DNA from: Anthoceros angustus
Lineage: Eukaryota > Plantae > Anthocerotophyta
Direction of reading: 5' to 3'
Assembly: GCA_010909165.1 (NCBI GenBank)
Contig: VJWM01000235.1
Coordinates: 1 to 64,000 of the forward strand
DNA length: 64,000 bases
The notes beneath the pieces were generated by a model. The model was not told where the DNA came from, did no database searches, and worked only from the letters and a program-made list of their open reading frames with translations. The position numbers were made by a program, and so were the translations under genes. Shown here piece after piece: positions 1 through 64,000 of this stretch. Numbering within the stretch: position 1 is the first letter of the stretch; each line of letters begins with the position of its first letter.

Positions 1-1077
1 GCCCGCTTTTCGGCCTTACGCGCCGCGCGCGGGCGTGAATACTGCCTGCGGCCTCAGCAGGTTACGGTCTGACCTCGCATGCCCGACCTCCACTCAGGGC
101 CGTCCACGTGGCGCCGCCTCGTCTGTCCTCACGCCTCCGCTCCTAGGTTACTTTCCCTGGCGTACTTATCCTATTTTGACCTGGAGTGGGTTCCGGACTT
201 ATCCCGTTACTCCGGCGTAGTCCGGAGCTTGCCATAGTGGTACCGGGGTCCGTTGTTCACTCCAGAGTCCGGAGTATACTCCGGAGCCTCGTCCGAAGCG
301 CTACCCCAATTTATTCCTCCTTTTCCGCCTTATTTATCCTTCAATCCTAAAAAAAACAGAAACCCTACTTATTTCTTAACTCCCCAGGGAAGTGCATAGC
401 CCACAATATCATTGGTACAATAGGTAGTTACAGGGAAGGCATTCGAGGGGACTAGGACTTCCCTTTAACCATTAGCCCTTTTTGGGTTGTTCCTCCTCGA
501 ACTTCAGGGGTAGATGGGATTTCCCACCTCATCTATTAATAAAGTCTACTCTGTATTATCTATAGAAGAATAAGTCATATATTTTATTTTCTAGATTTTA
601 AATAACATTCTTTAAGGATAGAAGAAAAGATTTATTTCCTACTGCCCGTAATCATAACATCCCTTCCCATCTCGAAGGGTACGAAGGACCCTTTTCTTTG
701 GAAGGGCCTGAACCCCTCTATCATATCCCAATTATCTAAAATGGGCCCTAGATAATGTATCTACTCGTTGCCGATAGTAGAATTTAATTTTTAATAAAAA
801 ATAAATTAATTATCTATATCACTTCTTTACTTTGCTAAAGTGTGCCACCAATGTGTTAACTTCCAACATATGTGGCATATTGTGGCCGGTGGGCGGTGCC
901 GTTGCCGTTGCCGGTGCCGGCGGGATGAAGGAGTCGATTGCCGGTCCTCGATATTTCGTAGAGAGAGTGGATGTGAACCCGTTCAGCGCATTGGACACGT
1001 GTAGCAGCACGGGGACGGCGGTGACATAAGAGTGCCTGAGACGGTGAACTCGTCAAGGATAGGATCCAGCCAGGCGC

Positions 1078-1185
1078 CAGGGAGCAGGGAGCAGGGAGCA
1101 GGGAGCAGGGTGCAGGGAGCAGGGAACACGGAGCAGGGAGCAGGGAGCCGGGAGCACGGAGCACGGAGCACGGAGCAGGGGAGCA
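1078..1185 (+). repeat. 7-bp minisatellite (GGGAGCA / CGGAGCA), about 15 copies
   Basis: Read directly; it produces the spurious LLPAPCS ORFs. Followed by 3 copies of CAGAATCCAGGC at 1253-1288. Confidence 0.95.
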
Positions 1186-1374
1186 CCGCAACTCCCTGGA
1201 AATTCCTTCACATTCTAGAGTTACGGTTCACATTCTTAAGTCATAGGAAATTCAGAATCCAGGCCAGAATCCAGGCCAGAATCCAGGCGCAGACGCCGCA
1301 CAGCTCTCTCTTTATGAGATCCCCGTCGGCATTTCCTGAGCCACTCCTCCTTTCTAAAATTATATAGGAGAACA

Positions 1375-1550
1375 AGTCCATTGTAGTCCACTTGGACGGA
1401 ATGTGTTCCTGTCAGTGGGACTTGGCACTTACCAAAGTTCTACTTGCTCCCTCGAGACACCACATGTAAGTATTGATCCCATCTATGGAGTGATCTAAGC
1501 GCAGCGGCGTGCTTATAAATGTGTGTGTCCATTTGGCCTAATATTTGGAC
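1375..1550. repeat. Dispersed repeat, copy A (homologous to 17042-17230)
   Basis: Shared collinear blocks AGTCCACT.GGACGGA, TGGGACTTGG.ACTTA, CTACTTGC, CCCATCTA, GATC.AAGCGCAG, CGTGCTTATAAATGTGTGT, ATTTGGAC. Confidence 0.85.
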
Positions 1551-2230
1551 TCACATTTGTGGACTAGGTACAAATTGCCACTTTTTGTTTTCAGAGCTCC
1601 CTCTGCCTTGTTTGAAAATGTGGGACTTGAGTCCAGAATCGAGAAGGGTGGTTGGGCTCGTTCCCCGACACAGGGCTGATTGGTCCTCTTTGTTCTTTGT
1701 TCTTTCTCTTCTCGGGCCTCTCTTTTCTCGCCCAGCCACGTTACTTTATGCAGCCGGAGTGCTCCCGTGTGACAATTTTGTTTGGGTCGGCAATCACCCT
1801 TGCCCGCTGTGGGTGGAGATGAACGGGGAAATTATTTTACAGTGAGGCTAGGACCGAGACCGGGACGGGGAGACGGGGATCCCGGCTCCGTGCAGCAATT
1901 TTAGGATCACCTTCGCTTCCCGATCTGTCGCTGGTCCGGGCCGGAGCTCACGCGAAACCAGCGTCAGAATAGGCCTGTCACCCACCAGGCTGTTCTGAGA
2001 CGGCTGAGGCGTGCTCACATCAGCATTGTTGTCGGAATACCCTCGGTTCGAAGTAAGGCCCACGCAAAGAACGCCGAAGATGCATTGCACGCATGGCAGT
2101 CAAGTCTGTGGCGGGTGTGGAGGCCGAGCCGCCTGCATTCCTTGTGCTGGGTCCGTCACTCACATGACATGATGCCTGAAGCTCAAGCGGAAGCAGAAGC
2201 GAAAGCAGCAGCAACAGCGGCAGCGGCACG

Positions 2231-4380
2231 ATGAGTCAGGGAAAGGGGCTGCAGACCAGCCCGTCTCGGAAGCAGCATGCCTTTCCAGCAGGAGCAGCCT
2301 GTTCCAGGATGTGTTGGATCGCGTCGTTCGTGGCGGTGACCATGGTGTTCGCATATGGATTGCTGGATGAAATCGTGGCTTTGCCCTGGATTCTGGGGTC
2401 GTATCAGGACCGCCAGGTTCCGGACACGCAGCAAGAGCTGGAATCCGGAGCGCCGGAATGGCCCGACTGTCTAAGCAGGTCGCAGCACGCTCTCTACTTC
2501 AGAGCCTCCAGGCGGCTCCCCGTGTCGCAGAAACTGGCTACGCGGATGGAGGAGTATGAGCGGATGCACCGCAGGTGCGTTGTGGGCAGGGATTTGAATG
2601 CCGAGGTGGAGAATCCGGGGAACACGCAGCCTGAGGTAGTCATTGAGCACTGAGCTCCAGCCGGAAGTGAGCGGAGAGCTCCTTTCAGCATCCATGGGTT
2701 TTCAGGAGCTCGCGATCGTTCACTTGTGGTGACCAGCAGAGCTGTTTTGCAGGAAGACGGCCCGCCTTGCAAGTACCTCTATTTCGTGGAAGCGGGGGGT
2801 CTGGGGAACAGGTTTCTGGGCTTCGTCTCGGCTTACGTCTACGCACTTCTCACCAACAGAGCAATGATCGTGGGCCATTTCAGCTCCCTGTCCCATCTGA
2901 TTTGCAACCCGTTCCCCACCTCCAGCCTGAACGTGCCCAGGAAGTTCTCTCAAAAGGTAGGTGCATGGATAGCTAGTCTACAGGTGTTGCATCTGTTGCA
3001 AGGTACTGGAAGTTGCTCAGTTGGTGACATTTCTCCGCAGGCTCTGTACAAAGCGGAAGTGCAGCTGGAGGACTCGAGCCTCCAGGACTTCAGCAACGCC
3101 ACCGTGGTGAAGGTGAAGGAACAGCACAGCGCGCGGATTACGGACAGGAGGTTCTACTGCACCTCCACCATGGAAAAGCTGTCTGGAGTGAAGTGGGTTG
3201 TCATGGACACCAACCAGTACCTCATTCCTCGCTTCTTTGCCACGCCGTACCTGTGGCCCCAAATGCGAGACCTGCTGGGGGATGAGCCCTCCCTCATCTT
3301 CACCCACCTCAGCCGACGGCTGCTGCTGCCGAGAAATGTCATCTGGGACCGCATCATGCGAATCTACTGGACGTACTTGGCGGATACCGAGAAGCGGGTG
3401 GGCGTCCAGGTGCGGTGCAAGTCTTGCACAACTCGTTCCTGGCTGCAGCTCTCATGCCGTGTTGCGCAGTGCTCTGAGGTTCCGTGGACCCTGTGCAGAT
3501 CCGAAGGCACTCGACCAACTTCAAATTCGATGTGACGGCCTACGAGCGCGTCATGCGATGCCTTCTGGGCCAGAGCATCATCCCCAACACCACAGAGCCG
3601 GTAGCATTCGAGCAGCTGCCCAGAACGGATCCCCGCCCTGTGTTCAACGTCACGTCCACTCTGACCCGGCTCTCGAACCAGCTGCGGAGCGTGAGGGCGC
3701 AGGGGAGCCAGCAGGTGTCGCACCTCAAGCGCCGCATCAGGTCGCACCTGGGGAACAGCAGCAGCAGCAGCATCAGCCCCGAGAACGTGGTGGCGGACCG
3801 GGTGGAGCGTGGCCGCCCCACCTCCGTCTTCATCGCCTCTCTCAATCCTGAGTACTACGAGGAGATGAAGCGGCAGTACGCCATGAATCCCACCACGGAT
3901 GGCACGCTCGTCCGCATCTTCCAGGTGAGCCAACGTCAGCATGCACGCTCGTCTCGGCTCACGGAATGACTCGGATGCGTATTCTCGCGTGCGTGCAAGC
4001 AGGTGACTGCGGACAGCAGCCAGACTTTCGAGTTCGCCCAGCTGATGGATGCCTTCACGGAGATGTGGCTGCTGGCCTTCAGCGACGAGATCGCCACCAG
4101 CGGCTGGTCCACGTTCGGCTACATCGGGCACGGCATCGGCGGCGTAAGGCCGTGGATCATAGATCTGAAAGGAGGACGCCGGCGGAAGGAAGCCGACGCG
4201 CCCTGCTGGCTGTCCGGGTCTCAGGAGCCGTGCAACCATTTCCCCTATCTGGAGAGCGTGTGCAGGGACTCCGTCACCAACCAGACCGAGGCGGGCATGG
4301 GCCCCGACCAAGCAGCCTGGGTGGAGAAGCACACCAGGAACTGCGTGGACGAGAACAAAGGGATCCAGCTCGTCGCCTGA
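2231..4380 (+). CDS. Xyloglucan/galactoside 2-alpha-fucosyltransferase-like, family GT37; 5 exons (2231-2635, 2753-2956, 3041-3409, 3499-3924, 4003-4380)
   Basis: N-terminal TM anchor. GT37 motifs CKYLYF..GGLGNR, NQYLIP, GVQ|IR, VFIASL, EMWLLAFSDEIATSGWSTFGY, EPCNHFP. All four introns are GT-AG and keep frame. Confidence 0.92.
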
Positions 4381-5313
4381 TGCATGGCGTGCTTGCTACC
4401 CATAACGGTGTCGCCACCTCGAAACAGGAGTCGCGGCTGCTCCCTCCAGGTGTGGGCGTTCATCCAAGTTTTCATACCCGCAGTTGAGCGACAACTTCGA
4501 ACCTTGGAGTGTCATGCGAGCGTCTGCTTTGTCAAATTTCAGACCCGGATTCCGCTCCCGGAACCGGAGCTTAACGAAACCGTCTTGTGAAAATCGCGAG
4601 AAAATAAGAAACTTATTGTGAAAGGCAGATGGAAAGCGGGATGTACCGGGCCTTTATTACCAGGGCCGACAGTGTGATGTATACAGGCTGGCAGCTCCGA
4701 CATACCGAAGACAAACGAAGACTAAGATTGGAAAGTTGTCAAGCCAATCGTCTTCTACAGAAGCCGTCACGTAGGCTGATGTCTCCCCGGGGTTCCAAGT
4801 TAGAGCAGTCATGCTTCTGCTTGCACCAGGTTTGCACCCGGATCTACCCAACTCACAGTGTGCAGAACGAAACTTCTGGGGGTCAATAGCTAATGGCATT
4901 CTAGCTGCTCGCAGAGGAACACCAGCAACTCCACTGCTAAGAACAGGTCGTTGAGCGTAGAGGGATGCTTTCTGTTTCGATGAGAGGGTGCCAGGGTCAG
5001 TGTTAGCCATCCATGTCCACGTCTCAGTTTCAACAGGCAAGAAACTAAGCAAGCACATAACACCCCGAAAGCAATATTCTCACGATCGACCCTAACAATT
5101 GTAACAACCACCTGCAGATCGATGCACACGGTACCCATCCCTGACAACATTGTCTTTCTCTTCAAGCCTTAACATGGGTTTCCGTGGAACTGTGGCAGTC
5201 ACTGCACATGCGTACATTCTTCATTACCTGGTGACCACTCTGAGAGGTCCCAATCGGAGTTTTCGAGAGACCAAACGCTAAAGCTACGGCAAAGCACATG
5301 TTCCTTTTGCTTC

Positions 5314-5502
5314 TCACACACTAGCCTCAGCACCACGTTGGTGTAAGGTACGCGGAAGCACCGAGTTGGTGCTGTTGAGCACCCTTGCACGAAGATCAAT
5401 CCTGCAAGTGTAAAGCTCAGTAGTAGGTTTGATGCCATGCTGTTCAGGCATGGAATCAAAGTGCTTGCGACCCTCGTGGACCACGAGCACCGTAGTCGAC
5501 AC
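5314..5502 (-). pseudogene. PLS-class PPR fragment (C-terminal repeat)
   Basis: EGRKHFDSMPEQHGIKPTTELYTCRIDL; nucleotide paralog of 20610-20690. Confidence 0.8.
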
Positions 5503-6509
5503 AAAACTGCATCAGAAAGGAAGACAGAAAGAACCAGAGCTTCTCGACCTCAACAACAAGCTCACAAAGGTTGACCACGCCCCTTCATACATGGACTGGA
5601 CTGAACGTTTAAGCTGAAACACGAGGCAGATCAGAAGCAAGACATATCTCTCCAGGACCTCTGTTTTTACGTCCGTGGGACGAGTGACGCCTTGCTGTTC
5701 ATCCACAGAGCCTGTGAAAGTAGTAGCGATACAAAGAGCATAGGTTTCGTCAGTCCCTGCAACAGCAGATCAACGACCTTAGAGCATAGGTTTCGACAGT
5801 CCCTGCAGCAGCACATCAACTCAACACCGGAGTCATCCTAAGGGCTAACTGTTGTGCAATCAGAGAATCTGTTCCAGCAGGCACCACACTCCAGGAGCTG
5901 AAAAATAGCAAACCTAGCTCATCCTCCGCACCACAAACCTGCGTGCATTCTGTCACACGTCGCACATGCTGCCATTTCTGCAGCCACTTCAAGGGCGGTG
6001 TTTGCAACAACGAAATTCCCTGCAACCCCCATCAAAGGGCTCGGCAATTCGCATGGGAGCCCCAGATAAGGGCCTCCAAGGCAACCACTTTGGCTGAAAC
6101 AAGAGCGCCTGCTCCATGGCCGCTCATCCGCGAGCGCCAACCTTAAAAGAAGCCCAATCTTTTGAATGGGCTCAACCGACCAAGTGAGACCCCTGGCTCC
6201 CGGGATCCACTAGGTAGTGTAGAATTGTGAATGCCTTCCCTCTTATCGCGTGGGGCATAGGCTCTGCCTGTCTCTCTGGGAGCATGCTGGGTACGTTATG
6301 ACACACCTAGCACATGTAGATAAATACATCCTGGTGTGGAAGTGTGTAATTGGTTTCAACTTTCAGCCAGGCGCCAGAAAAAACATGCGTTAACCTTAGT
6401 GACAGTGGCGCCTAACCCATCTTTGTGACACGGAAATAGCGTCACAGAGCTTTGAAACGGCTCGCTTTCCCTCCGGAACTCCATGCTCAAGAAATCCAGT
6501 CCTCCTGAT

Positions 6510-7524
6510 CGCCGCCGAACTCCGGCTCTCACTCGAGAAAATTCTGGTCAGGCCGAGTTCGCTTCTCCGCCGTTTCCAAGACCTGGCTGTCCCTCTTGTC
6601 ATCTTCGGATTTCAAGCGCTTGTGTGCTTCTGAGGGGCCTTCGCCTACACTTCCGGCTGGCAAGCTGGCTTCTTGCAAGCCGCGCGCTTCCGATCTCGGA
6701 ACACTGTCTGAAATCCGGCAGTTGGAGGTGCTCAAGGTTGGCTTGTCCTTTCTTCCTCCCAAATTCCAGGCTTTCCATTCCTCAAAGTACGTTGTGCAGG
6801 ACGGCTTGGTTTGCATCTTCAAGCTTGAGAGAGACAAAAAGCCTGAAAAACCTAGGGGTGGAAATCGCAAGGTTGGAATTCAGCGTCCTCAGGAGGTGCT
6901 AATAACGCATTCAAATGGCGCTGGAGTGGGGGATGAGGATGGGGATGCGGATGGCGCTGAGGACGGGGATGCGTATGATGAGGAAGAGGACGGGGACGGG
7001 GACGACGATGAGGGGTATCGCACGCCGGAGGATCAGGATAATCACTTTGGCGGCAGCAGCAAGAAAGTGGGAAGTATGAGTTTCTGTGTTGCCAATCCTA
7101 TTATGAGAACGTTCAAAGAGCTGCCACCGGAGTTTGGCGAGGAAAATGACGTTCATGACCACACAGCCCTCTGGAGACCGTGGAGAGTTCAGGTTGAGGT
7201 GGAGGCAATCGGGCACTTCGCCGTCATATTTTTGTATTTGCGCAAAGATAAACCAACTGTAAGCATCTGTAGTACAGGTCCAAGGATAATAGCTGGAAAG
7301 CCACGGCTTTGACTGCGCGATTTACGTTTCCCGGCATGTCTCCCGGCGGCAGTAGCCCAAACTGGCCTCAGTGTATTTTGTGCAATGGTGAATTGTGCAC
7401 AAAAGTGGAAGACGACAGTGTGAAGGTCTACAGTCTCGAAACTGGTCTACTTGTTTGGAATGAGAGCTGGGACGACAGAAGTGTTCGCAAGGTTCAAGGT
7501 GCAAGGTTTATTGTCTTGCGCTGA
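6510..7524 (+). pseudogene. F-box protein pseudogene
   Basis: F-box split by a frameshift near 6571 (LEKILVRPSSLLR / VSKTWLSLLSSSDFKRLC). Downstream VANPIMRTFKELPP motif typical of F-box-associated domains. Second frame change near 7310; no in-frame ATG. Confidence 0.65.
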
Positions 7525-7734
7525 AGAACCCGCTCGATGGATAGTGGAGGGGGTCCACTACACACGGTCTTTTGTAGATGCATATAATGAGGGCTGGATA
7601 AGAGATATCCAATGTTAAATACACATTGACATGAGCCCATCTCCAATTTTGGGCCAACACTTTACGGCACCATCGGTCCCGACAACTTCACCGACCGACC
7701 GTCGGTGAAGTCGGGACCCGGAGCGAGGCCGGGA

Positions 7735-7752
7735 AACAACAACAACAACAAC
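7735..7752. repeat. (AAC)6 microsatellite; three imperfect ~37-bp repeats follow at about 8015-8118
   Basis: Read directly. Confidence 0.9.
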
Positions 7753-8438
7753 AATGACTATATTTATCCACTAAAGGTGAAACGACCACCATGGGACAGA
7801 AAAAGGTGCACGGAAAAGACGTAGAATAAAAGGATATACATGCGTAAATCAGAACTAGAGAGAGAAAGAGTGAAAATAGAAATAATACAAAATGAAGGCA
7901 CGACCAAAACAATACATCTTCATGTAGTGTCGGAAGAATTGCAAGGACGAGGATTTACAACAACCAACCTACGAACAACCACGGAAAAAGGTCACTTGGC
8001 CCTCCATGGAGCTGATCATTCAACAAATGAAAAATCATGATGAATATAGCCGATCATCCAACAAACCGGAAATCATGAGCAGTAGAGCCCATCATCCAAC
8101 AAACCGAAAATCATGATCCAATGTGCGCTCTCGAGGATCCTTTCCTAGTCGGAAGGCACGTAAAATTTCCACATCCACATGCAACCCGCGGGTCCGCAAT
8201 AACATTAAAGGACAAATTCGGAAGTTGAAAACATGACGGGCCCGAAACAAATTCTTAGAAACTTCTTCGTTGGAAGCAGGGTACCTTAATGTCCTTTGAG
8301 GTAAAGCCTATTCCAAATCTGTTGCCTTTTCCCTGTGATGCGAAGTCGTCCAACTCCATGTGCAGCAGTGTAAGGAACCCAGCACTTCCACTTCCGACAA
8401 AGTGTGGGTTAGGGACGGGGTTCCAGCGATGGTCGTTG

Positions 8439-8930
8439 CCAGGTGCAGGAGCAGTTTTGGCATCACAATTTTTTCTGTGATGTGTTGCACAGTGGCATTC
8501 CACTAACTTGTTTGTTGGCAACTGCCTGGTGGACATGTATGTACCGAAAGATGCACGCCAGGTATTTGTTAGGTTGTCCAAAACGGATGTGGTGACATGG
8601 ACCGCCCTGATACCTGGGTATGCACAGCAAAGACTCGACCAAGAGGCGCTTATTGTGTATGGACAAATGCAGGAGGCGGCCTCATTCTGGCTAACCATGT
8701 TACTTTTGGTTGCCTTCTGAAGGCCTTTGCAAGCACTGGTGCCTTACAGAAGGGCAGGCAGCTTCGAAAGAGGACTGCTGGATGACGCAGTGGTGGCCGA
8801 CTGCCTGGTGGACGTGTATGCGAATTGGGGTGATGTGAAAGGTGCACGCCAGGTTTTTGACAGCATGGCCACAAAGGATGTGGTGACATGGAATGCCCTT
8901 ATTGCTGGGTATGGTGCTTGTGATGAAGGT
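8439..8930 (+). pseudogene. PLS-class PPR pseudogene fragment
   Basis: GNCLVDMY..ARQVF....DVVTWTALIPGYAQ, HVTFGCLLKAFASTGALQKGRQ, CLVDVYANWGDVKGARQVFDSMATKDVVTWNALIAGY, spread over three frames. Confidence 0.9.
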
Positions 8931-9723
8931 CAGTTGCCGGAGTTCAGCTTGACCGCCTGTCAGAGTGCCGACAAGGTGCAAGCAGAAACGTGGCTCCTCC
9001 AACTGGGAACCCCGGGAAGACATCTAACACAGAGGAGACGGACCATTGGCTTAACAAGTCTGCAATCTCTAATCTTCGTTTTGTCTTCAGTACGTGAGGT
9101 TCTTAGAACCAAGGCCGTCCGACTAGGTACTCCACTCCGGCCAGGCTAAAAGTCCGCCATGGCCACCTGTGCGTCGCCCAGTCAGCAGTGGCCGCCGAGC
9201 GATCAAGAAGCCTCTCTGCGTGCTGCTCACACAAGATCCTTGCAGATCCGGTTCGGGTTGTGTAGAATTGTGCACCTGCCTTCTTTTCCGTATACACACG
9301 TACAAGCATTGCTGCAGTAGCAAATAAGAGCACTGGCTTCCGTCAGGAAGGCCACAAGACCCTCCGCGTTTCGTGCCCCAGAATGACCAATGATCGAGCG
9401 AAAAAGGAGTCCGAGAAGCGCATCTCGTGGTATCCCCAGCTGCCAGCCCACACTCACCGCTGGCCCTGGTAAGGAGGACTTCCTTAGACAGGACAAGGTA
9501 CATGCCGCTTTGCATCTCCTTTCACAGGTTTGGTTAAATTTCGCACTCGCGAGTCCGGGTCTCAGACTCTCAGTACACGAATGGCCTGCAAGCGAGCACG
9601 CGTTGGGGACTGGAGGGAGAAATTGGACGAAGCAGACACGCGCATGACATTACCGTGAAGAAGCGGTGTTGCGCACCTGGCGCTGCCGGATTGAGGGCAA
9701 TTCTGGGCTATCGAAATAACCAG

Positions 9724-11398
9724 TCAGGATTGCGGGATGTAAGTCTTCCACCAATCCGTGCCCGCGACGCCGTCCAAGTCGTGTGCGGCCAGCCAGCGCC
9801 AGTCCGGCTCCGGCAGCCCGTCGCCGCAGTCGCTGGGGCAGCCCGGAAGAGCCACCATCCGGGGCTCGGGTCGGGACGCGCACGATCCTTGGAAGTCTCT
9901 GTACAGCCCGGCCTCCGTTGCGGGGCCGTAGGGACACCTCTGCTCGGGACGGGGGGCCTGGATCAGCTCCACACTCTCTCGGTCGGGGACTCCCGTGGTG
10001 TAGAAGAGCGGGTCCTGAATGCCATGGTACCTCACCAAAATAACCGCGAATGCCAGCATCCTGCCGTCTATGCTGCAGGTCCAGCCCACCTCCCTGTGCG
10101 CCCTCTCCACCATTTCCCGCATCTCCCCGTCGTGAGCCTGCATGTACTCCAGCACCTCCGGCAGGTCCTGGAAGCTGCAGCCATGGCAAATGAGAAGAAG
10201 CTGGATGGTGTAGTCATGTACATGGACAAAGACAGAAGAGGCAGAGACAAAGAACGTACTGGTGGTCGGTTTCCATGAAATGCCGGCCCTTCTTGAGGAG
10301 CGGGTAGAAGAACTGGATGAAGGGCGAGTCCTGGAGGATGAGCGCGCGTTGGGTGAGGAGGACGTCGCAGAGGCGGCCGCCGCCGAGCCCGCCGTCCGTC
10401 ATGCGGTGCAGGCGGAGGCGGGGGCTGCTCCCCCAGTTGGCGCGGCGGAGCCAGAAGTTGGTGGTGGCGCCGCGGAAGACGGCTCTGGGGATCTTGTCCT
10501 GCCATCGCCTGCCGTGCGCCCGGAGCGCCTCCATCTCGTCCCGGGACTGCATGTAGGCGGGGCGGAGGTCGAGCAGATCCGGCACCACCAGATCGGCGTC
10601 CAGCTCCTCGGTCACGTGCGGCGTCCAGACCAGGTAGTTGGCGCGGCCGCTCCTGCCGCTGGCCATGGCCTCCTGCGCGAGGGCGTGGTCGCAGGTGTTG
10701 AGCAGGAACTCGACGCGCACGTCCCGCAGGCGGAAGCGGTCCAGCGTCGCCTGCAGGAAGGAGGCGGCGTCGTTGGCGCGGTCCAGCCGGAACTGCACCT
10801 TCATCACCTGCGGGCCGTAGCGGAAGAACACCTCCCCGCCTACCACCCGGAAGTGCGCGCAGCAGGCCATGAAGGAGTTGTTGCTCAGCGCGTCCCGGAG
10901 GTGGCGCACGGACCAGGCGCTGCGGACCCGGCCCCCCAGCCCCTGCACCGGCGCCCAGCCCTGCGTGAAGCTCTTCACCAGCCGCAGCACCTGGTGGAGC
11001 TTGGGGTCGGAGAGGTCGAACTCGGGGCTGGCCGCCCGGAGCTCCACCAGCTCCGAGGCCTCGATCCGCACCGCCTTCACCCGCTCGTGCCGCACGTCGG
11101 AGAAGCTCATGTGCTGCAGCTGCGGCTGCGGCTGCTCCTGCTCCGGCTGCCACCCCGCGGGCTGGGCCCCTTCCCCCTCTCCCCCGGTCCGGGGGCTCTG
11201 GGCCTTGGCCAGCAGCAGCTTCCAGCACCACGACAGCCGCAGCCGCCCGCCATACCCGACCTCACCGGCGCTGGGGGCCGCCTCCCCGTAATTGATGAGC
11301 GTGCAGGAGCTGGTGTAAGACACCAGCAGCAGCGACAAGGTGATGCCCAGGGGCACCAGGATGGCCAGCACCATCAACGACACTGTGGTCCCCTTCAT
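9724..11398 (-). CDS. Glycosyltransferase family 90 (CAP10 domain) type II membrane protein; 2 exons (11398-10260, 10174-9724)
   Basis: N-terminal TM. WQDKIPRAVFRGATT, DG....RL..VLL...LILQDSPFIQFFYPLLKKGRHF, DLPEVLEYMQAHD. 85-nt GT-AG intron keeps frame. Possible internal deletion (see findings). Confidence 0.85.
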
Positions 11399-12541
11399 CG
11401 CTCCCGACCGCGCTTCCCGCCAGCCTAAGCTTGCATCCAGGACGACTCATTCTGCTGCTGCCCAACTATGACATGAATCTCCTCCACTTCGACCCTGGGC
11501 CTGGAGGCCGTTCCGATCCTGTCTTGGTCACCTCTTCCGCTGCCAGCATCCATCCGCAACGAAGCCCGAACCAACAGCTCCTCTCTTTCTTCTCTCCCCA
11601 CACCAGGTCCTGTAGTCTAGTCTGTTACCAACATATTTAGAGACTGTACATCCAGTAGGTATGAGCAGACTTACTCCATCCTGTACACGCTCGATTCACC
11701 GAATTCCAAGAGCGTCAAGGGGAGAAGTTTTAAGTAGCCCTGGCAGGTGACGTCCTGTACTCAATGCCATCTGGCCTGCCTGACCATGCCTGACCGAGTT
11801 GACAATTTCGTGGCCGAAATCAAAGAAGAAAACAATACTATCACCGTACACGGCGGCAGAGCAGAGCAGAGCAAAGAATGGGCAGGGCGGAGCAGGGCAA
11901 AGTCCCGTCGCCTAAGGCTAACGCAAACTTAATGAGCCCTGCCATTCGTACCGCCCGTGTGCCCACGCACCCCGATGCAAAGCCGAGAGGCATGAGGCCG
12001 GCATGCCTCTCTTTCTTTCCGGCGTCTCCCTTTCCGGCAACGGGCGTCCGTCGTCGCTCTTCTCAACGGCTCCCTCCACCCTCCTCTCAACGGCTCCCGT
12101 CCGCGCTCCTCTCAACGCCGTCCTCCCGCACCTGCTCACTTGTCTCCGGTTGTCTCTGGTCTCAACCTGTTCACCACGAACTCCCACTGTCCTGTCCATT
12201 TTGAACACATTGTAATAGATTATACACACGGCTTTCAATTATAAAGACACTTAATTCACAACAAGTGCTATGACATCGCTTCTCTACCTCTAGCTTGCGT
12301 TACAAAAAGGCTTCTCCTTTGATAGAGGAGGCCTAGACCATACATTACCGACATCCTGAAGGGCTTGGGACGTTTTCTTGTGTTGGCTTTTGTTCCCTGC
12401 AGATTCCCAAAATGCTCGCTTCCTCTTTGTAGAAGTATCCCCTCCCACATCTTTGACCATATGTGGGGTGATGGCCAAGCCCTCCTCCACAGCTGTAGCC
12501 TCTATGCCCTCTAATGTCCGCATAAAACCTACTACAAGTCC

Positions 12542-14666
12542 TTAAGCATGGTCCACGAGGTGAGGATGTCGCTCAACTAGGCTTTGTAAGTTCTTGAGAC
12601 TACATCTAAATTGAGCCAAAGCTCGCTCTCGACCGACATTCAAGTTCATATCCTCAGCAATGTCCTGAATGGTTTCACCTGGCACGATATTTGCTACCTC
12701 AACTTGCTCTTCGCATCCCGCTGGTTGTAGAAGCTGAAGTGTTTCAGTGTCTTGTGAGAATTGCTCGCGAGGCTTATGGTGCATAAGCTCCTGCACCAAA
12801 GAAAGTGTGGGCATGAGCTTGTGGAGTAGCATCAGCACCTTAACTTGGTGCTTACAAGTGTGCCCTTGTGCAGCCCAAGGGCATGAGCACGTTGCCCAAC
12901 TTCCGTCAACATTGGAGACCACATATGCCATACCCTCATTGTTCTTGCCTGCAAGGACATAAGCATTTCTATCCTTTGCAGTTGGGAGAAACACAAACAT
13001 ATCCACTATTTTGGCAGCCTTAGCCACTGCATGCTCTACCATACGTTCAAGCTTGCTATTTCGAACGAAGCCATGCTCCTTACACTGTTGTTGATACCAA
13101 AAGTGCACATCTACTCATCTACTAAAATATCTAGAAGCCAATCAACACGCCTACCTCAGAATAACCGCAGGAAGCTCTCACCTTCAAATGAAGATGGTAT
13201 GCTTCAATCGAGCTATTGTCTTGCCTGCGGCACCGTCTGACTTTGAGCCACATGTGTATGATGTTGCCCCACTGGTGCTTGAAGTACTTGATGAAAGCTG
13301 GAAAGAGTGGCTCATATTGGACATACAGATCTACCAATTTGAGCTTTGCTGCTTCCTCTGAAATGTGTGGTGACCCTCTGAGGTACATAATGTCACCCAA
13401 CTTTTGCATGATGTCCGCCCTTGCCTGCCCATTCTTCACTTTCTGCAATAAGTTTCGTAACCATGCACGCCTTACGTGCCAAAGGCATAAGAATACCAAC
13501 ATGCCATCCCCAAAAATGTACTTGATGGCATTGATCTCCGCTTGGCAGTCATCTACTAAAAACGCGTTGGGCTTCCAAGTTGGGTCTACCAGCGTTGCCC
13601 GTGCCCGCAACACTTGTAACCATTTGGACATTCCCGCTCCATCAACCTCCTTGCACAACACCCAAGCCACTGGAATCCCGTTCATGAAGTTATCGAACAC
13701 CAACAAACTGACCAGCTAGAAATGCCACTTATTCAATCCAAAGGTGGCATCCATAGCTATGATAGAGTTATGCCCCATGTAACCATCATCTCCAACATGA
13801 ACGGTGTCTGCACACCGAGCACAAAACTGGTTGGAGCCATGCTTGAAATAGCAGGATTCTCGGGATAGAAAACTAATTGCTGACGTCCATCCAAATACGG
13901 ACACTCTCGTCATTGCTGTAGTATATGTCCGAGTGAGACATAGGCTTCCATATTTTGGACATCCTTTGGTGTCAAAAATCATCCTCGTAAACTTGTAACT
14001 GCATCCTCCGCTGCTTTCTCATGCACTCCTTCTTCGTGGTCAAGCAATATCATTGTTTAGGTACTTGACACAACAACTTGTGCCGCACCCACCTCCTCTT
14101 TTCTTGTGTGGGGCTAGCCAGGTGATGGGATAGGGGACTTGGCATGAGTTCTCCATGATGTAATTCACGTGGCATCCGTGTGAAAACAATCGCAACCTCA
14201 CTTCCACTATGTCAGGCCACTTAAGTAACCGGGTCACAACAAATTGGAAGAGGCATCCACGTTTCTTACTCATCGTTCGACGTCTACTGCCCGCCCCTGT
14301 CTTGGGCCTCACATTTGGAGCAAGGAAAGAAGCCGTCATAGCAGCCTCCCCACGACGGTCATCAGGCCCATACTGACAATGGTAGATTGTCACCTCGCTT
14401 CCTTGTGTGTCTTTGACGTGCTGCTTTGGTTCCGCGGTCTTCACCCAATGACGCAGCTTGATGAAGCAGGTGGGAAAGCAAGCATTTGCTTTCTCACCTG
14501 CAATAAAATCACCTACACGGTCAGCAGGAATGTAAGGCTTAGCGCGCTTCACATTCCTGTGCATTTTCATCTTCCCTTGATGATTGCCCACAGCCCATGA
14601 CAAATGCTCCTTGCTGAAGATGCCGGGTTCCGGTGTCTGCACTTGAGTGTGAGGCAAATGTTCCAT
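12542..14666 (-). mobile_element. Degenerate Mutator (MULE) transposase with SWIM zinc finger
   Basis: MDATFGLNK, NGIPVAWVL, FLVDDCQAEINAI..FLCLWHVRRAW (MULE DDE domain), NSSIEAYHLHLK, CSCPWAAQGHTCKH (SWIM). In-frame TAG at 13716-13718 interrupts the domain. TIRs not found. Confidence 0.9.
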
Positions 14667-15579
14667 TTTGCTGACATCACGATATTGGAGAGGCTGCCGC
14701 TCGCTTCCTCGATCGTATTCGTCAAGCTTCCCTCTGAACTGAACTGCATTTGAAGTGGGTTAGAACAGAGAAGCAGAGCAACAGAGTTGGAAAGGAAGGG
14801 GAGAAGTGGGTTACATCACTCGGAGTCATTTTGCATGAGCCCAGCCTGGGCCGCCGGGCCGGGCCGGGCCCTGTCTCCTACTAAACGACACAATTGTCAG
14901 ACGCTTACTTTCTCAACATATGTACCATCCTTTCGAAGGAGTCAGGACTCAGGACCCAGCCCGACAGAATCCCTGCAGCGCTCTGGAAGAGAGATACTGC
15001 TAGCATGGCTCCAATCAATGCTTCTCTCAAATAACCCTCGTTTTCTTTGGATATGGTCATGATGGCAAGTTGACCTCGTCGCATAAGCCTGAACCTGGCA
15101 GGCGTGCAAGGGTCGAAAATGGCCGTCGTGAATGTTGGAACCGTGAGCATGTTGGGTCAACAGCAGGCAGCAGGGAAAGCTTACCTCCTGAGGCAGTTGG
15201 AGCCCTATAATCTCTCGCCACTCTTATATAGGTATTTTTCTGTCTCTGGTTTACACGGTTACACAGTGCCCAACTCTAAAAAATGTGGGACTCTTTCTCT
15301 AACCTGTATCCAGTGAGTGCGGAATCGGAAGCACATGCTTGACTAGTAGAAGGATGACATTGATATCATTTCCATCATAATATGTGATATTGATAATAGG
15401 TAGTTGAAAGGTTTTCAGCTTGCAGCTTTTGATGAGTACCATGTAATCCCTTCTTCTCATTCTCACTACTGTATTCCGAGGGGTGGTTCAACACGGCAAT
15501 GCCGTAATAATTATTTTTAATTTTTTAAATAATTATTTTTTTGAAAAAAAATAAAGTTCAATATAAATATTTATATTTT

Positions 15580-17008
15580 TAAAATTTCAACATATAGTTC
15601 CTCATAGTTCTTCATATCAACTTTGTAGTTCTTGCTCAACCTTTCTGACCTAGCACAACAATACAGTACTTAGCACCAATTATACATATCATAGTAAACA
15701 ACAAACAAAATATCAAACTTACACCACAAAATCTCTAGCTGAGTCTTTGGAAAAATTAAAGTCCGCAATCTTCAAATTGTACAACTCCTCTCCTCCCCAG
15801 ACCCCAAACCTGGACATACAATAGTAGGCACACTTGCGAGTATTATGAATTAGTAACTTCAACCTTGGTTGTACCTTGAGTAAAATCAAAAGAAGAACAG
15901 GGAAAGCTAAATAGCAACTTCACCTTTTTTGAGCCCCTCTTGGAAAAGTAATCTGATGGTCTGGATGGCTGAGGATCAAAAATTCCTCACCATCTGTGAT
16001 GAGTTTTGTCTCGTTCTTGGTAGAAATTATACTCATATCCTTGCTAATCTTCATTGACGCCACAAGGGCAGCATGTGTACCTGTAAAGCATCCATGAAAC
16101 ATATTTATCATGGGGACATGAATTTGCTCCAAAGTGCATTCCCACACAAAGATTCTATTGAATCCATGAAACAATGACATAAGCCTGCCACAAAGAAATT
16201 ACGAATTAGAACCGTGAAAACAGTTTAAGACCAGCCTAAAAACTGAAACAGGTTTTGGAAAATGAAAAGTACAATGACGTTTCATGATAAAAACGTTTTC
16301 CATCCCTTGTACTTCGAAGGGATGGAAAAAACGCATTAGAAGAAGGTTAAGATCCTTAACAAGTATGTCTTCAATCGCAGCAACCCATCGTTTGACACCA
16401 CTGATCTTCAAAAAATTTCGAAACCTACTCTTGACCCAATTATTTTGCTTCTTACTACCACTAACCCTACCCGACATAGCATCCTTAACAGCATTTTCAG
16501 GAAAATCTGGGTCAAACCCTTGTTCAACACAACTAAAACAGTCAACTTCATCCTCACACACTGAATGGTCATTAAGGTTAGCTTTCATATGCTCATACAT
16601 TTCATAACATTCATCATCAGGAACCACTTCAAGCACATGCAAATCATCAGGTAAAGCAAACTCACCAACATCAGAGGTTTTCCCATTTGGCTGCAACTCC
16701 AAAGATTTTGCCAGGCAGACATATCTAATCTGCAAGCACTCTTTAGCAGCATTCAAAATTGAAGGATCTATAGTAAGCAATCTAGTAGACTCCCCAACAA
16801 AATGCACCCCTCTCTCTGTAACAGGCACATAGTTAGTCATCTCAGTCAAGGGCCCTTCAACCATATGCAGAGGTTGCGTATTCAGTCGTTCTCTTTTCTC
16901 ACAGTACTCTGCAGCACACCGAGCAGCTTCCTTCCTTGAGAACTGCCTAGGAGGACCCGACATTGATTGAAAAGGAACTAGGAAGGTTCCCTCATTGTTG
17001 ACCACCAT
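15580..17008 (-). mobile_element. Spliced, decayed DUF3504/Crypton-like tyrosine recombinase gene
   Basis: Collinear motifs NNWVKSRFRNF, DLNLLLMRF, LMSLFHGFNRIF, ALVASMK, ITDGEE, PRGAQKR, CAYYCMSRFGV(W)GGEELYNLKIADF. After a 73-nt GTAAGT..CTAG intron (15722-15650): SERLSKNY. C-terminal catalytic half absent. Confidence 0.75.
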
Positions 17009-17041
17009 CCCATCAATAGAAGAAGAAGAAGAATTTTATTT

Positions 17042-17230
17042 AAGTCCACTAGGACGGATTTCCGTCATGGGACTTGGTACTTAACAACTTGTACCATGGT
17101 ATGCCTAAGCTACTTGCACCAAGGGCATCCATTCCCTTTAGGCACCCCATCTAAGTACCGATCCAAGCGCAGGATGCTTAATAATCACGTGCTTATAAAT
17201 GTGTGTCCATTTTGGCCTAAGCCATTTGGA
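17042..17230. repeat. Dispersed repeat, copy B, directly upstream of the recombinase ATG
   Basis: Homologous to 1375-1550. Confidence 0.85.
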
Positions 17231-20200
17231 CCTTCAATAGCTCCATCCACCTTCTCACCCAAAGTGTTTCCAGTAGTATGAAATGGGCTTTGCTATGACC
17301 TCAGTAGTGGTCTTAGTCTTCTGGGGCTCTGGTGGCCTTTCCATCCTTGCCTTCGGAGGCTTTTGCAAAACAAAAGAGGTAAGTATTTATTACAATAGAT
17401 TTAAAAAGATCAAAACAGGGATTGACTATGACATTATTATCCAGAGGATGAGATGTTCCTGCTATATAACTCAAAGCGATTATAATAGACAAGGTTAGAA
17501 ATGACTCAACAAGCAAATAGAACAGGTTTCCTTGGACATCAAGAATATGGCAAAACCTCCATGAATTCTACAACCCATCTACATCCCAGAAAGAATTAGA
17601 AAAGCCATATAGCCATCTAACGTCAACACCAAAAAAAACTATAAACAAAAAAAAAAAGAAACCCAACAAGTCGAATCTTCAATCTAAAAGGAAAACCCCA
17701 ATAATGGAATGGTCCTACACATGAAGTGATGTATTAGTGACTGTGAGATGGGTGATATATACTGGACAAAAAAAAAAATGTATGTATTTAGAACAACTGA
17801 ATTTTGAATCACTTACAAAAAAAGAGGTGGAAAGTTTGACTTGACAAATGACCTCAAATCCAAAGCAATCCTGCTCCAAAACAATCCAGATTTATCGATA
17901 AACAATATAAACAAAGATTATCATATAGTCTAAGGGGCAAGGCTTGGACTGGGCATGATACATATCAAACAAGATTTTTCATTGACACATCCAAAGAAAA
18001 AAACACAACCACAATGTTAAGAACGATACTTTCTCATCTCTTGCAGATTGCTAGATTTGGAAAATTTTGACTGGTGTCATTTAAAAATCAAGGTAGTCCT
18101 GCTTCAAAACAGCCAAGTTGAAATAGTCAGCAGAGGTGCAACGGGGCTTGAACTGAGCATTACACACAACATTCAAACAGACTATTTCAATTAAAACAGC
18201 GCACAACAACCTGGCCGGACACTTTTATCCCAATAATAGAACTAATCACCTTCCAAAAAAATCCCCTGACACAATACGCACAAAAACTATTACTTCTCAA
18301 TTTAAAATGAAACAAGAACAGAGCGCATATGTTACTGTGGATAATTTACTAAAGAGGAGGATACACTGAGGAGCTGTGTATGTTTGTGTGAGATTGCAGT
18401 TAGACTTGGTGCCATAATTGATTGTTCAAGCAACATGTTTGTGTCCGCTTGAACCAGGTGTTTGAAACTCAACCTCAATGTAAGCAGGAGTTGAATCAAA
18501 GCGGAAAAATGATCAATTTTGGTGAGTTCTATTGTAGTGGTGATTGGTCGATGCTTTTCCTATTGAAAACTTCCACGCCACAGATTTCCCGTTCTTGGAC
18601 ATCTTGTGCGTCCATGCGTTTGCAACCTCGTCTTATCCGGATGCTTGGCTTGTTGTTTTGGGTAGGATTCTTGCTTTTTTTTTTTGCTGTTGGGTTGAAA
18701 AATCATTTTTATTTGGTTGTGTAGTTATGAAGTGTCCGACAATCATTGCGAGAAGCCTTTACTACCTCTAGTGCCGTCATATAAAAGAAGCATAAGTATA
18801 TTTCAATGTACCTGTGAGTTTCCTTCATTTTTATTGTAGCCAATCAAAATATCTTCTTGCACATTTTGTTTTGCTTCACCCTTGTGGCCGGTTGTGAGAA
18901 CGTTGTTTGCTTCATCAGTTTTAACGGGTTGTTTCCTTTTCGTTATACACATGTCTGATGTGGGTTTTAATTTGAATTGAACCTTGCTGGCTGCGCAGTA
19001 ACCAGATCACAATTCAGAGTAAGCTTTTTGGCATTTCATTCAAAGCTTTTAATATTGATTCTCTCACAGTTCAACTTGTTTGCATTTTTATTCTAATAAT
19101 GCTTGACTGTGCCTGTAGTTTACTTCAAGGGCCGCGATCAACACATGTCAACGCGTTTGCATTCACAGTGTCTCACAACTACACATCTGCGTGTTGACAA
19201 TTTGTAAGTTGTGTCCCTCACACATCGTTTCTATCAACAAAGGTGTTTTCTGAATAATCCAATTCAATCTGATTGTCCTGAACATGTCGTTTTAATTTCA
19301 TTCTGATTTTCCAAGGCTTGATTACAAAACACTAAGTATTAGCAATCACGGAGTTTGTTTAAGCATTTTCTTGTGTGACCATCTTTGCAGGCAATATCCT
19401 ATGATTCAGTCGATAAAATGGTTGATGTGCGCAATATGCGCCACCTGCGTGACTAATTGATGCAGGTTGTTAACAACACTTACCAAAAAACAGAGGCCAT
19501 TGAAACTAAAGTCAACCAAATAGGGGATATGTGTGAACACTTGGAAACCATAGTGGACTAAATCCTAGTCAAAGTCTACAATGTGAACAACATTCCCCCC
19601 AAGTGGTCCTCAAGTCCGCTACGTAGCAAACTTTCCCAATATCATTTTATTGGGGATATAGAGGACATTCCAATTATGATAGAAGACAAGATCCTAGCAA
19701 CAATGATCTTCAGTAAGCTAATTAAGTTTATTCTAAGTAATTGATATCGATTGCAGAAAATCAGAAACTGGGACAATCTTTTAACTTTTATGAAGCCTAT
19801 TTCAGAGCCTTAGTAGGCAGCCCTTTACTGGGAATTGGCAAACAAAAATGAAGACAGCAATACTTAATCAATGTAATTTTTATTTCACAGATTCATAAAT
19901 ATATTTAAATTATTTATGAATTGTATTTACTTATTTATTATTTAATTTATTACAGACAATTGATGATAAGCATTTTGGAAATAGCTCCAAGCATCCTGAA
20001 AATTTTGAAGTGAAAGGATAGAATATTTTAACCCACAAGACTGAACAGTGAACGAACTTTTTCAGTATCAAACTTGGACTTACAATTAAAAAATCAATAT
20101 TTACTGTAGAGAGAGATAAAATTCTGTATAGACTTGTTAGCCGCTGCAGCAACCTGTCCATACTGGGCTCCTTACGTCGCCCTGCAGTCGAGAAAGGAGC

Positions 20201-20469
20201 GGGTCTTGCCTCCTATCCCGGTGGCGCATTTTACGCCGCAGAACTGGCGCCGGTCGGGTGGAGAATACACAACATAATTCAAATCGGTCGGGAATTGAAC
20301 TACGTTGTGTATCCATGGGTCGGGAATTCAACTGGCGCCGGGTCCCTCCCCGCCCCAGTTCCGTAATACGTACCTTCTATCCACTGAATAATAACGATAA
20401 GAGTAATACTAAAACTGGCATTCTTGCTGCTCGCTGGGGAGCACCAGCAACTCCTCTGCTCAGAACAGG

Positions 20470-22650
20470 GATGGTTTCTGTTTTGATGAGAGTTGCAGGC
20501 CTTTTACAAAGACATCAAGCCCACAACATTGCTTTGGCCCTCACATGATAATAGCATCTTCTCTGCCTCATCTAAATCGCCAGCACGCCCAAGAAATCAA
20601 TCATGCAGGTGTATTGCTCAATAGTAGGTTTGATGCCATGCTGTTCAGCCATGGAATCAAAGTGGTGGCCACCCTCGAGGACCAGTTCCTCATGACTGCA
20701 TGATTCTAAAAGGCAAGTAAAAGTAGTACCATCAGGCTGAATACCAGCAACTAGCATCTCTTCAAAACAAGCTAGAGCCTTGTGACCACCATCACAAGCA
20801 CCATACCAGATATCAGGGGGGTCCACGTGACCACATTCTTTGTGTTCATGCTGTCAAAACTTAGCGTGCATCTTCCATTCACCACACTTTGCATATATGT
20901 CCACCAGGCAGGTGCCCACCACTTCGTCATCCAGCAGTCCTCTTCCAATAATCTGCGAGTGCACCTGCCTGCCCTTCTGTAAGGCACCAGTGCTTGAACA
21001 GGCCTTCAGAAGCCAAGAAAAAGTAACAAGGTTAGCCAAAAGCAGGCCCTTCAGCTCGGATCCATTTGTCCATACACAACAAGCGCCTCTTGACCGTCCT
21101 CTTGCTGTGCATACCCAGCGATCAGCGCTGTCCATGTCACAACATCCATTGAGGCCAAGCTGTCAAAAACCTGGCGGCATCTTCCAGTTCACCACATTTT
21201 GCATACATGTCCACTAGGCAGGTGCCCACCACTACGTCATCAGCAGTCCTCAAACGACTATCCGTGAGTGCCTTCCTTAAGTCGTCAGTACTACCACAGG
21301 CCTTCAGAAGGCAAGAAAAGTAACATGGTCAGTCAAAATGAGGCCCGCCTCCTCCATTTGTCCATACACAACAAGCGTCTCATGGCCAAGCCCTTGCTGG
21401 GAATACCCAGCAATCAGCACCGTCCATGTCAACACATCCTTTGTGGCCATGCTGTCAAAAACCTTGCGTGCATTTTTCAGTTCGCCACATTTTGCATACA
21501 TGTCCCCCAGGCAGTTGCCCAGAAACAAGTTTGTAGGAATGCCACTCTGCACCACATCACAGTGCACTTTTCTGCAAGATTCCAAGCGGCGGCAAATGCA
21601 CAAGCCTGAAGGGCAGCTACAAAGACGTGACCATGGGCCTTCTCTCCTGACTTCCGCATCTCATGGTCCAGTTGTTCCGTGATAACATCTAGTTTGGCTA
21701 TCCTGCTGGACACGTCCTTGCCTCCTCTAGCCTACCTCCACATGCATACATGCGCAAGATATGGTTCCCCAAGATATGTGCATTCGACTCGTACCCAAGT
21801 TTGACAGTCCTTCCTAGCTGTACACAGTTTCAGCACAGTGCAAAACAGCGACTGAGAAATAGTAGAGTCTGTCTGCGCCAGAGATTCCAGGGCTCCAACG
21901 GCCACGGCAAGCTTCCCCTAGTGACATAACGTGCTCAAGGTTACAAGATTACAGCAGTAATGACGCCCAATTCCGAACCTGCACGCCTGCAAGGTTCAGG
22001 CTTATCCGGAGAGCTGGACTCGGAAGTGGAGGCACCAATAGCCATCTGCATATCCAAGGAGACGAGCTGCTCATCAAGCCAAGCTGGCTTAACAGGATAT
22101 TTAACAACGGCACCCTGCCAGACCACTTCCGCCGGACGTCAGGCGAACGGGAGCTCTTATTATCTCGCCTTTTGTCCCACCACATGGTAGGGTCCAGAAA
22201 AAAATGTTGCCACAAGCTGCACCTGGAGCCTGTGGTTGCCAGGGGTTTACTCCCTAAGATGAGGTGAGCGGGAGCTCCTCGTCGAATCCCCAATTTGTTT
22301 GGTGCACAACGGGTTCGGTTGCCATACTGTGGCCATCGTTCAGGGACCGCTGTTCGAAGATGAGCCTGACAACAGACTATGGCAGAATGCCCAAGTACTG
22401 TTTATGGCACATGGTCACTGTTGACTTCGGGCTGCTAAGGCCAGCTGATGAAGAAGGAAGTGCTACAACACCAATGTTTGCGACATTTTGCCGCAGGTGA
22501 TACATCCAGACTGGGCGATGAGCTCCCTTGCTTTTCAGAACATGGCATTTCATTTTCCTGCTGGTAGGCCGTAGATGTGGTAACCCGGACCGGGGCCGGG
22601 GCTGAGGCTCTCAGCCAGCCCATTGCATGATGGAGATTCAATATTCTGTA
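20470..22650 (-). pseudogene. OSB-type PDF motif + PLS-PPR + E-domain pseudogene
   Basis: LWQHFFLDPTMWWDKRRDNKSSRSPD ... PAWLDEQLVSLD, then LGNHILRMYACGGRLEEAR, several PPR repeats (GNCLGDMYAKCGELKNARKVFDSMATKDVLTW), and HFDSMAEQHGIKPTIEQYTCMIDFLG..DEAEKML. Many frameshifts. Confidence 0.85.
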
Positions 22651-24300
22651 CGATATGGAAAATGCACCCAGTAATACAAATTCTCTAAGCGAATATATAA
22701 ACAATATAAATAATCAATATAACAATAATATAATACATCTTTGGATTGCACCCAGATATTTTCACATGATGAATTAGGGGTGTGGTGCATGTAGGGATTA
22801 GCAGCGTCCATGCTTAAAATATTATAGCGAGATTAGTTAAGTCGATCTAAGATTGAGTATGAGATGATTAATGACTAATTTTTCAAGTAAATATATTCTA
22901 GATATGTGTCTAAGCTAGAAATGGCATATAATTGTGGAGTACATAGGAACTTGCAATTGTGGTGCACATAGAAATTAGCAATGTAAATGCTTCAAATATT
23001 ATCATAAGACGGTCAAGTTCATCTAAAATTTGAATACCAATAAGATATTCATGTGAATAGAATTAATCATTTAAGTGAGTGCATTTCAAACATGATACAT
23101 AGTAATCCTCATCCTTTAAAAGTGGGTTTAGTTATGAGGTAGTGTCAAATGTATATAATTAATCTCATCATTAGCTCGCAACTTCATGGAAGATTTCAGC
23201 CATAACAATTAAAGTAACGGACGTCAGGCGAACGGGAGCTCTTATTATCTCGCCTTTTGTCCCACCACATGGTAGGGTCCAGAAAAATGTTGCCACAAGC
23301 TGCACCTGGAGCCTGTGGTTGCCAGGGTTTACTCCCTAAGATGAGGTGAGCGGGAGCTCCTCGTCGAATCCCCAATTTGTTTGGTGCACAACGGGTTCGG
23401 TTGCCATACTGTGGCCATCGTTCAGGGACCGCTGTTCGAAGATGAGCCTGACAACAGACTATGGCAGAATGCCCAAGTACTGTTTATGGCACATGGTCAC
23501 TGTTGACTTCTGGGCTGCTAAGGCCAGCTGATGAAGAAGGAAGTGCTACAACACCAATGTTTGCGACATTTTGCCGCAGGTGATACATCCAGACTGGGCG
23601 ATGAGCTCCCTTGCTTTTCAGAACATGGCATTTCATTTTCCTGCTGGTAGGCCGTAGATGTGGTAACCCGGACCGGGGCCGGGGCTGAGGCTCTCAGCCA
23701 GCCCATTGCATGATGGAGATTCAATATTCTGTACGATATGGAAAATGCACCCAGTAATACAAATTCTCTAAGCGAATATATAAACAATATAAATAATCAA
23801 TATAACAATAATATAATACATCTTTGGATTGCACCCAGATATTTTCACATGATGAATTAGGGGTGTGGTGCATGTAGGGATTAGCGTCCATGCTTAAAAT
23901 ATTATAGCGAGATTAGTTAAGTCGATCTAAGATTGAGTATGAGATGATTAATGACTAATTTTTCAAGTAAATATATTCTAGATATGTGTCTAAGCTAGAA
24001 ATGGCATATAATTGTGGAGTACATAGGAACTTGCAATTGTGGTGCACATAGAAATTAGCAATGTAAATGCTTCAAATATTATCATAAGACGGTCAAGTTC
24101 ATCTAAAATTTGAATACCAATAAGATATTCATGTGAATAGAATTAATCATTTAAGTGAGTGCATTTCAAACATGATACATAGTAATCCTCATCCTTTAAA
24201 AAGTGGGTTTAGTTATGAGGTAGTGTCAAATGTATATAATTAATCTCATCATTAGCTCGGGCAACTTCATGGAAGATTTCAGCCATAACAATTAAAGTAA
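22133..24300. repeat. Tandem duplication, 2 x ~1085 bp (22133-23217, 23218-24300)
   Basis: Near-identical copies; CGGAC present at all three junctions. Confidence 0.97.
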
Positions 24301-25411
24301 CGGACCGTCATGAGCAATCTCAATGTTATGTGCATGCACATGACATTGATGCCACGAGCGGATCTAGACAATGAGTATCCATGAGAGGAAGGTGTTGTGT
24401 CGGACACGAACAGTTCCGGCCAAAGAATATCCATGAGAGAGAGAAGCTGTGTTGGATATAAGATTAGTGCATGTGATGCTGTAAACATAAAGAGAGAAAG
24501 TAAATTCATTCTACGCTGTACTTGGGTTACAACATGTCTTATAGTCACCCCTTACTCTTGGAGTATAGGGGTTGCCTAACTGAACTAGACTCATATTCTA
24601 ATACTCCCCCTCACGCCAAAGATGTTAGGCTTGCTTACTATCTTGGTAAGGGAGACCACTAATGCCTCGAAGAGCTCCGCAAGCTAAGTGTTTATCACGA
24701 GGCAGGCTCTTGGTCAGGATGTCTGCCTCCATAAGCTCTGTCGGACAGTACTCAAGACGTCACATTTCTCATGCACATAGTGGTACTTGAGATCAATGTG
24801 CTTGGACCTGGAACTGAATTTCGAGTTGCCGGCAAGAGCAAGGGCGGATTGGCTATCTATCTTGATGACCATTGGCTTCTCTTGCGTCATACCAAGTTCA
24901 TCAAGGAGTCGGACACAATCAACAACGCGCTAGGTAGCAAGTGTTGTGTGGATAAGGGACGGATGCTTTGACTCCTCTTCGGATCGATTAGCAAGAGGTT
25001 TTTCATTGTTTTGAGACTTTGTGTGGGAAATAAGGGGAAACGCGTGGATAATAAGGGTAATCCAGCTAGGCCGCGGCAGCTCCGATGTGGGTGAGGTCCG
25101 GGGAAATTCAGAAGGACGGCAGCAGGCCGCGAGGGAAGTGGACTCCGAAGTAACTCCGGAGGAACTCCAGAGTAGGTCCGGAGGAGGAACTCCAGAGGGG
25201 AAGGACAGGAGGAGGGGCCCTGGGTGATCCAGTGGTGTAGGACACAATTTTGGAAGGATGACACGTGGACGATGGCAGGGGGTTGTCTGACATGCAGCGA
25301 GCCAGAACCCCAAAATTGTTATAGCTATAACAAGGAAAACGGGTCTTTTACAACGGAAATTACAACGGCAATTACTACGACTTTACGCCGTCCGTTGTAA
25401 AACCCTCGTAG

Positions 25412-26465
25412 TAAACACACCTTAGTAATATCCGTAGTAAATATTCATACTAATTATCGAAGGCTATACCTTGTATTATATACTGGTATTGTCTGGTATC
25501 GTTATGCGACTTAAGCGGGTGGTCCGTATGGTGGTTAACCTTTACAACGCCTTTACTACGGACAATACTATGATGCACTTACAACGCGTTTTACAACTTC
25601 ACTAACCATAGTTAATATATTATAGTTAAGTAATCAAGGTTACTTGACTATAGTTTACTAACTAGGATTAAGTAATCTGTTACATGACCCCATCTTGATT
25701 GGTGTTAAGTAACCACGGTTAATTAAACTCAATGTTCTCTATAAAGAGCCGTACCTTGTTGTAAATGTCCGTTGTCAAGGTGCGTTCCCTTTACAACGGA
25801 CTTTTAAACCTCGATGTAAAGGGGTCGTTGTAATGTGTTAAACCTTTACAACGACCCTATTGTAAAGGAACCCAGTTGTAAAGGGTTCGTAGTAAAGAGC
25901 TATCCCTTTACAACGACCCTGTTGTAATGGAACCTCGTAAATAAACACACCTTAGTAATATCCGTAGTAAATATTCATACTAATTATCGAAGGCTATACC
26001 TTGTATTATATACTGGTATTGTCTGGTATCGTTATGCGACTTAAGCGGGTGGTCCGTATGGTGGTTAACCTTTACAACGGACGCCTTTACTACGGACAAT
26101 ACTACGATGCACTTACAACGCGTTTTACAACTTCACTAACCATAGTTAATATATTATAGTTAAGTAATCAAGGTTACTTGACTATAGTTTACTAACTAGG
26201 ATTAAGTAATCTGTTACATGACCCCATCTTGATTGGTGTTAAGTAACCACGGTTAATTAAACTCAATGGTCTCTATAAAGAGCCGTACCTTGTTGTAAAT
26301 GTCCGTTGTCAAGGTGCGTTCCCTTTACGGACTTTTAAACCTCGATGTAAAGGGGTCGTTGTAAATGTGTTAAACCTTTACAACGACCCCTTATAAAGGA
26401 ACCCAGTTGTAAAGGGTTCGTAGTAAAAGCTATCCCTTTACGACCCTGTTGTAATGGAACCTCGT
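25412..26465. repeat. Tandem duplication, 2 x ~530 bp, of the CACTA left subterminal region
   Basis: TAAACACACCTTAG starts at 25412 and 25942. Confidence 0.95.
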
Positions 26466-26971
26466 TGTAAAGTAATGGGTTTAGGATTAGTGTCCTTGTA
26501 AAAGTGTTGTGTGTGAACTAAAACCGATTCGATGTAAATCTACGGAGGTCTCTTGTATAAACATCCACCTACAGCACCCAAAACGTCACCTACAACCCCA
26601 CTAGGACCATTCGCCACAATCACGCATACAAATCTAATCGCAAGAAGGTAAACCATTTCCGAATTGTTTGGGAGAAGACAGCCCGCAACATGGCCTACAT
26701 CCTACAATTCACCGAATTCACGTCCTTGGCCTCCACCACACAGCAGCCTAAGCAGGCCTGAAGACAGAGTCCATCTGCAGGAAGACATCCCATCACGATA
26801 TCAGCACAAACAATTGCTGTGCATTCGGCTACAAAATGTTTGACTGGATGTAGGAGTCGAATAACCTGAGCTAAGAAGTTGCTTCCTTAGCCTTCCTTGC
26901 AACGGTTCGGGGAAGAAGGTGCTCCACCATGAACCCTTCATCACGGACCTTCTTATGCAAGATTGCTTCCA

Positions 26972-27480
26972 TCACCTTTTCATCACATTCCCCACATGTA
27001 TCCGCCTCATGCAGAGGTTCCAGACATTGGTACATATCCGACTTCCGTCAGTCTTTTGAGGACCCAAAGATGGAGCTGCGGTTTCACTTTCCTTCCAATA
27101 AGCTCTAAGCTTTGTCGCCCGTTCCATGCCCGGATCCCACATACTTAATCTCTTCAAAGGTGGCCTGTCTATCAAACTGGCTTTGAACTCTCCATGAACC
27201 GCTTTTGCCCTCCAAACCCAAAGCATGAATATGGCTTCGTCACATTTTTCCTCATTGTAAGGCGAGCTTCTGCTATTAGGAGCAATGACACCGCCTAGCT
27301 TGTCCTTCTCTTGTTTCAATAGAACATCCCAATACTCGTTTAAGGCTCTTAGGTGTACTTGACGCAAGCTTTCTTGCCCTTCAAGAAATGCCTAGCCTCC
27401 TTCCTCAAGTTGTTCTTCCAATGCCTCAAGCCCGAGCCGATCCGAGCCACAACACGTTGAAACGTCCATGGACCGATATG
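26972..27480 (-). pseudogene. Possible TnpA/Ptta-like remnant inside the CACTA
   Basis: ARIGSGLRHWKNNLRK and LRAYWKESE resemble TnpA-type segments; resemblance only. Confidence 0.35.
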
Positions 27481-29720
27481 GTCCTAATTGTGCTTTCCAC
27501 AAGAAGGACATCAACATCGAATGTTCCAAATCACCAACAAAGGTTGCATAAATGACGAATGGCGAAGTGCACCCGATCCTTCATTGGAAACCAAGATGGC
27601 GAGTCTCGAGAATATAGCACATAGCCGAAAAAGCATGATCGGATGGATATGAATAGGGCAATCACGAAAAATAAGGCTGGACATCTAAACCTAAGGACTT
27701 TCGGGCGAAATACATGTTACCAAGGCTTGATTTATGTGTCCGAGCTACAACTTTGTAGCTTAGACCGAATTGCCACAAGACTACTCGGAAAAAATAAGCA
27801 TCACGCTTACGATTCATGCAAATGAGAAAGGAGAACCTCATGCCGTAAGTCCCAAATCCTCTTTCGTTTTCTACTGTTCCGCTTGTTGCCCTTCAACTCA
27901 TCATCAAAACACGCTGCAGGAATTTCAATACCATCCCCAACATGGGCATCAACGGGAGATGCCCAAATTCGAGGACATGCTCTTGCCCTCTTGTACGGTG
28001 CATCCTCGTCCTCTCGCACAGTGTGGGATGAACGGATCCTTGGGGTGCTCGGGACCTGGCGTCGACCCTAGCACGGTACATCCCGTTAGCAATCTCACCT
28101 TGGTTTAGGGGAGCACAAGCATTTCCTCCGAATTATCACTCGAGACTTCCCTCGGCTAGTGCTTTTTGAGGAGTGCATGTCCCGCCCTTGCTAGCATGCG
28201 GACACATTTGAACCTCCAATCGATCATCGCAAACCGACGGCGGATCTCCTGTCTTGACCTCTTCCCAACCTCGCCTCCTTGTTCCCTTCGTGAGTGTGCT
28301 TTTGTCGTAGGCTGCAAAACTCGGACTTGCAATGTGTTCATCGGCAATCGCCTTTGAGATTCCGGTCCACATGGCATAGACCCATCCCGCATGTGTGCCT
28401 TACATTTTGACATCCCAAAGGGATGGTCCATGTTATCAAGCGAATGGACGTCTTCTAATGCCCACGCATCGACGCCCCAAAGCCATCTTCGTCGTCATCA
28501 TCTTGGATCTTGTGTTTGCTCACCGCAGCCGTCAAAACCCTCTCCGCCTGCCTCGATTTTTGTGGGTTTGTGGTCTGCAGACACCATGCCAGCTCACCCT
28601 TGATGCGCTTGGACCGTCTGTCCCACCTCGAGCTGCCCTCCCAAGCCCATCCATGCCACAGTCTCCAAGCTCGTATTGTTGACCGTCCTTTTGTTGCACC
28701 TTGCCGCCACGCGCCCCGTCCATCCTTCCCATGCCGAGTATGTTGAAGACCGCACGGCTCGGGTCGCCTCACCATGTGCTTGCGTCCTAGATTTCTTCAC
28801 CGTCGTCCACTTGCCTTTCGGTGTTGGGGGCCGGCCCTAAAATCAGTAGTAGCCAAGTTCTGTTCTTTACAACCAGCGTTGGGTCCAATGCACCATCCTC
28901 CCGTAGCCTCGATGCATCCCGGCGCAAAAGCGCCGCTGGCGCCGTGTCTCGGGTCCTTCTCGCACGACAAGCAATCTTCACGGCTAATGGCATCGCAACC
29001 CATTGTTGGTTGTGAAGAACAGAGCTCAATCAAGGCATGAGCAGAACAACGCTCCAAAGAACACACGGTAAAACAACCCCTACCCCTCACCTTGACAAAG
29101 CTCGTCAGGAACCACAACATCGCCGATGTCGTGCTGCAACACCTGCCAGAAACCGGCTTACTCAACTGCTGGAGACGAGGTTTCATGACACTTATTGTTT
29201 TTTGAACACGGTAGGTTCTATCCCGCGCAACTTTGCCGCTAGTATTCGAAGTCCAAATCGCTTGCATGGTGCTCTTGTAATGTGAACACGGCCTCTGGGT
29301 AGACGTAATTACCGCCTGCATTTCCAACCATTTATAGCCAATTACTTCCTTGGGTTTCGGTAAACCCTGATATGGTAAACCAGGGTTTCCCGAGACCCCG
29401 GCCCCAAAACCCAAGGACATATTACTTTGAATGAAAGTGTCCTTGGGTTTCGAAACCCGGGTTTACAGTTAACCCGGGTTTCAAACCCAAGTACACTTTG
29501 TAAACCCGGGTTAACCTATAATCCCGGATTACGATACCCAAGGATACTTTTGAAAACCCGGATTTCATTCGGTCAGAGATTTCATCAAGGACACATTGCA
29601 ATTTTGTCAGAGATTTCGTCAAGGATTCCAATTGACCACTTGAGTTGATGTCGAGTTTTGGGACTTGTCATTTTCGGAACATGACTTCCGGCCGGTGCAC
29701 TTCAGCATGCGGGAATTTGA

Positions 29721-30114
29721 ACTCGATATGCGCCCACACGTGGCAACCATCCATTTGTCCCAGTTGGCAATATAAGGAGGCACAGCCTCCAAGGCACTCC
29801 AATGGTTTCTGATTTGCCTTGCTGACCGATTCCTCAGGCGGTTTGCGATCAAAGCTATTGTCCGTTTGCCATTGAAGTTTGTGCTACCGCTTTCTTGGCC
29901 TTTGATTTTGCCGCCGCACTGCAACTCGATGCGCCCTGCGTGGCAACCATCCATTTGTCCCGATTGGCAATATAAGGAGGCCTGACCTCAAGGCACTCAA
30001 TGGTTTCGATTTGCCTTGCGATTCCTCAGCGGTTTGCGATCAAAGCTATTGTCCGTTTGCCATTGAAGTTTGTGCGCGCTTTCTTGGCCTTTGATTTTGC
30101 CGCACTGCAACTCG
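29721..30114. repeat. Tandem duplication, 2 x ~200 bp, inside the CACTA
   Basis: Second copy (29924-30114) carries many 1-4 nt deletions relative to the first. Confidence 0.95.
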
Positions 30115-30159
30115 GGTGATGATAACACTTTGTCAACACTTGGTTTGTAGCAGCTTCCG

Positions 30160-30558
30160 GTGAGGTATGCAGAAGAACGGAAGCGCCAAGCTATGGCTTT
30201 CAACACTGGACATGGTATTCCGATTTTCGAGGACGACCAGAAAGAACTGTCAATCCTAATTGACAAGCCCGACTCCCTTTCTCACAAGTACTTGTGGCGT
30301 CTGATGCGGCTGGTGTATAAGCACCTTGACAAGCTAGAGCGCGTGCATAAGGAGGTGCAGAGGTTTGCCCAGCGGACGGATGTTCCGGAAGGGGAGGCTG
30401 GTGGATGGAAGCCAGAGGATTTCCACAATTACCACCTTCTTGTGGCAGAATTGGAGAAGGCTGTGGGCATTGAGGAGAACGGAATTGAGCGTGTAATTGG
30501 AGAGGGTGAGGCGGCGTGTCGCAAATGGGGACCCTCACGCATCCGCATCAGCCCGTAG
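30160..30558 (+). CDS. Uninterrupted 132-aa ORF of unknown function in the CACTA
   Basis: Protein-like, helical-looking composition; GTG start (ATG at codon 12); no recognised motif. Confidence 0.35.
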   Translation: MRYAEERKRQAMAFNTGHGIPIFEDDQKELSILIDKPDSLSHKYLWRLMRLVYKHLDKLERVHKEVQRFAQRTDVPEGEAGGWKPEDFHNYHLLVAELEKAVGIEENGIERVIGEGEAACRKWGPSRIRISP

Positions 30559-33061
30559 AGTTGGGATTAAAAGAACCATGTAATGCCCTGTTGGTTATGG
30601 GCATTAGAGAAATGGTTTTTGATGACCAATGCAAACGAGGAGCCAGAGTGTAATGTCTCCTAATAAATTCATCATCTCTCATTCCAATAAATCGTGCCAA
30701 TACCCTTGACCCTCGTTGTAAACTACTGTCCTCCTTAGTAACCGGCTTGTTGTTGTAAGGTTTGTATGCCTATGTTGTAAACGCCCCCATTATAAAATCT
30801 AACGTCCCGTTGTAAACCACGCACCGTTGTAACCAGACTATGATCCGTTGTAAACCCTAATCGTTGTAAACCACACTTGGGTGGTTTTACAACAGTAGTC
30901 GTAGTAACTGAACATCTAATTTTGAAAAGTCCTAGCTAAAATCGGTTTGTGTTGTAACCCAGAAGAGCCCTCGTTGTAAAATCGCTTTCGTTATGCCACG
31001 TCATATGAAAAACCCGTGGCTAAATCCCCCCCATAGTAAATCACCAGAACCTCTGTAGTAAAGCGAATGGCTATACGTGAAAATAATACTTGAACCATGA
31101 ACACTCGTTGTAAAATGAAACTTGCCTGAAATCTCTCCTCGCTCTAAAAAATAGCCACTAGTAAAAGACCCATTTTCCTAGTAGTGTAGGCAAGTAGTCA
31201 CGACCCAAGGATATGGGCCAAGAAGACGACAGGCGTGAAGCTGCGGTACAAGATGCAGAGAGGTGGCAGTGACTGGCAACGATAGGACATCTTCCCGCGC
31301 GTCGATTACGCCTATCGCATTGTAGCTGAGAGAAGAACACCTCCCGACACGGCGTCTTGGCAGTTTTCTCAGTCTCTCGCGCTTAGACACCTAGCCCTCT
31401 GGCGCTCCTTCTTCCACAGCTCGAGCGCAGCATTCCGGAGAACTCGCCTCGGCTCGGCGCGCTGTTTCCCTTGGAGCCTAAGGACGCGACGGGTTGCGTC
31501 GATGCCGGGGCTACTCCAGCAGCAAGATGAGCAACGAGAAGGCATGGCTCCCAAGAAGGCGGCGGAGGTTTTGGAGCCGTGGACGCTGGTGGAGAAGAAC
31601 ATCGTCACCAGGCACTATCCCGACTTCTGCCCCTGGCTCAAAGTGGCGGGTGAGCTCGTCTAGGAGTGGCACTTGGACATCTTCCAGGTGGTCTGGACGT
31701 ATGATAGCGTAGCCCTGGTCCGGGAGTGTACGCTCGGAAGATGCTGGTGGCGGCGAACAAGACCATCCGATCGAAGAGCCTGAGGGAGGACCCTAGGCGT
31801 TGGACAGTGGAGGTACTTAGCGCGCAGTGAACCTCTGGGCTGGCATGCGACGAGATTCCTATTGCCTATTCCTGTACACTTCAATTGGAAACCTTCGAAT
31901 TCTGGTGCGGAAATGTCATGGGGAGGCTCGCCCATCCCAGCGCTCAATGCAGCAGGCTGATGGGGGTCAAATTCATGTTCTAACCATCCGTGAGAAGGGC
32001 ATCCGAGGCTAGGACATCTGCAATTAAGATTGGGGTGAAGATGATTAATCAGGCACGAAGGATTATGGGCTTGGGCGGCTTTGGAGTGGCGCTGCACAAT
32101 GAAATTGTTGAGAAGCAAGGCCAAAACATCGGGCCGCGATAAGCTCCGCATCCACCGAGGTACTGATGACAGGCCAAAATTTACAAAATTCATGGGGCGT
32201 CTTCGACGGTGGTGTCATCCATAGTGTGGCGCTTGTGAACGCTGCCCTCGGGCTCTTGAGCATGAGCGCCTGGCCATGGAGAAGAGCAAGGAACTTGATG
32301 GTGTAGGAGAGAAGAGGCAAAATGCCTCTCTTCCATCCTTGGAGGCATAGTAAGGGATCGAGCTAGTGGCCCATCAAATCACGAGATTTGAAGGGGTCTA
32401 AGGAATTAAGGAGGTAAGTCCACCCTAACCAAACTGACTATTATGCTTAATTGCTAAGCCTAATTTCTTAGACAAATTGCTTGGCCTAGTTGCTAAGCCA
32501 TTTGATGTGGATGCTTAGACTCATGTGAGTGCGTGGGCAAAGACACAGGGATGCTATATTCAGGACATGGTCGTAGCATCCAAAAGGATGGGTGTAGTCA
32601 ATCCATTCTGCCTACCAAAAAAGGTTGACAATGGTCTCGATCCATACCAAAAAAGGTTGACAATGGTCTCGATCCATAGTCTAACGTAGAGTTGGATCAT
32701 CTTCTACCAAGGTAAGTGTACGCATTAGATCTAGCCATTAGGAGCGCATCGTGGTGCTCTGATACCATATGAGATTAGTGGACGTGATGCTGTAAACATA
32801 AAGAGAGAAAGTAAATTCATTCCAGGTTGTACTAGGGTTACAACTTATCTTAGAGTCACCCCGAAAGGGTGTTACTCTTGGAGTGTAGGGGTTGCCTAAC
32901 CAAACTAGATTGATAATCTAATATTGGACAATGAGTATGAATTTCATGAGAGAGAACTTGGAGCAAGGTGTGTCACACAAGGGTTTAGGACGAGACGAGC
33001 CGAGTTACTCTGTTAGTACAATTCCAAAGACAGAAAGTTAGTCTTAGTTCGTAAGTAAGTT

Positions 33062-33063
<2 letters not shown>

Positions 33064-33112
<49 letters not shown>
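33064..33112. repeat. (TA)24 microsatellite
   Basis: Read directly. Confidence 0.98.
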
Positions 33113-33114
<2 letters not shown>

Positions 33115-33342
33115 TTGATCATGTCTATATAAAAGGTAATTTCCCACATCACAATGCTATATTAATGAATGTGTCATAAAAGGGACTGCGTTCTAGTGGT
33201 GATGGGTGCATTTTGGTACTGAAAGCCAACCAAGAGAGGATAAGCTACAAACCGAAGAATGTCATCAACAATCACAACCAAGAACTTAAAATCCAAACTA
33301 TTATTGTCAAAAGAACGCTAGCGCTAACGGCTTCATCCATAA

Positions 33343-33600
33343 AATCATTCTGTGGGAATGAGTGAGTTCTACACGTTTGCATATATGGACTGACACTACT
33401 ACTGTGTATTTCCCCTCCCTATCAATCATTATGTGGGAATGAGTGAGAGTTTTATGCGTTTGTATGTATGACGGACAGTGTTGTATACTTCCCCTTGAAC
33501 TTAATCATTCTGTGGGAATGTCCAAGTTCTATATGTACGTTGTATATATGGAATGACACCACTAGTACTGTGTACTTCTTCTTCCTATCAATCACACATT
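33343..33600. repeat. Three imperfect ~80-bp tandem repeats
   Basis: Each begins AATCATT.TGTGGGAATG. Confidence 0.85.
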
Positions 33601-33924
33601 TAGTGTGTATTAACCTAAATCATTTGACCATCCTGAGTTCCATGTCGGACAGCGCATCCTATTGTGTACTTCTCCTTCCTCTCCGACACACATGGAACGT
33701 GTTTTAACCTAATTCCTCTAACCCTCCCAAGTTCCATGTTGATTAACGCATCCGCAGTGCCGCCGAACTTCCAGTTGACACCTAGTCATCCTGCCTTCAA
33801 TATTTAGCACCGTATAGAGTACTCAGCTTATGACCAACTCCATTTCGCACAACAATTTACGTCGGCTATATCTTTGGAGTTCAATTTGTAAGTCTTTTGG
33901 AGAGTTATTACAATGTCACACGAA

Positions 33925-34027
33925 GACAAACATCAATGAAGTATCAAGATTGAACTAGAATTCGAGAATGGCCCGACAAACATCAATGAAGTATCAAGAT
34001 TGAACTAGAATTCGAGAATGGCCCGAC
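33925..34027. repeat. Perfect 50-bp tandem duplication
   Basis: GACAAACATC...GAATGGCCC x2. Confidence 0.95.
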
Positions 34028-34827
34028 GGATGTAAGTCTGGTCTGTGAGAATGTTCTGCGGAAGAAAATATTTTTGCATATCATTGTCGTTGTGTATGTT
34101 TGGAAACCTTGAATTTTTGTGAAAATGTTATCGTTTCCAAGCTTTTTCCAAGGAGTTGTCAAAACAGCCATGCAGAGTTGATGGGATAGCCTTACCCCCT
34201 TCTTCTCAAGTCACCCATGCTGGAACATGATTCCCCTCACGTGAATTAGTTTGTATAATCCTTTTGCTCCGGAGTTGTGCATATCAATTGGTGCGAACGT
34301 CATCCATAGCGGCATAGTAATCTATCTACGACGTCTATCAGCCATCTCCCCACAACATGGAACAATACGCATAGAAGGCAAACACAGCAATGTGCCAAGC
34401 CGGCAGCCAGGTGTCCACTTTTAGGGGAAAACGCATTCCTGGAATAAGGAGTAATGAAAGGCGAGGCTCCTGCATGCTGTTGCTGGCGGGAAGAGAGCGT
34501 GCAGCGAGCGCGGCTTGCTCTTCGTTGAAGGGCAGGTCTACAGCGATAGGGGACAAATTGTGATCACGCTCTGAAGCTCTCAAGTATCCGGGGACCGGTG
34601 CTGAAGGTGAGAGGGTGCCTGACGTCGTTTTGGGTTCCTGTACAGTCCGCCGCCGTCAGGCTCCACTTCGAGTTTTAGCCTGCTGCTGCTGCGCATGCAC
34701 CCTGGCAGGCCGCAGGGCTGGATAGCTTCTCTCACAGCTGCCATTGCGTCACCTTCTGTGTGCTGCCTGTAGTCCTGCTCACTTTCAACTGGCGTGTCTC
34801 AGGCTTTGCTGCAGGTGTTCAGTCTCC

Positions 34828-36816
34828 ATGTCCTCGGCAGAGCTTGCAAGCAGCTCGCGGCCCATTTGGCTGAACAAGCTAAGGGACTTGGGCTTCTCGG
34901 AGGAGGAGGCGGAGGATGCACTTGAAGACTGCGACAAGAAGGGGCAAGAGACCACCGTGGAAGCCCTAGTGAATGCTGTACTGGACCGTCGGCAGCCGAG
35001 CAGCAAGTTTGGAGTCGTTCGGGATTCTATCTTCTGCGATGAGGATGAGGATGAGGATAAGAGTAAGGATGGGGAGCAAGCGGAGGAAGAGGAGGAGCAG
35101 GAGGGGGAGGACATGGCGCAGCTCGGGGACCAAGGTGAGGTGAATGATCGAGGCAAGGCAAAGGTGTTGGACCAGCCTGATCACCGATGGCGCCAGCTGC
35201 GAGGAATGGGCTACGAGCGTGATCTTGTCAGCCTGGCATTGAGCAACAGCGGTGAAAGCGCGACTGTGGCGGATTTGGTTGATTGGATGTCAGCTTACAC
35301 GGTGAGTGACCTTCTTCCCAGCAACATGCCGGAGCCGGAGCCGGAGCCGCAGCAGGAGGATGGTGAACCGCCGGGTGTAATTGATGGCTTGAAGAAGGTT
35401 CTTCCGTACGAGCTGTGGGCTGATTACGAAGAACAGGTTTTGAAGCACGGCTGTAAGGATGTGGCTGAGGCTCTGGACCTGATTGATGCTTTGCGATACC
35501 AGGAGAAGTTGGACGCGGCTGAAAGGCCGGGGACTTCACAGCCATCGGGCTCTTCACAGCCACCGGGCATGCCTTGTAGCAAGAACGGTATGGAGGACCC
35601 GTCCGAGTTCTGGGACTGTGAAGACGTGGACGCCTACGACTTGGGCTGTACCTCGCCTCCAGGGGAGAGCGAGGAAGAGGAGCTCACAATAAGTGTGACT
35701 AAGAGGAGAAAGACTGAAAAGCGCGGGCGCTCCACTGTCCTTACTTCCGAGAAGGAGGAGAAAGTTAAGTTGAACAGCAAGGATGGGAAGACAGGATTCG
35801 GTGTGCCCGGCAGGGGATTCATTCCGAGGCAGATCGGGGAGAAGTCACTGGCTCAGGCACCTTACTTCTACTTCGAGAACGTGGCATCCATGCCCAAGGA
35901 CCAGTGGGCCGAGATTACTCGGCATCTCTACAGCATCGAACCTGAGTTTGTGGACTCCCTTCACTTCTCGGCTTGCAGACGCCCCAGAGGATACATCCAC
36001 AATCTGCCGGTGGAAGGCAGGCAGCTCATCATTCCGCCACCGCCTATGACTTTGCAGGAGCTGTTTCCGGACACGTGGGGCAGGCACTGGCCTGAGTGGG
36101 ACCCCAGGCAGAAGCTCAACTGCATTGACACCAAGTCAGCGTGTCATAGCATGGTGCAGCGGCTGTCTGCCACCATCAAGAGTGAACGCATCTCGGGTGA
36201 TAAGGGGATGCAAGTGGAGTGTGTCAGGTTTTCGAAGAAATGGAACTTGGTCTGGACTGGCCCCAATCAATTATCCCCACTCGCATGCGAGGAGATAGAA
36301 ACTCTCATGGGCTACGACCAAGGCCACACCAGAGGCGTGGTGAACAGAGTTGATCGGTGTAAGGCTCTGGGAAACAGCTTCCAGGTTAACACCGTTGCCT
36401 ATCACTTATCGGTCCTGAAGCCTCTTTATCCTGCAGGTATGAAGGTGATCTCCATTTTTGCCGGCATAGGAGGTGCGGAGGTTGCTCTGCATAAGATTGG
36501 CATCAAGTTGAACGTCCTGGTTAGTGTAGAAATAGAAGACAAGGTCAGGCAAGTAGTTCAGAATTGGTGGGATGTGACAGAGCAACAGGGTATACTCGTC
36601 CATGATATCAAGAATGTGAAGGATTTGACCAGGGTGAAGATGGTGGCTCTCAGGGAAAGATTTGGCAAATTTGATTTGCTCATCGGGGGAAGCCCCTGCA
36701 ACAATCTGACCGGCAACAACAGATATACGCGAACGGGGCTGCAGGGACCAGATTCATACTTGTTCCATGACTACAAGCGGATTCTGTATGATTTTAGGGA
36801 GCTAATGCGAAACTAG
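34828..36816 (+). CDS. DRM: DOMAINS REARRANGED METHYLTRANSFERASE (de novo C5 DNA methyltransferase), single coding exon
   Basis: UBA-like segments (LRDLGFSEEEAEDAL, LRGMGYERDLVSLAL). Rearranged motif order VI (YFENV), VIII (RRPRGYIHNLP), X (LGNSFQ), I (FAGIGG), IV (GGSPCNNL) with the catalytic Cys intact. Confidence 0.96.
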   Translation: MSSAELASSSRPIWLNKLRDLGFSEEEAEDALEDCDKKGQETTVEALVNAVLDRRQPSSKFGVVRDSIFCDEDEDEDKSKDGEQAEEEEEQEGEDMAQLGDQGEVNDRGKAKVLDQPDHRWRQLRGMGYERDLVSLALSNSGESATVADLVDWMSAYTVSDLLPSNMPEPEPEPQQEDGEPPGVIDGLKKVLPYELWADYEEQVLKHGCKDVAEALDLIDALRYQEKLDAAERPGTSQPSGSSQPPGMPCSKNGMEDPSEFWDCEDVDAYDLGCTSPPGESEEEELTISVTKRRKTEKRGRSTVLTSEKEEKVKLNSKDGKTGFGVPGRGFIPRQIGEKSLAQAPYFYFENVASMPKDQWAEITRHLYSIEPEFVDSLHFSACRRPRGYIHNLPVEGRQLIIPPPPMTLQELFPDTWGRHWPEWDPRQKLNCIDTKSACHSMVQRLSATIKSERISGDKGMQVECVRFSKKWNLVWTGPNQLSPLACEEIETLMGYDQGHTRGVVNRVDRCKALGNSFQVNTVAYHLSVLKPLYPAGMKVISIFAGIGGAEVALHKIGIKLNVLVSVEIEDKVRQVVQNWWDVTEQQGILVHDIKNVKDLTRVKMVALRERFGKFDLLIGGSPCNNLTGNNRYTRTGLQGPDSYLFHDYKRILYDFRELMRN

Positions 36817-37988
36817 AATATGGCTGAAGCGGAAATGACAAGAAAAAAAAGAGTAGAGTATGGATGAAGCGGAGATGACAAGAAAAAAGTTACGTATCGG
36901 ACCACTCTCTCATGTAAGAGAAAAGCTCTCTTTGCGTGGCTTTCATGTTTTGGATATTGTGGTTGTTTCTCACGTGGTCTTTTGGGCTGTGATTTGCTTC
37001 AGGACTGGAAGCGCTACTTAGAAGCGTGCAGACATCGAGTAGATTGATCGGCACGTTTTCTCTTTTGCACTCTACATCTCAATTCGGGAGCAGATTCGTT
37101 TAGGAGAGTCTCTGAACCGGCAAAGCTCGGACAGGGGCCACTGAGAAAGCAACGCTATTGAAATTTTTGGTCATTGAGATACATTGGCAGATGGATATGG
37201 TCACTGACAACGGCTCACAGAAAACTAGATAGATGGGTGGCTGTGGGCACCGGGAACAGCTTACAGATGACGAGATATGTAGATAGATGTCTATGGCACT
37301 GCGAACAACTCACAAAAATCTTCTCAACGGACCTGTCGAACGACGCTCCCCACTAGGGTGATCCGATGCTGGAACACCGCTCTGGTGTTATTGCTCCAGG
37401 ACACTCTGCTTCTGGACGTAGTCCGAACTGATCAGGTGTTTTCACACGATACTACGAAAGCTTGTAAATAGCGAACAAACCGGGAGCTCACTTCTAGAAC
37501 GGGCGAAGAGGGGTTAACAACAGCCACCCGGGACGAACGCAGATCCACAGCAAACCCCAGTGACAACGACGGGCGAAAGAATTCCTTGAGGACAAATTGA
37601 AAACACTACATTGAGCCAAGTAACATCATACCGCGAGAGTGAAGGCTAAGACCTGCTAACCCTAACCAAGTACAATGCCACCAGGGTGACCATATTTGTT
37701 GAGCAGCTGAATGAAGAATGTGGAACATTCAGAGCTTCCATGTGAAATCCTGAAACAGGTCCCATACAACATCTCCTAGCTCTTTCGGACGGCCGCTTGA
37801 CAGAGAAACTCTGCCAAATGCTATGACCGCACGGCCACTTCAGCTCAACCTGGAGCCCTAGAAGCACCCATACAAACGTCCTGTCTGCAGCGCAAGAAGT
37901 AATCAGATCAGGCAAGGTCCTTCAGCTAGAAATGCGGATGGAGGCCATTTCTACGCACTTCACAAGCTCAGACTCCGATGCCTTTCGC

Positions 37989-38260
37989 TCAAACTTCAAC
38001 CGTGATGTCGCCTTTGTCCAACCTGTCGTAAAATTCCTCAACCTTCCGCCGCTCATTCACGTGATGCATCTTCCAAAAGCTGGCTCCTGCACCCCCGTCC
38101 GCGGTCAGGTGCATTCCGGAGAGACAGCAGAAAGCGGAGGGGATGGAGGAGGCTCACCGAAGACGCCGAGAACAGTTCCGTAGACAATCTCCATGACCAG
38201 ATTGGGCTTGGCCTTGGTCGCATTCGACACCACCGCGTGAACATGCTTCGCTCCCGCCAT
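37989..38260 (-). CDS. COX5C: Cytochrome c oxidase subunit 5C, 66 aa; 2 exons (38260-38158, 38086-37989); not in the ORF track
   Basis: Spliced MAGAKHVHAVVSNATKAKPNLVMEIVYGTVLGVFGASFWKMHHVNERRKVEEFYDRLDKGDITVEV matches the plant COX5C pattern (WKMHH.N..R...FYD.L.KG.I.V); 71-nt GT-AG intron. Confidence 0.92.
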
Positions 38261-38893
38261 GGTTCACACAGTTGCTGGCTATTCGCCTCCGGCTTGCTGT
38301 CGACACACGTGACACCTCTAGCACCAAGAGACTCGGGAAGGCAGAGGAAACGAAAGGGAAGATCTGGAATGTCTCTCAACTGAACCCCCGCGGCACGGCA
38401 CGACGTGCGTTGCGAGGGTTGAGTCTGACGTCAATATAACTAAAAAAGAAAGGAGTTCCTTGGGCGCCGGGCCACAAATTACAAGAAAAATCTGTACATA
38501 GGCTATATATGTAAGCAACTTAGGGGAGCTGGGGTTATTACTTCTCGCACGGTTTGTGAGCTCTGCATCACTTCTCACTTCTTCCCTCCGCACACGACAC
38601 TGATTGTCTGCGGCTCTTTCTTCATTGCCGCCAGATTTCTCCTCGGGACATCTGATTTCCTGCGTGCGAGCGGAGGTGCGTTTCCTGCTTGTTTGCATCT
38701 CGATTTTTCCCTGGTTTTTGCGTGAGATCCCGTCAACGTTCCGCACGCTGTTGGTGTCTGGATCTGGTTTTGGATCGGCCTAGTGATGTTGCTGGCGGCG
38801 TCCTATTTTGTCGAGCAACTGCGCCTGCTGTAATTTCTGTGAATTCTGCCTTGTTGCGCTCAGGAATTTTTAAGCTGGTTATCTTGCGGCGAG

Positions 38894-40061
38894 ATGGAGC
38901 AGAGCAACGGCAGCGAGGCAAGCCACAACCAAGATGGTTTGAAGAAGAACAGGATACAGGTTTCCAACACGAAGAAGCCTCTCTTCTTCTATGTCAATCT
39001 TGCCAAGGTGCGGCTCCTTTCTCGGCGCTGTCGTCTCTGATGAGTCCTGGAATGTGGTGTGTTACTTGTCGAGGATAGCTAGGAAGGCGTCTTAATTGTG
39101 TTGTTGACAGCGATTAGCTGTAGGCGTCATTGACAGCCTCCTCGGGAACCGAGGGTTGATGAGTAGCAATTGCCACCCCAAGCTGGACTGGAGATTCTAG
39201 CAGTAGGGATCTCAGGATCTTAGGTAATTAAGTAGCCACCGTCAGGCGAGCTGACGTGTTAGGATTGTTTGAGGTCCTGTCAGCAGGCGGTATAGAGAGT
39301 TTTTCTCCTTGTAGCCGAGAGTTAGGCACGGCTAGCACGTTCTGTGTTTTGTGTCAAGTGCCTTCTCCTCCAGCTTTTCGGCTTGGCTTGTTGTTGCAGA
39401 GATTCATGCAGCAGTATGAGGAGGTGGAGCTCTCCGCTCTTGGAATGGGTGAGTATTTCTTACTCCTAGTCTCTTTGTTCCCGAGATGCTGCGTTCTGTA
39501 AATCTAGGGTGTGGCAGGACAATGCACTGTTGTCAAGCATTCTGATCTGCAATCACGACTGTTTTTGTGGATGTATTTCCTCCGGTCAATCTTTCGGACT
39601 CACTTGACTAAATGCTGTGACACAAGACTCACTTGTTTCTTACGGTTGGCAGCTATTGCGACTGTGGTGACTGTTGTTGAGATCCTCAAGAACAATGGAT
39701 TGGCAGTGGAGAAAAGTAGGTTTTGTTTGGTGGTTTTCATTCTAATGTTGGCGTGGCCGGGGTTGATTTAGATTCAGCGTGCCTGACTTGTTTGGATGTT
39801 ATGTCCATTTTGCAGAGATTTTCACGTCTACAATTGACATGGGTGACGAGGCGAGGGGCCGTCCTGTGCAAAAAGCCAAGGTCTGCCTGCCGAACCGTTT
39901 ATTTGGTAATAGTGGTATGCTCTCGTCAGACCTTCATTTGTGGACTGAGGGTTGGCTGGCCTTTCTTTCAGATGGAGATCGTTTTGGGGAAGTCCGAACA
40001 GTTTGACGAGCTCATGGCAGCATCGGCTGAGGAGAATGGGTCCACAAACCAGACTGAATGA
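38894..40061 (+). CDS. Alba DNA/RNA-binding protein; 5 exons (38894-39007, 39400-39448, 39653-39715, 39816-39880, 39972-40061)
   Basis: KKNRIQVSNTKKPLFFYVNLAKRFMQQYEEVELSALGMAIATVVTVVEILKNNG...EIVLGKSEQFDELM; all introns GT-AG and in phase. Confidence 0.95.
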
Positions 40062-40413
40062 GTGAAGTAGTTCTCTGGACTGTGTAGCATAGATTCATTG
40101 TAGACTGCAGAGTTTGGGTTGAGGTACTTCATGATTTGCATGGGCTTACTCCGAGCAAGTTTGTCCAACCTTAGCTGGTAGCCTGGCATCTGATTTCTGG
40201 CCATGGCTTGACCTGCGAAACCTAAAACTAGACTACGATAGTCAGGACTTGCAACATCTACTGAGGCTGTGGCTTGTCATGTCCAAGATCTCGACGTGGC
40301 TGAACCGCGAACCCTAGCGCTTTCGATGGTATTGACGACTAAGGCGCTTCGCCCTAACCCTACCATTCTATCGCCGACGACAAGATTGATGAACATGGTT
40401 TTCAATTAATTCT

Positions 40414-42890
<2,477 letters not shown>

Positions 42891-43235
42891 GGCCTCCACG
42901 ACTCGAGTTTTCCAATACAGACGATTGCCACCGGTAAGGTCGTTCTGCCTTCCACGTACATACTAGGGCTCTCTGAGTTGTTGCCTCATTCCTGCTCAAG
43001 GTTCTGGGTTTTTGCTACTATGTACATTCACATCGACAGGTGCATATATCTATGTGCATCGTGTATCGAGGGTTCTCACTTAATTAGTAGGTAGTGATTT
43101 TTAGTGCCTGTCGTCTATATATGCGTGTATGCCCGCAAACGCTATGTACAAATTGTTGAGTCCGATTTTAGCAACATATTCGGTCCTTCAAAATTTTCCA
43201 TGGCAACCTGACGGCGTTAGCATAGTGGCGTAATC

Positions 43236-46040
43236 ATGAAGGTGAAAGTGCTGGCCCGCTCTGAGGACGAGTTCTCAAAGGAGCGCAGTCAGGATCTGCA
43301 GGTTGGGCACTCGTACGTCAAGCCCAGCAAGCCTAATTCTTGCGTGTGATCGTTCCTCGCCTACCTAGCTTTCAAGTTGCTTGCGAAGCAGGCTACGACT
43401 CAGGGAGGCAGGACATGTCCCAACTGACGTGGAGCTTGTTCTGGTTTGGCAGAAAGTTTTCAGGAATGCAGATCCCAGTCTCCATCCGCAGAGCAGGGGT
43501 CGCGAATATGTGCGAGCTTCCAATGCAGTCAAAATGGAGAGGGTAAAGCGACTGTCCTCCCTTCTTCTATATGTGGGTGCCTGCCTCTGTTCTGGCCTCC
43601 GGAATGTGACACTGTTTTGGGCTTTCAGGTATTTGCAAAGCCGTTCATGGGAGCCCTACATGGGCACACTGATTCGATTGCTTGCATGGCTAAAAATTCG
43701 AGGCAGTTGAATACTCTTGTATCAGGCTCCTCGGACGGCGGTGAGTTATGTCCATCTGCTGCGAGAGTTGTGTCAGTTTTTCTAGCTCAGAGGTGGCTGC
43801 TGTCTGGTGGTTGACCTAATATGGTTCTGAAAAAGTGCTTTCCATTTGTTCCCTTCCTGCAGTAATCCGTCTCTGGGACATAGCTTACAGGTGAGGTTCC
43901 TCCCATCCTGCCCTTGCGCTCAAGCTCTGCTATCCTCCAGATTACTGAGACTCCAGGTCTGTGTTGTTGTAGGCGTACAGTTCGGGTTTTTCCAGGACAC
44001 ACTGGTGCCGTCAGGGGTCTAACTTTGTCCACTGATGGAGGGCGACTTGTTTCCTGCGGGGATGACTGTACGTAAGTGTAGTTGTCTGCTTTCTTACTGG
44101 GAACAGGTTTTTCTTGAGTAGCTAACTGTTGAGGATGATTTGAGAATATTGATCACTCATAGATAGACTGACTCATTTTATGCTTCAGCGTAAGGCTTTG
44201 GCGGCTTCCTCAGTTTGTTGTTGGTGATGCAACTGGAGAGTCAGTAGATGTCGAACAGGTACTCTTCAATCCCTCTGTATTTGGTATCATCGCTATCAAA
44301 GAAGCCTTTACGTGTTTTGGATCGCTAGACCTTATTCTGGAGGTGACAACAGTGCTGTATCTTTGTCCCCTAGCCTTTGGCAGTATATCAAGGAAAGAAT
44401 TCGTTCAGAGCAGTCGACCATCAATGGAATACACCAAAATTTGCAACTGGGGGAGCTCAGGTGGACATTTGGGATCACAACAGGTGGACTAACTGGATGG
44501 ACTGCCGAAATGCAGCTGGTTTCATTATTCTGCATGGTAGTTTGGGCTCATGTGTTTCTGGTCGTGATCCTCGTTTTTTGACGGGGTTGTACAGGTCGGA
44601 GCCGCTGAAAACTTTCTCCTGGGGGTCTGATACTGTTATCTCAGTGCGGTTTAACCCTGCTGAGCATGATGTGTTTGCTACCACAGCCAGGTCAGATTGA
44701 ATCTCATGTAGTGTCTTTGCACGTGCTGCTGACTGGGACTGAATTTGTAGATGCTGATTTTCCAATGCTTTTCTCCAGTGACCGCAGCATAGCTCTGTAT
44801 GACCTGCGATTAGGCACCCCTGTGCGAAAATTAGTCATGCAAACTAGGACCAATATGGTTGCTTGGAATCCTCAAGAACCAATGAACTTCACCGCAGTGA
44901 GTCTCAAATCTCTGCTGCTTATAGATCTTCCAAAAAGTGCTGCTTGAGGTACCTGATGTTACGAAGTCTGATGAAGCTCTTTCTCTGACTGCAGGCGAAT
45001 GAGGATTCTAATTGTTACAGTTATGATATGCGGAAGCTGAACTACTCTACTTGTGTCCACAAAGGCCATGTTTCCGCCGTGTGAGTGATATTTCTTTTTC
45101 GACCTTGGCCATTGGCGTCGTGAACTAAGTCAGGATAGGCATCAACACTGTACACGTCTGTGTGCTAAAACATGGTTGTTGTGGTGTAAACCAGATTGGA
45201 CCTTGATTATTCACCAACGGGACGAGAGTTTGTGACAGGCTCCTATGACAGAACAGTAAGTGACCCAAACCTTTAGCAGCCTCTACGATGTCAAGTGGGC
45301 CAACGAAAGAGGTAACAACTGACACTGCTGTCTTCCAGGTGAGGCTGTTCGCCTACAACGGGGGTCATTCCAGGGAAACATACCACACGAAGCGGATGCA
45401 AAGGTGTGGATTCTGCTAATCCATGTCGTCCCTTTCTTGGGTTTTGTCATCCTACCCGTGCTGACCGTCCTTCCTCGCTCTAGGGTATTCTGTGTCAAAT
45501 TCAGCAACGACGGCACGTATGTTCTATCTGGAAGCGATGACACCAACATTCGCCTCTGGAAGGCAAATTCGTCACAGCAGCTGGGTGTTGTGAGTTATCT
45601 ATCATTTGCCTGAAGCTTTCTTTCCTTCCAACGGGTTACGCTCATCATCAACTGCTGGATGCTTCCAGCTTAAGCTGAAATGGTCATCCTCCAACTCGTG
45701 TGCAGCTTCTTCCCAGAGAAAAACAAAAGCAGGCCTACCTTACAGCTGTGAAGCAGCGGTACAATCACCTCCCCGACATCAAGCGTATCGACAGGTACGG
45801 TGTCTGTTGCATTGGAACGGGGTACTGACGAGCTGCTCAGGGTTATCAAATCTCACGGACAGTCTCATCTCCCCTTTCAGACATCGACATCTTCCAAAGG
45901 CAATCTACAAGGCTAGTAAGCTACGTCACACAATGGACGAGGCCGAAAGGAAGCGGGAGAGCAGGAAGAGGGCGCACAGTGCTCCGGATGCTCCAAGACA
46001 ATCAGCTAGAAAGAAAAGAATCGTCGCCGAACTGGAGTAA
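43236..46040 (+). CDS. DCAF13: DCAF13/SOF1 WD40 protein (SSU processome), multi-exon
   Basis: MKVKVLARSEDEFSKERSQDLQ, FRNADPSLHPQ, DRSIALYDLR, YHTKRMQRVFCVKFS.DGTYVLSGSDDTNIRLWKAN, HRHLPKAIYKA. Confidence 0.95.
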
Positions 46041-47005
46041 GCCAGAGGCATTTGTAGCTCCATGTAAAACACGGAAATTTGGAATCCATCACTATCTCGT
46101 CTTTTGCTTGTTTCTCTCCAAGTGCGCCGGAATGTCGTGATCGTCACGGAAGGACTTCAATTTCGACGTGTTTGTCTTCCGATCACTTGTGCCCGGTGAT
46201 GTGGGCCAGGCCGTCCCTGGACATGTTCTAAGAGGTCCAAGTATGCGGGGCTCCTACCATCGTGGTGTGTTCGCCGTTCTTGGAGTCCCGATTGTCAAGG
46301 CTTGAGACAGAATTGGCAGTGTCCCGAGCATCTTTTTTGGTTTGCTAGTAGTAGTAAATTCGCAGCTCAAGCCTGTCTGTGATAATCTGCAAGTTATGCT
46401 CGGCAGCCTGCGTGCCCGACCGTTGTAGGACCTGATGTGCGCTCATCATCGGGAGGCGTCGAATTGGATAATCAGCTGCATGTGATCATGTTGGTCTCAC
46501 AACTGGACGACTCCTTAGCTGTCCATGTGTCTGGATTCTTGGAGATGAACTAAGAACTAGGTCTGTCAGATATGGCAGCCGCACTAGAGGTTGTTGCTGG
46601 TACATCCCTCACCAGCCTTCATAGAGTGCCTGTCCGTACGGCTCCGAGAGGAATCACGTCGGGCGGGCAGCTGACCAGGGCCGGATTGGGGTGGTGAGAG
46701 TTGTTTTTTTCGAATACTTGGCATGTGCCGTAGAGGTGGACAGGAACACACAAGCAACGTCGACTCTGCTTTGTTTTTGTCTTCCATATCGCTACTCATG
46801 TTTCCCTTGATGACCGTGTGCTGCTTGGAGAGAAGTTTCGTTCTTTTCAGGAGGGCTAGCATCCATGCGTTGGCTACTAGATTTTCCTCATCGTATTTTG
46901 GCCGTCTCCCTTCGAATCTCTCTTCGCTGGAACGTGGACGGGTTGACTGTTGTTCAAAGACTTGTGGGACAGTGAGATTGTTTGCACCGGTTCCATTTGG
47001 ATGAT

Positions 47006-49065
47006 ATGGGTAGTCTTTTACAAGATGACTTTGAATTCTGGCGCAGGACGAAAGCTGGAAAGGCTGGTAAAGCTGGAGAGCCTCTCGAAGTTGTCGCGAA
47101 TCCTGAGGGTCTTAACAAGGAGATCCTCGAAAGATTTCATAAGTTGAAGGAGCCTTACAAGTCTTCTTCGATTATCAAAAACAGGCATGTGGAGACGCTG
47201 TTTGCAGCATTTTTCCGTACTCTTCCCGATGTCAAATACAGACGAGAGTACCTTAGGATGGAAGATGGAGGCACGGTGGCTCTTGACTGGCCCATAGATG
47301 GACCGGACGGTGATAAGTGGAAGACAGAACTTTCTGAAGCTGCTCCGGTGGTGGTGTTGCTGGTTTGTTCCAAACCCCAGGCGAAACCTGAGCGTCCTGT
47401 TGCTTCTGTGGGACATCCATTTTGCTTTTGCTTGTTACCCTTGTGTGTCTTGGATTTTCGTAATCGTTATCTGTTGAATGCCAGCCGGGTCTAACAGGGG
47501 GTAGTGGGGATACATACGTGAGGCACATGCTGCTACGTTTAAGACGACATGGATGGAGGCCTGTGGTTTTTAACAGTCGTGGTTGTGGAGATAGCCCGGT
47601 TACCTCTCCTCAGGTCCCAACAGCGGCTTCAAGTTCTCTTCTGTTTATTTCAACACTTCTCATTCAACTGGAACATCTCACAGATAGAAGAGACTTACCA
47701 TGAACAACGTTGTTGTGGGTTCATGCAGTTCTACTCTGCTTCTTTTACAGAAGACCTCCGGCAGGTTGTGAAGCATGTGGGTGCTCGTTTTCCTTTGTCC
47801 AGACTGTATGGAGTTGGTTGGTCGTTAGGCGCCAATATTCTTATCAACTATCTAGGCCAGGTGAGCATGCTAACCAATTTGCTAGTGGGAATGCTTTCTG
47901 GGGAAGGAGGAAACCTGACTTGATTCCGGTGTGCAGGAGGGTGAGGGTTGCCCTCTCTCTGGTGCAGTCTCATTGTGCAACCCATTTAATCTTGTAATTT
48001 CGAATGAAGATTTCCGAAAAGGTTTCAACAACGTGTATGATAGAAGCCTGGGCAGAGGACTACGAAAGATCTACCAAAAGTAAGTTTCTATGGGCTGGTA
48101 TGTGTAGGCCTGTACAACAGTCTATTCTGGTAAATCAGAAGGAAGTCAAAGAAGCTAAGAGAAGAGGTCATTTTACAGACATGCGGCATTGTTCGAAGGG
48201 ATTGGAGGAGAGTATGACATGGCTTTGGTTGCAAAAGCGAAGACTGTAAGGGATTTTGATGAAGGATTAACGCGAGGTAGGACTGCAGCCGCTGCACAGG
48301 TCTGGATTGTCTACGCGTCTGCGGTTTTAAGGGTGGTGTTTGGAAGCCCAAGTTGACCTTAGCTGTTGGTTTTGTAGTGTCGTTTGGGTACAGGACGGTT
48401 GAGGAGTACTATGAAGATGCAAGCAGCTCTCGTGTTGTGAAAGACGTCACCATTCCTGTCCTGTGCATTCAGGTATACACGGCACATCTCTAGATCACTC
48501 ATCAGTATTCCATGTCAAACCTGAAATTGTCCATATCAAAGTACTGTTGGATGTGGACCTCACCTTTAAGAGTGTGTCCCACAGGCTGCTGATGATCCTA
48601 TTGCACCAATTCGCGCTACACCCCGGGCTGAGATAGAGGTACTTCCTCTTACTCCAAGACCTGTGGCAATCAAAATAATAAAAAGTATTCTCTGTCAGTT
48701 TGTAGCTCCTGCTTGCTCTCGCTGGCATGTGATCCTGATTTTTGAGGTTTGATCTGGGTCTGAGGTTTGGCTTCTGAATGTTTCCTCATAGCTCTCCTGT
48801 GGTTTAGGAAAATCGCAATTTTTTGCTGGTCATCACACCCAGTGGCGGACATCTTGGATGGATTGCGGGCGATGATGCTCCCTGGGGCTGTCCCTGGACA
48901 GATCCTTTAATTATGCAATACCTTGAAATCCTTGAAGACATTCATCAAGATAGAGTAGCCTTTGATAAAGCTGGCAAAGACGGTGGTAACGTGGAGTGTT
49001 ATAAAGTAGACGACATATACGTAGGTCCTGACAGGCGTCCAACGGAGCCCCTGGTCAGTTACTAG
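47006..49065 (+). CDS. UPF0017/ABHD1-3-like alpha/beta hydrolase (EMB8-like), multi-exon; start uncertain
   Basis: NRHVETLFAAFFR, YRREYLRMEDGGTVALDW, PGLTGGS.DTYVRH, VFNSRGC, nucleophile GWSLG, SLCNPFNL, TPSGGHLGW. Confidence 0.9.
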
Positions 49066-49473
49066 AGCCTTTTCACGTCCGTTTCCGGTTTGGTGAAATC
49101 AAACCGTATGAGTACCAGACTAGGCATTGAACTCGTTTGGTGGTATGAAACCAAGTTGGCCCCTTCATGTCTAAATTGGCTGTGGAACATCGGTGTCATG
49201 TAATCTTCTTTGCCCTTCCTTACAATATAAGGAGGGCACAGGAAAGTTTGACGTGCAGGTTGTTTGTCCAGATATTTGCGTGCCTCAGGAAATGCTGTGT
49301 GGCCAAGGGGTAGGCTGTAGCCCCTCAAGGACCTTGATGTGCTTTCTTTCCATTGGCCATCCTGCTGTCCACGTGCTCTGGCTCAGGTGAGTTACATCTG
49401 GTCCTGGAGACCTGGTTAAGAAGTGGCAGGGGTACTGGCTTTCTTTGGATGTTGGCAGGCTTGCTTCATCTTC

Positions 49474-51954
49474 CTATGGCTTCCCTGGCGCTATTCTATT
49501 ATTGCCATTGGGTAGGCAGTTGTAGATCATTGGCCAGATCACCTCGAGAGGCATCATTGCTAGGGCCGCAAGGACAAACCCAATCCAGAGCAGGTAGAGG
49601 GAGTAACGGAGAGGAGTGCAATGTTCAACAATAAGTACTTGAAACGCTGCTTTCACAAAGTCACAGGTCATGATTTTCACCAGTGTGGGCAGTGTGTTGT
49701 AGACATCGCGGGATGCGTTCATTGCAATGGAGAGCTCAATAAAGGCGGTATTAGGAATGGGAGTATCCATATCAAAACAGTAGTCCAGTGAGTCATTGAT
49801 ACACCGGTAACTAGCGTAATCCTGCAACATGCGCCACTTTTATTGTGGGGCTGTGAATGTGCAATCACCGACGAGGCTGAGGCGACGTACCTTCGCAAAG
49901 TCCCTAAAGTCGTTCACATCTGTAGAGCAATTTTGTACGTCGTACAGTGGAGCGGACCCATAAGGATCACAGACATACTCCAACGTCAATCTGGGGTGGG
50001 TCTCGTTCTTCTTCTGAGCATTCTCCTCCTCCTTCTCGTTTATCATGTCAATCACAGTATTGGTTTGATTGATGAGAGCTTTGATGGAGCTTCGGGCCCC
50101 AATCAATGTTGCCTCCGCAAAAGCTTGGTCCAGGCAGGGTAGAAGCTTAGCGAGATGTGAATTTAGAGGGTCAACCTCATATTCTCGCATGGCTGTGCAG
50201 GCATCAGAAGCCACACTGTTCGGAACTTGTGTAAGTACACGAACTATGATTTGCAAACAAATCAGGTACCTGTGCAGTGACATAGAGCTTACTTGGAAAG
50301 CACGAAGCTGACGCCTGCCAGCATCCAAGTGCAGAAGAGAAGCAGAACCATGAAGAAGAAAAGCCTGATCATGGCATTCGTGAGTAAGACTCGTCAAACT
50401 GCTGCCCAAGCTCAGACGCTCGATATGCAGGAGCTGCTGTGTCAAAGAGGTTGTTTAGGCACTTACGAAAGAATGAAAACACGGTAGCGATAGCACGTTG
50501 CCCCTGTGGCATCCAAGGAGAAGGTCAGACTAGAACATATATCAATGGCTTATGATTCTTCAGTGAAATAAGAGAAGATGCTCACCCACTCCAGCAACCA
50601 GAGTTGATACTACAATAGTTGCGGTCACAGTCAGAGCCAGCTTACTGCACAACATTGCAGAGGGATATCACTTTCCATCCATCCCGACGTGCACTAATCT
50701 ATGATCAAAGAAGAAATGGGTTCTATGGGCTCACACTTCCCCGAAAATTTTGTATAGCCACTGCCTTCTGTCCTGAACAAACCGGTCCACCTCATGTGCA
50801 GTGTCGTTCATCATATTGCAGGCGAAGGTAACCTCATCTTGTATGTCTTGACTGGCAATAGGCTCAGTTGCACGGCGAATAAAGATCAGAATCTGGTTGA
50901 TTTGCCGTAGAACATTATTTATAGTTCCCACAATGACGTTGGTGGTCTCCTGCAATTGCGCCCCCAGCTTCACATTGCCGACAAAAATGATGAAGGCTCC
51001 CATCCTGCAGAGCTAATCACCCAAGCTGTTGGATCACGGCTCACATATGATGTGCTTGCCATGATCGGAAATGTGGGGTTCTTATGGTCGATAAATTAAG
51101 CATTCATGACATTTCATTGTTTTTTGGCATTCCTCATTTTAAGTTGCCAGCATCAAAGGTACCGTTGCATACTCACATGGCTATGAGGGCAAAGAAGCAA
51201 ACAGCAGACACCTGCAGAGTTTTCAATTGTTCCTTCTGAGGCCTCAGCTTGCAACACCCACATAAACAGGTGCAAAGTAGCAAGAAGGAATGTATTAGCC
51301 CATAGGCCAGGCATACCGCAGCTAGAGAATAGCCCCAAACTCCAGTAAATGCCACAGACTGTTGTTTGCCAAAATCGTGGTTAGGATCTGACAAAATGTT
51401 TGTTGTTTACACCCCCTTAATCTGAAGCATCGACATCAACGATGGGAATGCTGAATCAAAAAAGTTCTGAAGACAATGAGAGTACCGCCCAATAATGATA
51501 ATCTGTAACGTTGAAGGCCCCTTTGTACACGCTAAATCCATTCAGAGGATCTAAACGAGGAATCAGCCCAGTCGCACGCTCTGCAATTGTCTCAAACGAG
51601 AAGAGCACCTGAGAAACAGAAGCCTCGTGTTACACGACGGAGTGCTGCATACCTTGTGCAGAACCAAAACCTGCGGCAGAGAAAATGCCTTACACGATTC
51701 GGATGCAAGCCAGTGGCATTCAACAGATCCCTAACATCAGAAGCGGATTGCAGAGTTTTTCCGGAGAAGGATGTTTCCGGCATAAGAGTGGCGTCCACAG
51801 TTTCCAGCACCTGGACCCTTGATCTGGCTCCAAGCTTTTGGCCTGCTTCATCTGCCCCGACGAACATCAGGGTTGCCAACACCCATATGCACCAACAGAA
51901 AAAATCGGTTTTGGCCGCAAATTTTCTCCTAGAGCTCGACAGATTTCTCGACAT
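49474..51954 (-). CDS. Plant multi-pass membrane protein (At2g12400/At1g71110-like family), multi-exon
   Basis: Signal-like N-terminus, RLDPLNGFSVYKGAFNVTDYHYWA|SVAFTG, DACTAMREY..P..S.L.KLLPC, several TM helices. Confidence 0.8.
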
Positions 51955-53537
51955 TGTTGTCGTCGTGTGAGAACATTCACAGCAGAGGCCGTGTCATACT
52001 CCGACGCACAGAACTTGCGATGCTCTCTCCCCAATGACATAATCAGCTGTGCTGTTCCCGCAAAATCGTGTCGGGTAGCAGAAAGACAGGATGTCATGGC
52101 TCATCTTTCCCACAAGGAACGTTGCGAGCGCGGTCTGGAGCTCAAGTGACGTTCTGCGAGCCTTCTACAGGCAACCATACCCCAAGCTGGAGACTGCAGG
52201 GATGCAAACGCGGTGTGAGGGTACACAAATATGCCGCCCACAAGCTTAGTGGGTCCCTAGGAGCCATGGGACAAGAAAGGCCAGGGCCAGAAATTGGCGG
52301 GTGAAGAACAAGCAACAACCGACGCGGCCCCTGAAGTTCCAACAGACGTTCACGTTCCAAGATATGGATTTAGAGTTAACAAGGCCCGGTTCCCACGCGG
52401 CTGGTCATCTGTACACGAATAACGGATGTACCCTGGATGTCTGAATCCAGCTCGAGAATCAAAGACGAGCAGATGGCACAGACAGCCGGCATCAGGGTTT
52501 TCCTGCTGGCGCATCTATGCAGCGAATGAGGTCACGTCGTAGGGTTTGCTGTCCTAAACAGCCAAGGGTATCCAACGACAGGAAGCTCACAGTGCTAGGC
52601 AAGAACACGGGCATGCTGGTGCACCGCATCTGTGTGCCTCCTGCAGGGATGTGCAAGTGGTCTTCCCTGTGTCTCGTTTCACCGATGATTGCCCAAGAGC
52701 ACCTGCAGCTGCACGTTGCAAAAGACGCTTGCCAATTGAACAGGACACCCACAACTATGGGCCGGAGGCATGGTCAAGAATGAAAGTCTCTTTTTATAAA
52801 TATGCCATATATACATGGATAGATAGGTACCGTAGAGGCATGGCTTTGGACACCCTTATATGGAATAGTTAGTTTTAAAATAAGCAAATTTTAATATTAA
52901 TTATTTTAGTTTTAAATATATATATATATATATATAAATCTATCATATTTGATAGAAATTCAACTGATAGAATAAATATTATATTAATATTTCATAAACC
53001 AAAATATGCTAGAATCTTAGTCTATATTGTAGGACAGGGCGAGGGCCCAATTCGTGAGCCTCAATCTAGATCTTCGAACCTTCAGCCTACATCACAATCC
53101 GTTATAATATCGATCCATCCATGCACAATTGACAGACCCAACAAATATTGAGACACAAACATAAACAAGATGTGCATTAGGGTTGCCAAAGCATAATTGA
53201 GAGACCCAACAAAGATTCTGATACATCTTATTTATCTAGTTTATCATGACCTAGCTCTACATAATTTGAATTATCAAAGACTTTGGCTTGCCCATCAATC
53301 CTTTACCCTCAATGTGCACATACTATTTTAATGCTTTGTGAAGTTTATTTTACATCTTCTCTTTATCAAATTGTTCTTCGGAAGTGATAAACATACAAAA
53401 GATATTATATTACAAAAAAAATTCATATACATGCTTGTATTACATGAAGGTCCTCAAAGAACTTAAACATCAATATAATAATGTACTTAAAGACAAAAGA
53501 AATCACACACTACGGTAATTTGTGAACAAGGTTGGAT

Positions 53538-54788
53538 ATGAGGCAACCATGGATATGCAACAACCTTTTTTCAATTACTCCAAGAGAAAATCTTGTGTGT
53601 AGTAGTGCTGAAGATAATGAATACGAAAACCAGATTTTACAACCTATTGCTATCATTCCTAAATATGGACAAACTCTAGAAATGCAAATTTTGAGTCTAT
53701 GGGAGAGCTTAAATCAAGATTTAGTGGAAAGAATTTTAGCTTACTTACCTTTATCCCAAATATTCCAAGCTCAAATAGTATGCAAGAAATGGTACTCTAT
53801 AGTATGTTCTAGGTCATTTTTAAAATTACATGCTCAAGTTTATGCAAGGCCTATAGCCTATTTTCCTTTGTTCACTTCTTTTAATCCTAGCCGAGAATGT
53901 TTTGCTTACAATTTTGTGTGCAATACTTGGGAAAAACTACCAGCTCTTTCTTTCTTACCTCCCTATGTAACTGGACCTGTGAAAGGTGCTGGGGGTTTTT
54001 TATGCTTTTATTATCACTCAGAACCTTCAGGACTAATTACACATGTTGTATGTAATCCCTTCACCAAAAGGTGGAAAACTTTGCCACATATGAAACATAA
54101 ACGTGTTCGTCCTCTACTCAACCATATGGTAATCATAGATAAAAGAACAAAGGCTTACAAGATTGTTGTGGCCGACGACGATCATTGTTTTGTAACATCT
54201 TCTCAAGATAGGGTTTTTATGACCACAGAGGTGTACGATTCCACTTTAAGCTCTTGGTGCGTTACTAGCCGTGTTCCACTTAAGCTTGATAGTAATGGTA
54301 CGAGTGCTTTTTGTAATGGACTAATATATTGTGTAGCTACTGATGATGATTCAAAAAATCAGTTGGGTATAATTTCATACAACATATCAGAAGAAAAATG
54401 GAATGGTGTTCCTCATAGATTATCCAGTAATTTTTGCATCTCCGACCTTGTAGAGTGTAATGGATTTGTAATTGTGGTTGCGGAGTTATTGAGGCACGGT
54501 ATTTTTATTAGTGTTAATATATTCAAACATGAACCAACTACAGAAAGTTTCATTCACTTAGCAGCAGTACCCGATAGCCTTTTTGTTCTCTGTCTAAAAA
54601 ATGGATTTTTTTGTGTGGGACATGATAATCTTCTTTGTTTTATAAGTTACACAAGTTTGATAGTTCTTGTTTTCAATGTTACATTGAATTCTTGGTGTAC
54701 ATTATGTTCATGCCCATTCGCACATGCTGAAAATGTGTATAGAGTAGCAACTTTTCCATTGCAACCTCATCTCCATGATATTGTATGA
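53538..54788 (+). CDS. F-box protein with kelch/FBA-type C-terminus, intronless
   Basis: LWESLNQDLVERILAYLPLSQIFQAQIVCKKWYSIV (F-box); VCNPFTKRWKTLP; TEVYDSTLSSW. Confidence 0.92.
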   Translation: MRQPWICNNLFSITPRENLVCSSAEDNEYENQILQPIAIIPKYGQTLEMQILSLWESLNQDLVERILAYLPLSQIFQAQIVCKKWYSIVCSRSFLKLHAQVYARPIAYFPLFTSFNPSRECFAYNFVCNTWEKLPALSFLPPYVTGPVKGAGGFLCFYYHSEPSGLITHVVCNPFTKRWKTLPHMKHKRVRPLLNHMVIIDKRTKAYKIVVADDDHCFVTSSQDRVFMTTEVYDSTLSSWCVTSRVPLKLDSNGTSAFCNGLIYCVATDDDSKNQLGIISYNISEEKWNGVPHRLSSNFCISDLVECNGFVIVVAELLRHGIFISVNIFKHEPTTESFIHLAAVPDSLFVLCLKNGFFCVGHDNLLCFISYTSLIVLVFNVTLNSWCTLCSCPFAHAENVYRVATFPLQPHLHDIV

Positions 54789-55396
54789 TATCAAAAATTG
54801 TAGACTTAAAAGAAGACAAAACAAAATTTACTTATTTCTTAATAAAGAAAGAGAACGAATGTGCTCTCTTTTTTCGTCCGATTCCCTCTGCTGCTGTAGA
54901 TCTCTACTCGAGAAGAGGATGTGGCCTTTTTGGTTTGATTGGTGTGTTCAAACTAGAAGACGTCACAGCCTGAGGGTTGCCAAAATCTCAACCTTGGCTG
55001 TGTTCAGATAGTGCGAGACACGAAATGCTCTACAAACTTTGCTACAATTGATGTGTATATTCATGCTAGAGGGGAGCTGCATTTTGCAGTAGATAATGCA
55101 GGCTGACAGGCTTTCATCCTTGGGTGCAGGCTTAGCAGGGCATGACGATGGAGAGGGTGCCAGGAAGATGGCAAGCATCCCAAGGAGTGGGTGCTGAAGG
55201 GGATGATGCAGCGTCTGCTTCCAACGTGACCCACCTGTCCTACGACGTTGATCAACACCAATCCAAGACGCCTAGACCTGATTCTAAGTACCTTCACAAC
55301 TATTCCATGCGTGATCTTCGTTGGTAGTAAACACTGATGGTGATCCTGGCCGCTGGTTGAAGCTAGCTAGCTAGATTGTCTTGTGTTTAACAGCAG

Positions 55397-58240
55397 ATGA
55401 GTTGTGACACTCATATCGGCTGGGATTTCAGGTGGCCGAGGCTGAATGGTAACGACGACGGCACCAATTGCCTTGTGAACGGATTGGAGATGACAGTTCT
55501 GTCCAACCTACCCGGCCCAGACTATGCACTGTGTGTAGAGCCGTTTGTGCCTTTCGAGTTGCTCCCCCGAGAGGGACTGAACCAGCGGCTGAAGGATGCC
55601 GTGGAACGTGCCGAACATCGCCAAGTATCCACATCTGCAGCCCCCGGCCCCGCAGAGCACGCGCCTGCAAACACAGGCCCCCGCAGCTCTATCAAGAAGA
55701 AAAGGAGGCGAGTTTCCCTGCAGGCAGCGTTCGGAGGAAGCAGGAACCTGTGGGAGGGCATTTCTGCTGCCAACAGGGAGCGACGGCGGCCGTCCGACCT
55801 GGTGGCATCGCCTGCCCCGCTCCTCTGTGCTGGAAAGAGGGGCCCCGGGCCGGGTCCTGCAACCGCCGAGAAGGAAAGGAAGCTTGCCGGAACCGGAACC
55901 GGAACCGGAGCCGCTGCGGCTCCCTTGAATTCTTCCAAGCCGAACTTCCTATCGGACGACAGCGACACAGACTCCTCCTGCTTCTCCGACGGGGCCGCCT
56001 CCCCAGAAGAGTCCAAGCTGCAGGAGGACTTCCACCGGAAATTTCACCAAGAGCTGAGCCGCAAGCTGGAGTTCGAGCAGCACGGCGGGCACCACGGGAG
56101 GTGCATCAAAGTCCCCGAGCTGAAGCAGCAGCGCAAGGCGTGTCTCCCGCACTGGCACTGCAGCAACAGCATCAGAGTCACCACCGACCGGATGAGCCTG
56201 GGCCTCCCTCCGGAGCCGATGCTTCCGCTCCACCTCACCCTTGACGGAGTCCGCCTGAGCGGGGAGCCTCTGACGGGAAACGACTCCATTCCCCCAGGCG
56301 GCGACACCTACGCTCTGGTGAGCGAGCGAGCCAGGGGTGACGACGACGATGAATCCGACTCCGACTCCGACTCCGATTCCGATTCCTCCACGACCTGCAG
56401 CAGCTCGGATTCCGACTCCGCCTTCCGCTCTGCCAGCCGCCAAAGGGCGCACACCTTCCACCGAGGCGTGAAACCCTCACCCGGCCCCGTCCCGGCTGCC
56501 AAGCTCGGCATCAGCATCGCCGGTGGCGCGAGCTGCAACAAGGATGGGAATTCCAAGAAGCAGCCCGAGGGGAGGTCGCGCCGGGCTCACCTTTACCTTA
56601 AACCCATGCTGCCCCGGGAAGCTGTGCAGCGACCTGCTGCAGACGACCATAGCCACGGGCCCAGGGGTGGAGCGGGAGCGGGAGCAGGAACGCGGAAGGC
56701 GGCCCCGGCGCCGGGTCCGCAGGGGAGGCTGTCCCCATGGCCTGCCCACCGGCCCCTGAAGGTGCCCCAGACTCCTGCCCTTCCGGCTGCGCCAGGGGGA
56801 TGGCTGCAGCAGAGCGGCCCGGGATCGAGAGCAAGCTCCCGCGCTGCGTCGCCCGCTCCTGTCCCGGAGGCGAGGGAGAGAGAGATCCGGATAGGCCCTT
56901 GGAACAGCCTGTCGCCGAGGACCGAGCTGCTGGGCTGCGCGGCGCCTGGCGGGGCTGGAAATGTTGGAAGCGGATCCGGAGAGGAGCATTGCGGCGCCTT
57001 CTGCTTCAGCATCCCGTTGCCCGGGGAGCGGTCTCTGCTGGTTAGGGCTGAGACGGGTCCCAAGCAGGTGCATATCTCGGTCGCGTTGCAGGATGTTAGC
57101 GGAGAGGACGGGACGTTGCTGGCAGAACGAGACCGGGTATCTGGACAGCAGCAGCATGGGGAGCAAATGAAGGCCGGCTTCTGGCCACCGTCCGGGAAGG
57201 ACTCGACCGCAAGGAAGCGTAGCGTGTCTTGGAGCTGTCCTGAGATTCTAGGCCCCGGTGTGGCGCCTTCCGCTGCCAGGCCGCTTTCTCCTGTGCGGTC
57301 GCGAGACGTGCCGGTGACCGGGCCCAGAGCGGGGTCTCCTGTATCATGGACTGTGCCGCTGCATGGCCCTGTGAATCGAGAGCCGTCCCCTGTCTCATGG
57401 AACATATCAGTCCAGGGCCGAGCAGCAGCGAGGACGCCTTCTCCACCGTGTGTCCGTCCAGATCCCGGACAGGATGCGGAAGCGGACCATGGCCATGCCG
57501 ACGTCACCATCCCCCTCCCGGCAGAGACCCCGGAGGCTTGCCCTAGCGCAACGCCGGCGCTAGATGTTGCTAACCAGCATCTTGAGGCAGTGGTAGTAGA
57601 ATCGAGCGATGGCAGGGAGCATACAGTGCTACTAGAACCTAGCGATGCCAGGGAGGCTTCTCTTCCACGGCCACTGCCCCTGTCTGACCAGCATCCGCCA
57701 GCAGTACCGTTACTGCACGAGGGGAAGCCCGGGCTTGCGTCATGCCGAAACATCCAAGTGCAGCCGGGGCCGATACGGGACATCCTGGACTGCCAAAATG
57801 CAGCTACCTTCCAAGAGGTGAAGACGGGGGATGTAGCAGTGGCAGTGCCCCGGGGTGAGCAGGATGATCATAAGAGAAGGACGTCAGATTTGAAGTTCTC
57901 CAAGTCCAATCACAATTTCTTGGAGAAGCTGGCAAGGAAGGCAGGGTCAGGGGACCCCCACTGTGTCCGGGCCTTGAAGCCGTTCCAGGAAGAGGCGGAG
58001 AAGGAAAACGAGTGCGAGGAATGTGAGCCCCAGAAGTGCAGCAGGAGGTGCTGCAGGATAGGAGCAAGTCAGAGTCATCACGTCGTCGTTGGCGCGCACA
58101 AGGAACTGCCAAAGGAGCAGGTTGCAGCTAACTCCCAGACGGAGAAGGGCATCCCGTCGGTTGTCGGGAGAAAACATTGGCTTTCGCTTTTCAAACGAGC
58201 AATTCGCCAGAAGTCGGAGGACCTCAACGCCTATGTGTGA
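55397..58240 (+). CDS. 947-aa Pro/Ser/Ala/Gly-rich protein of unknown function
   Basis: 2.8-kb stop-free ORF; ATG sits directly after a CAG (possible splice acceptor); no recognised domain. Confidence 0.7.
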   Translation: MSCDTHIGWDFRWPRLNGNDDGTNCLVNGLEMTVLSNLPGPDYALCVEPFVPFELLPREGLNQRLKDAVERAEHRQVSTSAAPGPAEHAPANTGPRSSIKKKRRRVSLQAAFGGSRNLWEGISAANRERRRPSDLVASPAPLLCAGKRGPGPGPATAEKERKLAGTGTGTGAAAAPLNSSKPNFLSDDSDTDSSCFSDGAASPEESKLQEDFHRKFHQELSRKLEFEQHGGHHGRCIKVPELKQQRKACLPHWHCSNSIRVTTDRMSLGLPPEPMLPLHLTLDGVRLSGEPLTGNDSIPPGGDTYALVSERARGDDDDESDSDSDSDSDSSTTCSSSDSDSAFRSASRQRAHTFHRGVKPSPGPVPAAKLGISIAGGASCNKDGNSKKQPEGRSRRAHLYLKPMLPREAVQRPAADDHSHGPRGGAGAGAGTRKAAPAPGPQGRLSPWPAHRPLKVPQTPALPAAPGGWLQQSGPGSRASSRAASPAPVPEAREREIRIGPWNSLSPRTELLGCAAPGGAGNVGSGSGEEHCGAFCFSIPLPGERSLLVRAETGPKQVHISVALQDVSGEDGTLLAERDRVSGQQQHGEQMKAGFWPPSGKDSTARKRSVSWSCPEILGPGVAPSAARPLSPVRSRDVPVTGPRAGSPVSWTVPLHGPVNREPSPVSWNISVQGRAAARTPSPPCVRPDPGQDAEADHGHADVTIPLPAETPEACPSATPALDVANQHLEAVVVESSDGREHTVLLEPSDAREASLPRPLPLSDQHPPAVPLLHEGKPGLASCRNIQVQPGPIRDILDCQNAATFQEVKTGDVAVAVPRGEQDDHKRRTSDLKFSKSNHNFLEKLARKAGSGDPHCVRALKPFQEEAEKENECEECEPQKCSRRCCRIGASQSHHVVVGAHKELPKEQVAANSQTEKGIPSVVGRKHWLSLFKRAIRQKSEDLNAYV

Positions 58241-58681
58241 GGCAGGACTGTCTTTGCGCTTCAATCATTGGTGACAAAAATATTCATAGCAGCGCTATGG
58301 AGTTGGCCGTGTGAACACACACGTGAGTACCAACCTAATCAGCACATAGACCTGTCAGGTCAGGGATTCGTTAGCGCTTCTTACAACATTCTTTGTGTAG
58401 TTATGATGCCCATGCGAGTGTACCCGGGTATCCAGGTTTTGTAACCTAGTTATGGGACTTAGTGTGCTTTCACTCAAGGTCCTCACAAGTCGACAGGCTT
58501 TCGAGTAGATCTCTCTTATGAGAAGATTATAAAATTATATTGAGCTCTCACTTCTATGGTAATGACAAGTAGATGTCTCCGGAATACTATGGCAATTTGC
58601 AAGTAAAATAAAATCTCCAATAAATCCTCAATAAAATCTCTCTATTTGCAAGTACAGACCTAGAGCCTTCTTTCTCGGCCG

Positions 58682-59374
58682 ACTTTTCTAGCTGCAAGCA
58701 TATGCACTTAGCCCACTTTTCTAGCTGCAAGCATATGCACTTATCCCACTTTTCTAGCTGCAAGGATTTGCACCCGGCATTTGAGCTAGTACCCATATGT
58801 ATATCCGTACTATGATCGTGTTTCATGTGCAGAAGAAATATGAGGCCATCAGTATACTGTGATTGTTTCATGTGCATAAGCAATATGGGGAAGAAGAACA
58901 ACTTCGGACGTGACTATGCCATGCTCTCTGCTGTGTAGACTTGTTGAACAAGCTTCAATGCTGTGACTATGCCATGCTCTCTGCTGTGTAGACTTATTGA
59001 ACAAGCTTCAATGCTGTGACTCTAGGCTGACATGCATGTAGACGCATCAACATATGTCCATTATCATGAATCCTAAAGCTCAAACCCGAATGCATCAACC
59101 ATTACTACATAACATGTGTGCCACAGGCTTTGTACCGAATACAAGTGATGTATGTATATGAGCATATGTGGCCATCCTCATCTTGTATGTGTGTGTGTGT
59201 GTGGAGATATACAGAAACCCCGCTAATTGTGAGCATGCTCAACATAACATGTGACAGTTTTGTACGAATACAAGTGATGTATGTATATGAGCATATGTGG
59301 CCATCCTCATCTTGTATGTGTGTGTGTGTGTGGAGATATACAGAAACCCCGCTAATTGTGAGCATGCTCAACAT
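58682..59374. repeat. Cluster of tandem repeats: 33 bp x ~2.7 (58682-), 53 bp x 2 (58910-59020), 129 bp x 2 (about 59107-59374)
   Basis: Read directly. Confidence 0.93.
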
Positions 59375-59718
59375 ACCATTACCATTATTATGGTACTAAT
59401 ATGTCTTAAATCCATCCATATCTAATTCTTGGTAAGCAACTTCGTTCATATAATATTATACTTAGATAATATCAAATTAATTGTATTATAGTATACTTTA
59501 AAGGTTTATGTGCTACTGTATCTCCACAAGAAGTTTATGCAAGGAATCTTAGAGTTGAGTTTCCAAAGAGTCATTAGTTTTTGCATAGAATCCTAGAGTT
59601 GAGTTGCCAAGAAATCACTTCATCTACTATAGTACATATCTACATAGAATAGTCTGTGTACATTTCTATTTATTTTGATCATATTTTCTAAACATACAAT
59701 ATTAATGTCTTATGTAAT

Positions 59719-60252
59719 ATGGAAGTCCTTGCTTTAAGGTTTCTATTAGTATTGCTTATAGTTTTTGTTCTCAATATTCAGTTTGTTATTGCAACAAGAG
59801 TGTCCTTACGTGAAGAGATGTACTTCTTACCACAAGGGATGAGTTTGAGGGTCAACGGTAGAACTGGATACCTTCGTTCTCGCTCCGGAGTCTATGAAAT
59901 GTATGTTACTGAAAAATGTGAAATTAATATCCTCCGATTAGCTGGTTTACATGGCATATCTCATGATGTAGTAATTTGGGTAGGTTCAAATGGATATACT
60001 TATTCACCGGGTTCATGTAATGATTTGAAGATGGAATCAAGTGGCAGCCTCATACTATATGGAGGGCTTGAAAATATGGAGATTTGGTCAATAAACCCAC
60101 CAGCCAACAAAAGAGGCTCATCTCCCAATGTTTTTTATTATGTAATATTAGAAGATGATGGCGTTCTTCGTATTGTCTCTAAAAATATTGCGACCAAGGA
60201 AAAGGAGTATATCTGGGCTAGTAGTGATTATTGTTGTGCTCAAAATAATTAA
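59719..60252 (+). CDS. Secreted bulb-type (GNA-related B-lectin)-like protein
   Basis: Signal peptide, then three subdomains with B-lectin spacing (CEINIL..VIW, LKMESSGSLILY..IWS, YYVILEDDGVLRI..IWAS). Confidence 0.75.
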   Translation: MEVLALRFLLVLLIVFVLNIQFVIATRVSLREEMYFLPQGMSLRVNGRTGYLRSRSGVYEMYVTEKCEINILRLAGLHGISHDVVIWVGSNGYTYSPGSCNDLKMESSGSLILYGGLENMEIWSINPPANKRGSSPNVFYYVILEDDGVLRIVSKNIATKEKEYIWASSDYCCAQNN

Positions 60253-60659
60253 AATAGTTTCATTGTATAATATAGATGAATCTTATTGAAGTGCACTAAG
60301 CTTGGATTTCATATACGAAAATAAACAATTAAGAATAAAAAACATAAGTTTCAATAATCTAAGCTAATTATTAAATTGATATCTTAGAGAAAAGAAAAAC
60401 CAACTCTTGGTCACCAGCTTTATTAATATAAAACTAGACTTAAATATAATAAATTAAAATAAATATTTTAATAAATTAAAATACTAAGGTTTATATACTA
60501 CTATATCTCCACCACAAGTTTATGCAAGGAATTCTACACTTGAATTGCAAAGGAATCACTTGATCTATTACAGCACATATCTATTTACAATAGGATGCTT
60601 GCATTTCTATTTATTTTGATCATATTTTTCAAACATACAATATTAATGTCTTATGTAAT

Positions 60660-61416
60660 ATGGAAGGTTTTTATTGATTTTGTCTCTATCTCCGGATCCA
60701 ATGTATTACTGCAACAAGAGTGTCCTTACTTGAAGAAAAATCCTACGTAGCACAAAGGATGAGTTTGACCGTCAATGGTCGAAATGGATACCTTCCTTAT
60801 GGTTTCGAAGTCTATGAAATGTATAGTACTTCAAAATGTGAAATTAATATCATCCGATTAGCTGGTTTGGAATGCCCATCTCATAAGCGATTGATTTGAG
60901 TAGGTTCAAGGGGATTAACTTATAAACAGGGTTCATGTACTAATGATTTGCTAGTTTGGAAGGCCCATCACATAAGCAATTAATTTGAGTAGGTTCAAGG
61001 GGATTAACTTATAAATAGGGTTCATGTACTAATCTCAAGATGGAATCAAGTGGCAGCGTTGTACTATATGGGGGGCTTCAAAATGTGAAATTAATATAAT
61101 CCAACTAGCTGGATTGGAATGCCCATCTCAAAAGCGATTATATGAGTAGGAAAGAGGATTAACTTATAAATAGGGTTCATGTACAAATTTCAAGATGGAA
61201 TCAAGTGGCAGTGTCGTACTATATGGCGGGCCTCAAAATATGGATATCGCATCAATAAACTCATCAGCCAAGAAAAGGGGCTCATCTCCCAATGCTTTTT
61301 ACTATTTGATATTAGACAAAGCCGAAGTTCTTTGTATTGTCTATAAATATATTTTTATTTAGGAAACAGATAATATTTGGTCTAGTAGTGATTATTGTTG
61401 CACTCAGAATAGTTAA
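60660..61416 (+). pseudogene. Tandem pseudogene copy of the B-lectin-like gene
   Basis: Same upstream flank and coding blocks; early stop (ATGGAAGGTTTTTATTGA) and internal triplication of the central segment. Confidence 0.9.
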
Positions 61417-62064
61417 ATTAGTTGCAGTATATAACATAGCAAAGAAGTAGAAGAATCTTATTAAAGTCCATTAAACATAGATTCCAATTATGAAACTAAT
61501 TGGTCAAGTATAAAAACAAATAAGAAGTTACTAATAATCTAGGCTAAGTGTCTTCAACTGATATGTTTGGAAAAAAGAAAATAAAAATTTTCCTTTTTTA
61601 CGGTGTATCTTACAAAAAAGGAAAGAAAAAGATCTGTGTATAAATGAAAAAGATAGTAGTCATATAGCTTTATTTTTTTATTATAGGTTAAAATGAATGG
61701 AGTTCACGAATGTATATTCATACAATTATGCATGATATAATAGGACCTTGTATGAAGATGTAATATTAGAATAATATAAAGAAAATTTGAATAAATAATA
61801 AAATGAGAATAATATATGACTATTCTACTAGATTAAAAAAGAGATCTCCCCCATCAAATTACACTGGCCATAATTAAATGAAGTTGAACATAAATAAATT
61901 TCTTGCTGTAGAAGACCAGAAAAACTTGACAAAGGAAAATGAAACTTTCAGACTTTTGTTGCAAATTCAAGTAGTTTATAGACCAATTATAGATGAAGCA
62001 CCAGCCAGAGGGTTGAAGAGACTTACAATAAAAGCCCATTCCGAGGCAGACAACTATAAGATTA

Positions 62065-62269
62065 TGTTAAGTTTAGTAAGAGTTACATAACCCTAGCCAA
62101 TAGTCAGGCGAGTTAGGCTAACCCAGCTCGTTAAGCGAACAGTCGCAGCCCTACGAAGGGGTGCCCGGGTCCCCTATAAAGGGCCCCTAACCTATGAATT
62201 TTCTAATCTTTTCTAATTCATGCTTCCGCTATTTTCTATACATTAGGAAAGTTTACATGGTATCAGAGC
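62065..62269 (+). mobile_element. 5' LTR (about 62065-62257, TG...CA) plus tRNA-Met PBS (62258-62269); internal region runs past the window end
   Basis: TGTTAA...TTTACA termini, internal TATAAA, immediately followed by TGGTATCAGAGC. Left boundary inferred; no second LTR in the window. Confidence 0.75.
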
Positions 62270-63827
62270 TTTGGCTCTACTGAGGCCTGCAACTGGGAGG
62301 GCGCCACGGCTGCCCCGTGGCGCCCTGCCGCTCCCCTCTGGTTCCCTAGTGGTGGAGGAAAGAAAAGGAAAAAAACCAGCATCCTACTGTCACTAGGATA
62401 GGCAGGTTCTTTTCCCCTTCCTCAGCCATCCAGATCACTAGAAGAGAAAAAAAAAAACAGCAAAACCGCAATATGATCGGCACCCCGTCCGGGTACTGAT
62501 CCGCTGGAGGAACGCTAAACATCGGAGTTCTGAGAAGAACTTGGACATTGGCCCCCCCTTCCATCCGACTTGAATTGAATTACAGTCACACTTCTGATAT
62601 CAGAAGGCAGATCCAAAGATGAGCTTAAAACCGGGCCGTTCCCCCCCTCACCCGCTCCCTTCTTGTCGCAGCTTGCAACCCCCCAGCCCGCGCCCTTCTC
62701 TGCCACTATTCTAATGGCCCCCAAACGTGGAATTGTTCCCCAGCGTGTTCTATGCTTGAGGCCCCAGCGTCTTTCTTTGGCCAGGACCTCGAATCGTAGG
62801 AAGGCCAGACCATCTGGCAGAAGGTGCTGTTCGAAGGCTACAATTTCTAGAGCATCTAGGAGAAGACACCGGGCGAAGGACAGAACATGGAAATGTGCCA
62901 CCTTCTATGATTGTCTTCGTCACTGTGTTTGCTCTCCCACCTCCAGCCCTCGAGTGGACTGTGTGGTCCATGGGTTCAGTGAAGACATACCTTGAATTGC
63001 TGGAGGCTTTTTAAAAATTGCTGATGAAGAACCCCTCCATGGCAACCTAATCCTGCAATCTTCCAAACTACCTACCAAGAAGGATTCCTCGGTATCTTCC
63101 GGCCAAACAACATCTCAGAGGTGGCACAATTCTGGGCGCTCCACCTCTCCCCAGCCCCTGGACACCGAATCGCTAAAGGATTTCAGCGCACCACTCTGCG
63201 ATTGGCCTGGAGATTTCATATCACAGGAGCGTCTGCAGAGCCCTCCTCCCGGCCTCCCACGGCGCTCAATTCCCGAGGCAGGGAGGCGCGGGCGCCGAGC
63301 CGCTCTGGCGCACTGTCGGAAGGCAGGCGCGGCGTGGGGATCGTCGCGGGCGCATACACAACGGGCGCCGAGCTTGCGGGAGGCGTCTGCGGGAGGCGCG
63401 GGGCCTGAATTGCAGGTGCGGGCGCCAGATCCGACCAGTGCGCCGCCGGCAGGCGCCCGGCCTGGCCCAGCGGGCGGTCGCGGCGTGGAGGGTCGCGGGG
63501 GCCTGAAGTCCGAGAAGGCAAGGGGCAAGGGGGAGGGTGCAGGTACGGGCGCGGGCGCCGGTGGGGATGGCCGCGTGTCGGCCAAGGGCGAGGAGATTCC
63601 AACGGGCGCGGATGCGCGATGCATGAGGCCGGGATCCCGAGGTTCCCGCCCGCCGTGGGCTCCCGAGCGAACGCAGGCGCGGGCGCCGAGCTTGCGGGAG
63701 GCGCGGGCGCCAGAGGTGCCCGTGGACGGCGGGCCGGCCGATCAACCGTGCCCGTGCACTCAGAAGGGCCCGGCCTCTGCCGTCCTTATTTTTTCCATTC
63801 TTCCGTCTTCCGCAAAACTCAAACGGA

Positions 63828-63883
63828 TGCGCCAGCGGGAATCGAACCCACGACCGCAGCCCCTAGAAAAGGCTGAAGCCACG
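63828..63883 (-). other. tRNA-like 3' half (anticodon arm TCT, T-arm/B-box)
   Basis: AGCCT-TTTCTAG-GGGCT stem-loop, GTGGG-TTCGATT-CCCGC T-arm, TGGCGCA; no 5' acceptor strand or D-arm. Confidence 0.5.
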
Positions 63884-64000
63884 TACCTTACAAAACCAAG
63901 AAGAAAGCCCGGTGAGAGAAACCACAAAGAAAGGAAAAAGAAGAAAGAAGACACAACAAGGGAGAACTCTCACAGGAGAAATTAAGAGCCAGTAAGAGAG

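Follow-up and report, generated by a model that had tools for sequence, protein, structure and literature searches.

Cryptons are DNA transposons; in the list of Kojima and Jurka, their hosts are animals, fungi, oomycetes and a diatom, and the same authors trace the DUF3504 domain to Crypton recombinases (PMC3212892). DUF3504 is called 'widespread in Opisthokonta' in the 2026 Glomhopper paper, which reports thousands of intron-bearing copies in the Glomeromycota, colonisers of bryophyte thalli and plant roots (PMC13465315). Active Cryptons of Chlamydomonas prefer gene-proximal intergenic DNA (PMC9977147). For land plants, Crypton labels appear in repeat tables compiled automatically (PMC4438587, Table 2) and in 535 entries of one plant TE database (PMC8729191). 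No characterisation behind the land-plant labels in repeat tables was found in the literature, and neither of the two DUF3504 papers cited above (PMC3212892, PMC13465315) reports a plant case. In the searchable literature, DUF3504/CryptonA recombinases are treated as an opisthokont matter, with separate Crypton groups in stramenopiles and green algae.

Here, we describe a recombinase-like remnant in a DNA stretch of 64 kb, which was analysed over its whole length and is called the window. The original prediction had taken it for an intron-containing Crypton/DUF3504-like tyrosine recombinase remnant in a land-plant genome. The remnant is probably what is left, in a non-seed land plant, of a gene from a Crypton-type DNA transposon, decayed and cut short at its 3' end. 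The transposon would have been of the DUF3504 kind and CryptonA-like, a tentative placement, since identity to any fetched relative is only 24-29%. The remnant keeps the variable N-terminus, the 'QRICH1' DNA-binding domain and the first third of the catalytic domain, as far as the ...SKN... strand that follows box I. Judged by its sequence, it is a member of the family and not an active recombinase.

Reading frame and genomic setting

The remnant is encoded on the minus strand and runs from 17008 to 15571, stop codon included. It begins with ORF1 (17008..16202, 269 aa), which starts with an ATG at 17008, ends at a TAA (16201-16199) and lies in DNA of 39-41% G+C. A second segment continues in the same frame (16198..15923, 92 codons) and ends with ...PRGAQKR before a TGA (15922-15920). 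The third segment, again in this frame (15919..15725, 66 codons), ends with ...CAYYCMSRFGVWGGEELYNLKIADF...DFVV before a TAA (15724-15722). When a 73-nt intron is removed, ...DFVV is joined to SERLSKNY..., and the frame stays open until the TAA at 15573-15571. Each of the three in-frame stops falls within an intron-like insert, one per insert, and the ~390 exon-like codons contain neither a stop nor an obvious frameshift. Such a stop-free stretch is unexpected in an old neutral pseudogene. All motifs quoted in the original prediction were found on the minus strand at the positions given for them. The features of the remnant are as follows.

16505..17008, minus strand: N-terminal 168 codons of ORF1, acidic and Cys-containing; the profile alignment begins only at aa 169
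16298..16504, minus strand: ORF1 aa 169-237 with the motifs ...NNWVKSRFRNFL...DLNLLLMRFF; profile positions 13-79 (10.3 bits, E 0.027; hhalign P 0.0021)
16185..16274, minus strand: intron-like insert 1, ~90 nt with uncertain exact limits, absent from the family; holds the TAA at 16201-16199
15924..16184, minus strand: exon-like segment 2; profile positions ~90-174 (12.0 bits, E 0.008; hhalign P 0.015)
15834..15923, minus strand: intron-like insert 2, 90 nt, GTGAAG...CAA; holds the TGA at 15922-15920
15723..15833, minus strand: exon-like segment 3, start of the catalytic domain (box I; 11.0 bits, E 0.017; hhalign P 0.0089)
15650..15722, minus strand: spliceosomal-type intron, 73 nt, GTAAGT...TAG, 29% G+C; its donor includes the in-frame TAA at 15724-15722
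15571..15649, minus strand: exon-like segment 4, SERLSKNYKV...LKI and the TAA at 15573-15571; family-like until profile position ~229 of 433
15500..15570: low-complexity, A+T-rich tract where the remnant breaks off; no recombinase-like sequence between it and the next gene (ATG 14666)

The first 168 codons of ORF1 correspond to the variable N-terminus of Crypton proteins. At the level of sequence, aa 169-237 show homology to the DNA-binding 'QRICH1 domain' with which the family proteins begin after their variable part. Exon-like segment 2 carries the motifs ...SLFHGFNRIF...VASMKISKDMS...ITDGEEF...PRGAQKR, and in segment 3 FGVWGGEELYNLK aligns with FALRGGEEHRxL of the family.

The window is a gene-dense land-plant region, in which the following genes and matches were recognised.

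2.7-3.5 kb: xyloglucan fucosyltransferase (XG_FTase)
12.5-14.67 kb, minus strand: SWIM-zinc-finger gene (ATG 14666)
34.7-36.8 kb: UBA and DRM-type cytosine methyltransferase
53.5 kb: F-box gene
59.7-60.3 kb: B_lectin match, weak and sub-threshold
Within the window, not located: ArsA/GET3-type, Sof1 and PPR matches

The DRM ORF is ~50% identical to its best matches, which come from mosses and liverworts, and in a tree it is placed on a long branch outside the seed-plant clade (99/99 support). Together with the xyloglucan fucosyltransferase, the PPR and the F-box genes, this position upholds the land-plant host of the original prediction and narrows it to a non-seed plant, one whose proteome is absent from the protein collection searched. 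The remnant lies 0.9-2.3 kb upstream of the SWIM gene, within a 5-kb A+T-rich intergenic block. The G+C content is 37-39% at 15.5-20.4 kb, A+T-richer than the flanking genes, and 30% at 60-62 kb. No transposase or reverse-transcriptase domain was detected among the window ORFs of at least 100 aa. A link to MULE/FAR1 via the adjoining SWIM gene was considered and rejected, since this gene begins with an ATG of its own (14666) and ORFs of this size show no other transposase domain.

Similarity to a DUF3504 family profile

Pfam, a check named in the original prediction, gave a negative result on the pieces: hmmscan of the three pieces (E<=10) returned no match to PF12012, PF00589 or PF25561. This silence is not evidence against homology, because PF12012 describes the catalytic domain only, and about one third of it is left and split by inserts (~55 of the 162 PF12012 positions survive, spread over the three pieces). 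Searches of large collections were silent as well. ORF1 had no homologue in a protein collection of 5.8e9 clusters and no true homologue in an exhaustive phmmer search of 1.84e9 representative proteins, where the sole match, a repetitive bacterial Ig-like (He_PIG) protein, was rejected as spurious. The protein collections searched do hold moss, liverwort, gymnosperm and angiosperm proteomes. The box-I piece, which shares too few words, gave no match in the protein collection and only antibody noise in a PDB sequence search. In exact look-ups among called genes, neither the 269-aa ORF1 product nor the neighbouring 947-aa ORF was on record. None of the 54 pattern matches obtained for ORF1 relatives in metagenome contigs was confirmed, and the recombinase motif pattern was absent from viral contigs.

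An independent probe was built from metagenome contigs, which were scanned with a degenerate DNA pattern for N-H-S-L-R, 20 residues, T-G-H, 8 residues and Y. This bait represents box II, the H and the Tyr of the family, with the distances from H to H and from H to Y set as in Cre; its yield and Pfam served to validate it later. Since the window does not contain the bait region, the bait is unable to bias the test. At least 120 metagenome loci matched the pattern; most of those listed encode ...KTNHSLRATAATRLY..GVDEQLVMERTGHRS..GVRSYKRTS..., and ~20 are bacterial-type integrases. Alignment A2 comprises 29 long non-identical ORFs from the bait loci, and the HMM made from it has 433 positions. 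These sequences are uncurated metagenome ORFs with Pfam as sole validation: all 29 matched PF12012 DUF3504 (best 1.5e-37) and PF00589 Phage_integrase, and PF25561 'QRICH1 domain' precedes PF12012 in 20 of them. One and the same protein was found on several contigs within one assembly (e.g. L013, L048, L054, L058, L083 and L103), as expected of transposons.

The A2 consensus begins with T....W...F..W ... L..lL..F..EvRKkdG..Y.P..L..i..gi.R.lR ... F....LDaeMKrL...G.G....a.P.s.eeE..LW..g.LG and continues with ...P..L..t..f..g..FALRGGEEHR.L....q..L.....g...L.YTE..SKN..GG ... RC.V ... WY ... TNHSLRAT ... TGHRS....R.Y. The remnant follows this order up to ...SERLSKNYKV, after which the A+T-rich tract at 15500-15570 is reached.

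The A2 HMM was compared by hmmsearch, with all heuristic filters off, with the 2,444 six-frame stop-to-stop fragments of at least 15 aa in the window (106,707 residues). The three highest ranks were taken by 15923-16198(-) (12.0 bits, E 0.0082, profile positions 106-159), 15722-15919(-) (11.0 bits, E 0.017, positions 175-207) and 16202-17035(-) (10.3 bits, E 0.027, positions 13-79), and the fourth, anywhere in the window, reached 3.1 bits (E 4.1). The top three fragments are adjacent, lie on one strand and are collinear with the profile, in the genomic order 13-79, 106-159 and 175-207. When A2 was aligned with the pieces by hhalign, P values of 0.0021, 0.015 and 0.0089 were obtained at consensus columns 74-145, 160-227 and 240-271. 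A control HMM of the bacterial-type integrases among the bait loci gave at best 2.2 bits in the window.

The joined pieces scored far higher. A read-through with X at two stops, from which the 73-nt intron alone had been removed, reached 33.7 bits (E 2e-9 for 2,444 targets), compared with a maximum of 6.0 bits among 2,000 residue shuffles. Removal of insert 2 as well raised the score to 45.6 bits and merged the two downstream matches into one ungapped domain (107-229). In a scan of 5,020 in-frame deletions over the first gap, taking out 90-99 nt near 16274-16185 gave 59-61 bits, an optimised figure, in one contiguous alignment of profile positions 18-229. Overall, the joined readings have E values of 2e-9 to 1e-17. 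Intact family members, scored over the N-terminal half with a profile stripped of relatives of >35% identity, reach 66-190 bits versus 34-61 for the remnant, and the best pairwise identity of the remnant to any fetched protein is 24-29% over ~100 residues. The homology to Crypton/DUF3504 tyrosine recombinases that the original prediction had proposed is thus shown statistically with independent PF12012 + PF00589 sequences, and a tyrosine-recombinase profile that matches the locus exists in the A2 family profile. The practical lesson is that Pfam and billion-sequence searches were blind, and only a profile that extends over the family's N-terminal domain, run over all frames, found the remnant.

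Interruptions, catalytic residues and element ends

Each of the three interruptions measures 73-90 nt, and no A2 relative carries an insert of comparable size at these places. Insert 3 is a textbook intron with the junctions GGT|GTAAGT ... TTGTTGTGCTAG|G. With it removed, the frame is restored, and ...DFVV|SERLSKN... aligns without gaps with ...YLxY|TExxSKN... of the family; a clean 73-nt intron was correctly predicted, and it lies exactly at 15722-15650 (GTAAGT...TAG). In insert 2 the donor is good (AAG|GTGAAG), but the final two bases are AA, not AG. The defective CAA acceptor (15836-15834) is present as had been claimed, and excision of 15923-15834 (90 nt) joins ...PRGAQKR to CAYY... in frame, with the rise in score from 33.7 to 45.6 bits given above. 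Insert 1 ends in a strong acceptor, TTTCTTTGTGGCAG|G at 16185/16184, and has no in-frame GT as donor: the nearby GTs at 16312, 16294, 16278 and 16272 all give frame-shifting lengths. A clean intron at the first interruption (~16274-16185) was therefore rejected, as none of the in-frame GT..AG pairs agrees with the homology; those available there delete conserved residues or need poor sites. A splice model that uses GT-AG throughout (inserts of 186, 60 and 73 nt) yields an ORF of ~372 aa, but it has weak sites and loses a conserved helix, and its score of 36 bits is below the 59-61 bits of the homology-guided model. The parent would have been a spliced gene with three short introns, which has probably gained at least two splice defects since.

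The Trp codon TGG at 15799-15797 aligns with the near-invariant Arg of ALRGGEEH, the first catalytic Arg in box I. Both the A2 and the hhalign alignments bear out this Arg-to-Trp replacement, which the original prediction had read from the codon. The loss of the H-x-x-R/H/Y half was also recognised correctly: no fragment in the 64-kb window aligns with profile positions 230-433, where NHSLR, TGH and Y are located, and the missing H-x-x-R/Y half was absent from all frames of 15660-14600 and 18600-17000. All members of the tetrad R-H-R-Y are absent from the copy in the window. The remnant cannot recombine now, because Arg I is Trp and the H-x-x-R, the H/W and the nucleophile Tyr are missing window-wide. 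Most likely, it has no present role.

The ratio of observed to expected CpG is 0.34 in the element versus 0.72 window-wide. The change from CGG to TGG is a transition at a CpG site of the coding strand, and that from CAG to CAA corresponds to a plus-strand C-to-T change in a CTG (CHG) context. Both point changes would fit deamination of methyl-C.

Crypton termini have neither TIRs nor LTRs and carry a short terminal sequence that matches the target site. At the locus, we found no TIR or direct repeat that bounds the ORF, and no convincing flanking LTRs or target-site duplications. A 140-bp inverted repeat (69%, 15080-15218 / 21877-22008) flanks the A+T-rich block; it has no target-site duplication, and weak similarity continues past its outer ends. 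No second copy of the remnant was found within the 64-kb window, in metagenome contigs or in protein databases. The element may once have been mobile in this genome.

Explanations of the locus and known systems

The remnant might instead be a lineage-specific host gene, that is, a domesticated, C-terminally truncated Crypton derivative that is still expressed and provides an N-terminal DNA-binding module only. We consider this unlikely and keep it as a minor alternative because the ~390 exon-like codons hold no stop. ORF1, as a 269-codon, ATG-started ORF in DNA of 39-41% G+C, would suit such a gene, as would the confinement of all three stops to intron-like inserts between stop-free exon-like parts and the ~372-aa ORF left by the GT-AG-only model (186, 60 and 73 nt). 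Domesticated DUF3504 genes have typically lost catalytic residues (PMC3212892), and parallels are found in the animal DUF3504 genes and in plant ALOG proteins, which come from the N-terminal domain of a DIRS1-type recombinase. However, no ORF1 homologue exists in 5.8e9 clustered or 1.84e9 representative proteins, land-plant proteomes included, and the exact 269-aa product is not on record as a gene. The canonical splice model has poor sites and deletes a conserved helix (36 versus 59-61 bits), and the homology-guided introns are defective, with two of the three intron-like inserts lacking a usable site. Domesticated DUF3504 host genes have an intact ORF that is conserved across species and is usually fused to other domains, whereas the frame described here contains in-frame stops unless it is spliced and has no homologues.

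That the DNA is foreign, as an assembly chimera or a contaminant from an associated fungus or animal, is very improbable. DUF3504 is indeed widespread in Opisthokonta and hugely amplified in plant-colonising Glomeromycota (PMC13465315), and the region at 15.5-20.4 kb (37-39% G+C) is A+T-richer than the flanking genes. Yet the 64-kb window is contiguous, with plant genes on both sides (SWIM at a distance of 0.9 kb; XG_FTase, DRM, F-box and PPR), and other intergenic stretches are equally or more A+T-rich (30% G+C at 60-62 kb). A contaminant should also bring an intact gene or a multi-kb foreign context, and only a truncated half-gene is present. Finally, the view that an orphan or random open frame carries recombinase-looking motifs by chance is effectively refuted. 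It could appeal to the silence of the Pfam, PDB and large protein searches and to the marginal scores of single pieces (E 0.008-0.03), but three independent marginal matches that occupy ranks 1-3 of 2,444, adjacent, on one strand and collinear, argue against it. So do the E values of the joined pieces (2e-9 to 1e-17), the shuffles with at most 6 bits, the negative control profile, and the removal of a canonical GT-AG intron that restores both frame and alignment.

With a decayed transposon gene as the preferred explanation, the parent gene would have been spliced and intron-containing, as many eukaryotic Cryptons are, and its ancestor, when active, would have used the recombinase to insert an excised, probably circular, copy by site-specific recombination. 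The remnant shows that the Crypton/DUF3504 transposon type once reached this plant lineage. What is new would be the host group, a non-seed land plant; the kind of protein is already known. A further scenario, to which we give little credence, is a cross-kingdom horizontal transfer of an opisthokont-type CryptonA/DUF3504 element into early-diverging (bryophyte-grade or pteridophyte) land plants, possibly from Glomeromycota, in which short introns were acquired or kept and the still-open 5' ORF (N-terminus and DNA-binding domain) may give rise to a truncated protein confined to the lineage. A DUF3504-type fossil in a non-seed land plant widens the circle of hosts known for this type of transposon and provides a concrete query for intact plant copies. 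Two questions become testable: whether land plants inherited Cryptons vertically from their algal ancestors or received them horizontally, e.g. from mycorrhizal fungi, and whether plants, like animals, recycle parts of Crypton recombinases.

Among the known systems, the ALOG (LSH1/G1) proteins are the plant precedent for derivatives of a recombinase N-terminal domain, but they are a conserved family of DIRS1-type origin (PMC3537659). Membership of the remnant in this family was rejected, since ORF1 has no Pfam match of any kind and the DUF3504/Crypton profile matches instead. CryptonF of Chlamydomonas reinhardtii demonstrates active Cryptons in the green lineage with near-gene insertion (PMC9977147); it belongs to a different group, F. 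The gene-proximal intergenic site of the remnant resembles the insertion sites of Chlamydomonas Cryptons (PMC9977147). The domesticated animal DUF3504 genes (WOC/ZMYM2-4, QRICH1, KCTD1 isoform b and KIAA1958) are, like the remnant, Crypton-derived and have lost catalytic residues (PMC3212892), and they have a QRICH1-type N-terminal domain ahead of DUF3504. These genes are conserved, syntenic, full-length and fused, whereas the remnant is truncated, with defective splice sites and neither conservation nor a fusion partner.

From the CryptonA transposons, the remnant differs in its non-seed land-plant host, in covering only profile positions ~13-229 of 433, in having Trp as Arg I, in the missing H-x-x-R/H/Y, in being seen as a single copy with no defined termini, and in its identity of 24-29% to fetched members. 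Like the animal CryptonA and the fungal Glomhoppers, it combines a variable N-terminus, a DNA-binding domain and the start of a DUF3504 catalytic domain. Over the part that survives, its architecture is that of CryptonA, in which the PF25561-like T..W...F..W ... L..lL..F..EvRk is followed by FALRGGEEHxxL ... TExxSKN. Many copies of the family contain introns (PMC13465315), and the remnant is interrupted by intron-like inserts.

Surroundings of the recombinase remnant

The remnant, a decayed and 3'-truncated Crypton/DUF3504-type recombinase gene on the minus strand, lies in an A+T-rich block of approximately 5 kb, upstream of a gene with a SWIM zinc finger. Two features lie next to or around this block.

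12542-14666, minus strand: gene with a SWIM zinc finger and multiple exons; three exons are ORF-sized (188-208 aa)
15080-15218 and 21877-22008: inverted repeat, arms of ~140 bp, 69% identical

The start of the SWIM gene is located 0.9 kb downstream of the remnant. The gene probably resembles the 'SWIM zinc finger family protein' conserved in plants (Arabidopsis At1g60560 type) more than a MULE transposase.

The inverted repeat encloses the entire A+T-rich block together with the remnant, and the indels between its arms are not multiples of three. The arms are unlikely to represent the two ends of a transposon, because no target-site duplication was found at the inverted repeat and weak similarity extends slightly past its outer ends.

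Immediately upstream of the A+T-rich block, the region 20416-21562 shares dispersed repeat blocks with partner sites near 5 and 9 kb (4700-5483 and 8475-9095). These blocks are 74-89% identical and occur in both direct and inverted orientation; at 20.8-21.5 kb, a dispersed block is also present as a tandem duplicate. None of the ORFs of the region 20416-21562 had a Pfam match.

Other repeats and coding regions of the window

Elsewhere in the window, tandem repeats and several long ORFs were found.

22133-23226 and 23218-24310 (overall 22133-24310): tandem repeat, 1.09-kb unit, 99% identity
25381-25938 and 25906-26465: further tandem pair, 95% identity
34744-36816, plus strand: DRM-type (domains-rearranged) methyltransferase, carrying UBA domains as well as the beginning of a C-5 DNA methylase
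10068-11428, both strands: overlapping ORFs of 387-394 aa in DNA of 63-64% G+C
55397-58240, plus strand: long ORF of 947 aa in DNA of 63-64% G+C

The DRM-type methyltransferase is encoded by one ORF of 690 codons. It shares only ~50% identity with the nearest bryophyte DRMs and forms a long branch outside seed plants in the tree, which therefore points to a source lineage that is sparse in protein databases. The ORFs at 10068-11428 and 55397-58240 are probably G+C-rich coding regions and are regarded as candidate frames; the 947-aa ORF matched no Pfam family.

The region 59107-61581 is A+T-rich (30% G+C at 60-62 kb) and consists of diverged repeats, tandem or dispersed, that are each approximately 100-500 bp long. 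An ORF overlapped by these repeats gave a weak, sub-threshold match to B_lectin.

A recurrent intact DUF3504 protein in one metagenome

Among the metagenome loci fetched by DNA pattern for the C-terminal recombinase motifs, at least seven (L013, L048, L054, L058, L078, L083 and L103) encode an identical, intact DUF3504/Phage_integrase protein. All belong to one assembly (WLWD01...), in which this protein is found on at least seven separate contigs, and its N-H-S-L-R..T-G-H..Y region is complete. From these sequences, the protein looks like a CryptonA-type family that is, or recently was, active in some eukaryote.
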